A stretch of 64,000 nt of DNA from Candidatus Aminicenantales bacterium (GCA_046760305.1 JBHIDX010000001.1:13124-77123); one strand, 5' to 3'. Counted from the first letter of the stretch, positions 1 to 64,000 are shown. A program made the numbers and translations. Notes: generated by a model from the letters alone, not told the origin.

Positions 1-907
1 GTTTGAGGCTTGGGGGAGGGTTTTTAAGAGTAATGACCACCTTGAAATCTCTGGATTCCTGGGCTGCGGTCAACTGCTGGAGGGCAGAACTGCCGATCTC
101 AGTCACCACTCCCTGGATGACCTGACCTGGAAGCGCATCGACCCTCACCTCAGCCCTCTGGCCTGCTCTGGCCCCAATCACATCCGTCTCGTCGACTTCA
201 ACCTCAGCCTCCATGACAGAGAGATCAGCAATGGTCATGAGCACCGTTCCAGGATTATTCATGGTACCGATGATGGCAGTCTCCCCTTCCTCGACATTGA
301 GGCTGGTGATTATGCCCTCAATGGGAGAAGTGTAAACCGTTTTGCTCAGCAGGTCGAGAGTGCTCTGGAGAGAGGCTGTTGCCTGGTCAATCTGAGACTG
401 GATAGCCTGGTACTGGGCTTCTGAGATTTCATATTGGGCCTTGGCCGCTTCCAGCTGCTCCCTTGAGATGAGCTCTTCCTGGTACAGCTTTTCCTGTCTC
501 TGGTAGTAATTTTTATCCTTTTTCAGGTTGGCCTCAGCCTGGATGAGCTGAGCTTTATAGGTGCTGATAAGGGCTCTGTCTCTGGCTGCATTTGCCTCGT
601 ACTGGGTTGAATCCAGCTTGAGGAGAAAGTCCCCAGCACGAACTCGCTGTCCCTCCTCAACGCCGATTTTAACAATCCTTCCTGAGACATGAGCGCTTAT
701 GTTGACGCTTTTCTTGGGCTTTATCTCACCCGAGGCAGAAATGATAGATGTCAGGTCATGTCTTTCAACCTTCTCTACTGTGACTTTAATCGCTTTTTCT
801 CTCTGGGAAAGGAGGTTGAAGAAAATGATAACAGCCAGGACGAGGATAATAGAAACAACGATGATCGTTTTTTTTCTTCTCTTGAAAAACCCTTTTTTCT
901 CACTCAT
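1..907 (-). CDS. efflux transporter periplasmic adaptor subunit, HlyD/MacA family (C-terminal part lies beyond the window edge)
   Basis: Absent from the ORF track because it runs off the window. My minus-strand translation from the ATG at 907..905 gives MSEKKGFFKRRKKTIIVVSIILVLAVIIFF (membrane anchor). It continues with SGRIVKIGVEEGQRVRAGDFLLKLD (lipoyl-like hairpin), a long coiled coil (QAEANLKKDKNYYQRQEKLYQEELISREQLEAAKAQYE) and TSPIEGIITSLNVEEGE. The frame stays open to position 1. Confidence 0.85.
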   Translation of the reverse strand, partial: MSEKKGFFKRRKKTIIVVSIILVLAVIIFFNLLSQREKAIKVTVEKVERHDLTSIISASGEIKPKKSVNISAHVSGRIVKIGVEEGQRVRAGDFLLKLDSTQYEANAARDRALISTYKAQLIQAEANLKKDKNYYQRQEKLYQEELISREQLEAAKAQYEISEAQYQAIQSQIDQATASLQSTLDLLSKTVYTSPIEGIITSLNVEEGETAIIGTMNNPGTVLMTIADLSVMEAEVEVDETDVIGARAGQRAEVRVDALPGQVIQGVVTEIGSSALQQLTAAQESRDFKVVITLKNPPPSLK

Positions 908-999
908 TTTTTCGCCTTTTCCATCAGTATTAGTAATTCATATTATTATACTACCAACTACGTGAGAAAAAATAAAAAGTTTGTAAAACCTGACCCCAC

Positions 1000-1028
1000 T
1001 TGACTTTTGATAGAGTTGAGTTTAAGTT
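1000..1028 (+). promoter_or_regulatory. candidate sigma70-type promoter for accBC
   Basis: TTGACT (1000-1005), 17 nt spacer, TAAGTT (1023-1028). An alternative is TTGAGT (1016-1021), 18 nt, TATAGT (1040-1045). Both lie upstream of the accB ATG at 1085. Confidence 0.35.
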
Positions 1029-1084
1029 AATACTAATTTTATAGTTAAAATGTAGAAAAACCCGAGAGTAATGATTCAAAGACA

Positions 1085-1564
1085 ATGGCTAAACAAACAT
1101 CGGGCTCGAAAATAAATTACAGAGAAATAAAAAAGATTATCGACCTTATGGAGGAGAGAAACCTCTCTCAATTTGAGCTTGAGGTCGAGGGGCTTAAAAT
1201 ACACATCAGCCGAAACATCTCCTCTCCTCCCGCTCCGCAGCCAGCCAGCATCACTCAGTCTCTACCTGAAACGCCGCCAGGAGAGCCTTCTCAGGAAATA
1301 AAAGAGGAGAAAAAGGACAATCTCCATTACATTACCTCTCCTATGGTGGGAACTTTCTACCGTGCTCCTGACCCTTCCTCACCTCCTTTTGTCGAAGAGG
1401 GAGACGAGGTGGAGAAGAACCAGGTGTTGTGTATCATCGAAGCCATGAAACTCATGAACGAGATTGAGTCCGATGTCGATGGTGTAATCAAGGAGATATT
1501 TGTTGAAAACGGAAAACCAATCGAGTACGGACAGAAGCTGATGAGCATCCAGCCTCTTAACTGA
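1085..1564 (+). CDS. accB: acetyl-CoA carboxylase biotin carboxyl carrier protein
   Basis: Pro/Ala-rich linker followed by a biotinyl domain with the EAMKLMNEIE biotinylation motif. Sits immediately upstream of accC. Confidence 0.95.
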   Translation: MAKQTSGSKINYREIKKIIDLMEERNLSQFELEVEGLKIHISRNISSPPAPQPASITQSLPETPPGEPSQEIKEEKKDNLHYITSPMVGTFYRAPDPSSPPFVEEGDEVEKNQVLCIIEAMKLMNEIESDVDGVIKEIFVENGKPIEYGQKLMSIQPLN

Positions 1565-1569
1565 CTTTC

Positions 1570-2928
1570 ATGTTTTCCAAAATTCTGATTGCAAACCGCG
1601 GCGAGATTGCACTCCGCATCATGCGCACTGCCCGGCAGCTTGGGCTGAAGACAGTGGCCGTCTATTCCGAGCCTGACAGAAATTCCCTCCATACCATGTT
1701 TGCCGATGAAAAGATATGCATCGGCCCTGGCCGGGCTTCTGAGAGCTACCTCAGCATCCCCAGTATCATAAGTGCAGCTGAGATAACCAAGGCAGATGCC
1801 ATCCATCCGGGCTATGGATTCCTGGCCGAAAACCCGCGTTTCCCTGAAATCTGCGAGACGCAGGGCATTACTTTTATCGGCCCCTCAGCTCAAACGATGA
1901 GACTTCTGGGAGATAAAAACCGAGCCCGTCAGGTGATGAAAGAATCCCGAGTGCCGATTATCCCTGGGAGCGAGACTGTAGTCGAGGACATTTCTGAGGC
2001 GAAGAAGATAGCTCAGAAAATCGGGCTTCCGGTTATACTCAAGGCAGCAGCTGGCGGTGGTGGTAAAGGCATGCGCATCGCCCGCTCTATGGCTCAGCTT
2101 GAAGAACAATTTCCCCTTGCCCAGAATGAGGCTCAAGCTGCTTTTGGTTCCCCAGCACTTTATGTGGAGAAATACATCCAGGGAGCTCGCCACATAGAAA
2201 TTCAAGTCATGGGAGATAAAAAAGGCAATATCATTGCCCTGGGTGAAAGGGAGTGTTCAATCCAGAGGAAATACCAGAAGCTAATCGAGGAGACGCCCTC
2301 TCCTTTTATCGATGAAAAGCTGCGGCGGAGACTTATGAGGACAGTCGAGGAAGCAGCCGAGCATATTGAATACCAGAGTCTGGGAACATTCGAGTTTCTC
2401 GTCGATGAGAAGAAAAGATTCTATTTTATCGAAGCCAATACCAGAGTTCAGGTTGAACATCCGATAACAGAGATGATTTACGGCATAGATTTAATCAAGG
2501 AACAGATAAGGATAGCAGGAGGAGAAAAGCTTTCTCTTTCCCCTGAAATTAAAAGGAGAGGGGCGAGCATAGAGTGCCGGATAAACGCTGAAGATGCTGA
2601 GAGTTTCATCCCTTCTCCAGGTAAGATCGATTTCCTGGTCCTACCCGGGGGTGAGGGGATTCGAGTGGACACTGCTGCCTACTCAGGCTGGACAATTCCT
2701 CCTGATTATGATTCCCTGCTGGCAAAGATTATTGCCTGGGCTCCTTCTAGAGAAGAGGCAATAAAGAAGATGGTGGCCGCCCTGGAAATGACCACTGTTG
2801 TCGGAGTCAGAACGAACATACCTCTCCATCTGGAGATTCTTTCCCATACTCGGTTTCTCAAAGGAGATTATGACATTCAGTTCATGCAGAAATTTCTTGC
2901 TCAAACAAAAAAAGGCGAAGGTCTTTAA
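1570..2928 (+). CDS. accC: acetyl-CoA carboxylase biotin carboxylase subunit
   Basis: N-terminus KILIANRGEIALRI, ATP-grasp glycine loop AAAGGGGKGMRIA, EANTRVQVEHPITE. Typical length of 452 aa. Confidence 0.97.
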   Translation: MFSKILIANRGEIALRIMRTARQLGLKTVAVYSEPDRNSLHTMFADEKICIGPGRASESYLSIPSIISAAEITKADAIHPGYGFLAENPRFPEICETQGITFIGPSAQTMRLLGDKNRARQVMKESRVPIIPGSETVVEDISEAKKIAQKIGLPVILKAAAGGGGKGMRIARSMAQLEEQFPLAQNEAQAAFGSPALYVEKYIQGARHIEIQVMGDKKGNIIALGERECSIQRKYQKLIEETPSPFIDEKLRRRLMRTVEEAAEHIEYQSLGTFEFLVDEKKRFYFIEANTRVQVEHPITEMIYGIDLIKEQIRIAGGEKLSLSPEIKRRGASIECRINAEDAESFIPSPGKIDFLVLPGGEGIRVDTAAYSGWTIPPDYDSLLAKIIAWAPSREEAIKKMVAALEMTTVVGVRTNIPLHLEILSHTRFLKGDYDIQFMQKFLAQTKKGEGL

Positions 2929-2941
2929 ATTGAGTAGAGGC

Positions 2942-4306
2942 TCATGGGCGGTTCTTTTTTGAGAGGAGAATTTTTACCACAAACTCGCCTTCATTATCCC
3001 CGACCACATTCTCATTTATTCCCAGATAGAGGCGGCCGCTGATGGGCATGACAACCTTGCTTTGCGAACCAATATAAAATTTCTCCACTATCTCGTTCCT
3101 GATTTCCTCGCCTGTCTCCTCGTCGACTTCGATCGAGATAAGATAGACAACCTTGCCGATGAGTGCTCCTATGTTTCTCTCAGGGAGAGGCTGCTGGAGG
3201 GTGCGGCGGTTATAGCCATCGGGTCCGCACTCTGCCAGCGGGTTTCCCACCTGGAGTGAGATGCCCCCGCTTGCCTGGAAACTGATTTCTTGACCTTCGA
3301 CAACGTTAAGTCCAGAGTCAGTCCAGTCCACGTTGCCGGGAACCTTTACCCTGTGGAACATGACATAGTCAGGGAGTGATATTTCCTCGTCAACAAGGAT
3401 GGGAGGCAGAGCAAGCCTCTCCAGTTCTTTTTTTAGCTGTGAGTACTCAGGGCTATCTTCAGAGACAAACGGAGAAGGCAGTTCAGCCAGGGAAAGCCGG
3501 GCTTCTTTTTTTCTTCTCTCTGACCAGGGATTGCGCTTGAGCCAGAGAAAGGAGGGCTTGTTCCTTTCTTCCTCCCATAGACGGTTGAGGAGGTCAACAT
3601 AGTTCTGGGGAGTGAAGCCCGCATCAAAAAGAGTGATGAGAGCAATCTTGTCAGCCTGGATGATTTCTTCGGCATAGTAGACAAGATTAGAAAAATAATT
3701 CAGCACCTGTTTTCTATCCTTAAAAATTCTGTAAATGCTCTGCAGCCCTGTTTCTCCTGAAATCATCTCCCCGGGGGATATTTCACCTTTTTTAAGAATT
3801 TCCTGGGAGAGGTGGGCGTGAAGATTCCTGGCCATGAGATGGGCTATCTCGTAAGCCAGGATGCCGGCAAGTTCTGACTCGTTCTCTGTCGCTTCAACCA
3901 GGTTGCAGGAGACATAAACCTTGCCTCCGAGGAGAGAAAAGGCATTAGCGTAGACTGAGTCGTAAAGCTTGAAAGACCACTCATATCCTTCAGCATAGGC
4001 TCGAAAACGGCTGGCAGAGATAAGGCGTTGACCCAGCCTGTTTAGATAATCTGTGAGCTCAGCCTTCTTGATTAACTCTGTCTCCTTTTCGATATCTGAA
4101 GAGAGTTTCTGACTGAAGTAGGCTTCGTCCTTCTTTTCTATAAGGTCAAATTCCCTCTGGGGAACTGCTCCTCTTTTCTCCAGAACAGGCTTCTCCAACG
4201 GTCTACAGCCAGAGATGAGAATCAGGGCCACTGCTAGTGAGAAAGTGCCGAGAATAAAATATCCGCATCTAATTTTTTTCTGCGTTTTTTCCCTTCTTTT
4301 TTTCAT
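2942..4306 (-). CDS. M48-family (BepA/YfgC-like) lipoprotein with a degenerate YExxH zinc motif and a C-terminal PA-IL/LecA-like domain
   Basis: Signal peptide plus lipobox (LILISGC). The M48 core reads GILAYEIAHLMARN where HExxH is expected, with EEIIQADKIALITLFDAGFTP downstream (the E..AD..G segment). The C-terminal ~120 aa (GQEISFQASGG...CGPDGY...IGALIGKV...GRLYLGINENVVGDNEGEFVVKI) resembles the PA-IL lectin fold pattern. Confidence 0.7.
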   Translation of the reverse strand: MKKRREKTQKKIRCGYFILGTFSLAVALILISGCRPLEKPVLEKRGAVPQREFDLIEKKDEAYFSQKLSSDIEKETELIKKAELTDYLNRLGQRLISASRFRAYAEGYEWSFKLYDSVYANAFSLLGGKVYVSCNLVEATENESELAGILAYEIAHLMARNLHAHLSQEILKKGEISPGEMISGETGLQSIYRIFKDRKQVLNYFSNLVYYAEEIIQADKIALITLFDAGFTPQNYVDLLNRLWEEERNKPSFLWLKRNPWSERRKKEARLSLAELPSPFVSEDSPEYSQLKKELERLALPPILVDEEISLPDYVMFHRVKVPGNVDWTDSGLNVVEGQEISFQASGGISLQVGNPLAECGPDGYNRRTLQQPLPERNIGALIGKVVYLISIEVDEETGEEIRNEIVEKFYIGSQSKVVMPISGRLYLGINENVVGDNEGEFVVKILLSKKNRP

Positions 4307-4363
4307 CTTTACTACCTGTTTCCCTTCTCCTTTTTTCCGATCTCAAACCTCAGAATTTTGTTT

Positions 4364-5149
4364 TCACTCCTCATTCTTTCCCAGGCTGAGGACATCCACC
4401 ATCTGCTGATGAATCAATCCGTTCGAGGCCAGAGTCTGGGGAGAATAAATGCTGAACTCATTGTTGTTGAAGTCTGACATCCTTCCCCCAGCTTCCTTGA
4501 CCATCAGGGAGCCTGCAGCCACATCCCAGGGTTTGAGTTTGAGCTCCCAGAAACCATCAAACCTGCCGCAGGCTACATAGCAGAGGTCCATGGCTGCTGA
4601 ACCACAGCGGCGGATTGCCTGGACTGTAGTGACAAAATTGGAAAAATTATCGATGTTATTCACCTCGCTCTCCCTGACATCGTAGGGAAATCCAGTGGCC
4701 ACTATGCTTTTGTCAAGCTCTCTGGTGGAGGAGACCTTTATCCTTTCGCCATTGAGGTGGGCGCCTTTTCCCTCAAGTGCCCAGAACATCTCCTTTCTCA
4801 TCGGGTCATAGACAACGCCGAGCATAATTCGATCTTTTATCTCAAGAGCAATCGAGACTGTAAAAACCGGAAATTTATGAGCAAAGTTGGTGGTGCCGTC
4901 AAGAGGGTCGACAAGCCAGCAGCATTCCTTCCTTTTTTCTTCGCTCCTTCCTTCCTCGGCTAGAATATCATGGTCAGGAAAATGTGAGCTGAGATAGTCC
5001 AGGATCAACTCCTGTGATTCTGTGTCAGATCGGGTGACAAGGTCAACAGCTCCTTTGAAGTAAACCTCGTTTTCACGATCAATTTGGCTTCTGAGAAGCT
5101 CTCCTGCCTGCCACGCTGCTTCTCGGGCAACATCCAGGTAATCCTTCAT
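4364..5149 (-). CDS. suhB: inositol monophosphatase family protein (SuhB-like)
   Basis: WLVDPLDGTTNF metal-binding motif and the WDVAAG motif. I prefer the ATG at 5149 (MKDYLDVAREAAW, GGGGA 5 nt upstream) over the longest ORF start at 5188. Confidence 0.85.
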   Translation of the reverse strand: MKDYLDVAREAAWQAGELLRSQIDRENEVYFKGAVDLVTRSDTESQELILDYLSSHFPDHDILAEEGRSEEKRKECCWLVDPLDGTTNFAHKFPVFTVSIALEIKDRIMLGVVYDPMRKEMFWALEGKGAHLNGERIKVSSTRELDKSIVATGFPYDVRESEVNNIDNFSNFVTTVQAIRRCGSAAMDLCYVACGRFDGFWELKLKPWDVAAGSLMVKEAGGRMSDFNNNEFSIYSPQTLASNGLIHQQMVDVLSLGKNEE

Positions 5150-5222
5150 CGTATCCCCAATATTAACAACTCTTCGAGCTTCAGGCAACCCGGCGAATCA
5201 TAAAAAAACTGGTAAAAAAAGT

Positions 5223-5449
5223 GGGACATGATACCTATTTCCTATCTTTTCTTTTAAGAATTCCCGAAAACCATCTGCATCTAATCGCAGTCAACTTCTC
5301 CTCCAACAAGAAAGATGCGGCCAGCCTCTTAGAAGTGAGCATATGCTGCGGAAAATCGAGCATATCACCGGGCGGCCGATGGTCAAAGGAAAACCTGGGA
5401 GACCGAGAAACGAAACCGCGGAGAAAAATAGGAAATAGGATCATGTCCC
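5223..5449. ncRNA. long inverted-repeat element: candidate rod-shaped structured RNA (6S-like is possible, class unassigned) or a MITE-like repeat
   Basis: GGGACATGATACCTATTTCCTAT (5223-5245) pairs with ATAGGAAATAGGATCATGTCCC (5428-5449), giving 22 bp with one bulged A. The helix extends by TTTTCTT/AGAGAAAA. It encloses ~170 nt containing further helices (ACCATC/GATGGT, ACTTCT/AGAAGT, ATATGCT/AGCATAT). The element sits between divergent suhB and ffh. The two ORFs predicted here are low-complexity and lie inside the repeat. Confidence 0.3.
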
Positions 5450-5471
5450 CATTTTATCCCACCCGCCCCAA

Positions 5472-5500
5472 TTGACTCGAGCCAGGATTTAAAATACCAT
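5472..5500 (+). promoter_or_regulatory. candidate sigma70-type promoter for ffh
   Basis: TTGACT (5472-5477), 17 nt spacer, TACCAT (5495-5500). GGAG Shine-Dalgarno site lies upstream of the ATG at 5531. Confidence 0.35.
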
Positions 5501-5530
5501 TTAGAAAGGAGTTATTTTCTAGAGGAAGAA

Positions 5531-6835
5531 ATGCTGGAACAGCTTTCAAACCGCCTTCAGGAAGTGATGAAATTTCTCCGGGGTGAGGGGAAGATTACGG
5601 AGAAAAACATGTCTGAGGCCTTGAGGATGATACGCCTCGCTTTTCTCGAAGCAGATGTAAATTACAAGGTGGTTAAGATTTTTATCGAACGAATTAAGAA
5701 AAAAGCCCTGGATGAGAGAGTTCTCTCCAGCCTCACTCCTGCCCAGCATGTGATCAAAATTGTCAGAGATGAGCTTACCTCTATTCTCGGGCATGAGGCA
5801 AAGGAGTTGAATTTCCGAAGTCCTCCGCCTAATATCTTCATGCTCGTTGGACTCCAGGGCTGTGGGAAAACAACCACCTGCGGCAAGCTGGCAAGATGGT
5901 TGAGTAAGCTCGATAAAAATCCTCTCCTCGTTTCCTTTGATTTAAAGAGACCGGCAGCCCAGGAGCAGCTTAAGATGATTTCAGACATGCTCGGCCTTCC
6001 TTTCTACGAGATGCCTGAGAGGCTCGAGAAATCACCCACTAGGGAACTTGAGGCCTTGGTAGATTATGCCCGCCGCCGCGGCCATGACCCGGTGATTGTT
6101 GATACAGCCGGAAGGCTTCACATCGATGAGGAATTGATGGAAGAGCTACGAATGGTGAAAGAAAAGCTCCATCCAACAGAGGTTATCTACGTGGGAGATG
6201 CACTTACAGGGCAGGATGCGGTGAGGAGCGCCGGCCTCTTCGATGAGAAAATCGGTCTAACATCTGTCATCCTTACCAAACTCGACGGCGATGCAAGGGG
6301 AGGTGCTGCCCTATCCATCGTTTCTGTCACCGGAAAGCCGATAGTCTTTGTCGGTCTGGGGGAAAAATTCGACAAGCTGGAGGTCTTCCATCCCCAGAGA
6401 ATGGCCTCGCGGATAATGGGTATGGGAGATATTCTGAGTTTGATCGAGAAGGCCGAGGAAGAGGCAAAGCGACTCCAGCGCCAGGAGTTTACACTCGAAG
6501 ATTTCAGAAAACAGCTGACCCAGATAAAAAAGATGGGCTCGCTTTCCCAGCTTCTGGGCATGCTTCCCTCTTGGGGTGCTTTTAAAAATATCTCCAGCGT
6601 CCAGGTGGACGATAGAAAGCTCATCCATTATGAAGCCATCATCAATTCCATGACTCCCGCTGAGAGGGAGAACCCGAAGATAATCGGCGGCAGCCGCCGG
6701 GCTAGAATTGCCAGGGGCAGCGGTAGACCGGTTACAGAGGTAAATCAGCTCCTCAAACAGTTTTTTGAGATGAAAAAAATGATGAGGAAATCCCAGTTTC
6801 AGAAGCTCTTCTCTTCTTTGGGAATCAAGCCCTGA
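5531..6835 (+). CDS. ffh: signal recognition particle protein Ffh
   Basis: GTPase motifs GLQGCGKTTTCGKLA, VDTAGRLH and TKLDGDARGGAALS, followed by a Met-rich M domain (MGSLSQLLGMLP...MKKMMRK). Confidence 0.97.
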   Translation: MLEQLSNRLQEVMKFLRGEGKITEKNMSEALRMIRLAFLEADVNYKVVKIFIERIKKKALDERVLSSLTPAQHVIKIVRDELTSILGHEAKELNFRSPPPNIFMLVGLQGCGKTTTCGKLARWLSKLDKNPLLVSFDLKRPAAQEQLKMISDMLGLPFYEMPERLEKSPTRELEALVDYARRRGHDPVIVDTAGRLHIDEELMEELRMVKEKLHPTEVIYVGDALTGQDAVRSAGLFDEKIGLTSVILTKLDGDARGGAALSIVSVTGKPIVFVGLGEKFDKLEVFHPQRMASRIMGMGDILSLIEKAEEEAKRLQRQEFTLEDFRKQLTQIKKMGSLSQLLGMLPSWGAFKNISSVQVDDRKLIHYEAIINSMTPAERENPKIIGGSRRARIARGSGRPVTEVNQLLKQFFEMKKMMRKSQFQKLFSSLGIKP

Positions 6836-6844
6836 TTTTATCAG

Positions 6845-6873
6845 TTGACTTCCATCCTGAATTTAGCTATCAT
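6845..6873 (+). promoter_or_regulatory. candidate sigma70-type promoter for the rpsP-rimM-trmD-rplS operon
   Basis: TTGACT (6845-6850), 17 nt spacer, TATCAT (6868-6873), 34 nt upstream of the rpsP ATG. Confidence 0.45.
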
Positions 6874-6906
6874 TTTGACTCCTTTTGAGTTAAGAGAGAA
6901 AAAAAG

Positions 6907-7161
6907 ATGGTTTCGATACGCTTGATGAGAATCGGTGGCAAGAAGAAGCCCTTCTACCGGGTTATAGCTGTTGACTCACGAAAACCGAGAGAGAGCAAGG
7001 CAAAGGATATTCTCGGCTACTACAACCCACTCACAGAACCCCCTGAGATTAAAATAGATACTGAAAAAGTTAAATTCTGGCTGGAAAGAGGAGCTAAGAC
7101 TTCAAAAACAGTTCAATCTCTTCTAGACAAGGTTTCCATGTCAGAGAAACATACCCATTAA
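6907..7161 (+). CDS. rpsP: 30S ribosomal protein S16
   Basis: [25 protein letters not shown] is a typical S16 N-terminus. Conserved ffh-rpsP synteny. Confidence 0.97.
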
Positions 7162-7187
7162 CATTCTTTTACTTTAAGGAGGTTACA

Positions 7188-7424
7188 GTGAGAGAACTAG
7201 TTGAGATGATTGCCAAATCATTAGTGGACAATCCGGAAAAAGTTCAGGTTTCCCAGCTGGAAGGGGAACAGACAACGATCTTAGAACTCAAGGTCGCTCC
7301 GGAGGATTTGGGAAAAGTAATCGGAAAGCAAGGAAGAACTGCTCGCGCTATCAGAGTGATTCTTGGTGCTGCTGGTATGAAGATGAAGAGAAGATTCAAT
7401 CTCGAGATAATCGAGAAAGCCTAG
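7188..7424 (+). CDS. KH domain-containing RNA-binding protein (YlqC/UPF0109 family)
   Basis: [18 protein letters not shown] contains the GxxG KH motif. Sits in the conserved position between rpsP and rimM. GTG start. Confidence 0.88.
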
Positions 7425-7931
7425 TTGATCACTCTTGGAAGGATAGCAGGTAGCCAGGGGAAAAGAGGAGAGCTAAGACTAAAGTTCTATTCAGACCCTC
7501 CAAGCAAGCTTTTTTTCCAGAAAGTATACCTCCAGAGAGAAGGGGTTTCTGAAGAGTATGAAGTAGAATTCATCCGTCCGTATAAAGACTATTTCATATT
7601 AAAGCTAAAGGCTGTTGATACTATCTTTCAAGCTCGTGAGCTGAAGGGGGCTGAGCTTGCCGTGCCCGAGGAGTGGCTCAAGCCTTTAGCCAGTGGTGAT
7701 TTTTACCTCTTTCAGCTTATCGGAAGTTCGGTCTATACTAAAGAGAAGAAGAGGGTGGGGGAAGTTGTGGATCTTATTTTTATCGAGAACAATGACCTTC
7801 TCGTGGTCAAGGAAGGAGAAAGGGAGGTGCTCATTCCTTTCACCGCCTCGATTTGCATTCGGGTAGACACAGTCCTGAAAGAGATTACGGTTGACCCACC
7901 TGAAGGACTTTTAGAGTTGAATGAGATTTGA
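7425..7931 (+). CDS. rimM: ribosome maturation factor RimM
   Basis: N-terminus LGRIAGSQGKRGELRLK (RimM beta-barrel) with a PRC-barrel-like C-terminus. TTG start. Synteny with trmD. Confidence 0.9.
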   Translation: MITLGRIAGSQGKRGELRLKFYSDPPSKLFFQKVYLQREGVSEEYEVEFIRPYKDYFILKLKAVDTIFQARELKGAELAVPEEWLKPLASGDFYLFQLIGSSVYTKEKKRVGEVVDLIFIENNDLLVVKEGEREVLIPFTASICIRVDTVLKEITVDPPEGLLELNEI

Positions 7932-8664
7932 TATAATCACTATACTACCTGAGGTCTTTAGAAGTGTCTTCTCAGGAGGAGTTTTAAGAAAAGCTCTGGA
8001 AAAGAAACTGATTGAGGTTAATATCCACAACCTGAGAGATTTCACACAAGATAAACACAAACAGGTAGATGACAGACCCTTCGGGGGAGGTCAGGGAATG
8101 GTGCTCAAGCCGGAGCCGATTTTCAAGGCAGTTGAATGCACAAAGCAGTCAGAAGAGGCGGGTGTTTACCTCCTTTCCCCCCAGGGAAAGAGGTTTGACC
8201 ATTCGCTTGCCCGCCAGCTTGCCAGCCTTCCCCAGCTCATCCTCATCTGCGGACGCTATGAAGGAGTTGACGAGAGAGTGATTGAAAACTTGATCACGGA
8301 TGAAATCTCTATTGGAGATTACATACTCACTGGAGGAGAGCCGGCAGCAGTTGTTGTTGTCGATGCTGTGGCTCGTTTTATTCCCGGAGTTGTCGGCAAA
8401 CCCGAATCAGTGAAATATGATTCTTTTTATGAGGGTCTTCTGGATTATCCTCAGTACACCAGGCCCCGGGAATTTAGGGGCATGAAAGTTCCCCAGGTAC
8501 TCTTTTCTGGAGACCATGAAAGAATTGCTCTCTGGAGGAGAAGGAAGGCACTGGAGAAAACATGGAAAAAGAGGCCAGGTCTGCTCAGAACTAGGGAAAT
8601 AAGCCCGGGGGATAAAAAGTTACTCGAAGAGATAAAGGAAGGAAAAGACAATGAGGCTGATTGA
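7921..8664 (+). CDS. trmD: tRNA (guanine37-N1)-methyltransferase TrmD
   Basis: [46 protein letters not shown]. Overlaps rimM by 11 nt. Confidence 0.97.
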
Positions 8665-8995
8665 AACGGTTGAGACTAGCCAGCTCCGCCAGGATTTAGG
8701 CTCTTTCAACGTGGGCGACACAGTGAAAGTTCATGTTATAATCAGAGAAGGAGATAAGGAAAGAATCCAGGTTTTCAAAGGCGATGTGATTGCCAGGAGA
8801 GGCTCTGCCATGAGTGAGACTTTCACGGTCAGAAAAGTCTCCTTCGGCATCGGGGTTGAGAAGATTTTTCCTCTCCATTCAAAGATGATAAAAAAAATTG
8901 AGGTGGTCAGACGGGGTAAAGTGAGGCGAGCAAAGCTTTATTACCTCAGGAAGCTTAAAGGAAAAGCAGCCCGCCTGAAAGAATTAAAAACGTAA
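8651..8995 (+). CDS. rplS: 50S ribosomal protein L19
   Basis: [33 protein letters not shown] is the typical L19 core. Overlaps the trmD 3' end. Confidence 0.97.
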
Positions 8996-8997
8996 GA

Positions 8998-9615
8998 TTG
9001 AAAGGATTCCAGCTAGAAAAAAAGTACCTCAAGATGGGGTACAGGACGATTGCCGGTGTTGATGAGGCGGGAAGGGGAGCCCTCTTCGGACCGGTGGTGG
9101 CAGCAGCAGTCATCCTCCCTCGCCGTTTTATCCTCAACGAGGGAAGACGGGAAATTGAGGAAGTCGACGATTCAAAGAGTCTTTCGCCTCGCAAGAGGAG
9201 AAGGCTTGCTTGGTTTATCCTCAGTGAGGCACTAGCAGTAGGGGTGGGAGTGGTGACAAACACCGAGATTGAGAGAAAAAATATCCACCACGCCTCTCTT
9301 GAAGCCATGAAGAGGGCGATAAGGCGCCTTAAAATCTCTCCTGAAATTATCCTCGTTGACGGCTACTCGCTCAAAGACCCGAATTTTAACCACATCTCTA
9401 TTCCTCAGGGAGATAGGAAATGCCTCTCCATAGCAGCCGCCTCAATTGTGGCCAAAGTCGTCAGAGATAAGATGATGGTCCTCATAGACAAAGTCTATTG
9501 TGGCTATTCTCTGGGGAAGAATAAAGGTTACGGCACCAGAGAGCACTTCCAGGCTTTAAAGGAGAAAGGCCCGACTCCTTTTCACAGACAGACCTTTAAT
9601 CTAGGGCTGGGATAA
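8998..9615 (+). CDS. rnhB: ribonuclease HII
   Basis: IAGVDEAGRGALFGPVVAAAV and the DDSKSLS catalytic motifs. TTG start at 8998, with an alternative ATG at 9034. Confidence 0.93.
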   Translation: MKGFQLEKKYLKMGYRTIAGVDEAGRGALFGPVVAAAVILPRRFILNEGRREIEEVDDSKSLSPRKRRRLAWFILSEALAVGVGVVTNTEIERKNIHHASLEAMKRAIRRLKISPEIILVDGYSLKDPNFNHISIPQGDRKCLSIAAASIVAKVVRDKMMVLIDKVYCGYSLGKNKGYGTREHFQALKEKGPTPFHRQTFNLGLG

Positions 9616-9616
9616 A

Positions 9617-11698
9617 ATGTTCATCAAGCGGGACAGAGTAAAGAAGACAGAGGTAGCTGAGAAGTACATCAAGGCAGGAAAATTTAGGGAGGCTATCAGA
9701 GTATACAAAGAAATTCTTAGCACTGAACCAGAGGATATCAATCTCATCAACATCATCGGCGATCTATACGTCAGGTTAGGAGAAAAAAAGAGTGCCCAGG
9801 AAGAATTCCAGAAAATAGCCGCTCACTACGAGGAAAAAGGACTCTACGCTCAGGCCATTGCCATCTATAAAAAGATTATCAAACTCAACCCGGAAGATAA
9901 AGAAACAGTGGTGAAGCTTGCTGACCTGTTGAGAAGCTACGGCCATACGGAAGAAGCAAGGAAAGAGTATCTGAGGATTGCTGAGGAACTGAAAAAGGCA
10001 GGCAGGCAGGATGAGGCAATCCCGCTCTTCGAGAAGCTGGTCAGGCTTGAGAGCAGTGATATCTCCTCCCGTCTTACCCTGGGAGAAATGTATCAGGAAG
10101 CGGGAAGAATTGATGACGCTCTCGTTCAGTTAAATGCTGTGGCTGAGCTGAGAATCAGGGAGGGGAAGCTCAAAGAAGCCGAGGAAGTACTCATCAGAGC
10201 AAATGGCCTTAAGGAAAATGATGAGAGAACTGTGAGCAATCTTTTCAACCTCTTCCTCAAAAAAGAGAGGAAAAAGGAGGCTTTTGCTCTCCTGAACTCA
10301 GCTTTAAAAAAGGATAAAAAGAACCCCAGGTTTCTTCATTTACTCGGAACACTCTATTTTGAGGACGGGAACTTAGAAAAGGCAAAGGAAGTCTTCAACC
10401 AGATTAAAGAGCTTAAAAGCCTGGGACCCGAAACCAGGGTCAAACTGGGGCGCATTTACATCCAGGAAGGAAACCTCGAGACAGCTTACGAGCTCTTTGA
10501 GCCAGTGGTTGAGGCGCTTCTCGCCCGAGATAGGGTGGAAAAGGCGGTGGGACTTCTTGGACTCATCCTTTCTTCGAAAAAAATTCACCTTCCCACTCTG
10601 GAGAAGCTGGTCTCGATTTACGAATCCAGCGGTCAGAATGAGAAACTTGAGACAGCCTACAGAGTTATTCTCGAGGAATACAGGGAAAGGGGTTTAAAAG
10701 AGAAGGCGTTTTCTATCCTCCACAACCTTTTGAGAATATGCCCTGGAGACGAAGAGCTCCTTGACCTCCACCGGAGACTGGAGAAAGAACTGAGGCCTGA
10801 AGAGAAAGAAAAAGAGATTTCTTCTCTTACTGATGAGGACAGGGAAGCCATGAGGATGAAGCTGTCAAAGGTAGAACTGTGTCTGGAGGAGGGGAACCTC
10901 AGAGACGCACGCAGGATTCTCGATGAGCTGAAAGCAGATTACGGAGAAGAGGAAAAGATTGACGAAAAAATTGCCCTTCTCGATGAAATCAGGACAAGAG
11001 TGGAGAAAGGAGAGGTTGAGGAGAGAGCTGAAAGGATTGAGGAGGAGAAACCTAGGGAGAAAAAGCCTGGGAGAGGAGAAGAGGAGAAGGTTTCCGTGGC
11101 TGAAATCTTTGGCGAGACAGATATAATGCCTGAGATTGTGAGCGAAGTGAGTGAATCCCGTTATTATGACCTGGCACAAGTTGTGAGTGGTGAGCTTAAG
11201 GTTATCGAGGAAATCGTCCAGCATCAGTTGAAAGGAAAAACTGAGACTTTTGAACATGAGCTTTCAGAGATAATTTCAAAATTCAGAAAAGAAATAGAAG
11301 AGAAGATAGACCGCAAGGATGCTGAAGCGCATTATAACCTTGGAGTAGCATTCCTGGAACAGGGGCTGATTGATGAGGCCCTGGTTGAGTTTGAGGTAGC
11401 AAGTCGTGAGGGGAGCCGTGCGGTGGATTGTTACAGCATCATCAGCCAGTGCTACAAGCAGAAGAAGGATTATCAGGAAGCAGTAAAATGGGCTGAGAAA
11501 GGACTGGGGCTTACAGAAAAAGGCTCAGCCCAGCACCTCTCGCTTTGCTATGACCTGGCCGTACTCTACGAAGAAATGAAGAAGAAGAAAAAAGCTCTCG
11601 AGCTCTATGAGGAGATTGGAAAGATAAGCCCAGACTATAGGGCCGTTTCTGAGAGGATTAAGAAGTTAAAAAAATCCTCTACTCGAAAATCAAGCTGA
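9617..11698 (+). CDS. tetratricopeptide-repeat protein with a central Glu/Lys-rich region
   Basis: TPR-like 34-aa periodicity at both ends (for example AEAHYNLGVAFLEQGLIDEALVEFEVA). The middle is an acidic/basic low-complexity segment. No catalytic motif recognised. Confidence 0.75.
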   Translation: MFIKRDRVKKTEVAEKYIKAGKFREAIRVYKEILSTEPEDINLINIIGDLYVRLGEKKSAQEEFQKIAAHYEEKGLYAQAIAIYKKIIKLNPEDKETVVKLADLLRSYGHTEEARKEYLRIAEELKKAGRQDEAIPLFEKLVRLESSDISSRLTLGEMYQEAGRIDDALVQLNAVAELRIREGKLKEAEEVLIRANGLKENDERTVSNLFNLFLKKERKKEAFALLNSALKKDKKNPRFLHLLGTLYFEDGNLEKAKEVFNQIKELKSLGPETRVKLGRIYIQEGNLETAYELFEPVVEALLARDRVEKAVGLLGLILSSKKIHLPTLEKLVSIYESSGQNEKLETAYRVILEEYRERGLKEKAFSILHNLLRICPGDEELLDLHRRLEKELRPEEKEKEISSLTDEDREAMRMKLSKVELCLEEGNLRDARRILDELKADYGEEEKIDEKIALLDEIRTRVEKGEVEERAERIEEEKPREKKPGRGEEEKVSVAEIFGETDIMPEIVSEVSESRYYDLAQVVSGELKVIEEIVQHQLKGKTETFEHELSEIISKFRKEIEEKIDRKDAEAHYNLGVAFLEQGLIDEALVEFEVASREGSRAVDCYSIISQCYKQKKDYQEAVKWAEKGLGLTEKGSAQHLSLCYDLAVLYEEMKKKKKALELYEEIGKISPDYRAVSERIKKLKKSSTRKSS

Positions 11699-11930
11699 AT
11701 AGCCTTCAAGAGAATGCTAATCCTTTTTTAAAGCCCATCTCCTGCCCTTTACATATTAGCCAGAAGCAAGCCCTTTCTTCAGTCCTGATCACATTCCTCA
11801 TCACAGATTTAAAGATGCTTCTGCAATATCCTGTTAGTCCCCGACCGAGGTGAGAAAATCGACTAGGGGAGAGCGTTTTTCTTTGTGGAAAAGAGACGAA
11901 GAATAAAGTCTGGAACTTGAGGAGATAGAG

Positions 11931-12926
11931 ATGATTGATGATATTTTTATGTCTTCTGAACCTGAACTCATCGGACATAGTAAAGCATTCCGGAGGATTC
12001 TTTCCCTTATCGATAGGGTAAAGGATAACGATGCCCCGGTCTTTATCTATGGAGAGAGCGGAACGGGGAAGGAGCTCATTGCCAAGGCAATTCATTTTCG
12101 CGGCAGGCGGTGGAGGGGGAAGTTTGTTGTTGTTAACTGTGGCGCCATTCCTGACCATCTTATTGAAGCAGAATTATTTGGTTATGTGAGGGGTGCTTTT
12201 ACCGGAGCTTACAGGGATAAACCAGGTCTCATTGAGGAAGCAGACAGGGGTTCTTTTTTTCTTGATGAAATCGGTGACCTCTCGCTTAATCTTCAGGCAA
12301 AGCTTCTCCGCGTTCTTCAGGAGAGAGAGATAAGAAGAGTGGGGGAGAACAGAGTGCGCCGGGTCAACGTCAGGTTTATGAGCGCCACAAACAAGGATAT
12401 TGAGAGAGAGGTAGAGAGAGGAAAATTCAGGGAAGATTTATACTATCGTCTTAAGATAATCACCATTCATGTAACTCCTTTAAGAGAGAGGAGGGAGGAC
12501 CTTTTTTTCCTCATCAACCATTTTGTCAGCAAATACAGCCAGGAGATGAAGAGGGAAGGCGTTACCGTTTCCCCACGTGCCTTCGAACTCTTAATGGAGT
12601 ACGACTGGCCGGGCAATGTGAGAGAGCTTCAGAACGAAATCCAGCGCTGCTTGATTCTGGCTGGCGAAGATGGGGTGCTCAAGGAGGAAAATCTCTCTTC
12701 GAAGATTAATCCCCATAAGGTAAAATTCTCTTCAGCTACTTATAACTATTTTCAGGCAAAGGCTGATTTTGAGAAGCGGTTTCTCAACCAGGCGCTGGCC
12801 AGGTTTGGATATAACAAATCAAGAACCGCAGAGGAGATAGGCATAACCAGGCAGGGCCTGTTCAAGCTGATGAAAAAACACAATCTCGAGAAAAAAGAAG
12901 AGCAAGTTTTAAAGGACAGGATGTGA
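11931..12926 (+). CDS. sigma54-dependent transcriptional activator (bEBP) lacking any N-terminal sensory or receiver domain (PspF-like architecture)
   Basis: The AAA+ domain starts about 10 aa from the N-terminus. It has Walker A GESGTGKE, the GAFTGA loop (VRGAFTGAY), Walker B FFLDEIG and ELQNEI. C-terminal Fis-type HTH (KSRTAEEIGITRQGLFKLMKK). Confidence 0.9.
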   Translation: MIDDIFMSSEPELIGHSKAFRRILSLIDRVKDNDAPVFIYGESGTGKELIAKAIHFRGRRWRGKFVVVNCGAIPDHLIEAELFGYVRGAFTGAYRDKPGLIEEADRGSFFLDEIGDLSLNLQAKLLRVLQEREIRRVGENRVRRVNVRFMSATNKDIEREVERGKFREDLYYRLKIITIHVTPLRERREDLFFLINHFVSKYSQEMKREGVTVSPRAFELLMEYDWPGNVRELQNEIQRCLILAGEDGVLKEENLSSKINPHKVKFSSATYNYFQAKADFEKRFLNQALARFGYNKSRTAEEIGITRQGLFKLMKKHNLEKKEEQVLKDRM

Positions 12927-12998
12927 GAGGTTTGGAAAAATCTTAAGATGCTTCGCAGACTTTACTCTATCCTTTTTTTCTGTTAAATTTCTTAACGT

Positions 12999-13280
12999 AT
13001 GGGTTCTTCAAAAGAGAAAAAAATAATTCAGACCCGATGTCCAGTCTGTCATTCACTTCTCTGGGTAGACTCCTCAACCGAAGAGGTAATAAAGCTTGAA
13101 AAGGGGAAAAAGAGGAAGGACTCTCTGGAGAACCTGCTCTTGAAAGAGAAGAAAAGAAGGGAAGCATTTGAACACAAGTTTGAAGCAACTGCCGAACTTG
13201 AGAAAAAAAGGCTGGAGAAGACCAAGGAAGAGTTTGAGAAAGCCCTGAGTAAGCTTGACTCAGACAAAAAGAGTCGCTAG
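12999..13280 (+). CDS. small hypothetical protein with a single CxxC knuckle and a Lys/Glu coiled-coil tail
   Basis: The 93-aa ORF starts KKIIQTRCPVCHSLLWVD, like the first half of an MJ0042-type zinc ribbon. It continues as a charged helix (KKRREAFEHKFEATAELEKKRLEKTKEEFEKAL). Sits directly downstream of the bEBP. Confidence 0.5.
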   Translation: MGSSKEKKIIQTRCPVCHSLLWVDSSTEEVIKLEKGKKRKDSLENLLLKEKKRREAFEHKFEATAELEKKRLEKTKEEFEKALSKLDSDKKSR

Positions 13281-14704
13281 CTTCCGATCTGTGTCTCGTC
13301 CTCTCTTATCCTGGGAGCCATGGTGAATTTAGTGAAGCCGAAAACAGCCAGGATGATGACAGCAACATAATTCATCACAGCCCAGGGAAGGTAAGAGAAT
13401 GTCGATACTCCGATAGTTCCTGTGATGTAAACCCCGGCCATACTCCAGGGGATGAGGGGAACGATGATGGCTCCGCTCTCCTCGATAATTCGCGAAAGGT
13501 TTTTAGCTGCCAGTCCATTTTTCCGGTACACAGGGGCAAGAAGTTCGCCAGGAATAATCATCGACAGGTAGGAGCTTCCGGTGACAAGAGCGGTGACAAT
13601 GGCCGAGCTTATTGTGGTCAGGACAATGCTCCATACCTTGTTTGCGAATTTCATCACCCGGTCGAGGATGACTGAAAGAAGTCCGGTACGCTGCATGATG
13701 CCGCCAAAAGAGAAAGCGGTAAAGGCTACAAGCTGAGTCTCCATCATGCTCATCATCCCGCCCCGGCTTATGAGTTGGTCCACAGCATCAACTCCGGTGT
13801 GGGCCTGGTAGCCGGTGTTCATAGCGGTGGCTACCTCAGTGATGGACGCCTTCTGAAAGATAAGGGCTAGGATTCCAGCCAGAAAGGAGGAAAGGAGCAT
13901 GCCAGGAATGGTAGGCTTTTTAGTAAAGGCGAAGTAGAAGACAACGGCCATGGGAAGAAGAAGCAGGATGTTGAAGTTGAAATTAGTTTTTATCGTTTCG
14001 GTAATGAGATTCATCGTTTCAGACTCAACCGCCTTTGCTTCGTATCCAAGGCCAACGAGAAAGTAGACAAAAAGCCCTATAAACCAGGCAGGGGTGGCTG
14101 ACCAGAGCATGTGCTTGATGTGGTCGAAGAGGTTGGAGCCTGCTGCCACTGGCGCAAGGTTTGTCACATCCGAGAAAGGAGACATTTTGTCCCCGAAATA
14201 AGCGCCGGCAACGATAGCTCCTGCAGCAGGGCCAAGAGGGACTCCGAGTCCCATGGCGATACCGATAAAGGCCACTCCAAGAGTGCCGATTGTCCCCCAC
14301 GAAGTGCCAGTGGCAAGTGAGGTTATGCTGCACACAAAGCAAGCGGTGACAAGGAAAAATTTGGGAGAGATGAGCTTGAGGCCATAGTAGATGACCATGG
14401 GGATGGTGCCGCATACAATCCAGGAACCGATGAGAATACCCACACAGAGCATGATGAGGATAGCAGGCATAGCTTTGTGAATGCTGTCCACTATGCCGCG
14501 CTCCATGTCCTGCCATTTGAAGCGGAGAGCAAAGCCGAGAATTCCGGTCAGAAAGGCGGCGGTAACGAGAAGAACCTGGGGTCTTATCTTGTAAATTCCA
14601 TAGCCAACTCCAAGGAGAAGTCCCATGGCGATAAGGGGGATAAGGGCCACACCAAAGCTGACCTGTCGAGGCTTAGCCTGTTTTTTTTCGCCTTCTTTTT
14701 TCAT
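13277..14704 (-). CDS. nhaC: Na+/H+ antiporter, NhaC family
   Basis: 475-aa polytopic membrane protein with an NhaC-like pattern (GTSWGTIGTLGVAFIGIA, AGAYFGDKMSPFSD). Confidence 0.85.
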   Translation of the reverse strand: MKKEGEKKQAKPRQVSFGVALIPLIAMGLLLGVGYGIYKIRPQVLLVTAAFLTGILGFALRFKWQDMERGIVDSIHKAMPAILIMLCVGILIGSWIVCGTIPMVIYYGLKLISPKFFLVTACFVCSITSLATGTSWGTIGTLGVAFIGIAMGLGVPLGPAAGAIVAGAYFGDKMSPFSDVTNLAPVAAGSNLFDHIKHMLWSATPAWFIGLFVYFLVGLGYEAKAVESETMNLITETIKTNFNFNILLLLPMAVVFYFAFTKKPTIPGMLLSSFLAGILALIFQKASITEVATAMNTGYQAHTGVDAVDQLISRGGMMSMMETQLVAFTAFSFGGIMQRTGLLSVILDRVMKFANKVWSIVLTTISSAIVTALVTGSSYLSMIIPGELLAPVYRKNGLAAKNLSRIIEESGAIIVPLIPWSMAGVYITGTIGVSTFSYLPWAVMNYVAVIILAVFGFTKFTMAPRIREDETQIGS

Positions 14705-14714
14705 TTTTTTCCTT

Positions 14715-15890
14715 TCACCGGGAGTAGAAAGTACCTCTGAGCTGGAGTTTCCCTTCCTTCAAGGCGTGCTTTCCGAGCGAAAAGCAGTCAGTAAGGTTGA
14801 AGTCTGTGTCGAAAAGGAGGAGGTCTGCGTCCATTCCGGCTTTTATTTCTCCTTTGGAGAGAAGTTTGTAGAAACGAGCAGCGTTTGTGGAGAAGAGACG
14901 CGCTGTGTCCTCGATGGAAAGGATTTTTTCCTTGATTAGAGACTTAAATGTATTGATAAAATCTTTCTGGGTAGCAATAGTAAGTCCGGCCAGATTTCCT
15001 TCCTCATCAAAGACAGGCAGGCTGCCGTTGCTGTCAGAGCTTAAGGTAATACGGTCGAGAGGAACCTTATTTTTCTGGCAGAGAAGCACAGCTTTTTCAA
15101 CCGAGAGGCCCAGTTTGTCCCAGGACTCTCTGCCCAGGCCTGTGGTGAGGTCGATGTAGCCGCCCGAGAGAGCATATCTCATTGCTTCCTCCAAGAGAGC
15201 CGGATTACGATTGACATGAGTGGGGATGACCTGGGTGGGAGGGATTTCTGTTTCTTTAATGAGCCTGAAAAGAAACTCAAGTCTTCGCTCTCCATCTCCA
15301 AGATGAAGATGAAGAACCCCAGCTTTTCCTCCCAAGAGACCACCCACCCGACATTCGGCTGCCAGGCGAGCGATTTCCTCGAAGCTCGGTTGTGATGAAC
15401 GGTGGTCTGAAACTGCAAGCTCTCCAGCCCCGATAACTTTGTCGATGATGACCAGGTCTCGGCGGATGCTTCCCGTGATTGTTGGCACGGGAATTTCATA
15501 TGAACCGGAGAAGATGTAAGTTGTCACTCCTTCGAGCTCAAGAGCTCTCGCTTTGGCCAGCAGAGATTCCATATGGCGGGTTATACTGTCTGTGCCCAGA
15601 CAGCCTATGAGAGTCGTTACTCCACTGGAAATGATATCCTCAACTTTTATTTCAGGAGCACGGGTCGAAGGGCCACCCTCGCCACCTCCTCCCAGAATGT
15701 GGACGTGGGTATCGATGAAACCGGGTACAATAACCTTATCCGAAGCATCATATGTGTTTACTTCCAAGCCTTTGATGTGCACTCTTCCTGGCTCACTCAC
15801 AGCGCCGATTTTTTTATCCAGGACAAGAATGTCTTTTCTGCCCAGAGGATGGGGTGAATATATATTTCCTCCACAGATGAGAGTGATCAT
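14715..15890 (-). CDS. iadA: beta-aspartyl (isoaspartyl) dipeptidase
   Basis: Amidohydrolase motif GFIDTHVHILGGGGEGGPSTR and overall IadA-like length of 391 aa. Confidence 0.88.
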   Translation of the reverse strand: MITLICGGNIYSPHPLGRKDILVLDKKIGAVSEPGRVHIKGLEVNTYDASDKVIVPGFIDTHVHILGGGGEGGPSTRAPEIKVEDIISSGVTTLIGCLGTDSITRHMESLLAKARALELEGVTTYIFSGSYEIPVPTITGSIRRDLVIIDKVIGAGELAVSDHRSSQPSFEEIARLAAECRVGGLLGGKAGVLHLHLGDGERRLEFLFRLIKETEIPPTQVIPTHVNRNPALLEEAMRYALSGGYIDLTTGLGRESWDKLGLSVEKAVLLCQKNKVPLDRITLSSDSNGSLPVFDEEGNLAGLTIATQKDFINTFKSLIKEKILSIEDTARLFSTNAARFYKLLSKGEIKAGMDADLLLFDTDFNLTDCFSLGKHALKEGKLQLRGTFYSR

Positions 15891-16059
15891 CGCCGCCTCC
15901 TCGAACCGAGATTATCAAGCCCAATGGCTCTTTTCTGGGGTAAATTATCATGTCTTATTTCACTTTTCAAGGAAGCATTTTCCATACTTGGCCTTTCTCT
16001 TTTTAGTGATTTTTTTTGGGGGTTGAATTATAATCAAAGAGAAGTGAGCGGAGAGGCTG

Positions 16060-16818
16060 ATGACATTTGAGGAAGAGTTTGAAAGATTCAGGCCTGTGAT
16101 TAAATGGCTGAGCGACATCTGCCTTATGGGCAAAAAAATCAAGGTCAAAGGCAATGAAAACTTTATTAGAAAAGGATGCAATATAATCGTCGGCAACCAT
16201 ATCGGAAGCTTCAAGGATGTCGCCACCCTGCTTAAAATCGTACCCCGGCCCGTTTTTTTCACTGCTAACAGAGAAATCTTTAGCCGGGAAGAGTTCAGCC
16301 ATCTCATCAGCAAGCACCTACGCCGACATATGAAAAACATCGGCCTTTTTATGGAGGTGGTGCTCCACCCGATAAAAACGACTTTCGTTAATTACATTTC
16401 CACCAACATTGCCAAGGTGGGAACTATTCCCGTTGACCTCTCTCAAAAAACAAAGCTTGCTGTAGAAAAAATTCAAGACTACCTGAAACAGGGAAGAGCT
16501 ATTATCGCCCTCCAGGGCTATGGACGGGTGAGGACAGATTTGTCACATCCATACGTTCCTCCCTTCAAGAGAGGGACAGCGTTCATTGCCTATAATCTAT
16601 ATCAGGAAGGAATCTCAGTCCCTTTTACTCCTCTTGCTTTCCATGGGACTCACTTTCCTTATATAGTTCCCAAAGAAATTCAGGTTAATGTTGGTGAACC
16701 GATGTACATCTCAGATTATATCGGTGGTAGCTTGGAAGAAGTAGTGGAAGCTTTTCGTTCTGCTCTTGAAATGAGGGTCAAGGAACTTTTTTCAGAGCTT
16801 ATAGGCAGCACTAGATGA
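16060..16818 (+). CDS. lysophospholipid (1-acyl-sn-glycerol-3-phosphate-type) acyltransferase family protein
   Basis: VGNHIGSFKD is an HX4-5D acyltransferase-like box near the N-terminus. PlsC-like size. The assignment is by pattern only. Confidence 0.6.
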   Translation: MTFEEEFERFRPVIKWLSDICLMGKKIKVKGNENFIRKGCNIIVGNHIGSFKDVATLLKIVPRPVFFTANREIFSREEFSHLISKHLRRHMKNIGLFMEVVLHPIKTTFVNYISTNIAKVGTIPVDLSQKTKLAVEKIQDYLKQGRAIIALQGYGRVRTDLSHPYVPPFKRGTAFIAYNLYQEGISVPFTPLAFHGTHFPYIVPKEIQVNVGEPMYISDYIGGSLEEVVEAFRSALEMRVKELFSELIGSTR

Positions 16819-17758
16819 GAAACCTGCCGTTTCGGGCAATAAGCTTCCCCTTAGCTCTGATAGTAGCCCTGTCCACCAGGGCATCATAGTGGTGCTTGCT
16901 ACGATTTTTCCCCAGACCGTAGGAGTCGCCAATGGCAAAGTGAACTGTGCCAAAAGCTTTCTCAGCCTCGAGCATGTTGGCCGTGATTCTTGCCCTCCTG
17001 TTTGTTCCGATTCCGAATTCTCCTATTGTTTTTCCGCTTTCGTCCTGCCCGATGTTGTTCACGATTTCCTCGATTCCCTTGCCTTCATAGCGGCAGAGTC
17101 TGCCTTTCTCAAACTCCATAACACCCCGGCCCAGTTTGTCGTCGATGAGGCTTATAACCAGCATGCCGCTGAATGTCTCTTCCACCGGCGCGGTGAAGCA
17201 TTCCCCTGCAGGAAGATTGCCGTGACTCCCCTTGCGGCTGATATCTCCATTGTCATTGTGCCATTTCCTCCCTTTGACGCTGAACTCAATTCTTGTCCCT
17301 TCAGGGTTTTCTACCACCATCTTCTCAGTATCTTTAAGAGCCCGAATCACCTTTCTGGTGAAGAGGTCCATTTCTTTAAAATCTACATTGACCAGCCGTT
17401 CCATCATTTCCCGTGTTAATCCAGGCATCATGCAGATGCGGCCGTGTTCCATTCCGGCTTTGACCATGTAGCCACGAAACGGCTTTTCCTCGATTCTTGC
17501 TTCAAGCATGTAAGCGATGACGTCTGCCTTTGTGGCCAATTCTTTGAAAAGCTTTGTCGGTGCAGTGATGGGTCTCAGGGTTTCGGTCATCAAATAGGTT
17601 GTCGTCTCAGCCCCGACTTGCTTTGCCCAGTAAGCGAGAGCCTCAGCTATTTCAAGCTTTTCTCTGTCAGTCACGAGGAGGAAATTCTCTCTCCGCCGTA
17701 AGCGGAGAGATTGTTTAATTGCCTTTTCCGCTGCTGTGGAGAGCGGGCTCTTCCTCAT
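16811..17758 (-). CDS. M29-family aminopeptidase (AmpS/PepS-like)
   Basis: C-terminal GIGTNRRARITANMLEAEKAFGTVHFAIGDSYG matches the conserved M29 metal-binding region. Confidence 0.75.
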   Translation of the reverse strand: MRKSPLSTAAEKAIKQSLRLRRRENFLLVTDREKLEIAEALAYWAKQVGAETTTYLMTETLRPITAPTKLFKELATKADVIAYMLEARIEEKPFRGYMVKAGMEHGRICMMPGLTREMMERLVNVDFKEMDLFTRKVIRALKDTEKMVVENPEGTRIEFSVKGRKWHNDNGDISRKGSHGNLPAGECFTAPVEETFSGMLVISLIDDKLGRGVMEFEKGRLCRYEGKGIEEIVNNIGQDESGKTIGEFGIGTNRRARITANMLEAEKAFGTVHFAIGDSYGLGKNRSKHHYDALVDRATIRAKGKLIARNGRFLI

Positions 17759-19704
17759 TATCTGGTTTCTCCTTCCTCGCTTCCGAAACGTGAAAGCACA
17801 TCTGAGTTGACTTTGACAAAGAGGTTGTATCTTATTTTAACCCCCTTCTCCTGCCTAAGCTTGGCTAGATAAGAGTGGAGGAAGGAATTCCTCTTTCTTT
17901 CCAGAAGCTTTTCTTTCTCTTTTTTCTTCTCTTTTTCAAAGTCTTCTCTGCTCACGGTTTTCCTTTCCAGAATCCTCAGCAGGGCATATCCGTTGTCAAA
18001 CTCAACCGGGTCGCTTACTCGTTCGAGCGGCAGGGAAAAAGCCAGGTTGTCAACCTGGCTGTTCTCTCCAATGACACTCAGGTACTGGCCTCTTTTGTGT
18101 TCCTCAGCAGTTTTGTATTCCACAGCTTCATTTTTTTCTGCAACCTTTTCCATGCTTTTTATCCTCAGCTTGTTTTTGAGCTTGTTCATCATTTCCAGCG
18201 CTTTTTCTTTCTTTTTTACACCAAGCGCATCCTCTCTGATTTTGTCTTTTACCTCCTCAAATTTTGCCAGGCGAGAAGGTTCAATTTTTATCAGCTGGCT
18301 GAGCCCCACCCCTTTATAGGTGTAGAAGGGAGAGCTTATCTCTTGTTCCTCAAGAGAGAAGAGTGTCTGGCTCAGATTACCGGAGGGATCGATATCCTCT
18401 ATCGCGTCTCCGCTGGCCAGAAGGCCTGTTCGCTTTATTTTTAGCCCGTTTTTCTGTGCAGCCACATCAAGACTTTTCTCTTTCCGAGCCTCCTTTTCAA
18501 GCTTTTTTATTCTCTCTTCTCCCAGAGTGCGGGCTTTTTCTTCTCTGAGAATAGTCGTAATCTGCTCCCTGACCTGCTCAAGTGGCTTAACTCGGGGCGG
18601 ATTTTTCTCGGTCACCATGACAAAAGAGACTCCATCCTCGAGCTCGAGGAGCGGAGAAAGCTCACCCTGAGCCAAGTTCTCGATGGTTTCTTTTTCCTTT
18701 TCTGAGAGTCTTTTCCAGTCATAATAACCCCAATCCCCCTGGTCCTTCGCCTTCTCGTCTTCGGAGTAGATTTCAGCCAAAATATCCATTCCCTCTCCCT
18801 TTTTAACCTTTTTCAGCAGTTCTTCAGCTTCTGCTCTTACCTCTTCCTTTTCCTTGTCTTTGTAGGCGAGAAAAACTCTCCTCACTCTAATTTTTTCCGG
18901 TTCCTCAAACTGTCCCCTATTGCTTCTGTAGTATTTTTCGATTTCTGACTCGTCGACAGCAACCTCTTCTTTAAGGTCGTCTGTGTTGAAGAATATGTAT
19001 TCTCCTTCCCTTTTCTCAGGAATTTTATACCTGTCTTTGTTTTTTTTGAAATATTTTCTCAGTTCCTCTTCTGGAATATCTTCTTTGAGTTCTATTTTAT
19101 CGTTTTCGCAGACGAGATATTCGAGCCGGACACTTTCGTTCTCGTTTTTGAAGTTTTTCCACACCTCTTCTTCAGTGACAGCGATGTGAGCCGTGAGAAG
19201 GTCGATGACCTTTTCAATGATGATTTCTTCCCTGAGAGCTCTTTCGAATTCCTCGACAGAGGTTCTGTTCCACTCCAGGATTTTGCGGTATTCTTCAACA
19301 CCGATGAATTTTCCCTCCCTCTGGAAGACAGGAAAGGACATGATTTTTTGGCTGATTTCATCGGCTGAGGCGCTGATGCCCAGCTCCCGTGCAGCCTGGA
19401 GAAGAAGCTTTTGTTGAATCATCTGCTCCAGGATTTGCTGGGGAATGCCGAGCTGCTGGATTAATTTTCTATTCAGGTCTTTGAACTCTCTTTTCATGGA
19501 TTCCAGACGCTGCCTCAGGTTCTGGTAGTAGCTGTCGATTGAAATCTTTGCTTTTCCAACCCTGGCAATTGTGTTGGCCGGCCTCCCTTCACCCAGACTG
19601 CCTCCTCCACCCCAGACAGCAAAAATAGCTATCACAAAGGCGGCAATAACCAGCCAGAGTGTGGGGGCGAGTGATTTCAGGTTTTTTCTCATTGCTTTTA
19701 GCAT
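17758..19704 (-). CDS. ppiD: periplasmic chaperone / peptidyl-prolyl isomerase, PpiD-like (SurA-N plus parvulin domains)
   Basis: N-terminal membrane anchor (LAPTLWLVIAAFVIAIFAVWGGG), a SurA_N-like region, and a parvulin-like segment (IRVRRVFLAY...DQGDWGYYD). 648 aa. Confidence 0.8.
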   Translation of the reverse strand: MLKAMRKNLKSLAPTLWLVIAAFVIAIFAVWGGGGSLGEGRPANTIARVGKAKISIDSYYQNLRQRLESMKREFKDLNRKLIQQLGIPQQILEQMIQQKLLLQAARELGISASADEISQKIMSFPVFQREGKFIGVEEYRKILEWNRTSVEEFERALREEIIIEKVIDLLTAHIAVTEEEVWKNFKNENESVRLEYLVCENDKIELKEDIPEEELRKYFKKNKDRYKIPEKREGEYIFFNTDDLKEEVAVDESEIEKYYRSNRGQFEEPEKIRVRRVFLAYKDKEKEEVRAEAEELLKKVKKGEGMDILAEIYSEDEKAKDQGDWGYYDWKRLSEKEKETIENLAQGELSPLLELEDGVSFVMVTEKNPPRVKPLEQVREQITTILREEKARTLGEERIKKLEKEARKEKSLDVAAQKNGLKIKRTGLLASGDAIEDIDPSGNLSQTLFSLEEQEISSPFYTYKGVGLSQLIKIEPSRLAKFEEVKDKIREDALGVKKKEKALEMMNKLKNKLRIKSMEKVAEKNEAVEYKTAEEHKRGQYLSVIGENSQVDNLAFSLPLERVSDPVEFDNGYALLRILERKTVSREDFEKEKKKEKEKLLERKRNSFLHSYLAKLRQEKGVKIRYNLFVKVNSDVLSRFGSEEGETR

Positions 19705-19736
19705 TTTTTCACCTGTGAAAAAGTCTCAATTTCTAC

Positions 19737-19745
19737 ATTATAACA
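19737..19745 (-). promoter_or_regulatory. candidate extended -10 promoter element for ppiD
   Basis: The minus strand reads TGTTATAAT (TGnTATAAT) about 35 nt upstream of the ppiD ATG. No good -35 hexamer. Confidence 0.3.
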
Positions 19746-19819
19746 TTTTTAATCTCTCAAGACTTAATCTCTTTTCAGGCTGGAAGATGGACCTGGACAT
19801 GGGAAAAATTTACTTGATT

Positions 19820-20962
19820 TTATTCATCTTTCAGAAGATTCCTGGCAATCACCAGACGCTGAATCTCTGAGGTTCCCTCGTAGAGAGGAAGGACTCTGGC
19901 ATCTCGGTAGAGCTGTTCGACGAAAAATTCCTTTGAGTATCCGTAACCCCCGTGTATCTGGAGAGCAAGGTAGGCAATCCTGTTGGCTGCCTCAGAGGCA
20001 TAAAGCTTGGCCATAGATGCTTCTTTGGTGAAGCTCTTTCCTCTGTCGCATAGCTCTGCTGCTCTGTAGGTGAGAAGACGGGCAGCTTCCAGGAGGGTGG
20101 CCATGTCGGCAATCATAAACTGAATGCTCTGAAACTCTGAGATTTTCTTACCGAATGCTTCTCTCTGTTTGGCATAAGTTACGGCTTCTTCGAGAGCTCG
20201 TTGGCAGATGCCGACTGATTGAGCAGCGATGCCCACTCGTGAATAGTCGAGTGAGCGGAAAGCGATGCGAGCTCCCATTCCTTCTTCACCCAGGAGGTTC
20301 TCCTCCGGCACCCGGCAATTTTCAAGTAGTATTTCTGCTGTCGGGGAAGAGTGGAGCCCCATTTTCTCCTCGATTTTAGTCACGCTGAAACCAGGGAAAT
20401 CTTTCTCGACGATGAATGCATTCAATTTCTTCTTCCCTGCCTCTCCCTTTCGGGTCATAATGATGACTGCATCTGCATCAGCGCCGGTAGTTATCCACGA
20501 TTTGGCACCGTTGAGGAAAAAAGTTTTCCCTTTCTTCTCAGACCTGCTTTTCAGGTTGGTTGCATCCGAACCAGCCTGGGGTTCGGTCAGAGCAAAGGCT
20601 CCGATGATGTTGCCTCTGGCTGCTGGAGGAAGGTATTTTTCCTTCTGTTTCTGGGTGCCGAAGGCGAAAATGGAATAGCAGAAAAGCGAGCAGTGAACAC
20701 TGACTATGACCGCCACCGAAGGAAGAACTTTTGCCAGTTCTTCAAGAGCAAGGACAAAGGAAAGATAATCTGTTTTCATCCCGCCGAAATGAGGAGGAGT
20801 AGTCATGCCCAGGATCCCCAGTTTTCCCAGTTTGTTCAGGATTTTCTGGGGAAATTCACCTCTTTCCTCCAGTCGGTTCACCTCAGGCTTTATTTCTTTC
20901 TGGGCAAACTCCCTCACCATTTCCCTCAGGAGTCTTTGTTCTTCAGAGAAGTCAAAATTCAT
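19820..20962 (-). CDS. acyl-CoA dehydrogenase (short/medium-chain type)
   Basis: FALTEPQAGSD, GGYGYSKEF, YEGTSEIQRLVIAR. 380 aa. Confidence 0.93.
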   Translation of the reverse strand: MNFDFSEEQRLLREMVREFAQKEIKPEVNRLEERGEFPQKILNKLGKLGILGMTTPPHFGGMKTDYLSFVLALEELAKVLPSVAVIVSVHCSLFCYSIFAFGTQKQKEKYLPPAARGNIIGAFALTEPQAGSDATNLKSRSEKKGKTFFLNGAKSWITTGADADAVIIMTRKGEAGKKKLNAFIVEKDFPGFSVTKIEEKMGLHSSPTAEILLENCRVPEENLLGEEGMGARIAFRSLDYSRVGIAAQSVGICQRALEEAVTYAKQREAFGKKISEFQSIQFMIADMATLLEAARLLTYRAAELCDRGKSFTKEASMAKLYASEAANRIAYLALQIHGGYGYSKEFFVEQLYRDARVLPLYEGTSEIQRLVIARNLLKDE

Positions 20963-20965
20963 TGC

Positions 20966-21469
20966 CTAAAACCCGAGTTTTCTCTTTTCCTTCTGGAAGA
21001 GTGGAAAGAGCTTGTCGTAGGTTTTGTCAAGGTCTTCGATGGTCAATTTCGTCTTTCCCACAAGCGGCATGAAGTTGGAATCCCCCACCCACCTGCAGAT
21101 TACATGAAGATGGTAATGGTCAGCCACTCCTGCTCCAGCACTGTGGCCGAGGTTCATCCCTGTGTTGAAACCATGAGGATGGTAGCATTTCTTCAATATC
21201 TTAAGGCTCAGCTTGCAGAGATCCATCATCTCATCGGTATGGGCTTTTTTCTCCTCTTCAAAAAGAGAAATATGCTTGTAGGGCACAATCATCAGGTGTC
21301 CGGGAGTGTAGGGGTATCTGTTGAGGAGGATGAAATTGTGAGTCCCACGGAGGAGAATGAGTGCTTCTTTATCGTTTTTTTGCTTGAGAGCTTTACAGAA
21401 GATACATGCTTTCATCTTGTAAAGCTTCTTTATGTATTCTTCCCTCCATGGAGTATAGATGTATTCCAT
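20966..21469 (-). CDS. HIT-family nucleotide hydrolase/phosphorylase (Ap4A phosphorylase-like)
   Basis: Histidine triad HYHLHVICRW, an N-terminal CIFC knuckle, and NRYPYTPGHLMIVP. Confidence 0.85.
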   Translation of the reverse strand: MEYIYTPWREEYIKKLYKMKACIFCKALKQKNDKEALILLRGTHNFILLNRYPYTPGHLMIVPYKHISLFEEEKKAHTDEMMDLCKLSLKILKKCYHPHGFNTGMNLGHSAGAGVADHYHLHVICRWVGDSNFMPLVGKTKLTIEDLDKTYDKLFPLFQKEKRKLGF

Positions 21470-21744
21470 TACCTGTTTATCATTTCCTTGAGGAGCTTGC
21501 TCGGTTTGAAATAGAGCACTTTTTTTGGAGGAACCTCAACTTTTTCTCCTGTCCGAGGGTTCCTTCCTGAGCGAGCACTTCGGCGGCGGAAGCGGAAACT
21601 CCCGAAGCCTCGCAGTTCTATTTCTTCTCCCCTCAAAAGGGCTTCTTTCATTGCCTGGAAAAAGAGGTTCACGCCAGTCTCTGCTTCCTGGCGGGAGATT
21701 TTCATTTCCTTTGAAATTTTGTTGACAAGGTCAGCTTTTATCAT
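21469..21744 (-). CDS. ihfB: integration host factor beta subunit / HU-family DNA-binding protein
   Basis: MIKADLVNKIS...IELRGFGSFRFRRRSARSGRNPRTGEKVEVPPKKVLYFKPSK. Conserved rpsA-ihfB synteny. The internal ATG at 21744 is preferred over the ORF-track start at 21780. Confidence 0.85.
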   Translation of the reverse strand: MIKADLVNKISKEMKISRQEAETGVNLFFQAMKEALLRGEEIELRGFGSFRFRRRSARSGRNPRTGEKVEVPPKKVLYFKPSKLLKEMINR

Positions 21745-23488
21745 TTTTTTCCTCCTTTTCGTTCTTTTTTTCACTAGCATTGCTGATTTTGTTCAGCTGC
21801 TCTTTCATGATATCACCCAGAGTCATTCTGTCATCCTGACTACGGAGGTATTTCTGGTATTCGATTTTTTGTAACTCATTCTGAGCTTGTTTGAAGCTGA
21901 GTGATATCTTCTTTTGCCCGGGATTCATCTTCATAATCTTTGCTATTCTTTCTTCCCCGGTGGAAAAAGATTCACGAGGATCTTCCACCCTGTGTTCATC
22001 GAGCTCGGAGAGAAAGACAACTCCTTCGATGCCAGGAGTTATTTCAACGAAGACCCCGAAATCTGTGATGCGGATAATTTTCACCTTGACCAGGTCTCCT
22101 ATTTTCTGTCGCTTGAAGAAATCTTCCCATATGTCACCCTCCAGTTGTTTGATACCTAAAGAAAGCTTTTGCTTTTCGACATCTATGTTGAGAATAATAG
22201 CTTCTGTTTCTTCCCCCACTTTGAGTTTTTCTGAAGGGTGTTTTACCTTTTCCCAGCTTATGTCAGAGATGTGGATAAGGCCTTCAATGTTCTTTTCTAC
22301 TTCCATGAAGGCACCAAAATCAGTAATTTTTGTTATCTTCCCTTTCACCCGAGCGCCGGGGCTGAATTTCTTCTTGAGAAGCTCGAGAGGGTGTGGAGTT
22401 ACCTGTTTTAGCCCGAGTGAAATTCTTTTTGCCTGGGAGTTCATATCTAGGATGGTGACCGTTACTTCTTCACCTGGAGTGAGCACTTTTTTAGGATGAA
22501 CAAGTTTACGTGACCAGGTCAAATCCGAAATGTGAACAAGCCCTTCTACTCCTTTTTCAAGCTCGATGAAAGCACCAAAGTCAGTCAGGTTTGTTACCCT
22601 GCCTTTCACTTTTTGCCCGACTGCATAATTTTCCTCGAGGTTTTCCCATGGATCGGGTAAGAGTTGTTTATAACCCAGGGATATTCTATCCTGTTTCTCG
22701 TCGAAATCAAGAACAACAACTTCCACTTCCTGCCCCTCCTCAAATACCTCTGAAGGATGGTTGATCTTTCCCCAGGACATATCAGACACGTGGAGAAGTC
22801 CTTCGATACCTCCAAGGTCAATAAAAGCACCGAAATTGGTTAATGTTTTTACCACTCCCTTTATTCTTCCACCTTTTACCAGTCTGCTGTAGACCCTCCT
22901 TCTTCTTTTTTCCCTTTCATCCTGGAGGAATAACTTGCGGGAGAGAACAGCATTCTCGCTCTTCCTGTCAAATTTGATGACTTTAAACTTACATTCCTGT
23001 CCGATAAGCTTCTCTGGCTCTCTGACTGCTCTCACGTCAGCATGAGAGTCAGGCATGAAGGTTTTTAGCCCCACGTTTACTGTATAGCCATTTTTTGTTT
23101 TTTCGACAATTCTGCCCCTAACCCACCCCTTGTGGTGGAAGGCTCTTTCCAGGTTATCGAGAGCTTTGAGCACGTCTGCTCTTTTTTTGGAAAGGACAAG
23201 GTAACCTTCTTTCCTGTCCATACGTTGCATGACAGCTTCCACTGTCTCGCCTGGATGAACTTCTTTCTTCTCGTGGTCATCCAGAAAATCTTCGATGGGT
23301 ATAATACCCTCAGATTTAAAGCCGATGTCAACAAGCACATGGCTAGAGGTTATTTTAACCACTTTACCTCTGACAATTTTCCCGGGGGAAATTTCTTGAG
23401 CTTTGAACTGGTACTGGTCGAGCAGGTTTTTGTAATCTTCTGAAGAGATTTTTTCCTCTTTTTTCTCGTTTTTGGCTATCTCTGACAT
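21731..23488 (-). CDS. rpsA: 30S ribosomal protein S1
   Basis: Six tandem S1 OB-fold repeats (for example GRVTNLTDFGAFIELEKGVEGLVHISD). 585 aa. Confidence 0.96.
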   Translation of the reverse strand: MSEIAKNEKKEEKISSEDYKNLLDQYQFKAQEISPGKIVRGKVVKITSSHVLVDIGFKSEGIIPIEDFLDDHEKKEVHPGETVEAVMQRMDRKEGYLVLSKKRADVLKALDNLERAFHHKGWVRGRIVEKTKNGYTVNVGLKTFMPDSHADVRAVREPEKLIGQECKFKVIKFDRKSENAVLSRKLFLQDEREKRRRRVYSRLVKGGRIKGVVKTLTNFGAFIDLGGIEGLLHVSDMSWGKINHPSEVFEEGQEVEVVVLDFDEKQDRISLGYKQLLPDPWENLEENYAVGQKVKGRVTNLTDFGAFIELEKGVEGLVHISDLTWSRKLVHPKKVLTPGEEVTVTILDMNSQAKRISLGLKQVTPHPLELLKKKFSPGARVKGKITKITDFGAFMEVEKNIEGLIHISDISWEKVKHPSEKLKVGEETEAIILNIDVEKQKLSLGIKQLEGDIWEDFFKRQKIGDLVKVKIIRITDFGVFVEITPGIEGVVFLSELDEHRVEDPRESFSTGEERIAKIMKMNPGQKKISLSFKQAQNELQKIEYQKYLRSQDDRMTLGDIMKEQLNKISNASEKKNEKEEKNDKS

Positions 23489-24354
23489 TGGACGCGGCTC
23501 TCCCTTTTCGTTTGATGTGAGAAGATATCTTTGATTTTACTGATAACTTCTTCTATCGCTTCGGGAGGGGTTGAGGCTCCTCCTGAAATTCCAATTTTTC
23601 TTGCCCCCTTGAGCATCTCATCCGAGATTTCTCCAGCACTCTCAACAAAGAAAGTTTTGGCCAGAATTCTTCTCGAAATCTGGTAGAGTTTGTTAGTGTT
23701 AGAGCTGTTCTTACCACCCACGATGAAGAGTGTGTCTACTTTAGAGGCGAGTTCTGAAGTCGATTTCTGCCTGGTTTGGGTGAAAAGACAGATTGTGTTA
23801 TAAACCTGAAGTTGTTCGGTATTGTCAACCAGAGCTGCGACGACTTTCTTGAAGAGAAAGGAATCCTGGGTGGATTGAGCGAGCACAGCTCTTCTTCTTC
23901 GCCGGGGGAGCTTCATCGCCTCTGTTTCGTTCTCGATGATGATGCCCTTTTTCCTGCTGTAGCCGATGAGTGCTCTGATTTCAGGATGTTTTCTGTTTCC
24001 GACGAGAATGATTTCCTGCTCTCCTCTGGCAAGGCGTTCGACAAGTTTCTGGATTTTTTTCACGATGGGACAGGTTGCATCCACAATTTCGATGTTTCTC
24101 TTTTCCAGAAACGTGTAGGCTTCAGGAGAAATACCGTGACTGCGGATGATTATCGTTCCTTTCTCTACGCTCTTCAGGTCTTCAACAGGTTGAACACCCT
24201 TATTTTTTAAATCCTGAACCACCTGGGGGTTGTGAATGAGGTCTCCCAGTGTGTATACTTTCTCTTTTTTCTTCTCAAGGGTTTTTCTGGCAAGGTTCAG
24301 CGCCCTCTTCACACCATAACACAATCCACAATTCTCAGCGATAATAATTTCCAT
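23476..24354 (-). CDS. ispH: 4-hydroxy-3-methylbut-2-enyl diphosphate reductase
   Basis: N-terminal GLCYGVKRAL (first cluster Cys), ATCPIVKK and GGKNSSNTNKL. Overlaps the rpsA start by 13 nt. Confidence 0.95.
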   Translation of the reverse strand: MEIIIAENCGLCYGVKRALNLARKTLEKKKEKVYTLGDLIHNPQVVQDLKNKGVQPVEDLKSVEKGTIIIRSHGISPEAYTFLEKRNIEIVDATCPIVKKIQKLVERLARGEQEIILVGNRKHPEIRALIGYSRKKGIIIENETEAMKLPRRRRRAVLAQSTQDSFLFKKVVAALVDNTEQLQVYNTICLFTQTRQKSTSELASKVDTLFIVGGKNSSNTNKLYQISRRILAKTFFVESAGEISDEMLKGARKIGISGGASTPPEAIEEVISKIKDIFSHQTKRESRVQCQR

Positions 24355-24387
24355 TCTCTGAAATAATCGAGAAGAAATGAGTTAGTT

Positions 24388-24417
24388 ATACTAACTTAGC
24401 TAAAGGCCTTTTGTCAA
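24388..24417 (-). promoter_or_regulatory. candidate sigma70-type promoter for ispH-rpsA-ihfB
   Basis: The minus strand reads TTGACA (24417-24412), 18 nt spacer, TAGTAT (24393-24388). A GTTAG/CTAAC palindrome overlaps the -10. Confidence 0.4.
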
Positions 24418-24455
24418 TCCTAAATACAGGTAAAATCTTAACTTACCCTCCAGGC

Positions 24456-25595
24456 TTAGCGATTTTTAGGCGGCCTGAGGTATGAACCAAGGCCATCTTT
24501 CAGCACCTCCCTGAAAGAGGGAACGTTTTTTATTTTTATTGAACTCTCAGGCTCAAGCTCATTGAAGCTAGAAAGAATGGCACCCAGAGCTGCCAGATGA
24601 CGGGCAACTCTGAGTTTGAGAGGAATTCCTTCTTCACTGAAAGGAACAAACAGCAGGCCAAGATTTGAGGCTCTAAGATAGTATTTGTCCTTTCCTTCCA
24701 CGACCAGGTTTGCTGATGGCCTTCCCTTGAGGCGACCATGGGAGACATTCGCTGTTTCCAGAAGAATGGTTTTTATCCCGGCCCCATCTCCCCATTCTCT
24801 GTGACTCAGACCACGCAGGTTTGGAGGTGAAGACTCAAGTCTGAATTCGAATCCTTCAAACTGGAGCTTGAGGTAAGCAAGGGCAGCAAGCTCAGCGCTG
24901 TTCTCGTGGAAGACAAGGGCATTAATCACAGGGTATTCAGGAGCTGCCTCGTGCAAATCAATCCCCAGAGCCACCTTTTCTTTTTTTATCAGCTCCATGA
25001 TGGCCAAGGCGATTCTTTCGGTCAGGAATCCTTTTTTTTTCCCCGGATAACAGCGGTTCAGGTTTCGGACTTCAACCCCTGAGAGCTTCTGTCCTGCGGG
25101 ATTGATGTATACAGCAGGATCAGGCCACTGGTGGACGGGATTTGTGAGACGGGAGCCAAAGCGAAACCACCTTTTCCCTCCGGCTGTCTCGATCGAGTAA
25201 CGCTGTGGGTTTGCCTCCTGGGGGTCACTGTGAGTAAAAGCACTGTTATTCGCTCGGGGAATGATTATTATTTTTCCCTTCTCGACTTTAATGTTTTCGA
25301 TGAGAATAACGGCTGTCAGAAAACCTGCAGGCTCATTGGCATGAGTGCCACCGGTGATGAGAAGCGTGCCTCCTTGTTCCTTGCCCTCGTAAATGTAGAC
25401 CTCACTCTCTCCACCTGTTTTTCTTAGAGAGGGAAGGTAGGAGCTCAGTTTTTTTACCGAACTCAGCCCCGAGCTGGGGAAAATGTCTTCTTTCCTCTGC
25501 ATGCTGAGGAATGAAAAAGAGGAAACAGTGCAGATGAATATTATCCCAGCGGTAATGGCTGCTGCGGTGAGAGTATTTCCCTTTATTTTTTTCAT
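24456..25595 (-). CDS. succinylglutamate desuccinylase/aspartoacylase-family (M14-like) zinc deacylase, membrane-anchored or secreted
   Basis: N-terminal hydrophobic anchor, GGTHANEPAG (HxxE zinc motif), and DLHEAAPEYP (second His region). Confidence 0.75.
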   Translation of the reverse strand: MKKIKGNTLTAAAITAGIIFICTVSSFSFLSMQRKEDIFPSSGLSSVKKLSSYLPSLRKTGGESEVYIYEGKEQGGTLLITGGTHANEPAGFLTAVILIENIKVEKGKIIIIPRANNSAFTHSDPQEANPQRYSIETAGGKRWFRFGSRLTNPVHQWPDPAVYINPAGQKLSGVEVRNLNRCYPGKKKGFLTERIALAIMELIKKEKVALGIDLHEAAPEYPVINALVFHENSAELAALAYLKLQFEGFEFRLESSPPNLRGLSHREWGDGAGIKTILLETANVSHGRLKGRPSANLVVEGKDKYYLRASNLGLLFVPFSEEGIPLKLRVARHLAALGAILSSFNELEPESSIKIKNVPSFREVLKDGLGSYLRPPKNR

Positions 25596-25739
25596 TTACT
25601 TAATCAGAAAAAGGCGGAGGAGGAAGATGATGAGAACAAGGGCAGCGCTCAGTTGATTCCAAAATTTTTTCTCCTCAAAAAGATAAAATACTATGTGTCC
25701 CGAGGCGTAAAGAACGATGAGTAAATAAAGAATCTTCAT
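25596..25739 (-). CDS. possible 47-aa two-helix membrane peptide
   Basis: Below the ORF-track size cut-off. My translation is MKILYLLIVLYASGHIVFYLFEEKKFWNQLSAALVLIIFLLRLFLIK. It exactly fills the gap between the DctM-like gene and the deacylase: its stop abuts the next start codon. No homology evidence. Confidence 0.35.
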   Translation of the reverse strand: MKILYLLIVLYASGHIVFYLFEEKKFWNQLSAALVLIIFLLRLFLIK

Positions 25740-25754
25740 TCTTTTTTCCTGAGT

Positions 25755-27023
25755 TTACATAAATTTATCCAGCAAAGGAGCGAGGAGAAGAACTCCTACT
25801 CCCATCGTAACTTCGAAAAGAGCGGGAATAAGACAGTAGCGAAGAACCCTGAAGTAGTTGGGTTCGTTTACCACCTGGGCAGCAAAGATGCCGGCGAGAG
25901 CAGTGGGCGGCATCAGGTCACCCAGGCCGGCTATGGCTGAAAGTGCGGCAGAGGTGATAATCGCATTCCTGTTGATGAGAGCGAGGATAAAGGGAACGCC
26001 CAGGATGGAGGCAGAGCCGAAGGCAGAGACCGCCCCGAAAAGAGGCATACTGGTAGCTATGCCCAGATAGAGTAACCACGCTGGCAGAGAGAGAAAGGAA
26101 ATAACAGTCCATCCTCTTCCTCCGGTGAGAGTCATTATCTGGATAAACATTCCAACCCCGACCAGGATGCTGAGAATGGGCATGGCTTCCTTTACCGCTT
26201 GCTGGGTGACCTTGAGAAAATTGAAACTTTTTCCACACAAGAGTCCAGCGAAACTTCCCAGGAGAAAAATGGCTGGCAAGCCAGGATCGAGCATAGCTTT
26301 TGCCAGCAGACCCTGGCCGAGCATGAGGGCAAAGACTACGACGAGAGGCAGGTAAAGGAGGAATCTGTATCTGATGGTTGGAGAGGGAGGGAGAATTTCT
26401 ATCATCCTCTCCCGCTCGAGAATATTGATGTCCCTGTAACCTATCCAGACCGAGATCAAGACAGCCAGGGGAATAACGATAAAGAGAAGAGGAATGGTTA
26501 GTCCCATGTAAGGCATGTCAACCCCACCTCCCATGATCATGACCAGGATGTTTACCGGGGGTGCAATCATGCCCAGAATTCCTCCCATGGCAATGAGGGC
26601 GGCTGTCTTTTGCTTTGAAAGGCCGAGTTTGATGAGCACAGGTGCCACCAGGGCCCCGGAGCTGAGCACCGCAGCTGTGGAGGAGCCGGTAATCATTCCC
26701 GGGAACATAGTAATAAGCATCACAGTCAGGAGGAGCGAGATTTTTCTCTTGTAGAAGAGGCGGAGAAGGTGGGAGGTGATAGCATCAAGAAGACCCGATG
26801 CTTCAAGGACTTTCATGAAAATCATGGCGGTGAGGATAAGAAGAATGGTGTCGAAGTAAACAAAGCTTCCTTCGACCAGGTGCCGGAGGGCAATTCCTTT
26901 TCCACCGACAAGGGCACCGCTCAGGGCCGAGATGGCAAGCGAGACACCTATGGGGAGTTTGAGAAGCATGGCGGCTAAGACGAACACAGCCACCATGAGA
27001 AGAAAGATGAGGGAATCAGGCAT
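25755..27023 (-). CDS. TRAP-type (DctM-like) large permease
   Basis: 422-aa polytopic protein with DctM-like repeats (MFPGMITGSSTAAVLSSGALVAPVL, GGILGMIAPPVNILVMI, GDLMPPTALAGIFAA). Confidence 0.8.
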   Translation of the reverse strand: MPDSLIFLLMVAVFVLAAMLLKLPIGVSLAISALSGALVGGKGIALRHLVEGSFVYFDTILLILTAMIFMKVLEASGLLDAITSHLLRLFYKRKISLLLTVMLITMFPGMITGSSTAAVLSSGALVAPVLIKLGLSKQKTAALIAMGGILGMIAPPVNILVMIMGGGVDMPYMGLTIPLLFIVIPLAVLISVWIGYRDINILERERMIEILPPSPTIRYRFLLYLPLVVVFALMLGQGLLAKAMLDPGLPAIFLLGSFAGLLCGKSFNFLKVTQQAVKEAMPILSILVGVGMFIQIMTLTGGRGWTVISFLSLPAWLLYLGIATSMPLFGAVSAFGSASILGVPFILALINRNAIITSAALSAIAGLGDLMPPTALAGIFAAQVVNEPNYFRVLRYCLIPALFEVTMGVGVLLLAPLLDKFM

Positions 27024-27026
27024 ATC

Positions 27027-27593
27027 TTAATCTTTAAGCTTAAAAGCACGCTTTAGAGGCTCGGCAGCTTGGATAGTTCTTTCGACCTCAACAAGAGGAA
27101 TCCTATGTTGGCTGCATATTGTGGTGAAAAGACCGTCTTTGTTACCTGACTTTACGACGAGTGCCATCCTGGCCGCGGGTAGGAAAGCTTTTATCAGTTC
27201 ATCAGAGAGCGCACCCCTTCTTTGCTCTCCGCCCAGGTGGAGGCAGAGGAGGGGAATCCCTCTTGTTTTTGCTCCTTTGAGCAGGCTCTCCACTCTTTCT
27301 TTTTCTTTGTTCATATCCAGACCTGCTGCGCCCAGGCCTTTTAGGCTTGCTCCGATGACGAGAACGAGTGTCTTCATTCCTTCAAGCTCTTTTTCTGTTG
27401 CTGTCTTAGAAAGAGTGTAGGAGAGTCCTGCTTTTTTAGCCAGGACCATAGCCAGCTGAACCTCAGCACTCTGGCCTGCAGAGGTGATGAGGAGTGGTTG
27501 CTCGAAGAGTTCTTCATACGAGGCTTGAGCCGGGAATGTAGGTGATGAAGCCATAAAAGAGAAAATAGTGAATAAAATAAAAATTTTTCTCAT
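27027..27593 (-). CDS. secreted alpha/beta protein of unknown function, co-operonic with the DctM-like permease
   Basis: Signal peptide MRKIFILFTIFSFMASSPTFPAQA. Alternating beta-alpha pattern (LLITSAGQSAEVQLA, TLVLVIGASLKGLGAAG, IPLLCLHLGG). The ATG at 27593 has AGGAG 8 nt upstream. The TTG at 27617 in the ORF track lies inside the hairpin repeat. Confidence 0.6.
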   Translation of the reverse strand: MRKIFILFTIFSFMASSPTFPAQASYEELFEQPLLITSAGQSAEVQLAMVLAKKAGLSYTLSKTATEKELEGMKTLVLVIGASLKGLGAAGLDMNKEKERVESLLKGAKTRGIPLLCLHLGGEQRRGALSDELIKAFLPAARMALVVKSGNKDGLFTTICSQHRIPLVEVERTIQAAEPLKRAFKLKD

Positions 27594-27615
27594 CTCATAT
27601 CTCCTGAGATTCTTC

Positions 27616-27666
27616 AAATCAGGGACATGTACCGAATTTCTGAAATCGGTACGTGTCCCTTGATTT
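27616..27666. repeat. ~51-nt imperfect palindromic (REP-like) element, copy A
   Basis: AAATCAGGGACATGTACCGAATTT-CTG-AAATCGGTACGTGTCCCTTGATTT folds into a hairpin of about 24 bp. By my manual alignment, 47 of 52 positions are identical to copy B at 53767-53818. Located between the ggt stop and the next gene. Confidence 0.8.
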
Positions 27667-27676
27667 TTGCTTTAGT

Positions 27677-29419
27677 TCAGTATCCGGCTCCGTAGCCGTC
27701 GCGCCTTGAGTCAGCTCCTCCAAGGAGAAGTTTTCCTCCTTTCAGAATCATAATCCCCTGGGCACCACCGAAGTAGGTATCATAATCTTCCATAACCCTG
27801 ATTCGGTTTCCTCTTTTTTTCAGTTCCTGAATGATACTTTCTGGAAATCGGCGCTCGAGCGAGATGCTCATTGCCTTTCCCTTTGATGAATAGGAGAAAA
27901 ATCGCGGAGCTTCGATAGCTTCGTCGAGTGAGAGGCCGAATTCAACCACGTTGAGAATAATCTGGGTCAGAGAGGAGAAGATTCTTGAACCGCCAGGAGA
28001 ACCGAGCACCAGGAAAGGCGTGCTTCCTTTGAAAATGACGAGCGGAGTCATGGAGCTTACCGGTCTTCTTCTTGGACGGGGAGCATTCAAGGATTCAGGG
28101 TCTGGTGTAAAATCTGCCATGAGGTTGTTCAGAAGAAAGCCTGTGTGCTCAGGTATTATTCCCGAACCGAAGAAGTAGTTTATCGATTGTGTCTGGGAGA
28201 CAATATTTCCCTCCGTGTCAATAACACAGAGATGGCTTGTGTTTCCCTCTGTGAGGGGTTTTTCGTCGAATTCACCCGGTGGATAGGAATTGAGGATTTG
28301 GTCGGGTTTTATCTTTCGTGCCAGGCGGCGAGCATATTCTTTAGAGGTAAGATCCTGAAGAGGTATGTGTACGTAGTCGGGGTCTCCCAGGTAGCGGGCT
28401 CTGTCGGCAAAGACAAGCCGGAGGGCTTCGCTCAGATGGTGAATGTAGAGAGGTCTGTTATGTCCCCATTTCCTCAGCGGCCAGTTTTCAACTATGTTGA
28501 GGAGCTGGATAGTATGAACTCCGCCCGAGCTTGGTGGAGGAATGGTGTAGAGGGTGAGGTTCTTGTAGTTTCCGACTAAAGGAGTCTGTTCACTGGGCCT
28601 GTATGAAGCCAGGTCAGAGAGAGTGAAAAGTCCTCCTTTCTCATTCACGGCAGAGACAATTTTTTTAGCCACTTCACCGGTGTAAAATTCTTGAATGCCT
28701 TTTGAAGCTAAAAGTCTGAAAGTTCGGGCCAGCTCAGGATTTCGGAAATAATCACCGGGCTCATAGGGGAAGCCCTGATTTAGGTAGACAGTCGACTCAC
28801 CTGCCATCTTAATCAGCTTATCATACTCATCCTTGTTAATTGTGCTGTAGGTGGCTCCAATCCTGAATCCCTTTTCCGCGATTTCTATGGCCGGTTGCAT
28901 GACCTCGGCCAGGCTTTTTGTTCCGTATTTTTCCAGGGCATACTGCCAGCCTGCAAGAGCACCAGGCACGGCAACGGCCAGGCCGTGCGCTTCCCTCAGC
29001 TCGGTTTTAACCTTTCCCTTCTCCCAGAACATGTCCGGAAAAGCTTTAGCTGGTGCTTTTTCTCGAAAATTAATGACGGTCGCTTTCTTCTCCGAGGCGA
29101 GGTAGATGAGCATGAACCCCCCTCCTCCTATACCCGAGGCAAAAGGTTCGGCCGCATTGAGAGCAAAGGAGGTGGCCACAGCCGCATCGATCGCATTTCC
29201 TCCCTGTTTAAGTATCTGAAGACCGGCTTCTGCGGCCAGGGGATGAGCAGCAACGACCATCCCTTTTCGGGCTCTAAAATTGTAAGGCTGGTGTCTGTCA
29301 GCAGGAGGGGGAGAGAATGACAGCCCTTCCGGGCGGCAGGAAAACGTGGAAAGAATAATGAACATAGCCAGGAAGCACTGAACAAGAGGTAAGATGGTAG
29401 AGAAGGTTTTATTCTTCAA
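27677..29419 (-). CDS. ggt: gamma-glutamyltransferase
   Basis: Signal peptide, autoprocessing/nucleophile region EGNTSHLCVIDTEGN, and GSPGGSRI. 580 aa. Confidence 0.95.
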   Translation of the reverse strand: MKNKTFSTILPLVQCFLAMFIILSTFSCRPEGLSFSPPPADRHQPYNFRARKGMVVAAHPLAAEAGLQILKQGGNAIDAAVATSFALNAAEPFASGIGGGGFMLIYLASEKKATVINFREKAPAKAFPDMFWEKGKVKTELREAHGLAVAVPGALAGWQYALEKYGTKSLAEVMQPAIEIAEKGFRIGATYSTINKDEYDKLIKMAGESTVYLNQGFPYEPGDYFRNPELARTFRLLASKGIQEFYTGEVAKKIVSAVNEKGGLFTLSDLASYRPSEQTPLVGNYKNLTLYTIPPPSSGGVHTIQLLNIVENWPLRKWGHNRPLYIHHLSEALRLVFADRARYLGDPDYVHIPLQDLTSKEYARRLARKIKPDQILNSYPPGEFDEKPLTEGNTSHLCVIDTEGNIVSQTQSINYFFGSGIIPEHTGFLLNNLMADFTPDPESLNAPRPRRRPVSSMTPLVIFKGSTPFLVLGSPGGSRIFSSLTQIILNVVEFGLSLDEAIEAPRFFSYSSKGKAMSISLERRFPESIIQELKKRGNRIRVMEDYDTYFGGAQGIMILKGGKLLLGGADSRRDGYGAGY

Positions 29420-29969
29420 GTTGTTCTTCCTCTTCCAGAAGGGATTCGATTTCCTCCTCTGTTGGGAGCTCTTTCAGGCTATTAAGACCGAAATAGATTA
29501 GAAATTTATCAGTGGTTCGGTAGAGGAGAGGTTTTCCGGGCGCTTTTTTCCTCCCAGAAATTTTTATCAGTTTCTTCTCCAGCAGTGTCTTAAGAGTGTG
29601 AGAGGAATCGACTCCTCTTATGGCTGAGATTTCAGCCAGGGTGACGGGTTGATGATAGGCGATGATGGAGAGAGTCTCGAGGGAGGCCGGTGATAATCTG
29701 TATTTCCTCTCGCTTCTCAGCAGGCGCCTCACGTAGGAGTCGTACTCGGAGCGGGTGGAAAAGAGAAAGCCACCCGCTGATTGGAGAATCTGGATTCCCC
29801 TGTCGTTAGAATTGTAACCAGTAAGAAGCTCTTCAACCGCTTTTTCGATTTCTTTTTCCGGGAATTCTTTGAGGATGTCTTTTATTTTATCCAGAGTTAA
29901 AGGTTCTAGAGAGATGAAAATCAGGCTTTCGATGACATTTTTTAATCTGTTCTTCATCCGTGTTTTCAT
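29409..29969 (-). CDS. scpB: segregation and condensation protein B
   Basis: ESLIFISLEPLTLDKI and two winged-helix repeats (IAYHQPVTLAEISAIRGV). Downstream of scpA. Confidence 0.92.
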   Translation of the reverse strand: MKTRMKNRLKNVIESLIFISLEPLTLDKIKDILKEFPEKEIEKAVEELLTGYNSNDRGIQILQSAGGFLFSTRSEYDSYVRRLLRSERKYRLSPASLETLSIIAYHQPVTLAEISAIRGVDSSHTLKTLLEKKLIKISGRKKAPGKPLLYRTTDKFLIYFGLNSLKELPTEEEIESLLEEEEQLEE

Positions 29970-29971
29970 GT

Positions 29972-30691
29972 CTAATGGTCTCGGGCCAGCCAGACCTTTA
30001 TAGAGTCGAAGAGTTGTTCCTGGAGAGCAACAACCACTCTGGCCCTGAGAAGCTCGAGAAGGCTGAAAAAGGAAACCAGGGCCTCCTCGAGTGATTCGTG
30101 CGTCGAAAAATAATGGACAAAGTCCAGAGATGAGTTTTTTTTGAGAAGTTCTACGATTTCCTTCATTTTCTCTTCAAGCGAATACTGTTTTCCTTTTATA
30201 ACATGCTTTTTTTCACTTTCTTTTCTTTTCATCAGGAAGAAAAAACGCTCGGCAAGGTCGAAAAGGGAGACTTCTTCAAGCTGTAGTTCCTCCTCTTCGA
30301 GCTTCACCGGGGAGAAATTCCGCTTCCACCTGAGCTGTTCTTCGCTCTCTCTCTGCCGTAAAATGGTGGACAGAGCTTTAATTTTCTGGTGCTCGAGGAG
30401 ACGGTCGACAAGAACCTGCCTTGGGTCTTCCTCTTCTTCTGGTCCTGGTTCACAAGGTAGGAGTATCTGTGATTTGATGTAGATGAGGAGCGCAGCCATG
30501 AGAAGAAATTCTGCTTCCCGGTCGAGGTTTATCTTTTCTTTTTTATCGAGGTAAGCCATGTATTCTCGGGTGATAGTAGCTATCGGAATCTGATTGATGT
30601 CAATTTTCTGCTTTTTAATCAAGAAAAGGAGAAGGTCGAGCGGCCCTTCAAATACCTTAAGCCTGACTTGATAGCTGTCTCTCGTTTCCAT
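29972..30691 (-). CDS. scpA: segregation and condensation protein A (kleisin)
   Basis: FEGPLDLLLFLIKKQKIDI N-terminal motif. ScpA-ScpB gene pair. Confidence 0.92.
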   Translation of the reverse strand: METRDSYQVRLKVFEGPLDLLLFLIKKQKIDINQIPIATITREYMAYLDKKEKINLDREAEFLLMAALLIYIKSQILLPCEPGPEEEEDPRQVLVDRLLEHQKIKALSTILRQRESEEQLRWKRNFSPVKLEEEELQLEEVSLFDLAERFFFLMKRKESEKKHVIKGKQYSLEEKMKEIVELLKKNSSLDFVHYFSTHESLEEALVSFFSLLELLRARVVVALQEQLFDSIKVWLARDH

Positions 30692-30711
30692 AAGAGAATT
30701 TCAAGCAGGGG

Positions 30712-31698
30712 CTAGAACCCGATGGCTGCCCTCACTTCTTCCATCGTTTTTTGAGCCACTTTTCTTGCTTTCCGGTTACCCTCCTCGAGGAAATCCCAGA
30801 TGATTTTCGGGTTTTTCTCATATTCTTTCCTTTTTATCTGGACAGGAGCAAGAAAAGCCTGAATACTTTCGATGAGAACGTTTTTGCACTCCAGACACCC
30901 GATTCCTGCTCTGCGGCAGCCGCTGGCCAGCTCTTCTCTCTTTTCTGGGGAAACAAATGCTTTGTGGAGCGTAAACACCGGACAATCATCTGGCTCTCCA
31001 GGATCGGTGCGCCTCTTTCTTCTGGTGTCTGTGACCATGGGCGATATTTTCTCCTTGATTGTTTGAGGTGAGTCGGTGAGATAAATCGCATTCCCGAGTG
31101 AGTTGCTCATCTTGCGGCCGTCAGTGCCGGCCAGCTTCGGTACCTCGGTGAGGAGTATCTGTGGTTCAGGAAAAACAGGCTTAAAAATCCTGTTGAAGCG
31201 GCGGACAATTTCTCGCGCAAGTTCAAGATGGTAAGCCTGGTCTTCTCCCACTGGAACAACCTCTGCTTTGTAGATGATGATATCCGCTGTCTGAAGAACC
31301 GGATAGCCAAGGAAGCCATAAGTGTTGAGGTCTTTATCCGGAGATTCCTTCTGTTTTTCCTTGAAAGTTGGAACCCTCTGCAGCCAGGGGAGAGGAATGA
31401 CCATGGAGAGGAGAAGATGGAGCTCGGCGTGCTCTTTTACTTCTGATTGGACGAAGATAACGCTTTTTTCAGGGTCAAGCCCCACACTCAGCCAGCCTGC
31501 TGCATAGTCGAAGATGTAATCCTTTATGATGTGTGAGTTCTGGTACTCTGAGCTCAGAGCATGCCAGGTGACGATGGAATAGAAGCACCTGTATGTCTCC
31601 TGCATAGCAATCCAGTTGCGGAGAGCTCCTGCATAATGGCCGAGGTGGAGAGGGCCTGTGGGCCTCATTCCACTGAGCACTGTCTTTCGTGCTTTCAT
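30712..31698 (-). CDS. trpS: tryptophan--tRNA ligase
   Basis: Class I motifs TGPLHLGHY (HIGH) and KMSNS (KMSKS), plus GEDQAYHLELAR. Confidence 0.96.
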   Translation of the reverse strand: MKARKTVLSGMRPTGPLHLGHYAGALRNWIAMQETYRCFYSIVTWHALSSEYQNSHIIKDYIFDYAAGWLSVGLDPEKSVIFVQSEVKEHAELHLLLSMVIPLPWLQRVPTFKEKQKESPDKDLNTYGFLGYPVLQTADIIIYKAEVVPVGEDQAYHLELAREIVRRFNRIFKPVFPEPQILLTEVPKLAGTDGRKMSNSLGNAIYLTDSPQTIKEKISPMVTDTRRKRRTDPGEPDDCPVFTLHKAFVSPEKREELASGCRRAGIGCLECKNVLIESIQAFLAPVQIKRKEYEKNPKIIWDFLEEGNRKARKVAQKTMEEVRAAIGF

Positions 31699-31699
31699 C

Positions 31700-32380
31700 T
31701 CAAGAAAATATCACTGCATGAATTATGAATTGGATGGGGGCAATAATCAGGTCAAGAAGACCTAGGTAAATCAATCCCAGAACAATGAGGAAACCAAAAG
31801 GCCTGAGACGCTCCACTTTCTGGGCTTTCTCTTCGGAAAGGATTCCCATCAGCACCCCTCCTCCATCGAGGGGGGGAATGGGAATAAGGTTGAACACGGC
31901 CAGATAGGCGTTTATGAGCACAGCGTAGAAGAGAACAAGAGCCAATCCTTCAAGGGGAAAAAACCCACGAGGGAATGATCCGTGTCTGTAGATAAAATCG
32001 TACAGAAAATATTTTACTCCTGGTTTAATCGCTTTGAGGATGGAGATGCAGATCACAGCCAGAGCTGAGACAGTGAGGTTGGAGAGAGGACCGGCTGCTG
32101 AAATCCAGAGGTTATCACGACGGGGATTCTTGAGGTTAAAGGGATTGACCGGAACAGGTTTGGCCCAGCCGAAGACAGGAGCACCAATAATAACCAGAAT
32201 AAGAGGGAAAAGAATTGTGCCTATGGGGTCGATATGAGCAAGAGGGTTGAGAGTAACTCTTCCCAGGTTGTAGGCAGTCGGGTCTCCCATTTTAAGGGCA
32301 GCCCAGCCGTGAGAAGCTTCATGAACGGTTATGGCAAAGAAAAGGACGAAAAGGCTGATGACAATAGTTACAACACCCAT
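31700..32380 (-). CDS. site-2 protease (M50) family membrane metalloprotease
   Basis: HEASHG (HExxH) in TM1 and NLIPIPPLDGG (the LDG motif). 226 aa. Confidence 0.9.
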   Translation of the reverse strand: MGVVTIVISLFVLFFAITVHEASHGWAALKMGDPTAYNLGRVTLNPLAHIDPIGTILFPLILVIIGAPVFGWAKPVPVNPFNLKNPRRDNLWISAAGPLSNLTVSALAVICISILKAIKPGVKYFLYDFIYRHGSFPRGFFPLEGLALVLFYAVLINAYLAVFNLIPIPPLDGGGVLMGILSEEKAQKVERLRPFGFLIVLGLIYLGLLDLIIAPIQFIIHAVIFS

Positions 32381-32468
32381 TTTAAACCAGAGCTATTTAT
32401 AACATAACCTCAGAGAACAGTAAACACTAAACAGAAGATAGCTCTGGGAGCAAGGCCAGAAATTTCTC

Positions 32469-33830
32469 TTATACCAGGCCCTGTTCCATCATGGCCTGGG
32501 CAATCTTCAGGAAGCCAGCAATGTTGGCACCGTTTACGTAGTTGCCCGGAGTTCTGTAAGCTTCAGCAGCTTGGGCAGCAGCTTTGTGAATGTTCTTCAT
32601 AATCTGATGTAATCGGTTATCAACTTCCTCTCTTGTCCAGCTCAGCCGCAGGTTGTTCTGTGACATCTCCAAACCAGAGACGGCAACACCGCCTGCGTTT
32701 GCAGCTTTCCCCGGACCAAACAGTATTTTGGCATCAAGGAAGAGTTTTATTCCTTCCAGTGTGGTGGGCATGTTTGCACCTTCAGACACGACGTAAACTC
32801 CGCCGTCAAGAAGATGCTGAGCATCTCTGGCGTTGATTTCGTTCTGAGTGGCGCTGGGGAAAGCACAATCAGCTTTATGAGTCCAGAGGGGATTGTAATC
32901 AAGGTTTGGGTCGCGTTCTGTATAGGTGGCGGTCTTGAATTCGTCTGCGTATTCCCTTATGCGGCCGCGGCGGATGTTCTTCAGTTCCATTACCCAGGCA
33001 AGCTTCTTGTCGTCAATTCCTTCAGGGTCGTAGACGTATCCGTTTGAGTCAGATAATGTCACCACTTTGCCGCCCAGCTGAATAATTTTTTCAACCGTGT
33101 ACTGGGCAACATTTCCACTTCCGGAAACAAGGCAGGTTTTTCCTTCCATGGTTTCATTTCTGGTCTGAAGCATTTCAGAGGCAAAATAGACTGCACCGTA
33201 ACCCGTAGCTTCAGGCCGTATGAGCGAGCCTCCCCAGGTAAGCCCTTTTCCGGTGAGAACACCGGTAAATTCGTTTTTCAGCTTTCTGTATTGGCCGAAC
33301 ATGTACCCTATTTCACGTCCACCAACGCCAATATCGCCTGCCGGTACGTCGGTGTCAGGACCGATGTGTCTGTAAAGCTCATTCATAAAACTCTGACAGA
33401 ACCACATTACCTCATTGTCAGATTTCCCTTTGGGATCGAAATTAGCGCCTCCTTTTCCAGCACCCATAGGAAGGGTCGTTAAGCTGTTCTTGAAAACCTG
33501 TTCGAAGGCAAGAAACTTAAGGATGCTGAGGTTGACTGTGGGGTGAAAACGCAGACCTCCTTTGTAAGGACCGATGGCACTGTTCATTTCGATTCTGTAG
33601 CCGCGGTTAACATGGATTTCACCTTTTTTATCCATCCAGGGAACACGAAAGATGATAACACGTTCAGGTTCTACTATTCTCTCCAGAATCTTGGCCTTCC
33701 TGAATTCGGGATGTCTTTCCATGACGAGTTCAAGAGATGTAACAACTTCTTCGACCGCCTGGTGAAATTCAGGTTCATTGGGGTTTTTTGCTTTTACTTC
33801 TGCCATAAAGTCAGAAACATAATTAGACAT
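32469..33830 (-). CDS. gdhA: NADP-specific glutamate dehydrogenase
   Basis: GPYKGGLRFHP, LPMGAGKGGANFDPKG, GSGNVAQY Rossmann loop. 453 aa. Confidence 0.96.
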   Translation of the reverse strand: MSNYVSDFMAEVKAKNPNEPEFHQAVEEVVTSLELVMERHPEFRKAKILERIVEPERVIIFRVPWMDKKGEIHVNRGYRIEMNSAIGPYKGGLRFHPTVNLSILKFLAFEQVFKNSLTTLPMGAGKGGANFDPKGKSDNEVMWFCQSFMNELYRHIGPDTDVPAGDIGVGGREIGYMFGQYRKLKNEFTGVLTGKGLTWGGSLIRPEATGYGAVYFASEMLQTRNETMEGKTCLVSGSGNVAQYTVEKIIQLGGKVVTLSDSNGYVYDPEGIDDKKLAWVMELKNIRRGRIREYADEFKTATYTERDPNLDYNPLWTHKADCAFPSATQNEINARDAQHLLDGGVYVVSEGANMPTTLEGIKLFLDAKILFGPGKAANAGGVAVSGLEMSQNNLRLSWTREEVDNRLHQIMKNIHKAAAQAAEAYRTPGNYVNGANIAGFLKIAQAMMEQGLV

Positions 33831-33878
33831 GAGACCTCTCCTTTTTTATTAATTTAAATAATATAATAGAATTTAATT

Positions 33879-33907
33879 TTATAACAAAGGTCAAAAACTT
33901 TTGTCAA
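33879..33907 (-). promoter_or_regulatory. candidate sigma70-type promoter for gdhA
   Basis: The minus strand reads TTGACA (33907-33902), 17 nt spacer, TTATAA (33884-33879), in an AT-rich tract. AGGAGAGG Shine-Dalgarno site before the ATG. Confidence 0.4.
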
Positions 33908-33908
33908 T

Positions 33909-34349
33909 TCAACCTTCGTTTTTTTCTTTTTCGGTTTCAAAATCCTCTTCCCAGGTAATGAAACTGTGGAAGAAGACTTTGTCTCCTTCATCTATACCTC
34001 GAGTGATTTCAGTGATGTGGGAAGTGGAGGCCTGGAAGCCTTCCACAGCAAAAATTACCGCTTTCTCAGGGTCTATATCCTCGCCGCAGGTGTAGATGTC
34101 CAAGGCCACATACTTCTCTTCGGGCCAGGTGTGAGTGGAAATGTGAGATTCAGAAATAACGACAACGCCACTTACTCCCTGAGGGGGGAATTTGCTGAAG
34201 GAGATCGACCACACTTGAGCTCCTGCTACCACGGCAGCCTTAACCAGGATTTCCTGAACCTTTTCCACGCTGCTGATTATTTTTGGGTTGCAGCCAGAGG
34301 CCTCGACGATGTAATGATGGCCAAGAGTGTGGTGATTTTTTTTGGGCAT
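33909..34349 (-). CDS. speH: S-adenosylmethionine decarboxylase proenzyme (small prokaryotic class)
   Basis: Self-processing/pyruvoyl site VVISESHISTHTWPE. 146 aa. Confidence 0.93.
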   Translation of the reverse strand: MPKKNHHTLGHHYIVEASGCNPKIISSVEKVQEILVKAAVVAGAQVWSISFSKFPPQGVSGVVVISESHISTHTWPEEKYVALDIYTCGEDIDPEKAVIFAVEGFQASTSHITEITRGIDEGDKVFFHSFITWEEDFETEKEKNEG

Positions 34350-34371
34350 CTTTTTCCTGTGTGAGTATTAC

Positions 34372-34399
34372 ATTATGGCAAATTTTTTAGGTGTGTCAA
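34372..34399 (-). promoter_or_regulatory. candidate sigma70-type promoter for speH
   Basis: The minus strand reads TTGACA (34399-34394), 16 nt spacer, CATAAT (34377-34372). Confidence 0.4.
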
Positions 34400-34607
34400 G
34401 AAGAAAGAAAAGAGCATAGGATGTAAAATATGTTTACATGTTTTTTAAACTTTTGCCAATTTAAATTTAATCTCCGGCTTAGATTCATTTTTTTTGGAGC
34501 AAAGTTTATCTCCTGATTCACAATTCCTGAGTGCCTGGAACTGGGAAAGTCGAGGGTAATAGAGTATAATTATCACAAGGCAGAGAAAGAGCAGGTTTGC
34601 TTCAAAC

Positions 34608-34623
34608 TGGCATGAAAAATGCT
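34608..34623 (+). promoter_or_regulatory. candidate sigma54 (-24/-12) promoter upstream of the M1 peptidase gene
   Basis: CTGGCATGAAAAATGCT compared with the consensus YTGGCACG-N4-TTGCW. GG and GC are exactly 10 nt apart. Located 20 nt upstream of the ATG at 34643, which implies a very short leader without a Shine-Dalgarno site. Confidence 0.4.
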
Positions 34624-34642
34624 TTTTCTTTAGTATGAAAAA

Positions 34643-37255
34643 ATGAGCAGACATTTTATTCTGCTTTTTGTGATTCTGATCATATTGCTCCTCTTGCTTT
34701 CCGCAGTCTCTACTCCTGCCGAAAGCCTTAAGGATTTTATGGCCCGGCTCCAGGAGTCTTTCAACACCAGGAACATGGAATCTTACCTCCAGGCATTCGC
34801 ACCCGAAATCCGCTCCAGGGAGAGAGAGAATGCTGAGTCAATGTATGATGATTTTAAGATGGAAAGGATAAGCTTCCATGCGGTGAGAAAAGAAGAGGAA
34901 AAAAGGGGAAAGGTAAGGGCAAATTATCAGGTTGTTTACGACAATGATTACTCCGCCTTCATTGAGTTGTGGAGAATATCGTTTTTGCGCCAGGAGGAGA
35001 CGTGGAAGATTGTGGAAAAAGAGACCTTAGGGAATATGAGCATTCTCTACAAAATAGAGATTCCATCAGAGAGGATTGAGAGGGTAAAGTCTGTCAGGGT
35101 TGAATACGTTGATATTAGCCTTTATTTTGAAGATGCAATTATTTTTTACGACAACATTCCTGGTCTGGAAACCGCCCTCCTCATCACGGGCAAGGGTAGC
35201 CTTTCTTTTTTCCCTTCCCAGCCTGAAGAGCAGCACCAGCTCCAGCTTATCTACAAGACGGATGTCCTTGAAGACACACTCGATTACGTCTACCTCAGAT
35301 TCTCCGAGGAATTTTTCGAGAATAACGTGAAAATTGAGAGGGAAGCTCCTGCGAGAAAGAAGCCTGTCACCCAGGCCGAGATAAACAGAGCTTACTCCCT
35401 TTTTCAGCGCCACTATCCTCGTTCATTTACGATTGAAAGCTCGCTGGATGGCGGTCTTCTTTCCTTCCTCCCTCAGGGAGGACAGGTAGTGTTCGATTTT
35501 GAGGGAAGGAAAACAGGTCTGATGACTTACATCTATTCTCCTTTTTCCAGAGACGAGGTGACTCTCTTTGATGCTGGGAAAGAGAGATTGATAAATCTAT
35601 ATTCCCCTTCTTTTCCCGAGGAGGGCAAGAAACTTTTTGTTTCTTTTGCTCAGAAGTACGACATTGAAAAATACTCCATCGATATAGACTTCAATCCGCG
35701 TCAATCTTTCCTTTCAGGGAGGGCAAGAATAAGGGTAAAATCTGAAGTCTCTTCCCTGAGCAGCCTCAAGTTTAAGTTCAATTCCAAGCTGAAAATCCTG
35801 CGTATTTTTGATGAACAAAGAAACGAGCTTTTTTACACCCAGGACAGGATGAGGAACATCATCTATATCTATCTTGTTCAGCCTATTAACCAGTCTGAGT
35901 CAGCGATGATAGAAGTTTACTACCGGGGAAAGCTGGAGCTGCCTCAACAGGTAGCAGATGTGATCCCAGCTCCCCAGGTTGGACTTGACCAGGAGATAAT
36001 TGTTCCCCCTCGCTTCTTCAGCCATCTGTTCACTCAATCGGCCTACTGGTACCCCTCGCCGCCCGATGTTGATTATTTTCAGGCTCGGGTGAGAATAATC
36101 GTACCCCCCTCTTACCTCTGCATTGCAAACGGGGAGCTGAGAAAATCAGGGATGCTGGAGGATTTGAGAGGAATTGAAGAGGTGGAAAAGCTGGGTTACT
36201 TTTTTTATGTTTTTGAGACAGTCCATCCGGTCAAGTATCTTTCTTTCATCGTCGGAAAATTCACCAAGGTTGAGGAAGACAAAGGATACATCCCGGTGGA
36301 AGTCTATGTGTCCTCAAACATGCGGTATTATGAGAGGGATGTCCTGGAGGATGCGCTTGAGATACTTGAATTCTATGAGAGCCATTTCGGCAATTTTCCC
36401 TATGAGAAGTTAAGCATTGTCCAGAGACTCTGGCCGCTCAGCGGCGGCCACAGCCCGGCATCTTTCATCGTTATCAACAGGCCTCCACAGCAGGGAATGA
36501 ACAGGATTTACCGAAATCCGGCCAGTCCTGTTGACCTTTCACGCTGGAGAGAATATTTCCTTGCTCATGAAATTGCCCATCAATGGTGGGGTCAGGGCGT
36601 TACCTGGGCAAGCTATCGTGATCAGTGGCTGAGTGAAGGACTGGCCCAGTATTCTGCTGTCCTTTATCTGAGTGAGAAAAGAGGCGAGCGAACACTCAAT
36701 CAGATTTTAAGAAAATTCTCGAACTGGACAGAGAAAAAAACTCAGTGGGGACCAGTGAGCATGGGGTCTCGCCTGAGCTATTTCGACTTCGATGCTTTTC
36801 AGACCATCATCTATAACAAGACTTCACTCGTTCTTAACATGTTGAGAGAAATCCTGGGTGATGAATTGTTTTTTAAGGGAACCAGCAATTTTTTTGCAGC
36901 CCACAAATACAGCAAAGCAACTACAGCCGATTTTATCCGCAGCATGGAGAAGGTTTCAGGGAGAAGTCTGAAGCCTTTTTTCGAGAGCTGGTTTGAGACT
37001 CATCTCCTCCCCGAGGTGAGTGTCGAGCATTCGGTAGAGAAGAAGGGGGATTCATTCGAGCTCATTTTGCGCATAAATCAGCTCAGAGGAAATTTTGTAT
37101 TTCCCCTCTGGATTGAGTGGAGGGAGAACGGTAAAAAGGTAAGGAAAAAAATTGTTGTTTCCCAGAAAAAAGGCATCTTTTCTTTCACAGCAACAGTGAA
37201 ACCGTCCAGAATCAGGGTTAATCCTGAGCATACAGTACCGGGTGGGTTTTTCTGA
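34643..37255 (+). CDS. secreted M1-family zinc metallopeptidase with a long N-terminal extension
   Basis: Signal peptide, HEIAHQWWG and WLSEGLAQY (HExxH-18-E gluzincin signature). The usual GxMEN exopeptidase box position reads SGGHSP. 870 aa. Confidence 0.88.
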   Translation: MSRHFILLFVILIILLLLLSAVSTPAESLKDFMARLQESFNTRNMESYLQAFAPEIRSRERENAESMYDDFKMERISFHAVRKEEEKRGKVRANYQVVYDNDYSAFIELWRISFLRQEETWKIVEKETLGNMSILYKIEIPSERIERVKSVRVEYVDISLYFEDAIIFYDNIPGLETALLITGKGSLSFFPSQPEEQHQLQLIYKTDVLEDTLDYVYLRFSEEFFENNVKIEREAPARKKPVTQAEINRAYSLFQRHYPRSFTIESSLDGGLLSFLPQGGQVVFDFEGRKTGLMTYIYSPFSRDEVTLFDAGKERLINLYSPSFPEEGKKLFVSFAQKYDIEKYSIDIDFNPRQSFLSGRARIRVKSEVSSLSSLKFKFNSKLKILRIFDEQRNELFYTQDRMRNIIYIYLVQPINQSESAMIEVYYRGKLELPQQVADVIPAPQVGLDQEIIVPPRFFSHLFTQSAYWYPSPPDVDYFQARVRIIVPPSYLCIANGELRKSGMLEDLRGIEEVEKLGYFFYVFETVHPVKYLSFIVGKFTKVEEDKGYIPVEVYVSSNMRYYERDVLEDALEILEFYESHFGNFPYEKLSIVQRLWPLSGGHSPASFIVINRPPQQGMNRIYRNPASPVDLSRWREYFLAHEIAHQWWGQGVTWASYRDQWLSEGLAQYSAVLYLSEKRGERTLNQILRKFSNWTEKKTQWGPVSMGSRLSYFDFDAFQTIIYNKTSLVLNMLREILGDELFFKGTSNFFAAHKYSKATTADFIRSMEKVSGRSLKPFFESWFETHLLPEVSVEHSVEKKGDSFELILRINQLRGNFVFPLWIEWRENGKKVRKKIVVSQKKGIFSFTATVKPSRIRVNPEHTVPGGFF

Positions 37256-37269
37256 AGACAGAAGCTCTT

Positions 37270-38658
37270 TCAGGCGAAGTTTCTGGAATCTATTTTCAGC
37301 CGTTTTATCATTTCGTTCAGGGTTGTGGGCTTTAGACCCAGTATCCTGGCCGCTTCTTTCTGAACTCCCTTTGTCTTTTTCAAGGCTGTCTCGATAGCTT
37401 TTTTCTGGTAAGTTTGAATCTGGTCTTTAAGATTGAGGTCATCGTGGAAAGAGGTTAAACTCTGGGATTCTTTTTTCTGCTGTGGGAGGAGAAAGGGAGG
37501 AAGATTTTCCCTTGTGATAACCTTAGATTTGGTGAGGACAACCGCACGCTCCATCAGATTTTCAAGCTCTCTGATGTTTCCCGGCCAGTTGTAGTTTTCC
37601 AGAATTTCCATCACATCCTCTGAGACGCCCTCGATTTCTTTTTTGTTCTCCCTGGCGTAGATGTCGACGAAATGCTTGACCAGAAGAGGAATATCTTCTT
37701 TCCTCTCCCTGAGGGGCGGGAGTTCAATCTTGATCACGTTTAACCTGTAAAACAGGTCTTCCCTGAAGAGCTTGTGTTCAATGAGCTTCTCGAGGTTGGT
37801 GTTGGTGGCGGCAATGATTCTGGTGTCAACTATTATTGTTTTCGTACCACCCAGCCTCATGAACTCTTTCCCCTGCATGACCCTCAGCAGTTTTGCCTGG
37901 GTTTCAAGGTTGAGAGTGGAAATTTCATCGAAGAAGATACTCCCTTTGTCAGCTGCTTCGAAAAGCCCTTTTTTACTGCTCGTTGCCCCGGTGAAAGCGC
38001 CCTTTACGTGGCCGAAAAGATGACTTTCGAGTAGGTCTGGGGGGAGTGAGCCGCTGTTGACAATGACGAATGGCTGGTGTGCACGGTCGCTGTATTGATG
38101 GATGGCACGAGCTACAAGCTCCTTGCCGGTTCCGCTTTCTCCCTGAAGAAGGATTGTGCTTTTCGTTGGGGCGGCGGCTTTTATGAGGTCAAAAACTTTT
38201 TGCATGACTTTGCTTTTTCCGATGATGTTTTCAAAGCTGTATTTGCGCTTGACTTCGTCTTTAAGGCGTATGTTTTCTTCCCGGAGATGCTTGAATTCTA
38301 GCACTCTGCGGATGGTCATCAAAAGCTCATCATGCTTGAAGGGCTTCTGGATGTAATCGTATGCTCCTTCTTTCATGGCCTTGATAGCTGACTCCACCGA
38401 AGCATAGGCAGTGATGATGATGACTAGGGCGTGGGGATCGATTTTTTTTAGCTTCTTAAGGACTTCGAGGCCGTCCATACCAGGCATGAGCAGATCAAGG
38501 AGAGTGAGGTCAAAAGCTTTATCAGAATATTTTTCCAGAGCTTCCTCACCCGTTGATGAAAGCTCTACCTGGTAGCCCTCAGAAGCTAGAAGCTGGCCGA
38601 GAACTTCATGGATTATTGGTTCGTCGTCGATGACGTGAATAATTCCTTTGTCTTTCAT
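37270..38658 (-). CDS. sigma54-dependent response regulator (NtrC/PilR type)
   Basis: Receiver domain (LTLLDLLMPGMDG), AAA+ domain with GESGTGKE and GAFTGA (VKGAFTGAT), C-terminal Fis-type HTH. Confidence 0.93.
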   Translation of the reverse strand: MKDKGIIHVIDDEPIIHEVLGQLLASEGYQVELSSTGEEALEKYSDKAFDLTLLDLLMPGMDGLEVLKKLKKIDPHALVIIITAYASVESAIKAMKEGAYDYIQKPFKHDELLMTIRRVLEFKHLREENIRLKDEVKRKYSFENIIGKSKVMQKVFDLIKAAAPTKSTILLQGESGTGKELVARAIHQYSDRAHQPFVIVNSGSLPPDLLESHLFGHVKGAFTGATSSKKGLFEAADKGSIFFDEISTLNLETQAKLLRVMQGKEFMRLGGTKTIIVDTRIIAATNTNLEKLIEHKLFREDLFYRLNVIKIELPPLRERKEDIPLLVKHFVDIYARENKKEIEGVSEDVMEILENYNWPGNIRELENLMERAVVLTKSKVITRENLPPFLLPQQKKESQSLTSFHDDLNLKDQIQTYQKKAIETALKKTKGVQKEAARILGLKPTTLNEMIKRLKIDSRNFA

Positions 38659-38662
38659 TTTT

Positions 38663-41503
38663 TCACTCTGGTGATGGAGGAGATTTTAATGATTTTCTCT
38701 TATCCAGATCAAGAGGAATGGATATGGAAAAAAGAGAGCCTTTGCCTTCTTCGCTCTCAACGTTTATTTTCCCCTCGTGTTCTCTGATGATAGCATAACT
38801 TATGGACAGACCGAGCCCAGTGCCCTTGCCAATACCCTTGGTGGTAAAGAAAGGGTCAAAAATATGAGGGAGGTGTTGCTTTTTTATACCCGTGCCATTG
38901 TCCATGATGTTGACCACAGCTTCACTGTTTTTCTGAAAGAGCTCTATCTTCAGCTTTCCCCCTCCTGGCATGGCATCTATGGCATTGAGAATAATGTTAA
39001 TAAAAACCTGCTGAAGCCTTTCTCCCTGAGCCCAGATAGGCTTGAGGGGGGAGAGGTTGAGCTCGAGCTTGATGTTCATTGTTCTTAGCTTGTACTCGAT
39101 AAGGGAGATGATTTCCCGAAGGTTTTCTCTAAGGTCAATGCGGTTGAATGAAAAGTCGGAAGGATTTCGGGCAAAGTTAAGCAGGTTCTTTATAATTCTT
39201 CCTACCCTGTCAGTTTGGGCTTCAATTTTTTCCAGTATCTGGGTGTGAGGAGAGCCTGAAAGTTTTTTCTGGAGGAGCTGGACGTAGCTTGAGATTCCTG
39301 TCAGAGGGGTGTTTATTTCGTGGGCGACTCCGGCTGAGAGAAGTCCAATGGAAGCGAGTTTCTCAGAAGTTAAAAGCTGCTGCTGGAGAGAGATTCTTTC
39401 GGTAATATCTTCGAAGACGATGATTGTTCCGTAGGGCTGCATCTGATTGTCAAGAAGGGGAGTTTTGGCGATGTCAAAAATGGCCTCTTCACTGGAAGGT
39501 AATTCAACTGTTATCTCACTCAAGAGCCGGTAGTCCTGCTGGGTGTCAGAGGGAAAGATGGCTGAGAAATTCTTTCTGCCGATAACATCGATAAGGCTCC
39601 TGTTCATCACTTCTTCCTTTTTCTTGAGGAATTTTTCCTCGAGAATCCGATTCCAGCCGATTATTCTGCCCTTCTGGTCAAGCACAGCCACACCCACAGT
39701 AAGGCTTTCAATGATGTTTTCACTGTAGTCTTTGAGCCTCTCCAGCTCCAGGGCCCTTATGTTAATTTGATTGTAGAGATAGGCATTCTCCAGAGCTAAA
39801 GCTACCGGCGATGATATGGTTGTCAGTAAATCCCAGTCTTCACTGCTGAGAAAGGTGTTGTCTTCTTTTTTTCCCATCCCCAGACAGCCTACTATTTTTT
39901 CTTCGACCTTAAAAGGCATAAAGTGAAAAAGCCCGAAGGAGCACAGTTCTCTGAATTTTCTTTCCAGCTCCTTCTGGTCAGGGAAAGAATAGACAGTGAG
40001 GTAATCTCTCTCCAGCAGACTCTGGTAGAGCTCCCTGTCAAAGATGAGTCTGTTTTCAGAAAAAACAAGGTCTCCTTTAGAACAGAGTATGAAGAATACA
40101 GGTGAGTTTTCTTCCTGAGGAAGAAGAAGAGCGATGTTTTTCAATGATAGGGCGTTGGCGATTAAATCAAGGAGAGAGTGAGATAGTTTATGAAGGTTTC
40201 TCTCCCGACTCAACTCCTTGCTTATGAAAAGCAGCGTTTTGCGGTATTTGTAGCTTCGCTTGTAGAACAGTCTGTCAACCAAGCTCTGAAAAAGGTTTTT
40301 CAAGGGGGAGAAAAGAGTGGCGCCGAGGATTATGGCCAAGATACCGAGGATGATAGCGTTGATCCTGTATTCGTAGAAGAATCTGGTCTGAGAGCTGACA
40401 AAAATGTACACCCCTCCGATAACCACATAAGCGAAGAGGAGGGTGATGGCTTTCTTGAGGATGACGCCGAAGTCCATAAGCCTGGCGCTAGATATCGAAT
40501 AGGCCAGAGTGAGAGGCATCAGTGCCTGGAGGAGAACAGAAAGTTCTGCTGCTCTTGAAGGAAGCTGTCCGAGTAGATAAGGCACAAGATAGACGAGAGT
40601 AAAAGGGATAAAGCTGAAGGCAAGGCCGTTAATCAGCCACTTCAACTGTTTCTTTATGAGGATGTTTGAGGGCTTGAGTACTCTGTGGATAAGAGATCCA
40701 AGGCAGGCAAGAGAAAAGAAGATAAAATGGAGAAGGTCGAGTCTTTCCAGGGTTGAATAGAAGCTGATGATAGTTCCTTCACCGAGACGATTCCAGAATG
40801 GGAGGTGGAGTGCAATTTTAAGAATAAAGAGAAAAAGAGCCGGAAGGTAGAAGAGGTAAGCTCTGATCTGAGACGAGCCAGATGGTTTTCTCTGCGGGTA
40901 CTTTAAAAAGAAGTGAAGAAGAAGAGGAGGGAAGAAGAGGAAGGCAGTATTATCAATCCAGTAGAAAACACTGTCGAGGAAATCCAGTTTGCCTGTGGCG
41001 GAGAAGATTTGAAAACAGAAAAAGGAGAAACAGAGAGCATAAAAATGGACGTGTGACTTTTCGAGCGGTTTGTTAGAGTTGATGAAGATGAAAAGGGCAA
41101 CTACGAGCGAGGTCAGGCCGACGAGAACAAGAAAAAGATAGATGTAATTGACCCTTTTCTGGGAGAGGCGAATGTTGGGCTTGATGGGTTGTTCTCCACG
41201 GTAACGGACGATTTCATAACTGACGGTTTGATTCGTTCCTATCAGCCAGAGCTGCTTCTTGAGATCGACTAGGTTTTCGACCTTTTCGCCGTTTATGGAA
41301 TAGAGAATATCTCCTTTTTTCAGCCCTCCTATGAATCCAGGGCCACTGGTTTCTATCTTAACAGCCACAAGACCGACAGGCTTTTTCTTCCATATAACAC
41401 CGTCCGTAGGTTCTTTCCAGGTTATTTTTTTATAGATATTAAGCCCGCAGAGTGTGAGGAGTACAAGGAGCGGGACTAGGGCCGGGTATGACTTAGTATT
41501 CAT
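38663..41503 (-). CDS. multi-pass sensor histidine kinase with an N-terminal extracytoplasmic PDZ domain
   Basis: TM1 is followed by a PDZ-like segment (GPGFIGGLKKGDILYSINGEKVENLVDL), then many TM helices. GAF-like and PAS-like regions follow (IIESLTVGVAVLDQKGRIIGWN). H-box GVAHEINTPL, and ATPase boxes DNGTGI and GTGLGLSIS. Confidence 0.88.
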   Translation of the reverse strand: MNTKSYPALVPLLVLLTLCGLNIYKKITWKEPTDGVIWKKKPVGLVAVKIETSGPGFIGGLKKGDILYSINGEKVENLVDLKKQLWLIGTNQTVSYEIVRYRGEQPIKPNIRLSQKRVNYIYLFLVLVGLTSLVVALFIFINSNKPLEKSHVHFYALCFSFFCFQIFSATGKLDFLDSVFYWIDNTAFLFFPPLLLHFFLKYPQRKPSGSSQIRAYLFYLPALFLFILKIALHLPFWNRLGEGTIISFYSTLERLDLLHFIFFSLACLGSLIHRVLKPSNILIKKQLKWLINGLAFSFIPFTLVYLVPYLLGQLPSRAAELSVLLQALMPLTLAYSISSARLMDFGVILKKAITLLFAYVVIGGVYIFVSSQTRFFYEYRINAIILGILAIILGATLFSPLKNLFQSLVDRLFYKRSYKYRKTLLFISKELSRERNLHKLSHSLLDLIANALSLKNIALLLPQEENSPVFFILCSKGDLVFSENRLIFDRELYQSLLERDYLTVYSFPDQKELERKFRELCSFGLFHFMPFKVEEKIVGCLGMGKKEDNTFLSSEDWDLLTTISSPVALALENAYLYNQINIRALELERLKDYSENIIESLTVGVAVLDQKGRIIGWNRILEEKFLKKKEEVMNRSLIDVIGRKNFSAIFPSDTQQDYRLLSEITVELPSSEEAIFDIAKTPLLDNQMQPYGTIIVFEDITERISLQQQLLTSEKLASIGLLSAGVAHEINTPLTGISSYVQLLQKKLSGSPHTQILEKIEAQTDRVGRIIKNLLNFARNPSDFSFNRIDLRENLREIISLIEYKLRTMNIKLELNLSPLKPIWAQGERLQQVFINIILNAIDAMPGGGKLKIELFQKNSEAVVNIMDNGTGIKKQHLPHIFDPFFTTKGIGKGTGLGLSISYAIIREHEGKINVESEEGKGSLFSISIPLDLDKRKSLKSPPSPE

Positions 41504-41583
41504 ATCTGCTGAATCCTAGCTGGCTTCAATCCTAAATCCAAAAATTTGAATCATCCGTTTAAAAAATATATGAAGAAGTCCTT

Positions 41584-41868
41584 TTACCTTAGAATATGGC
41601 GCTCTTCTGCTCTGATGGCCCATTTTATATGCGGCTGATTGATTAGTCTCTGAACATCCGGGTCTATTTTTAATCCCAGAGACTTTGCATTCCTGGAGAA
41701 AAGAGTGCTCATGTAATCGTAACGCTGTTTTTTTACTGGAGTTTCCTGGTAGGCTGAGTCTGGATTATCCGCCAAAGCTCTACTCATACCGGAATTTGCA
41801 TCAGAGGGGGGCATTAGAATAATCGCCAAACCGAGGACTAAGATTATTAAAACAATCCTTTTCTTCAT
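41584..41868 (-). CDS. small secreted hypothetical protein, first gene of the kinase/regulator operon
   Basis: Signal peptide MKKRIVLIILVLGLAIILMPPSDA. No recognisable domain. An alternative start at 41895 is possible. Confidence 0.45.
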   Translation of the reverse strand: MKKRIVLIILVLGLAIILMPPSDANSGMSRALADNPDSAYQETPVKKQRYDYMSTLFSRNAKSLGLKIDPDVQRLINQPHIKWAIRAEERHILR

Positions 41869-42071
41869 CAGGTAGTTAAAACATAAAGCTTTCATAATTT
41901 TTTGTCAATAGATGGAAGGAAGCATTCCCATATATATTTTTTCTATCCAGGTGAGCATTCGTGGTCGTCCAGGAAGAGGGGAAATCACCCTCTATATCAT
42001 CGACATGGGTTATTGACGCTCAGGCTCTCCTCTGGAAGAATTACACCTGTTAAGTGACAAAATTTGTTAAT

Positions 42072-42100
42072 TTGACAAAAAATAGCGGATTACTTATTAT
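42072..42100 (+). promoter_or_regulatory. candidate sigma70-type promoter for the pilus/secretion assembly operon
   Basis: Consensus TTGACA (42072-42077), exactly 17 nt spacer, TATTAT (42095-42100), 49 nt upstream of the first ATG (42149). GGGGAGAG Shine-Dalgarno site. Confidence 0.5.
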
Positions 42101-42148
42101 GAATCAAGTAGCTATAGACGGCGAAGGCTATAATTCCAGGGGAGAGTA

Positions 42149-43357
42149 ATGCCTTACTACTACTGTCGACTTGCTGCAGAGGATGGACGGGTTTTCTCCG
42201 AATCTTTTCTTGCCTCTTCTGCCCGGGAAGCCAAGAGACACTTCGAGCAAGAGGGACTTTGTGTTCTCGCAGTTAAGGTTGATTGGAAAAAAATTCATAT
42301 TCCAAATCTGCCTTTCCAGAAAAAGATTAAAGACAGAGATTTTATCATGTTCAACCAGGAGCTGGTGGCTCTTATCAAGGCAGGTTACCCAGTGCTGAAA
42401 AGCATAGAAATCATCCTCAGCCGTCTTAAGAACCTCCAGCTTAAGGAGCTTTTAATTAAGGTCGAAAGCGACATCCGGGGAGGCAAATCTTTATCTGAAG
42501 CTTTCCAGCCTTATGAGAAATATTTTTCCAAAGTTTACACTGCTTCTCTTATGGCCGGGGAGAGGAGCGGAAACCTGGCCGGAACAATTCAGCGTTATAT
42601 CGATTACCTCCAGGTCAACGCTCAAACCAAAAAGAGGATAAAAACAGCCCTTACCTATCCCTCCCTTCTTCTTGTCTTCTCTTTCAGCCTCTTGGCCGTT
42701 CTCATAAATTTTGTCCTTCCTCGATTCTCCCGCTTTTATGCCAGTTTTGAGGCAGAACTTCCTGCCATCACCAGGGCATTGATAGGATTTTCCTGGGCTG
42801 TGAGGAATAATGTGCTTGTCATTCTCGGTTTAATCTTTCTTCTTGTCTTCGTCTATTTTCAGATGAGAAGGAGGGAAAAATCTTTTATCTTCCTGGAGAG
42901 GATGAAGCTAAAAATTCCCTATGCCCGGGGAATATGGGTGGAATCTGCCATTGCTCTTTTCTCCAGAACGCTGAAACTTCTTCTGGAGGCAGGGATTTCC
43001 CTTCTCCAGGCTCTTCCTGTCGCCATTCAGGCGGTGCCTAATAAATTCCTGGCCAGGAGAATGGATAACGTACCCCTGTCTATTAAAAACGGGGAGAGTC
43101 TCTCCGATTCGCTGGCAAAATCAGGTTTCTTTACCCCCCTTTCTCTGGATATGGTCCGCATCGGAGAAACGTCTGCAAACTTGGAGGGGATGCTCGAGGA
43201 TGTGGCCAATGTTTATGAAGAGAGGATAAGGACGAAAATAGAAACTATTGTTTCTCTCGTCGAGCCGGTGATCATTATTTTTATGGGCTTGCTCATCGCT
43301 GCCATGCTCCTTTCTGTCTACCTGCCCATTTTTAACATCATCAGGGTGGTAAGATAA
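42149..43357 (+). CDS. type II secretion system F family platform protein (PilC/GspF)
   Basis: Two T2SSF repeats (FNQELVALIKAGYPVLKSIEI... and FSRTLKLLLEAGISLLQALP...), three TM segments. 402 aa. Confidence 0.92.
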   Translation: MPYYYCRLAAEDGRVFSESFLASSAREAKRHFEQEGLCVLAVKVDWKKIHIPNLPFQKKIKDRDFIMFNQELVALIKAGYPVLKSIEIILSRLKNLQLKELLIKVESDIRGGKSLSEAFQPYEKYFSKVYTASLMAGERSGNLAGTIQRYIDYLQVNAQTKKRIKTALTYPSLLLVFSFSLLAVLINFVLPRFSRFYASFEAELPAITRALIGFSWAVRNNVLVILGLIFLLVFVYFQMRRREKSFIFLERMKLKIPYARGIWVESAIALFSRTLKLLLEAGISLLQALPVAIQAVPNKFLARRMDNVPLSIKNGESLSDSLAKSGFFTPLSLDMVRIGETSANLEGMLEDVANVYEERIRTKIETIVSLVEPVIIIFMGLLIAAMLLSVYLPIFNIIRVVR

Positions 43358-44967
43358 TGGAAAAAAGAGATATAAAAAAAGATTTTCTCGAGGAAGAGGA
43401 AAAAACCAAACAACTGGCCGAAAGGTATCATATTCCCTACATCGACCTTTCCCGCCACTCTTTGAAGAGAGAGCTTGTTCAATCCGTTCCTGTTGATTTT
43501 CTCTACCGCTTCAATTTTATTCCACTTGAAGATAACGGCGAGACGGTGAATATTGCCATTGCTGACCCTTCTGACCTAGCAACCATCGATTCCATAGAAT
43601 CCTTTCTGGGGAAAAAAGTTCGTGTTTTTGCTGCCTCAAAGAGAGCCATTCACGAGGCTCTGCGGAAGAGTGAAACTGCCCTCCAGGTGCTGAGGGATGC
43701 CACAGAAGGGTTTATCACCCAGGTGGTGGAGAAGGAGAGCGGTGGAGAGGAAGAGGTTATCTCAGTAGAAAAACTGGCTGACCAGGACGGTTCCATCATT
43801 AAGCTCGTTAACTCGATAATATTCACTGCTGTCCAGAAAAGGGCAAGTGATGTCCACATCGAGTCAAGGGAGGATGGAGTTACCATAAAATACAGGATTG
43901 ACGGGGTGCTGAGCGAAGCCATGGAGCCGATCAGCAAAAAATTCCAGGCGCCGATAATCTCCAGAGTAAAAGTGATGTCAGACCTCGATATAGCTGAGAG
44001 GAGGGTTCCCCAGGACGGGAGGTTCAGGCTTAAGATAAAAGACAAAACTATAGACTTTCGCGTCTCTATAATGCCCAGCATTTATGGAGAAGATGCTGTC
44101 ATCCGTATTCTCGACAAAGAGATGATTACAGAAGCAATTCAGGACCTGAGGCTGGATTTGCTCGGCTTTTCCGAGCTTGTTTTAAAGAAATTCAGCAAGT
44201 ATATTACCCAACCCTACGGAATGGTTCTCGTCACCGGGCCTACCGGAAGCGGGAAAACAACCACACTTTACGCTGCTCTGACCGAGATAAAATCGCCAGA
44301 GGACAAGATTATCACCATCGAAGACCCGGTGGAGTATCAGATAGATGGCATTATCCAGATTCCGGTCAATGAGAAAAAGGGGCTGACTTTTGCCCGTGGA
44401 TTGCGCTCTATCCTGCGGCATGACCCAGATAAAATCATGGTCGGAGAAATCAGGGACCCTGAAACCGCCCAGATTGCTATCCAGTCAGCTCTGACCGGTC
44501 ATCTTGTCTTCACCACTGTCCATGCCAACAATGTTTTCGATGTTATCGGACGTTTCCTCCATATGCAGGTTGACCCTTACAGTTTCATTTCCGCGCTCAA
44601 CTGTATTCTGGCCCAGAGGCTGGTCAGAGTGCTCTGTCTTGAGTGCAAAACTCCTGTGAAGTACACCAGCGAACAGCTCATCGAATCAGGGCTTGACCCC
44701 CAGAGATACAGGCAGAAAGAGTTTTACGAGGCCCAGGGGTGCATTGAATGCGGCCACACCGGTTATAAAGGAAGAACTGCTATCGCTGAATTACTCGAAC
44801 TATCGGATGAAATCAGGGAGATGATACTCGATAAAAAGCCGCTCTCAGAGGTGAAAAAGAGAGCCAAAAAAGAGGGAATGGTGTTTTTAAGAGAAGTTGG
44901 GATGGAAAAAGTGCTCAAGGGAATCACAAGTCTCAAGGAGCTGAACAAAGTTACCTTTGTGGAATAA
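43357..44967 (+). CDS. GspE/PilB-family assembly ATPase
   Basis: N-terminal MshEN/GspE_N-like domain, Walker A GPTGSGKTTT, GEIRD (Asp box), tetracysteine CLEC...CIEC motif. 536 aa. Confidence 0.95.
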   Translation: MEKRDIKKDFLEEEEKTKQLAERYHIPYIDLSRHSLKRELVQSVPVDFLYRFNFIPLEDNGETVNIAIADPSDLATIDSIESFLGKKVRVFAASKRAIHEALRKSETALQVLRDATEGFITQVVEKESGGEEEVISVEKLADQDGSIIKLVNSIIFTAVQKRASDVHIESREDGVTIKYRIDGVLSEAMEPISKKFQAPIISRVKVMSDLDIAERRVPQDGRFRLKIKDKTIDFRVSIMPSIYGEDAVIRILDKEMITEAIQDLRLDLLGFSELVLKKFSKYITQPYGMVLVTGPTGSGKTTTLYAALTEIKSPEDKIITIEDPVEYQIDGIIQIPVNEKKGLTFARGLRSILRHDPDKIMVGEIRDPETAQIAIQSALTGHLVFTTVHANNVFDVIGRFLHMQVDPYSFISALNCILAQRLVRVLCLECKTPVKYTSEQLIESGLDPQRYRQKEFYEAQGCIECGHTGYKGRTAIAELLELSDEIREMILDKKPLSEVKKRAKKEGMVFLREVGMEKVLKGITSLKELNKVTFVE

Positions 44968-44970
44968 AAA

Positions 44971-45915
44971 ATGGCCGATTTAGCACAAAAGATTCGTCAC
45001 TCTCTCACCCAGCCCATCCTGCCCCATGCTGCCTTCCAGGTCTCCTCTCATTACTTGAGCGGGATGTTTGTTTCTGGAGCAGAGAGGAAAATAAAAGAGC
45101 GTTTTATACTTCCACTCAAAGAGGGAGTTATCGAGCCTTCGTTCAGTAAAAAAAATGTTCTCGATGAGGCTTTTCTGGTGGAAAAAGTCAGACAGGGCGC
45201 AGAAAAGCTTCATCTTTCAAAGAAGAGTATTGCCTGTTTGATTCCTGAGCCATGCTCTAAAATTTCTGTCTTAAATTTTGATTCTTTTCCTTCCTCCCAT
45301 AAAGAAAGGGAAGGGATCATACGCTGGCAGTTGAAAAAGAAAATGCCTTTCCTTCCCCCCGACACACGGCTTTCTTACGCCTCGATAGAATCCAACGCCA
45401 AGGTGAAAATACTAGTTTCTGGAGCGAGGACAGCGGTAGTGAAGGAGTACGAAGATTCGTTCGCCAAGGCCGGGCTGAGGGCCAGATTGGTCACTACCCC
45501 CACACTGAGCCTTTATAATCTGTTCGAGAAAGAGGATAGAGGTGACTCGATTGTGGTCAACATCGAGGAAGAAAGTATCAGCCTCATGGTTATCGTCAAC
45601 GGAGAAATCTCACTTTACCGGGCTAAACCCTTTGTTCACCATAGAACTGATAAGCCTCATCTCTCCCAGAAAATTGAGTATGTTGTTACCGAGCTGGAGA
45701 ACACAATAAATTTTATCCATGACAAAGAGGGAAAAAAAATTGATTCTCTGTGGATAAGAGTAGCGCTCATAGACCCTGAGGGTGAAGTGTTTTCGCGGCT
45801 AAAAGAAAGGCTCGTTCTCCCTCTGAAAGGAATGGATAGTTTTCTGCCTTCTGATTTGAGCTCCAGAGAGAGACAGATACTCGCTCCTCTGGCTGGAAGC
45901 ATAGTAAAGCTATGA
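44971..45915 (+). CDS. PilM/GspL-like cytoplasmic actin-fold assembly protein (divergent)
   Basis: Position directly before the PilN-like gene, size of 314 aa, alternating beta/alpha pattern. No strong motif recognised. Confidence 0.55.
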   Translation: MADLAQKIRHSLTQPILPHAAFQVSSHYLSGMFVSGAERKIKERFILPLKEGVIEPSFSKKNVLDEAFLVEKVRQGAEKLHLSKKSIACLIPEPCSKISVLNFDSFPSSHKEREGIIRWQLKKKMPFLPPDTRLSYASIESNAKVKILVSGARTAVVKEYEDSFAKAGLRARLVTTPTLSLYNLFEKEDRGDSIVVNIEEESISLMVIVNGEISLYRAKPFVHHRTDKPHLSQKIEYVVTELENTINFIHDKEGKKIDSLWIRVALIDPEGEVFSRLKERLVLPLKGMDSFLPSDLSSRERQILAPLAGSIVKL

Positions 45916-46466
45916 AAAGGATAGTCTTAAATCTGGCCACACATCCTTTCCGCAACAGGAGGCTGTTTTTTCTCCTCACTGGAGTAATGGTGGTGGTGAT
46001 TGCGCTTTTTTCCTTTCTTGCCCTTCACACCTACCTCACCTACCGGGATAAGGTGGGGCAAGTCCGTCTCCGGATGGAAGAGCTCGAAGCGAAGGTGAGG
46101 GTGGCCCAGAGAAGTGAACAGGAATTCATGCGCAGAATAGAGGAAGAAACAAAGCTCTACAAAGGAACAGTTGACTTGGTTAACAGCATTATTCTGAGAA
46201 AAAGTTTTTCCTGGACAGAATTTCTCGCCAGCCTGGAAAATTCTCTTCCTGACTCGAGTTACATTGTCTCCCTTGCTCCGATACTCATCGGAGGTTCAAG
46301 CATGGAAGTGAGATTTAAGGTTGTTTCCCGAAATCTTCGAGAGCTTTTAAAGTTAATAGACAACCTGAGGGCTCTGAAGTTCAAAGTAAGGGTTGAGGGG
46401 GAATCAAGAGATGAGAGTGGTTCTCTGATATCTGAGATTTCTTTAAGGTATGAAAGAAATGTTTGA
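45912..46466 (+). CDS. PilN-like bitopic assembly protein
   Basis: N-terminal LNLATHPF (compare the PilN INLLP motif), one TM, a coiled coil and a ferredoxin-like C-terminus. Confidence 0.6.
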   Translation: MKRIVLNLATHPFRNRRLFFLLTGVMVVVIALFSFLALHTYLTYRDKVGQVRLRMEELEAKVRVAQRSEQEFMRRIEEETKLYKGTVDLVNSIILRKSFSWTEFLASLENSLPDSSYIVSLAPILIGGSSMEVRFKVVSRNLRELLKLIDNLRALKFKVRVEGESRDESGSLISEISLRYERNV

Positions 46467-47010
46467 GCTGCTGAGTCAGAATGAGAGGAAAGCACTTCAG
46501 ATACTCCTGGTCTCTCTGCTGGTAGTGCTTATCTTTTTTTTCTTTGTTTCACTCAAGGAAAAAAGAAGTTACACCCAGGCAGTGGCGAGATTCACAACCA
46601 GGCAAGCAGAGTACGAGAGGCTCAACAGCCAGAGAGAGGAGAGAGAGAAAGAATGGCTTAAATGGAAGCAGGCTCATGAGGATATTAAAGATTTAAGAGA
46701 AAATTATTTCTATGCTGAAGATGATGGCTATAATCGCCTCAGGCTTTCGCTCGAGGGGATATTCGATGAGTCCGGAGTGCAGGTCTCTGACATTAAATAC
46801 TACTACTCTCAATTTGAGAAGGAAAAATTAAAAAAAGTAAATATCAGCTTCAACCTTACTGGTTCTTATTTTTCCCTGAAAAAATTCATCAACGCTGTAG
46901 AAAATCTTCAGAAATTTCTTCTTCTGGAAAAGATAGATTTCGTCGATACTCCAGCTGAAGGAGGCTTTTTGAAACTGAGAATAACTCTTGCAGGTTACTA
47001 TGCAGGTTAA
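46450..47010 (+). CDS. PilO/GspM-like bitopic assembly protein
   Basis: One TM (LQILLVSLLVVLIFFFFV), a coiled coil and a small C-terminal domain. Gene order follows the PilN-like gene. Confidence 0.5.
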   Translation: MKEMFELLSQNERKALQILLVSLLVVLIFFFFVSLKEKRSYTQAVARFTTRQAEYERLNSQREEREKEWLKWKQAHEDIKDLRENYFYAEDDGYNRLRLSLEGIFDESGVQVSDIKYYYSQFEKEKLKKVNISFNLTGSYFSLKKFINAVENLQKFLLLEKIDFVDTPAEGGFLKLRITLAGYYAG

Positions 47011-47518
47011 AAAATTTCTGGTGATAACTCTTTTTCTCGCACTTGCTGGAGGAATCTGCCTGGCTCAGGAAAAGATAACCAGAGAAAGCAATGAGAGCAG
47101 GGAAAAGAGGACCACTAAAATGGAGGAAAACCTGGTGAGGAAAGAACTTCTCACCGTAAACCCAAAGAAGCTGAAACCCCCCAAAAGAGACATTTTCTCC
47201 CCCCAAAGAGGAAATTTTTCCCTCCATGAATCCAGGCCCATAAATCAGGAAGAAGTCAAAAGAAAAGCCGAGCAGTTTTCCTCATTGATTGAGGAGAATT
47301 CTTCCCCAAACATGCTGGATATTGTTTATCTGGGCTATATCATCATGGAAAAGAAGATGACAGCCCTCATTGTTTTCGAGGACGAGACCTTTGCTGTTCA
47401 GGAGGGAGAATACATTACCCAGGATATCAGGATCAGTAAAGTATTACCTTCCTATATTGAGGTTGAAGGGCCTGGTAAGAAAAAAACAAGGTTTTCCTTA
47501 GAAGGAGAAGGCCAATGA
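47000..47518 (+). CDS. PilP/GspC-like secreted protein
   Basis: Signal peptide (KKFLVITLFLALAGGICLAQ), a disordered linker and a C-terminal beta domain (MTALIVFEDETFAVQEGEYITQDIRISKVLPSYIEV). Overlaps the secretin start (ATGA). Confidence 0.4.
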   Translation: MQVKKFLVITLFLALAGGICLAQEKITRESNESREKRTTKMEENLVRKELLTVNPKKLKPPKRDIFSPQRGNFSLHESRPINQEEVKRKAEQFSSLIEENSSPNMLDIVYLGYIIMEKKMTALIVFEDETFAVQEGEYITQDIRISKVLPSYIEVEGPGKKKTRFSLEGEGQ

Positions 47519-49650
47519 GAAAAACACTGCTTTTAGGCGTTGTACTTCTGACACTCTGGGGCTGCGAAACGTTCAGTCAGAATTACAAGCTGGGAACACA
47601 GGCAGCCATGAGTAAAGACTGGGAGGAGGCGGTTAAATATTTCGAGAGAGCTCTGTGGGAAAATCCGAAGAATTCTGTCTACCGCCTTGCTCTTTTCAGA
47701 GCCAAGAGAGCAGCCAGCTTTTTCTACCTTCAGGAAGCACGTCGTCTTGCAGCCCAGAAGAAAAAAGAAGAGGCACTCGAAATGTATAAAAAAGCCTATT
47801 CATTCGACCCGCTCAACAGGGACATAGTCGAGGAAGCAAAGCTTCTGATGAAAGAGGAGAAAAAAGGAAAACCAAAGAATAGAACTCCGAAAATAGAGCC
47901 TCCTGTGAAATTAAAGGTGCCCAAAGAAAAAGTGGAGTTGAAGTTTGTCTCTGCTACGCTGCGCACTATTTTTCAGACTCTGGGCAAATCTGCTGGTGTA
48001 AACATCCTTTTCGATGAACAGTTCAGGGACGTGCCCATGTCAATCACGCTTAAGGACATGAATTTTGAGGAAGCACTCAGCGCCCTCTGTATGGCGAGCA
48101 AGAATTTCTACCGTGTTGTTGACGAGAGAACAATCATCGTCGCTCCTGACCAGCCTCTAAAACGAGCCCAGTATGAGCTGAACGCGATTAAAACCTTCTA
48201 TCTCTCCAACATAAATGCTCAGGAGATTCAGGGCCAGCTGGCTCAGATGCTCCGCACCCAGTTCAGGGCTCCATCCATAATCGTTGACAAGAACCTCAAT
48301 ACCCTGACCATCAGGGATACTCCCGCCAACATAGAGCTTGCCGAGAAAATTCTCCGCAAATGGGATAAATCAAAGGCAGAGGTGGTGATTGACCTTGAAA
48401 TCATGGAGGTTTCTCGACTCAAGCTGAGACAGCTCGGACTTGATTTTGATGCCTACACCATAGGTTTTCGGTATGAAGGAGGAACAGAAGGCTGGGTCAA
48501 CCTTCAGGACCTGGATTTTACCAAGCTGGCAAATTTTGCCATCAGCCTGCCCATATCTCTCATCGATATTCTGGAATCGGATGCAGACACAAAGATTATT
48601 GCCCAGCCCAGACTGCGCGGGATTGAAGGTGAGGATATGGAGTACACTGTTGGTGATAGAGTTCCCATCCCGAGAACTACTTTTACTCCCATAGCAGCAG
48701 GTGGAGTAAGCCAGCAGCCCATCACTTCTTTCCAGTACGAAGACGTTGGGCTGGGGTTAAAAATAAAACCAAAAGTGCATCATGAGAAGGAAATAACACT
48801 CGAACTGGAGATGAAAATTACCTCCTTGGGGGGCAAAGGATACGCGGATATTCCCATCATTTCCACCAGAGAAGTGAAGAATACCATCAGGCTCAAGGAT
48901 GGAGAGACAAACCTGCTGGCAGGGCTTCTCCGTGATGAAGAGAGAAAAACACTCAAAGGCATAGCAGTGCTCAAGAATATTCCTGTTATCGGCAGCCTTT
49001 TTGCCAACACTGACCAGCAAATCCAGCAGACGGATGTCATCCTGACCATCACTCCTTACATCATCCGCACCGTCCCCATCGATGAAGAAGACCGGGAACC
49101 AGTCTGGATTGGCCTTGATGGATTCTCTGCTGCTCCGGCGGAGGCGCAGCTACCAAGACCCGAAGAGGAAGCTGTAGAGGAAAGGCTGAGGAGAGAGCGG
49201 AGAGCGGAAGAGGCCAGACTCTTCGAGGAGAAGGAAAGGAATCAAATTTTTCTCGCGCCCGCTGATTTCCAGACCAGACAGAACAGAGAGTTCAGGGTGA
49301 GCATTATACTCAGGACTCAGGAAGAAGTGGGAAATTTCTCGCTAACCGTTGGCTTTAACTCCAGGATTCTGGAGCTTACCGATGTTGTGCCCGGCTCGAT
49401 TATCGGTCAGCTTGGGGAGGAGGTGCCTTTCTTGAAAAACATCGATAATACCTCTGGCGTGGCCACCATCGGGTTTTCAAGCCCTGATGTAAGCAAAGGA
49501 ATCAAAGGAGCGGGGAGAGTGGCCACCCTTGTCTTCAAAGCCAAGGAAGCTGGAGAGGGAAACATTTCCCTTTCAGCAGTTTCAGCTAACAGGCCCACTG
49601 GTGAATCGGTTTCCTTCGTCACCAATGATTCCCATATTGTGGTCAAGTAG
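47515..49650 (+). CDS. secretin (GspD/PilQ family) lipoprotein with an N-terminal TPR and a C-terminal cohesin-like domain
   Basis: Lipobox LLTLWGC, a TPR-like segment, N-domains, and the secretin core (ADTKIIAQPRLRGIEGEDMEY...GIAVLKNIPVIGSLF). A charged linker (PEEEAVEERLRRERRAEEARLFEEKE) follows. The final 136 aa (49240-49647) follow a cohesin-like beta-sandwich pattern. Confidence 0.88.
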   Translation: MRKTLLLGVVLLTLWGCETFSQNYKLGTQAAMSKDWEEAVKYFERALWENPKNSVYRLALFRAKRAASFFYLQEARRLAAQKKKEEALEMYKKAYSFDPLNRDIVEEAKLLMKEEKKGKPKNRTPKIEPPVKLKVPKEKVELKFVSATLRTIFQTLGKSAGVNILFDEQFRDVPMSITLKDMNFEEALSALCMASKNFYRVVDERTIIVAPDQPLKRAQYELNAIKTFYLSNINAQEIQGQLAQMLRTQFRAPSIIVDKNLNTLTIRDTPANIELAEKILRKWDKSKAEVVIDLEIMEVSRLKLRQLGLDFDAYTIGFRYEGGTEGWVNLQDLDFTKLANFAISLPISLIDILESDADTKIIAQPRLRGIEGEDMEYTVGDRVPIPRTTFTPIAAGGVSQQPITSFQYEDVGLGLKIKPKVHHEKEITLELEMKITSLGGKGYADIPIISTREVKNTIRLKDGETNLLAGLLRDEERKTLKGIAVLKNIPVIGSLFANTDQQIQQTDVILTITPYIIRTVPIDEEDREPVWIGLDGFSAAPAEAQLPRPEEEAVEERLRRERRAEEARLFEEKERNQIFLAPADFQTRQNREFRVSIILRTQEEVGNFSLTVGFNSRILELTDVVPGSIIGQLGEEVPFLKNIDNTSGVATIGFSSPDVSKGIKGAGRVATLVFKAKEAGEGNISLSAVSANRPTGESVSFVTNDSHIVVK

Positions 49651-49712
49651 CCTCTTCATCCTTTTCAGGCGAATTGACTTGTTCAGGGTATTCAGCTAAA
49701 ATCCATTCCACC

Positions 49713-49786
49713 GGCGGTGTAGCTCAGGTGGTTAGAGCATGCGGCTCATATCCGCAGTGTCGGGGGTTCGAATCCCTCCACCGCCA
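49713..49786 (+). tRNA. tRNA with CAT anticodon (elongator Met by default; tRNA-Ile2/lysidine substrate not excluded)
   Basis: Manual cloverleaf: acceptor GGCGGTG/CACCGCC, D arm GCTC-AGGTGGTTA-GAGC, anticodon stem TGCGG/CCGCA with loop CTCATAT, T arm GGGGG-TTCGAAT-CCCTC, discriminator A. The G1-C72 pair excludes an initiator. No encoded CCA. Confidence 0.93.
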
Positions 49787-49821
49787 TACTTTTTCCACCT
49801 CTAAAAAGGAAAATTATTTCC

Positions 49822-51183
49822 ATGCTCCTGTCCAAGGTTGAAAAAGCAATAAATAAATACCACCTGCTTAAGAAAGGGGAGAGAGTTCTTGTTGCCTACT
49901 CAGGAGGGGTTGATTCGACAGCTCTTCTTCATCTTCTCAGAGAAATCAGCGCAAAGTGGTCGCTCGAACTCATCCTAGCCCATTTTAATCATAAGCTGAG
50001 GAAGCGGGCTGAAGGAGATGAGTTTTTCGTAAGAAAAATTTCTGAGAAATATTCTCTTCCCCTTGTGGTGGGAAGCGAGGATGTGCAGGCTTATGCCAGG
50101 AAAGAAGGACTTAACTTGGAGGAGGCTGCACGCAAGCGGCGCTATGCATTTCTTGAAAAAACCTCAGTACAGTGCAGGGCAGCAAAGATAGCCACAGGCC
50201 ATACCATGACCGACCAGGCTGAAACATTCCTCATGCGTCTTCTGCGGGGGAGCGGCCGAGGAGGGCTGGGTGGTATTTATCCTGTGGTGGAAGGAAAGAT
50301 TATTCGTCCTCTTATTCTTGCTGAGAGGGAGGAAGTGGAAGCCTACCTCGAGGAGCATGGGTTTGAATTCAGACTTGACGAGAGCAATTTTGATCGCCGC
50401 TTCTTGAGGAATAGAATAAGATTAGAGCTCATTCCTTTCATAAAAGAAAAATTTCAGCCCCAAATTGTTCCTCATCTAAGCCACATCGCCTCAATCTTTC
50501 GAGAAGAGGAAGACTTTCTTGAACATCTATCAGCCAGGAAAGCAGAAGAAATTCTCCTCAGTGAGCAGGGCAGGATAAGGCTGGATATGAAAGCCGTTGA
50601 TTCGCTTCCAGATGGTCTTAAACGCAGGGTAATGCGCTCCTTTATCCGCAAATTAAAAGGAGACCTGAGGGGTGTTTCTTTTTTTGATATCGAGCAACTT
50701 CTTGAGCTCAGAGATAACAGAGAGTGTCATCTCGGTAAAAGCCTTTTTTTAAGGAGAGAAGGAGGAAAACTCTTCTTAAAGGGAGAATCATCCACCACAG
50801 TAAGCTACGAGTATCGATGGCATGGAAGGAGTTTTCTGGAGATACGTGAGCTGGGTTTGAAGTTTGGAGCTAAGGTAGGGGAGAAAAGGCCTTCCTTCAT
50901 TTTTGATGACTCCAAGCGAGTATTTCTCGACCTGGAAAAACTTCACTTTCCGCTTATTGTTCGCAGCCGGAAAGAAGGAGACAGGTATCAACCGCTGGGA
51001 GCACCGGGAAGGAAAAAGCTTAAGGAGATAATGCGCGCCAGAGGAATACCTCCTACTCAGAGGGATAAGAAGCCTGTGTTTTTGAGCGGCAGCGACATTA
51101 TCTGGGTGCTGGGTCTCCCTGTCTCGGAAAAGTTCAAGGTGGCCAAGGACACAGAAAAGGTGTTTGTGATTCAGAAACTCTGA
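49822..51183 (+). CDS. tilS: tRNA(Ile)-lysidine synthase
   Basis: PP-loop VAYSGGVDSTALLHLL and HFNHKLR. 453 aa with the TilS C-terminal domains. Confidence 0.93.
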   Translation: MLLSKVEKAINKYHLLKKGERVLVAYSGGVDSTALLHLLREISAKWSLELILAHFNHKLRKRAEGDEFFVRKISEKYSLPLVVGSEDVQAYARKEGLNLEEAARKRRYAFLEKTSVQCRAAKIATGHTMTDQAETFLMRLLRGSGRGGLGGIYPVVEGKIIRPLILAEREEVEAYLEEHGFEFRLDESNFDRRFLRNRIRLELIPFIKEKFQPQIVPHLSHIASIFREEEDFLEHLSARKAEEILLSEQGRIRLDMKAVDSLPDGLKRRVMRSFIRKLKGDLRGVSFFDIEQLLELRDNRECHLGKSLFLRREGGKLFLKGESSTTVSYEYRWHGRSFLEIRELGLKFGAKVGEKRPSFIFDDSKRVFLDLEKLHFPLIVRSRKEGDRYQPLGAPGRKKLKEIMRARGIPPTQRDKKPVFLSGSDIIWVLGLPVSEKFKVAKDTEKVFVIQKL

Positions 51184-51401
51184 TTAGTCTTTTTAGGTGA
51201 TAATTTCATTACCATCCCTTGTTTGAAACAAGAGGAGCAATATCACCATCTATTTACCCCGGAGCGGCGATTGACGCTCCTACAGGAAAGGGGGATAGTA
51301 TATCCATGCGGCAGGGGAGGAAGAAATAGAGGTACATTCCCTCCCCTCTGGAAGCGATTTCATCCCTAAAGATGAGGAAGATGAGAGGAAAAATCATCTC
51401 C

Positions 51402-51803
51402 ATGAAGGAGAAGAGAGCAAAGAAGAAGGGTTTTACTCTGGTTGAAGTGCTGCTCACAGTGATGATTCTTGCTGTCGCCCTCACAGCTTTACTCACTGTT
51501 TTTGTCTACGGTTTCCACCTTCTCTCGAGGATGAATCAGATTGCTCTTGCCACTCAGGCAGTTCAGGAGGAAACAGAATACATTCGGACTCTCCCCTATG
51601 ATGATATTCTCAACCTTGGTTCCTCTTTTGAACATGAGAATCTTTCTCAACTTGAAAACGGGCAGGGATTAATTACCCTCGAGGATTCTGTAGGGCCTGA
51701 TATAAAAAAGCTCACAGTAAGCGTTGTCTGGACCTACAGGGGAAGACAGCTCCGCAAGGATATTACCACCTACATCACAAGGGAGGGGATAGACAGGAAG
51801 TAA
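51402..51803 (+). CDS. prepilin-type minor (pseudo)pilin, GspI/PilV-like
   Basis: Leader MKEKRAKKKG then FTLVEVLLTVMILAVAL (cleavage/methylation motif with Glu5). The C-terminus reads KKLTVSVVWTYRGRQLRKDITTYI, typical of I/V-type minor pilins. The ORF-track start at 51372 would give an atypically long leader. Confidence 0.8.
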   Translation: MKEKRAKKKGFTLVEVLLTVMILAVALTALLTVFVYGFHLLSRMNQIALATQAVQEETEYIRTLPYDDILNLGSSFEHENLSQLENGQGLITLEDSVGPDIKKLTVSVVWTYRGRQLRKDITTYITREGIDRK

Positions 51804-51820
51804 AAGCGTCGAAAAAAGGC

Positions 51821-52432
51821 ATGATGGAAAAAAGAGCTAGTAAAAAAGAAGAAGGGTTTACCCTTCTGGAGTTAATCTTTGTTGTTGCTCTCGGCTCGCT
51901 GATCATGGCTGCCCTCATCGGCCTCTACTCCACAGGGCAGAGGTACTATGTTACTGAGAGCGCCCGCTCAGATATAATCAGGGAGGGACGCTCTGTGCTT
52001 CTCTGGATGAGCAGGGATATAAAAGAGTCTGTCCAAGTAGTTGAAAGTTATGACGTCTATTCTACCTCAACAAGTTCACTCGTTCTCAAAGTCCCCTCTA
52101 TTGATGCCAACGGTGATATCATCGATGTTGATACTGAGTTCGACTACATCATCTACCGCCTTAACCCTGATTACCCCTCCAAACTGGAGAGGAAGGTTCT
52201 GCCCAAGGCCGGAGTGAGCTCAAGAAGTGGGAGCAATAAGGTTTTGGCCACTAAGGTAAATTCTTTTACTTTAAAGTCAGGAGGATCAGAGCTTTCTGGT
52301 GTGGCAGATTTATCGACAGTGGAAAGTATTGAGATTTCTGTTGTTTTACAGGAGATAAGGTTTGGCCGCACTTTCCAGGAAACTCTCAACACCCTGGTTA
52401 AACTCAGGAATAAAGAAATCACTTCTAGTTGA
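51821..52432 (+). CDS. prepilin-type minor (pseudo)pilin, GspJ/PilW-like
   Basis: Leader ...KKEEG then FTLLELIFVVALGSLIMA (Glu5 present), followed by SVLLWMSRDIKES, as in the J/W-type pattern. 203 aa. Confidence 0.75.
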   Translation: MMEKRASKKEEGFTLLELIFVVALGSLIMAALIGLYSTGQRYYVTESARSDIIREGRSVLLWMSRDIKESVQVVESYDVYSTSTSSLVLKVPSIDANGDIIDVDTEFDYIIYRLNPDYPSKLERKVLPKAGVSSRSGSNKVLATKVNSFTLKSGGSELSGVADLSTVESIEISVVLQEIRFGRTFQETLNTLVKLRNKEITSS

Positions 52433-53709
52433 TGATGGCCCAAGGGAAGCAAAAAAACAAAAAGAGATTGAAAGCGATGAAAGGAAGAAGGGCCAAAGAA
52501 GTAAAGATGAGGCACCGAGAGCAAGGCTCTATCCTGGTGGCGGGTATAATTGTCCTTGCTTCAATGGTCATCCTCATTCTTCCTTTTATCTTCCATAAAT
52601 CATCCCAGTTAAGGCTGACCGAGAAATCTTACAGGAGTTATGCCGCCCTTTCTCTGGCAGAGGCCGGGGTGGAGAGAGCAATCTGGGAGCTAAATTTCGG
52701 TGACATCTCAACCTGGGAGGGCAACGATACTCTACGCACCAAGTCAATCTCATCTTTTCAGGCAGCGGATGGAGATGTAATCGGCGATATAAACATCAGC
52801 GTCTACAACCCTACAGCTACAAATCCGGTTGTTGAAGCCAGCGGAAGTGTTTCTCTCTCTGGTGCTCAGAAGGTTGTCAAGACCATTAGGGTTGAACTTG
52901 AACAGGATGGCAGTCCCCTGTTTGATTGTGGGGTATTCGCCGACTCAGGAGTCACGGTTGACTCAAACGTAATAATTCAGGGAAATATCGGTACCAACGG
53001 CACTGCGCCAAATTCAATTTACCTCAGGTCAAACAGTCAGGTTTTGGGAGATGCGATCTGCGGACCGGGTGGAGATCCTGAATCAGCCATTTATCTGAGT
53101 GGAAGTGCCTCAATCTCGGGAGAGAAGCGAGCTGCTTCAGAGGTCAAAGAGTTTCCTTCAGTAGAGGTTCCAACCGGACTCCCATTCCAGGGTTCTTTCT
53201 ACAAAACGAGTGGGACCACTGTTATCAGCGAAGATGGCGAGTATTCCTCATTTATACTTGATTCAAATGCTATCGTTGAGATAAGCGGAGATGTAACGCT
53301 TTATGTCACAGGTGAATTTTCCCTTCTGAGCAACGCCCAGCTTCAAATACAGCAGGGGAGCAGTCTGACCGTTTATCTTGATGCACCACTTAATTTAAGC
53401 AGCAACTGTGAAGTTAACACTTCTCTCCAGGATGCGACTAAACTTGCTTTCTACGGAACAGATAATGTTACAGGATTAATCGAGCTTAATTCAAACGCCA
53501 CCATTTATGGAGCCGTTTATATGCCCAATGCAGACCTGGTTCTTTCCAGCAATATAGGGTTGGTCGGCGCCATCTACGGCAAGAGCATCGAGCTCAATTC
53601 TAATGTTACGGTCGTCTTTGATGAGGGTCTTGGTGGTTTGAGCGGGCCTGCTGGAGGCGGCGGTACTGGAAGCTATGTTGTCAAATCCTGGCAGGAGAAT
53701 CCTAATTAA
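52429..53709 (+). CDS. large GspK/PilX-like tip protein, paralog A (PilX-N helix plus beta-helix-like C-terminal region)
   Basis: Basic leader, then ...EQG-SILVAGIIVLASMVILILPF (no Glu5, as in GspK/PilX) and AEAGVERAIWEL. The C-terminal half has repetitive short beta-strand motifs (NSNATIYGAVYMPNADLVLSSNIGLVGAIYGKSIELNSNVTVVFDEGL). Confidence 0.7.
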   Translation: MMMAQGKQKNKKRLKAMKGRRAKEVKMRHREQGSILVAGIIVLASMVILILPFIFHKSSQLRLTEKSYRSYAALSLAEAGVERAIWELNFGDISTWEGNDTLRTKSISSFQAADGDVIGDINISVYNPTATNPVVEASGSVSLSGAQKVVKTIRVELEQDGSPLFDCGVFADSGVTVDSNVIIQGNIGTNGTAPNSIYLRSNSQVLGDAICGPGGDPESAIYLSGSASISGEKRAASEVKEFPSVEVPTGLPFQGSFYKTSGTTVISEDGEYSSFILDSNAIVEISGDVTLYVTGEFSLLSNAQLQIQQGSSLTVYLDAPLNLSSNCEVNTSLQDATKLAFYGTDNVTGLIELNSNATIYGAVYMPNADLVLSSNIGLVGAIYGKSIELNSNVTVVFDEGLGGLSGPAGGGGTGSYVVKSWQENPN

Positions 53710-53710
53710 C

Positions 53711-53723
53711 ATGAATTATTCAT
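53711..53723. promoter_or_regulatory. 13-nt palindrome ATGAATTATTCAT (candidate operator), site 1
   Basis: Perfect 6-1-6 palindrome starting 2 nt after the paralog A stop. Its reverse complement recurs at 53830-53842, and the core TGAATAATTCA recurs at 63556-63566. Confidence 0.35.
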
Positions 53724-53766
53724 AAATATCAACTTTTTTAACACGGTTATGTTGCTAGAGGTAAAG

Positions 53767-53818
53767 AAATCAGGAACATGTACCTATTTTCCGAAATCGG
53801 TGACGTGTCCCTTGATTT
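53767..53818. repeat. ~52-nt imperfect palindromic (REP-like) element, copy B
   Basis: AAATCAGGAACATGTACCTATTTTCCGAAATCGGTGACGTGTCCCTTGATTT. By my manual alignment, 47 of 52 positions are identical to copy A (27616-27666). Lies between the two PilX-like paralogs. Confidence 0.8.
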
Positions 53819-53829
53819 CTAGGTTTTAA

Positions 53830-53842
53830 ATGAATAATTCAT
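53830..53842. promoter_or_regulatory. 13-nt palindrome ATGAATAATTCAT (candidate operator), site 2
   Basis: Reverse complement of site 1. About 45-60 nt upstream of the paralog B start. Confidence 0.35.
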
Positions 53843-53845
53843 GGA

Positions 53846-53875
53846 AACCTGGACTATTTGTGAATAGTCCAGGTT
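53846..53875. repeat. perfect 13-bp stem / 4-nt loop hairpin
   Basis: AACCTGGACTATT-TGTG-AATAGTCCAGGTT. No U-tract follows on either strand. Ends 11 nt before the TTG start of paralog B. Confidence 0.7.
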
Positions 53876-53886
53876 AAGAAAGTCAT

Positions 53887-55155
53887 TTGAAAAAAAATCA
53901 GCACATGAGAGCCGGATCAGGAGAAAAAAGTCGTGGTTTTATCCTCGTCATAGGAGTGGTTGTTCTTACTTCCCTTCTCCTTCTTGCCCTGCCCTTTATT
54001 TACCAGCTCATGTCAGAACGGAAGATTTCGGAGAAATCCTATAAGGTTTTAACAGCCATGAGCATGGCAGAAGCAGGCGCTGAGCGAGCCATATGGGAGC
54101 TTGCTTATGGTGATATTTCAAGCTGGAGTGGTAACAGCTCTTTGCGAACAAAAACCATCTCTGACTTTCAGGCAGCTGGTGGCGCTGTCCTCGGTGATAT
54201 AGAGATCAGTGTCTCAGACCCTGAGAGCAACAGTCCTGTGGTGGAAGCTACAGGCAGGGTACCCTACTCCGGTTCAACTACCGTGGATAGGACGGTGAAA
54301 GTTGTCCTCGAGAGAGAGGCACTTTTCAGTTACGCTGCTTTTGGCGTGGAAAGAGTTACTGTCCAGGAAGAGGCTCTGGTAGACAGCTACGACTCGCGGG
54401 ATGGTCCTTACGGAGATTTGAACATCAGTTTTAAGGGGAATGTGGGCACTAATGATACGAGAAATAACCGCATCAGTATAGTAGGTACTTCTGTAGTCAT
54501 GGGGAACGCATATTCAGGCCCGGGAAGTGATCCTGAGCTTGCTATTCAGGTGGACGAAAGTGCTACTCTTTCCGGCTCAAAAGAAGCGCTCCAGAAGGCA
54601 AAAACCATAGTCAGTGTTCTACCTCCAGAAGGACTTCCTCAGAGAGGAAATTATAATCTCAGTCCTGGAGGATTTGATACCATCAGCTCCAGCGGGGAGT
54701 ACAGTTCTTTTACTCTTGAGGATAATGCCTCGCTGACCATAACAGCAAATGTTACCCTTTTTGTTAACGGAAACTTTACCATGAAAAGCTCATCTCAACT
54801 GGACATTCCTGATGGGGTAACTGTATTTATTTATCTTGCATCTAAATTCAAGCAGTATCCCGGTTCTTCGGTTAACAATCTTTCCCAGGACCCGACCAGG
54901 CTTATCATCCTCGGAACCCAGACCTGCACTGACTTTGACTTTAAGAATGGCTCAGCTTTTTATGGTGCAGTTTACGTGCCCGCCGCTCCCCTTGATATAG
55001 GTGAAACAGCAGATGTTTACGGTTCAATGGTGGGGAAAAGGGTGACGGTCAAAAGCTCGGCTAGTCTCCACTATGATGAAGCACTACAAGAAGTAATAGT
55101 TCCTTCCATTGAACTCAATTCTTATGTCGTCAAGTCCTGGAGGAAACATTCCTGA
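53887..55155 (+). CDS. large GspK/PilX-like tip protein, paralog B
   Basis: ...KSRG-FILVIGVVVLTSLLLLALPF (no Glu5), AEAGAERAIWELAYGDISSWSGNSSLRTKTISDFQAAGG (collinear with paralog A), and a C-terminus GSAFYGAVYVPAAPLDIGETADVYGSMVGKRVTVKSSASLHYDEAL. An alternative ATG start lies at 53905. Confidence 0.7.
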   Translation: MKKNQHMRAGSGEKSRGFILVIGVVVLTSLLLLALPFIYQLMSERKISEKSYKVLTAMSMAEAGAERAIWELAYGDISSWSGNSSLRTKTISDFQAAGGAVLGDIEISVSDPESNSPVVEATGRVPYSGSTTVDRTVKVVLEREALFSYAAFGVERVTVQEEALVDSYDSRDGPYGDLNISFKGNVGTNDTRNNRISIVGTSVVMGNAYSGPGSDPELAIQVDESATLSGSKEALQKAKTIVSVLPPEGLPQRGNYNLSPGGFDTISSSGEYSSFTLEDNASLTITANVTLFVNGNFTMKSSSQLDIPDGVTVFIYLASKFKQYPGSSVNNLSQDPTRLIILGTQTCTDFDFKNGSAFYGAVYVPAAPLDIGETADVYGSMVGKRVTVKSSASLHYDEALQEVIVPSIELNSYVVKSWRKHS

Positions 55156-55157
55156 AT

Positions 55158-55229
55158 GGGGTCAGGTCTTACATTCAAACATTTTCAGCAGAATTCCTTT
55201 CAAAAAGTATTAATGTAAGACCTGACCCC
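55158..55229. repeat. 18-bp perfect inverted repeat with a 36-nt spacer between convergent genes
   Basis: GGGGTCAGGTCTTACATT (55158-55175) and AATGTAAGACCTGACCCC (55212-55229). The right arm encodes the last codons of the prepilin peptidase (…WGQVLH*). Confidence 0.75.
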
Positions 55230-55971
55230 AGAGGGAGAGAATCTTTTCTCCCCAGAGGAGGGAGATGTAGGCAGCGGGCGCAAGAAAGCTGCCAAAAGGA
55301 AGGGAGTACTGAAAGTCCTTTTTCCTGAAGCTGATAATCAGAATACCTATTAGAGCTCCGCTGAAGGAAGCCAAAACCAGGGTAAGGAAGGTCCTTTCCC
55401 AGCCAAGAAAAGCTCCGAGCATGAGCATCATGGTTACATCTCCCATACCAAGGCCTTCTTTTTTTCTTGCAAGAAGGTAGGCCAGATACACAAAAACAAG
55501 AAAGCCTCCACCCACCACAGCTCCTACGAGTGCTTCTCTGAGGCTTAAGTCCGGGCGGAAGATTGAATAAACCAGAGCTAGAAGAAGAGAAGGCAAGGTG
55601 ATTTCGTCAGGAAGAAGCTGGTGCTTGAGGTCGATAAAAAAAAGTACAATCAGGGCACTTGTGAAAAGACAGGAAGCTAAGAGCGCCAATCGCAGACCAT
55701 AGCTGAAAAAAAGAACGAGGAAACTTAGAGGAGTAATGAGTTCAACAAGCGGGTAGAAAAGGGAGATTCTGGCTTTACAGGCGCGGCATTTTCCTCCGAG
55801 GAAAAGGTATGACAGAAGAGGAATGTTATCATACCATTTTATTCTAGTTCCACACTCAGGGCAGGAGGAAGGAGGCCTTAAAAGGCTCATTCTCAAAGGC
55901 AGGCGATAAATGAGCACATTGAGGAAGCTTCCCCAGGCAAGGCCGGCAAGGATGATGATTACCGCTTCCAT
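55210..55971 (-). CDS. prepilin peptidase (A24 family, PilD/GspO type)
   Basis: N-terminal CPECGTRI...GKCRACKARIS zinc knuckles and the GMGDVTMMLMLGAFLGW catalytic Asp motif. 253 aa polytopic protein. Confidence 0.92.
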   Translation of the reverse strand: MEAVIIILAGLAWGSFLNVLIYRLPLRMSLLRPPSSCPECGTRIKWYDNIPLLSYLFLGGKCRACKARISLFYPLVELITPLSFLVLFFSYGLRLALLASCLFTSALIVLFFIDLKHQLLPDEITLPSLLLALVYSIFRPDLSLREALVGAVVGGGFLVFVYLAYLLARKKEGLGMGDVTMMLMLGAFLGWERTFLTLVLASFSGALIGILIISFRKKDFQYSLPFGSFLAPAAYISLLWGEKILSLWGQVLH

Positions 55972-56828
55972 GGTATTATGCTCGGCTTTACTTCACCTTT
56001 TTTGGGATTATATACGTAATCCTGACCATCAAAGTCTTTGGGCAAGGAATTCAATAAACCTGCTGAGACAAGCTCTTGGAGTTCGGCTGGTTTGCGTCCG
56101 TAAATTTCTGTGAATCTGTCAATTGCTTCCTGGATGTTTTTTATATCGAGGGCAGCTTTTACTTGGTAAAGATGATTTGAGGCAATTTTTTTTATCCTCT
56201 CGTCTTCAGCTTCCTGATAGACTTCAAGCCATGTCTTCCAGGCAGTTTCGTAGTCTCCAGTCATGAAGGCAGCGTTGGCATAGAGCCGTTTGGCAATGGC
56301 CGGAGCTCCTTCGATTTCCATTGTTTTTTGGTAGTAATGGCGAGCAAGCCTGTAGTCTTTTATCACAAGCTGGGCGTAGTGACCTGCCTCGAAAGGAAGA
56401 ATCCACTCCTTCGGGTTGTGGATGAGCCCCCTGTCCAGGAGCTGGAGTGCGAGCTCGAAATCGCGGGCGTCGTAGATGGCAATCAAGGCTCCTATCTGGT
56501 AGGGATCGAGGTAATGGGGGTCAAGCTCTGAGATGACGGAGAAAATATGGTCGAGGTAGTTGAAACGCTCGGCGATTCCGGTGTTGCTGTAATACTGGAT
56601 AGCCCAAATGTAGATTAGGTCTGCAGCGAGAGAGTTGTAGCCGAAGGCGGCAAGCTTGAGGTATTTTCCGGAGGGAACGTAGATAACAGATGATCCGGCT
56701 ATTTTTTGGCGGGGGACTTTTTCCAGTTCGTAGCGGGAGAGAAGGAAAGCACTGCAGCTGATGATGATAAAAATGATAAACATGAGACTGAGAAATCGGT
56801 TGTTTCCTCCAAAGTTGAGCTTCGCCAT
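55959..56828 (-). CDS. membrane-anchored TPR-like helical-repeat protein
   Basis: One N-terminal TM (FLSLMFIIFIIISCSAFLL), then helical repeats (ALQLLDRGLIHNPKEW, RLARHYYQKTMEIEG, YETAWKTWLEVYQEA). Overlaps the peptidase start by 13 nt. Confidence 0.55.
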   Translation of the reverse strand: MAKLNFGGNNRFLSLMFIIFIIISCSAFLLSRYELEKVPRQKIAGSSVIYVPSGKYLKLAAFGYNSLAADLIYIWAIQYYSNTGIAERFNYLDHIFSVISELDPHYLDPYQIGALIAIYDARDFELALQLLDRGLIHNPKEWILPFEAGHYAQLVIKDYRLARHYYQKTMEIEGAPAIAKRLYANAAFMTGDYETAWKTWLEVYQEAEDERIKKIASNHLYQVKAALDIKNIQEAIDRFTEIYGRKPAELQELVSAGLLNSLPKDFDGQDYVYNPKKGEVKPSIIPWKR

Positions 56829-56836
56829 TCTAATTT

Positions 56837-57601
56837 TTAGATAAAATCTCTGTTCTTAAAGATGAGAAAAGCAATCGTCAGCACGAAGAGGGCGTAGAAT
56901 ATTCCGTAAAGTGTGGAGAGGACGAAATGCTCGAAAGGCAGCGGAAGAGCGTGGACAACTTCTGTCTTGATGTTGAAGTTTTCAAGGTCAGGAAGGATGA
57001 GATACACTGCCTTGACCACAGCTCTTGTTGCGCCGGGTTTCATTTTCTGGATAAGGGCCTGGAACCCCCAGGAGAGATGCCCGATAAGATAGAAGGAAAG
57101 GGAAAAGAGTGAACTCAGAATCGGACTCGAGAAGGTGGAAAAGAAAATAGCAACAGAGGTGATAAGACAGAGTTCGATAAAGATGAGATAAATAGCGCCC
57201 AGAAGCCGCCATTCAAACTTAAGGGAGTGGGAGAAAACGACCACCAGAAAGATAATGCTCATCATAACTATCATGATGAAGAGTGTTAAGATGAGACCAA
57301 GAAATTTGCCCAGTAGAAACTGAAAGCGATGGATTGGCTTGGCCAGCAGGGTGTAGATTGTCTTTTTGTCGATTTCTTTGTAGACAAGTCCAGTACCTAC
57401 CAGGATGGCCATCAGTGCTCCGAAAAGGGAGATGGAAGCAAGCCCGACATCTTTCACCACCTTTACCCTCTCGCCTACAGTAAGAAGTCCCAGCACCTGT
57501 GAGAAGAGGATAACAACCACGGCAAAGAAAACAAGAAGATAGAGTACTCTATCCCGGACTGCTTCTTTGAATGCGTTGGCTGCGATGGCTTTAATTCTCA
57601 T
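56837..57601 (-). CDS. ABC-2 type transporter permease
   Basis: 254 aa, six predicted TM helices, no nucleotide-binding motifs. Overlaps the ATPase gene (ATGA). Confidence 0.75.
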   Translation of the reverse strand: MRIKAIAANAFKEAVRDRVLYLLVFFAVVVILFSQVLGLLTVGERVKVVKDVGLASISLFGALMAILVGTGLVYKEIDKKTIYTLLAKPIHRFQFLLGKFLGLILTLFIMIVMMSIIFLVVVFSHSLKFEWRLLGAIYLIFIELCLITSVAIFFSTFSSPILSSLFSLSFYLIGHLSWGFQALIQKMKPGATRAVVKAVYLILPDLENFNIKTEVVHALPLPFEHFVLSTLYGIFYALFVLTIAFLIFKNRDFI

Positions 57602-58515
57602 TGTTGTTTCACCATGTCAACGAATATATCCTCGAGCGTCTCGGTGCGAGGGATGAGGGAATGAATTTTCCCCTTTTTCTCCTGCACAAGTTCGAGGATT
57701 CTCTCCATATTCTCTTCCTTGTGGACTTTGAGGAGCATCTTTCCGCCCCGGACCGAGAAACACTCTCCCAGGCTTTCTAGTTCATCCCTTTCCACCCCGG
57801 AGAGGGTGATCTCAGTGAAAAATATTTTTTCCGAGACGAGTTCCTGGAGTGTCCCCTGGCTGACGATTTCTCCCTTAACAATGATTGCCACCCGGTCGCA
57901 AATCATCTCAATATCCTGGAGAATATGAGAAGAGAGAAAAACAGTCTTTCCTTCTCTTTTGAGACTGACGATAACATCCCTTATTTCCTTTCTCCCCAGA
58001 GGGTCAAGACCACCCAGGGGTTCATCGAGGACAACCAGCTGGGGCTGGTTGAGGAGAGCCTGGGCGACACCAATTCTCTGGAGCATTCCTCGCGAGAACT
58101 TTCTCAGAGGAAGGCTGGAAAACCTTTCCAGCCCCACCAGGTTGAGAAGCTCCTTTGCCCTCTCTTCTATCTCCTTTCTTCTCATCGAGAAAAGTTCTCC
58201 ATAGAAGTGGAGAAATTCAGAGGCTGTCAGGTATTCGTAGAAGTAAGGGTTTTCAGGAAGAAATCCAATTTTCTCTTTTGCCCGCAGCGAAAGGTGAGGA
58301 AGCCCAAAGAGTTCTATTTTTCCCTTTTCAGGAAAGATAAGACCGAGCACGCATTTGATGGTTGTCGTTTTTCCCGCTCCGTTCGGACCTAAGTAGCCAA
58401 AAATTTCGCCCTCCTCCACTGCCAGGGAAATGCCTTTGAGGATTTTTTTCTTGCTGGGAATGAAGCCCACCCTGAAGGACTTGTGTAAGTCTTCAATAAG
58501 CAGTACTCTGGCCAT
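57598..58515 (-). CDS. ABC transporter ATP-binding protein
   Basis: Walker A GPNGAGKTTT, signature FSRGMLQRIGVAQAL, Walker B VVLDEPLGGLD. The start at MARVLLIEDLHKSF (58515) is preferred over the ORF-track start at 58632. Confidence 0.92.
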   Translation of the reverse strand: MARVLLIEDLHKSFRVGFIPSKKKILKGISLAVEEGEIFGYLGPNGAGKTTTIKCVLGLIFPEKGKIELFGLPHLSLRAKEKIGFLPENPYFYEYLTASEFLHFYGELFSMRRKEIEERAKELLNLVGLERFSSLPLRKFSRGMLQRIGVAQALLNQPQLVVLDEPLGGLDPLGRKEIRDVIVSLKREGKTVFLSSHILQDIEMICDRVAIIVKGEIVSQGTLQELVSEKIFFTEITLSGVERDELESLGECFSVRGGKMLLKVHKEENMERILELVQEKKGKIHSLIPRTETLEDIFVDMVKQQ

Positions 58516-58659
58516 TTCAGTTTTCCTATTATACGCATCCCGGAGAATAAAAAAAAGCGGTAATTGAAATCGTAGGCATCCCCAATTGCGTAATAATTGT
58601 GCTATGAAAAAGCCGATCCCTGCCCCATGCAATTGAGCGGGGAGGGAGAGGCTTTAATC

Positions 58660-59220
58660 CTAATCAGGCAGCACGTGTTTCAAGGTGTCAGGGTTGACAG
58701 TGATGTAGAGGTCTTTACCCAGGTAAAGAAGGGGCAAGATTTTCCTTGAATCGAGCACCCCTTTTTCGTTGAAGCATTCTTCCTCATGGACAGCGAGAAC
58801 TTCTCCCACAAAAAGGTCGTGGTCGCCATAAGCTTTGATGTCAGCTACTCTGCATTCAAAGGCAGCGTAAGCTTCGTCGATTAGAGGAGATTTGATAATC
58901 TTTGAGGGGATGAGCCTTAGCGGGAATTCTTTGAGTTTGTCAACATCATAGCCTGACTTTCTTCCAAACTGGGCTGAAAGCTTCACTCTCCCATAGCTTA
59001 CGAAGTTGACCGTAAATTCTTTTGCTTCAGAGATGAGCTTGTGGGTGAATCTCTTTTTCGAGATAAGAACACCGAAAAGCGGAGGCTGGAAGGAAAGGGC
59101 TGTGTGCCAGGCACAGGCCATAAAGTTCAGTCCTGATTCTGAGTGGGCACCGACAAGCGCCACTGTGTAAGGATAGAAATACTGAAATTCTTTTATCTCA
59201 GTTGTTATTTTTTTCATCAT
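58660..59220 (-). CDS. flavin reductase-like FMN-binding domain protein
   Basis: Split-barrel pattern YTVALVGAHSESGLNFMACAWHTALSFQPPLFGVLISK...FTVNF. 186 aa. Confidence 0.8.
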   Translation of the reverse strand: MMKKITTEIKEFQYFYPYTVALVGAHSESGLNFMACAWHTALSFQPPLFGVLISKKRFTHKLISEAKEFTVNFVSYGRVKLSAQFGRKSGYDVDKLKEFPLRLIPSKIIKSPLIDEAYAAFECRVADIKAYGDHDLFVGEVLAVHEEECFNEKGVLDSRKILPLLYLGKDLYITVNPDTLKHVLPD

Positions 59221-59664
59221 AGCCTCCTTTCCTCCCTGGGCTATATGTAGAGACCAATTATAGACCTCTTATTGAAAAAATAAAAGTTAACTTTCCTTGC
59301 CGCAGCTCGAATGGAGACACCGGGGCTTATTCTTTATCACCTTTTGAGGTGAGGGAAGAGGATGAGTCCTCATCTTTAAATTTCCCCCCTGAATCCATCT
59401 TGGGAAGCGATTGACGGCCTTTTCTTCCTCTGAAAAAATTTATAAACATCCCAGCCTTCTCTGGCTGATCCGATTGCCTCATCCAAGGCGAAACAAAGGC
59501 TGGGAAAAGGGGAGAGGAGGCAGGGGAAACTCCTCTCCCTGCCCCTGAAAGAGAGGAGTTATTCCTCCTTTCCTTCCCCGTGTTGAGAGAAGAGGAGTGG
59601 AGACTAACCAGAGCACCGAAACCCCCTTGTGGTTAACACTGTTCAAAAAAGGGAGGAATGAGTA

Positions 59665-60567
59665 ATGAGCAAGAGAATCTTATTTTTTTCCTTGGTTTTT
59701 GTTCTTATCGCTGGTCTTGCTCGGGCAAAAGGTAACACCTACATAAGTTTTGTCTACGGCTACACTCCTTTACACCTTTCTGATTTTGAAGACCATGTAA
59801 AGAGCCTGAACACAATGTTTAACTCCATATACGATAATTTCCCTCCGGTAGGCCAGGAGGTGGAAAAGACCATAGGTCTGGCAGGTCTTAAGCGGGCCAG
59901 TTCTTTTGAGAGCGAGCTGAGGATGGAGATTGTCCGCCGGTTCGAGATAGGAATTCTTTTTACTTACTATTTTGCCCAGCAGGAGAGCCGGTCTTCTGTA
60001 AGAGCAGGAAATTACGAGGTTCTGGCTGAGATGACGACAAAGTTGACCATTATCAATCCCAATCTGGTTCTCTTCCACTACATTCCCTTCTCAAAAAGAT
60101 TTACCCTTGAGCTTTATGCAGGAGCTGGTTATTACTACGCTCATCTCCCTTTTAATCAATTCCTGAGTTTTGACCATCCAGAACTTTTTGGACACATAAA
60201 CTATTTTTATCAGCAAGCGGTGAAGGCAAATCTGGGCTCTCATGGACTGGGAGCACTGGCAGGTGTGACGCTTGAAATCCGACCTGTGAGGTTTCTTGGG
60301 ATTCTTCTCGGCGGCAGATACCGCACCGTCCACATGGGTCGACTCTCTGGTTCGGGGACGTTTAAGGATACCTACACTCCGCTCACTGAAATCGAGAGGG
60401 GAGTGCTTTACTATTATTATGACCAGGATCTTGAGCAGGAATTTGGTGCTGATTTTCCGCTCCTCATTTATTCTGAAGACGAACCAACAGGGCTGGAAGG
60501 GCTGAAAGAGGCGCGGCTCAACCTGACCGGCTGGACTCTCATCATCGGGCTCAGGATCTGGTTTTAA
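59665..60567 (+). CDS. putative outer-membrane beta-barrel protein
   Basis: Signal peptide (…VLIAGLARA), alternating-hydrophobicity strands rich in Tyr/Gly, and a C-terminal ...LIIGLRIWF ending in Phe, as in OMP sorting signals. Confidence 0.55.
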   Translation: MSKRILFFSLVFVLIAGLARAKGNTYISFVYGYTPLHLSDFEDHVKSLNTMFNSIYDNFPPVGQEVEKTIGLAGLKRASSFESELRMEIVRRFEIGILFTYYFAQQESRSSVRAGNYEVLAEMTTKLTIINPNLVLFHYIPFSKRFTLELYAGAGYYYAHLPFNQFLSFDHPELFGHINYFYQQAVKANLGSHGLGALAGVTLEIRPVRFLGILLGGRYRTVHMGRLSGSGTFKDTYTPLTEIERGVLYYYYDQDLEQEFGADFPLLIYSEDEPTGLEGLKEARLNLTGWTLIIGLRIWF

Positions 60568-60695
60568 AGCTGGCTTTTCACCCCTCACAATATTAAAACC
60601 ATCAGGAAAAAGTGCTTTGTCCTTAATTTTCATCTTCCCTTTTCCCTGAAGGTTTCATAATATAGAGTGAAAGCGGATGAAAATGGAGAGTGATT

Positions 60696-61574
60696 ATGGA
60701 TTTTGGAGGAGCACTTAAGAAAAGTGAGGACTACAGAATAGCACTTATCGGGGTGCCGTTTGATGAGAAATCATGCTTCTTGAGAGGAGCAGCAAAGGGA
60801 CCGGATGCCATTAGGGCCGCATCCTCCGGAAAAGCAATCAATCCCTGGACAGAATTAGGAATAAACCTGGAGGAAGAAACTGTCATCGTTGACCTGGGGA
60901 ATATTGATGTCAAGGGCAGTGCAGACCAGGTTTTTTCGCACATAGAGGAGCGGGTGGGAGAAATTCTGGAGAGAAAGGCTGTGCCAGTTATCCTTGGGGG
61001 TGACCATTCGATAACCTATCCAGTGATAAGGGCTTTTTCTCGAAAATTCTCCAGCCTCGACATTCTCCATTTTGATGCCCATCCTGATCTCTATGATGAG
61101 CTTTACGGCGACAGGTATTCCCATGCCTGCCCCTTTGCTAGGATAATCGAGGAGGGGCTCGTCTCAGACCTTGTTCAAGTAGGTATAAGAGCTGCCACTG
61201 GGGATCATCAGGAGAAAGCCTCCAAGTACATGGTACGCACCCTGGATATGGATGATGTGGATAAAACACCCTTGCTCGAGTTTGCCAGCCCGCTTTATGT
61301 ATCATTCGACCTCGATGCACTCGACCCCGCCTTTGCCCCTGGTGTTTCCCATCATGAGCCGGGCGGCCTTTCCACCCGTCAGGCAATAAAGATTATTCAT
61401 AGCCTGAAGGCACGTATAGTCGGCCTGGATGTTGTGGAGCTTAACCCCGACAGAGATCAGAGTGACATCACTGCAGCTGCAGCCGTTAAAATCATTATGG
61501 AGGTTATGGGCAAGATAGTGGTTGAGAATAAATATCAGAGGAGTAAACATTCACAGGCTAAGGAGGAAGGATGA
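60696..61574 (+). CDS. speB: agmatinase (ureohydrolase family)
   Basis: Mn-binding motifs GGDHSITYP, HFDAHPDLYD and SFDLDALDPAFAPG. The ATG at 60696 has GGAG 7 nt upstream. The GTG at 60690 in the ORF track overlaps that Shine-Dalgarno site. Confidence 0.9.
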   Translation: MDFGGALKKSEDYRIALIGVPFDEKSCFLRGAAKGPDAIRAASSGKAINPWTELGINLEEETVIVDLGNIDVKGSADQVFSHIEERVGEILERKAVPVILGGDHSITYPVIRAFSRKFSSLDILHFDAHPDLYDELYGDRYSHACPFARIIEEGLVSDLVQVGIRAATGDHQEKASKYMVRTLDMDDVDKTPLLEFASPLYVSFDLDALDPAFAPGVSHHEPGGLSTRQAIKIIHSLKARIVGLDVVELNPDRDQSDITAAAAVKIIMEVMGKIVVENKYQRSKHSQAKEEG

Positions 61575-63052
61575 AGAGGTTTAGAGTTTTTATGGCCCTC
61601 GTTTTAATCTTTTCTGGTTTAATCTTGGCTCAAACATCTCCAGAGTTTGATGATTATTTTATCGACAGCACAATGCGCATTGATTACTATCATGTGGGAG
61701 ATGCTAGGGAAGAGTTCATCACCCTTGACCGCGTCTACAAGCAAGGAATCTGGGCAGGAAGCAAGAAAGAACTCATAGATAATTTTGACAATGGGAGGTA
61801 CTACGTTAAAATCTACCATGCTGCTTCCAAAAGGTTGATCTTTTCCAAGGGTTTTGACAGCTATTTTGGTGAGTATAAAACAACAAACCCTGCCCTCAAG
61901 GGAATCAAGCGTACCTATCATGAGTCTGTCCTGATCCCTTTTCCTAAAGAGAAAATAATCTTTGTCCTCGAATCAAGGAGCCTTCTCAACAGGCTCGATC
62001 CTATTTTCTCTCAGGAGATTGACCCCCGAGATTTTTTCATCATTGAAGAGAGCTTCGGGCGCGGCGTCCGGGTCTTTACTGCAGTCTACAGCGGCGACCC
62101 CCACCAGAAGGTAGACATGGCTTTTATCGGAGAGGGGTATTCGATAAAGGAGGCAAAGAAATTCAGGTCTGATGTTAAGCGCTGTGTTAAGGTTCTTTTC
62201 AAGTATGAACCCTACAAAAGTTTCCAGGACAAGTTTAATATCTACGGAGTTCTCAAACCTTCAGAAGAAAGCGGCTCGGATGAGCCAACCCACGGCATGT
62301 TTAAAAACACTTCACTGAATTCTTCTTTCAATTCACTCGGTTCGATGAGATACCTTCTTACTGAAGATAACAAGAGCTTGAGGGATGTTGCAGCTCATGT
62401 TCCCTACGATACTCTTCTCATCATCGTTAACCATAAGAGATACGGAGGCGGTGGTATCTATAATCTATACTGCACTTTCACCGTTGATAACCAGTGGCAT
62501 GAATACCTTATGATTCACGAATTAGGCCACTCTTTTGCAGGACTCGCAGACGAGTACTACTCTTCCTCGGTGGCCTATAATGAATTTTATCCTCAAGGAG
62601 TAGAACCCAAGGAACCAAACATTACTGCTCTTCTTGACCCGGAAAACCTCAAGTGGAAGGAGCTTGTCTCACCCGGGGTTAAAATTCCCACTCCCTGGGA
62701 AAAGGAAGGTTTTGACCGCATGGATGGAGCCTACCAGAAGTTGAGGAGAGATTTGAATGAGAGGATTGCCCGGTTGAAGAGAGAACAGGCGCCGGAGAAA
62801 GAAGTGAAGAAGCTCGAGAAAGAAGCAGCTCTTCTTTCTTTCAAGCATTCCAGAAGCATCGAGGACTATCTCGGGAAAAGCAGATTCAGCGGATTGGTAG
62901 GAGCTTTCGAGGGAGCTGGGTATTCCTCAAGGGGACTTTACCGTCCTGAAGTTAATTGCATCATGTTCACTCGGAGTGCAGGGAGATACTGTGCAGTCTG
63001 CCAGAAAGCAATAATCCAGCTCATAAACCATTACTGTGCTGATGATGATTGA
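61571..63052 (+). CDS. secreted M64-family (IgA-peptidase-like) metallopeptidase
   Basis: Signal peptide, and HELGHSFAGLADEY (HExxH plus the downstream acidic motif typical of M64). The ATGA overlap with speB suggests translational coupling. Confidence 0.85.
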   Translation: MKRFRVFMALVLIFSGLILAQTSPEFDDYFIDSTMRIDYYHVGDAREEFITLDRVYKQGIWAGSKKELIDNFDNGRYYVKIYHAASKRLIFSKGFDSYFGEYKTTNPALKGIKRTYHESVLIPFPKEKIIFVLESRSLLNRLDPIFSQEIDPRDFFIIEESFGRGVRVFTAVYSGDPHQKVDMAFIGEGYSIKEAKKFRSDVKRCVKVLFKYEPYKSFQDKFNIYGVLKPSEESGSDEPTHGMFKNTSLNSSFNSLGSMRYLLTEDNKSLRDVAAHVPYDTLLIIVNHKRYGGGGIYNLYCTFTVDNQWHEYLMIHELGHSFAGLADEYYSSSVAYNEFYPQGVEPKEPNITALLDPENLKWKELVSPGVKIPTPWEKEGFDRMDGAYQKLRRDLNERIARLKREQAPEKEVKKLEKEAALLSFKHSRSIEDYLGKSRFSGLVGAFEGAGYSSRGLYRPEVNCIMFTRSAGRYCAVCQKAIIQLINHYCADDD

Positions 63053-63059
63053 GGGCTTT

Positions 63060-63518
63060 CTATATTAATTTTACTATTTTTTCCAGCCATTTTCGGTCTG
63101 TTTCGGAGAAAGCATCGAATTCTCTACTGTCCACGTCCAGTACTGCACGGACTCTTTTTGCTCTGTCAAAGAGGGGAACGACTATCTCTGAGTTTGAACG
63201 GCTGTCACAGGCTATGTGGTCAGGAAACTTGTGAACATCAGGTACAATCACCGTTTCTTTCCGCTTAACTGCTTTCCAGCAGACTCCCTTCTTTTTTTCT
63301 AGTACCAGACAGGCGAGTGGACCCTGATAGGGTCCTACCACAAGCTCTCCCTCCCTGAGGAGGTAGAACCCGGTCCAGAAATAATGCGGCATTTTATGAT
63401 GGAGAAGAGCGCAAACAGTAGCCATCCGAGCGATCGTGTTGTCGGTTTTTTCCAGGAGCTCTGCGAGCTGATGGTATACCCTCTTGTACCGCCGAGCAAG
63501 ATTATTAATCTCAGCCAC
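63060..63518 (-). CDS. msrC: GAF-domain free methionine-(R)-sulfoxide reductase (MsrC/YebR-like)
   Basis: WTGFYLLREGELVVGPYQGPLACLVL...KGVCWKA...DVHKFPDHIACDSRSNSEIVVPL matches the fRMsr pattern, including the conserved Cys residues. Confidence 0.85.
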   Translation of the reverse strand: MAEINNLARRYKRVYHQLAELLEKTDNTIARMATVCALLHHKMPHYFWTGFYLLREGELVVGPYQGPLACLVLEKKKGVCWKAVKRKETVIVPDVHKFPDHIACDSRSNSEIVVPLFDRAKRVRAVLDVDSREFDAFSETDRKWLEKIVKLI

Positions 63519-63554
63519 TCTTCTTTTCCTCTATGAACGTGAACTCTTCATCAT

Positions 63555-63567
63555 GTGAATAATTCAC
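63555..63567. promoter_or_regulatory. palindrome GTGAATAATTCAC (candidate operator), site 3
   Basis: Shares the 11-nt core TGAATAATTCA with sites 1 and 2. Embedded in the longer near-palindrome CATGTGAATAATTCACGTG (63552-63570), 37-49 nt upstream of the msrC-like start codon. Confidence 0.35.
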
Positions 63568-63803
63568 GTGAAATGATATCGGTAAGAAAAAAATAACAGT
63601 CAGGATTCCATTAGTCAATGCTTAAAATTTGAGAGGATGTTAGCAATGGAAAGTGCGGGCTGTTGTCAGCAAAAGGGGGGTTGATGATGGGAACCAAAAA
63701 GGTGGGGGTTCTTCCCAGCCCGCAAAAAAGAACCATATAAATTATAACAAAAAAAATTCCTTTGTAAAGAAAATATTTAAAAAATTTAAAAAAAATTTTT
63801 AGG

Positions 63804-63832
63804 TTGAAATTTGTTCTCTCTTGGGTAAGAAT
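63804..63832 (+). promoter_or_regulatory. candidate sigma70-type promoter with an A/T-rich UP-like tract
   Basis: TTGAAA (63804-63809), 17 nt spacer, AAGAAT (63827-63832; or 16 nt to TAAGAA), preceded by about 60 nt of A/T-rich sequence. AGGAGG Shine-Dalgarno site before the ATG at 63861. Confidence 0.4.
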
Positions 63833-63860
63833 AAATCAGCCATAGGGAAAAGGAGGATTA

Positions 63861-64000
63861 ATGGAGCAGAAAAAGATTGACATAAAAGTTGATGAGAATA
63901 TTGCCCTCGGCCATTATTCAAATCTTGCTGCTATCCGTCATACCAAAGAGGAATTTATTTTTGATTTTGCCTTTGTTTTTCCTGATGGTCCGAGGGGAAA
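63861..64000 (+). CDS. DUF3467-like small protein (N-terminal part; runs off the window)
   Basis: My translation is MEQKKIDIKVDENIALGHYSNLAAIRHTKEEFIFDFAFVFPDGPRG, preceded by AGGAGG. The YSNL...HT.EEF.FDF pattern matches my recollection of DUF3467. Confidence 0.6.
   Translation, partial: MEQKKIDIKVDENIALGHYSNLAAIRHTKEEFIFDFAFVFPDGPRG

Follow-up and report, generated by a model that had tools for sequence, protein, structure and literature searches.

A probable type IVa-like pilus assembly machine beside a separate tip-complex operon in an uncultured Aminicenantes bacterium

Results

Machine operon

We analyzed a 64 kb stretch of DNA (hereafter, the window) from an uncultured Aminicenantes bacterium (Acidobacteriota), in which a pilus locus occupies positions 42072–55971. 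Searches of each product with Pfam and NCBIfam/TIGR profiles bore out the component list of a sequence-only reading of this DNA, and all genes of its inventory were found where it had placed them. A tightly packed operon (42149–49650) encodes, in this order, PilC, PilB, PilM, PilN, PilO, PilP and a secretin. It is preceded by a sigma-70-type promoter (42072–42100, plus strand; TTGACA, 17 nt, TATTAT, matching 11 of 12 consensus positions), the best-scoring site in the region. Both operon and promoter are kept in most of 79 related loci, each as far as its contig reaches, and TTGACA-N17-TAATAT, with a spacer carrying GGATAACC, lies upstream of the F (platform) gene in most related loci. The overlap or abutment of genes claimed earlier for this operon is real: F and E share 1 nt, M and N as well as P and Q overlap by 4 nt, and N and O by 17 nt.

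The PilC/GspF-type inner-membrane platform protein (42149–43357, plus strand; T2SSF, E = 1.9e-48) scored 287 bits against GspF (cut-off 424) and 246 bits against PilC, in both cases under the equivalog cut-off. The PilB-type extension ATPase (43357–44967, plus strand; T2SSE, E = 2.9e-130, with MshEN) reached 545 bits with the TIGR02538 PilB model (cut-off 676) and 537 bits with GspE (cut-off 630), while its best PDB sequence matches were the PilB proteins of Geobacter (434 bits) and Myxococcus (408 bits), followed by Vibrio GspE (372 bits). A CxxC...CxxC motif is visible in the ATPase sequence.

PilM-like and PilN-like proteins are encoded by separate genes. The former, a cytoplasmic actin-fold protein (44971–45915, plus strand), is weakly matched by PilM_2 (22 bits) and scores 43 bits, below cut-off, with TIGR01175 pilM. 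The latter, a bitopic protein encoded between PilM and PilO (45912–46466, plus strand), had no Pfam match; relatives conserve its N-terminal motif, LNLAxHPLRNRR, together with the transmembrane segment behind it, and we liken this motif to the PilM-binding INLLP motif of PilN. The bitopic PilO/GspM-like protein (46450–47010, plus strand) matched PilO at 23.8 bits, above cut-off, and GspM_XpsM at 32.9 bits. Next is a PilP-like periplasmic protein (46988–47518, plus strand) with a signal peptide, for which no family match was found, Pfam included; it was recognized by position and overall shape, and its C-terminal region is conserved among relatives. Its gene probably starts at the ATG at 47000, as chosen by the gene caller, rather than at 46988. 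The PilN and PilP assignments are putative, based on a conserved motif, topology and position. Taken as a set, the type IVa components PilM and PilN (separate), PilO, PilP and secretin are present, with weak matches for M, N, O and P, and all core proteins fall under the NCBIfam equivalog cut-offs of both type IVa pili and type II secretion.

The most unusual feature of the locus is its outer-membrane secretin (47515–49650, plus strand; Secretin, E = 1.2e-34, and Secretin_N), a lipoprotein that carries a TPR region at its N-terminus and a cohesin domain (Cohesin, E = 5.7e-11) at its C-terminus. The lipobox cysteine, Cys17, is invariant, and the cohesin domain is found in 118 of the 120 best secretin homologs. 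GspD and PilQ structures score equally against this protein, at about 80 bits each, and the GspD equivalog model gives 148 bits (cut-off 351).

Flanking genes

Upstream of the operon, three genes lie on the minus strand. A sigma-54-dependent response regulator of the NtrC/AtoC type (37270–38658; Pfam Response_reg, Sigma54_activat and HTH_8; no NCBIfam equivalog cut-off reached) is a conserved neighbour, divergent from the pilus operon: about 50 Aminicenantes loci extend far enough to include it, and in most of them it is syntenic, with 66–82% identity. By synteny only, it may have a role in regulating the pilus. Its partner is a multi-pass membrane sensor histidine kinase (38663–41503; HisKA_7TM, GAF, PAS, HisKA and HATPase_c), syntenic across relatives, for which the top NCBIfam match was AtoS-like and below cut-off. 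The product of the third gene (41584–41895), small, conserved and hydrophobic at its N-terminus, is 103 aa long and has no match in Pfam or NCBIfam; the gene keeps the same position in most relatives, at 33–58% identity.

Downstream of the secretin are two plus-strand genes outside the pilus system: a tRNA with anticodon CAT (49713–49786, ARAGORN) and TilS, the tRNA-Ile lysidine synthetase (49822–51183; ATP_bind_3 and TilS_C; TIGR02432, 182 bits, above cut-off), with a promoter-like site of their own at 49674–49702. The sequence-only reading had taken this pair for an insertion that splits the locus. That was mistaken, because in all 16 related loci checked a tRNA(CAT) lies directly 5' of tilS; the pair is a conserved housekeeping neighbour. 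Nor does the locus resume after tilS, as had been supposed: the pilin genes that follow have their own promoter-like site at 51271–51299.

Minor-pilin operon

A separate operon (51372–55155) encodes a putative PilV/GspI-like pilin, a PilW/GspJ-like pilin and two large caps, lacking Glu5, in the PilX/GspK position. The first product, p143 (51372–51803, plus strand; 143 aa), has a prepilin motif with Glu5 (N_methyl) and is the best-conserved protein of the module, with 46–83% identity among relatives. In its AlphaFold2 model (pLDDT 86) a single long helix is joined to a three-strand sheet, and the only pilin-type fold matches were EpsI and XcpV, which were not significant (E near 0.4). Family comparison with hhalign aligned p143 to the PilV-like pilins of FimU-PilVWXY1 operons (E = 5e-16), whereas the TIGR gspI model gave 21 bits against a cut-off of 44. 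Its sequence contains no Gly14, no Pro22 and no Cys. The second product, p203 (51821–52432, plus strand; 203 aa), likewise carries a prepilin motif and Glu5 (N_methyl). Its family matched PilW of sister genomes (hhalign, E = 3.3e-12 over 66 columns), so that its putative PilW/GspJ class is read from the N-terminal 66 residues only. NCBIfam matches were weak: HpsB and HpsC for the small pilins as a pair, with HpsC and cassette pseudopilins for p203. These family matches, together with the large paralogs lacking Glu5, agree with the earlier view of the pilin genes as tip-type (GspI/J/K or PilV/W/X). By its own criterion, the sequence-only reading would have been refuted had this first pilin scored as a major pilin; the 51372 product came out negative.

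The caps X1 (52429–53709, plus strand; DUF7305, E = 7.8e-19) and X2 (53887–55155, plus strand; DUF7305, E = 1.4e-20, and a weak PilX_N match) are paralogs with 42% identity and a predicted beta-solenoid, so the K/X-type gene is indeed duplicated and enlarged, as had been noted. Their N-termini (G/SILVAG in X1 and G/FILVI in X2) lack Glu5, and among 52 homologs Gly-1 is nearly invariant and Glu5 is not conserved. The AlphaFold2 model of X2 (pLDDT 90) comprises a helix (residues 12–74), a pilin sheet (86–143), a solenoid (151–397) and a last strand (413–421); as modelled, the enlargement of the cap is a beta-solenoid inserted between the penultimate and last pilin strands. With Foldseek, the top PDB match of this ComZ-like model was ComZ itself (6QVI, E = 2.6e-7), followed by ice-binding solenoids; TM-scores for the ComZ match were low (0.26). 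For ComZ, the same two relatives have been described (PMC6561018). No sequence similarity of the caps to ComZ was detectable, and the solenoid family is large and diverse (10,789 cluster representatives).

Convergent to this operon is the gene for the prepilin peptidase/N-methyltransferase PilD (55210–55971, minus strand; A24_N_bact, E = 5.8e-34; Peptidase_A24, E = 1.1e-21), which in relatives is syntenic with a TPR-like gene and an ABC-2 transporter.

Absent components and variation among relatives

The absence of a major pilin, GspH, PilT and PilY1 that had been remarked on for the locus holds for the whole 64 kb. In six frames of the window only two GFxxxE motifs occur, both in prepilins of minor classes, and the window contains no third pilin and no ATPase paralog. 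GspC, fused GspL and GspG are likewise absent from it. The related loci were scanned within 10 kb of the secretin, and in none of the 79 did this interval hold a major pilin or PilT; nor did the related loci show a paralog of the ATPase. PilY1 and a FimU-type adapter pilin, which the window lacks, do occur at this site in nine sister species, where FimU/GspH-like, PilV-like, PilW (PF16074), PilX (PilX_N) and PilY1 (PF05567) genes lie between tilS and pilD. Across sister genomes this interval is empty or holds the module of the window, the canonical FimU-PilV-PilW-PilX-PilY1 set, or hybrids. One hybrid locus, L085, has PilV and PilW of the window's type followed by a small PilX, PilY1 and a solenoid cap, and several genomes with the machine have no p143 gene at the site.

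Discussion

We propose, with reasonable confidence, that the locus combines a type IVa-like pilus assembly machine with a separate tip-complex operon, and that it is a recognizable variant of known systems rather than a novel kind of filament. The core minor pilins of type IVa systems, PilV, PilW and PilX, are represented, as judged from hhalign matches to sister-genome families and from the Glu5-less caps with weak PilX_N similarity. The sequence-only reading had raised the possibility of a distinct type IV filament subtype, for which we find no support: among PDB structures, type IVa PilB proteins give the highest scores with the ATPase, two distinct genes encode PilM and PilN, which is the arrangement of type IV pili, a canonical FimU-PilV-PilW-PilX-PilY1 operon occupies the same site in sister genomes, and an enlarged cap is a known design, exemplified by Thermus ComZ and cyanobacterial PilX.

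According to our model, the PilC platform, the PilB extension ATPase, the PilM/N/O/P alignment proteins and the secretin would form one type IVa-like assembly machine, and the convergently encoded PilD would remove the leader peptides of the prepilins. As for assembly order, tip location and ligand, we infer that the PilV-like and PilW-like pilins and one Glu5-less cap, X1 or X2, would form the priming complex for fibre assembly and remain at the tip, from which the beta-solenoid of the cap would project. The solenoid would most likely act as a ligand-binding or adhesive "plug", the role of PilY1 in proteobacteria, and X1 and X2 probably serve as alternatives, each giving a tip of its own to the same PilV-PilW base. 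Genes for the major pilin and for a retraction ATPase, if there is one, would lie elsewhere in the genome; the proposal of a normal fibre rests on analogy, because a major pilin and PilT were both missing from the window and from the 10 kb around the relatives' secretins.

The varying contents of the tilS-pilD interval in sister genomes indicate that the machine serves type IVa-style tip sets. A more far-reaching reading, which we offer tentatively and hold to be possible but doubtful, is that there is one Aminicenantes pilus machine whose interchangeable tip modules sit in a tilS-pilD recombination hot spot. PilX caps with a solenoid would then offer alternative tips that do without PilY1 while using a common PilV-PilW base, and the secretin through which the fibre passes would be a lipoprotein that pilots itself and whose C-terminal cohesin would recruit a partner. 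If this reading is true, the secretin architecture would represent an undescribed class.

Several features could instead be read as a type II secretion-like machine, in which a short pseudopilus, built from the tip pilins only or with very few subunits, would drive substrates out by way of the secretin: the platform, secretin and PilO-like protein score slightly higher with the GspF, GspD and GspM models than with their pilus counterparts, neither a major pilin nor PilT is in the window, and the minor pilins resemble the GspI/J/K classes. We nevertheless regard this as very improbable, given that GspC, fused GspL, GspG and GspH are all missing, PilM and PilN each have a gene of their own, the ATPase is closer to PilB than to GspE, sister genomes have PilY1 and a FimU-like pilin at the corresponding site, and every type II equivalog cut-off was missed. 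There is equally little chance, in our estimation, that p143 builds a new, thin filament as its main subunit and that the system is complete within the window. Other bacteria do have very small major pilins, and p143 is encoded by the first gene of the module, behind a promoter-like site, and is its best-conserved product. However, its profile match is to the PilV-like rather than the FimU-like pilin of canonical minor-pilin operons, its pilin-type fold matches are to minor pseudopilins only, and it lacks Gly14 and Pro22, which are typical of fibre-forming pilins; moreover, PilX and PilY1 come after the p143-type gene in L085, and several machine-bearing genomes have no p143 gene at the site.

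Somewhat better placed, though still unlikely, is a DNA-uptake (competence) pilus as in Thermus, with X1 and/or X2 as a DNA receptor at the tip instead of an adhesin. ComZ, the best structural match of X2, binds DNA and the GspI-like PilA2 (PMC6561018), and of the two cyanobacterial sets with a solenoid PilX, one primes competence pili, whereas the other serves motility and adhesion (bioRxiv 10.64898/2026.02.12.705559). Against this possibility, the caps have no detectable sequence similarity to ComZ with its DNA-binding lysines, the solenoid family is very large and diverse, and no competence genes were seen in the window.

Comparison with known systems

The type IVa-like reading is mirrored in the pili of Pseudomonas, Myxococcus and Geobacter (PilBCD, PilMNOPQ, FimU-PilVWXY1E), which have the same machine set with separate PilM and PilN and a PilB-like ATPase, and whose FimU-PilV-PilW-PilX-PilY1 operon is found at the same site in Aminicenantes sister genomes. 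The spread of pilus genes over several loci would be a further likeness. The Aminicenantes locus differs in having the order pilC-pilB-pilMNOPQ in one operon; its secretin has TPR and cohesin additions, all its proteins fall below equivalog cut-offs, and PilT and the major pilin are unseen in the window. The GspI-GspJ-GspK tip complex of type II systems likewise has three subunit classes with an enlarged, Glu5-less top subunit, and the nearest, though non-significant, fold matches of p143 are EpsI and XcpV; the locus differs from those systems in having no GspG, GspH, GspC or GspL. GspK is enlarged by an alpha-helical insertion elsewhere in the fold, unlike the solenoid caps (PMC6561018).

The pilA1-pilA2-pilA3-comZ-pilA4 cluster of Thermus thermophilus also encodes a GspI-like pilin, a further minor pilin and a large cap together, and both organisms have a PilM/N/O and secretin machine. 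In ComZ (PDB 6QVI; PMC6561018), a triangular beta-solenoid interrupts the pilin fold between its penultimate and last strands, the arrangement predicted for X2. The Aminicenantes solenoid is shorter (a protein of ~420 aa, compared with ~500–520 residues in ComZ chains), there are two cap paralogs, and the operon contains no GspH-like PilA1 and is not followed by a major pilin. The core minor-pilin sets of cyanobacteria, including HpsA-C, share the PilV-PilW-PilX composition, the bulky solenoid PilX and the lack of PilY1, and their PilX, of the same solenoid design, has been proposed as a PilY1 substitute (bioRxiv 10.64898/2026.02.12.705559). Each organism has two alternative sets or caps. The Aminicenantes caps, from a different phylum, share one PilV-PilW pair in a single operon, and Aminicenantes relatives do carry PilY1, sometimes beside a solenoid cap.

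Gene content and conservation of the pilus locus

Gene calls, Pfam searches and ARAGORN recovered every gene that the sequence-only reading had listed between 42072 and 55971, and none beyond it. The machine operon, on the forward strand, runs from a platform gene with a T2SSF domain (42149–43357) through genes for an ATPase with T2SSE and MshEN domains (43357–44967), a PilM-like protein with a weak Pfam match (44971–45915), a PilN-like protein (45912–46466), PilO (46450–47010, Pfam) and a PilP-like protein (~47000–47518) to a Pfam-supported secretin (47515–49650), and its genes overlap as that reading had described. Neither the PilN-like nor the PilP-like protein has a family match; in the former, a membrane segment comes after an N-terminal LNLAxHPLRNRR motif, and the latter has a signal peptide and conservation in its C-terminal region. 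Next on the same strand come a tRNA with anticodon CAT (49713–49786), the only tRNA that ARAGORN found, and the Pfam-assigned tilS (49822–51183). Pfam further identified two forward-strand N_methyl prepilins of 143 and 203 amino acids (p143, 51372–51803; p203, 51821–52432), two forward-strand DUF7305 paralogs that are 42% identical (X1, 52429–53709; X2, 53887–55155) and a convergent prepilin peptidase on the reverse strand (55210–55971).

We mapped the window proteins onto 79 related loci from species-representative genomes. The pilus-machine block is conserved in most of them, as far as each contig reaches, with ATPase identities to the window of 76–87% in nearly all loci and 67% in one, and the sigma-70-type promoter that precedes the platform gene (TTGACA-N17-TATTAT at 42072–42100 in the window) is likewise conserved. 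Complete Aminicenantes chromosomes with the operon include CP070825.1, OY969586.1 and OY970261.1. Secretin homologs share 57–77% identity, and those with a name come nearly all from Candidatus Aminicenantes genome bins; the window itself has its match in a metagenome assembly. Our literature search found no published description of Aminicenantes pili.

The tRNA(CAT) and tilS had been taken for an insertion into the locus, but the tRNA lies directly upstream of tilS in all 16 loci checked, among them L002, L006 and L008. The pair is kept in one locus (L083) although the pilus operon is not upstream, and the tRNA has a promoter-like site of its own. The two genes are a conserved housekeeping neighbour of the pilus genes. 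The tRNA could plausibly be the TilS substrate tRNA-Ile2 and not tRNA-Met; its identity elements, judged by eye, give no clear pointer to either.

The reported absences of a major pilin or GspG, GspH, PilT or PilU, and PilY1 hold across all 64 kb, where six-frame translation yields just two GFxxxE motifs and where we found neither an ATPase paralog nor an additional pilin. Neither the window nor the 10-kb flanks of the secretin in the relatives yielded a major pilin or PilT. Type IVa pilus genes are usually dispersed over several loci, so their absence from this neighbourhood is not evidence that they are lacking. The public copies of the genes at the window's ends all come from short contigs, which give no view past its edges.

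A reverse-strand gene (55959–56828) overlaps the start of the peptidase gene and in relatives always occurs together with it and an ABC-2 transporter. Its 289-residue product has weak TPR matches and an IISC that resembles a lipobox, and may act as a pilotin-like helper or belong to the transporter.

Regulation

Relatives retain the neighbouring sigma-54 two-component system, for which we rejected the name PilS/PilR because its matches are only of generic AtoS/AtoC and NtrC type. Since this regulator adjoins the operons, we searched upstream of both for sigma-54 promoters; none lies close to the start of either operon, and matches overall are fewer than expected by chance. Both pilus operons have the 10-mer ATTGACGCTC in their upstream regions (42012–42038 and 51270–51354), its only two occurrences in the window, and CCTCTGGAAG follows it at both sites. 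Neither 10-mer is conserved in relatives, and we therefore do not regard them as regulatory. A second sigma-54 activator, which has no receiver domain, is encoded 25 kb upstream (11931–12926), adjoining a gene for a large TPR protein (9617–11698).

Secretin architecture

The most unusual feature of the locus is its secretin, which lay outside the argument of the sequence-only reading. It is a predicted lipoprotein (lipobox LWGC, with Cys17 invariant) with an N-terminal TPR region and, after a charged linker, a C-terminal cohesin domain (residues 601–688). Its TPR lipoprotein part is reminiscent of the separate pilotins PilF, PilW and Tgl. Of the 120 best secretin homologs, 118 have the cohesin domain, which is conserved across Aminicenantes but absent from 37%-identical secretins of other Acidobacteriota. 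Dockerin-like motifs, which might mark a cohesin partner, were found neither in the window nor in 86 loci. A literature search for cohesin-bearing secretins returned a single, unrelated paper and no description of this domain combination, which merits structural study. Some genomes (L026, L046 and L064) hold a second cohesin-bearing secretin gene with no other machine genes nearby.

A variable tip-gene interval and the type of machine

Gene content in the interval from tilS to the convergent peptidase gene (51184–55209 in the window) differs among species. Six species, including one with a closed chromosome (CP070825.1), have no pilin genes there, and in some species an asparagine synthase gene occupies the interval. 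Others carry a module of the window's type with one to three cap paralogs (L043, L050, L083), and nine carry a canonical type IVa minor-pilin operon encoding a GspH/FimU-like pilin (with Gly14 and Pro22), a PilV-like pilin, PilW (PF16074), PilX (PilX_N) and a PilY1 of ~1200 residues (PF05567). In L008 the canonical set is followed by a solenoid cap, and L085 is a hybrid in which PilV and PilW of the window's type precede a small PilX, PilY1 and a solenoid cap. These arrangements mark the interval as a hot spot (L006, L008, L024, L043, L050 and L085), in which one machine is combined with tip sets of type IVa style and the modules are mobile. On CP070825.1, an orphan solenoid-cap gene without accompanying PilV-like or PilW-like genes (10001–11278 of locus L082) sits beside integrase and transposase genes, ~45–65 kb from the machine.

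The ATPase, platform and secretin all score below the NCBIfam equivalog cut-offs of both type IVa pili and type II secretion. Solved PilB proteins outscore GspE for the ATPase, and GspD and PilQ score equally for the secretin. We favour a type IVa-like pilus machine because PilM and PilN are separate, because GspC, GspL, GspG and GspH are lacking and, above all, because PilY1-containing modules occur in sister genomes. None of these features requires the proposed distinct subtype of type IV filament. The pilus locus is real, well conserved and type IVa-like, and its tip module is ComZ-like.

The small pilins

The earlier view that the window holds tip-type pilins only was right, with p143 resembling PilV-like pilins, p203 resembling PilW, and X1 and X2 lacking Glu5. 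The family of p143 is narrow (55 homologs found). Its structural model (pLDDT 86) is a single long helix with three strands; among pilin-type folds it matches just the minor pseudopilins EpsI and XcpV, at non-significant E-values, and a sequence-profile search of its family against the PDB matched the shared N-terminal helix only. Profile comparison points more clearly to a class: PilV-like pilins from the canonical operons match with E 5e-16 over 76 columns, and the alignment to FimU-like pilins (E 4.7e-9) spans 53 columns, which take in the leader and the first part of the N-terminal helix. The protein has no Gly14, Pro22 or cysteine, and the possibility that the 51372 product is a major pilin was not borne out. 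For p203, profile alignment to PilW gave E 3.3e-12 over 66 columns.

Cap pilins and comparison with known tip proteins

In X1 and X2 a glycine precedes the hydrophobic segment and Glu5 is absent, a mark of the top subunit in GspK and PilX (bioRxiv 10.64898/2026.02.12.705559). Their family comprises 10,789 cluster representatives at E ≤1e-3 and 1,276 at 1e-30; its sequence-profile search against the PDB gave a chance match only. The model of X2, built from 52 homologs (pLDDT 90), has a helix (residues 12–74), a four-strand pilin sheet (86–143), a beta-solenoid (151–397) and a last strand (413–421) that rejoins the pilin sheet. Its best PDB fold match is Thermus thermophilus ComZ (E 2.6e-7, probability 1.0), followed by ice-binding solenoid proteins. 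Given low TM-scores (0.26) and no detectable sequence similarity, we describe the modelled X2 and its paralog X1 as ComZ-like in architecture and not as proven homologs.

Aminicenantes are widespread and uncultured, and the locus offers a testable candidate surface structure for adhesion or DNA uptake. The solenoid design occurs in all cyanobacterial PilX proteins, where it has been proposed to replace PilY1 as a "plug" (2026 preprint, bioRxiv 10.64898/2026.02.12.705559). Related species that carry PilX and PilY1, solenoid caps, both or neither at one site provide a natural comparison of tip types that bears on the proposal that a solenoid PilX can substitute for PilY1. ComZ, which binds DNA and the GspI-like PilA2 and has been argued to be necessarily at the tip, joins a GspK-like pilin domain to an ice-binding-protein-like solenoid inserted between the penultimate and last strands (PMC6561018); the X2 model has in common with it both this pairing of a pilin fold with an ice-binding-like solenoid and the point of insertion.
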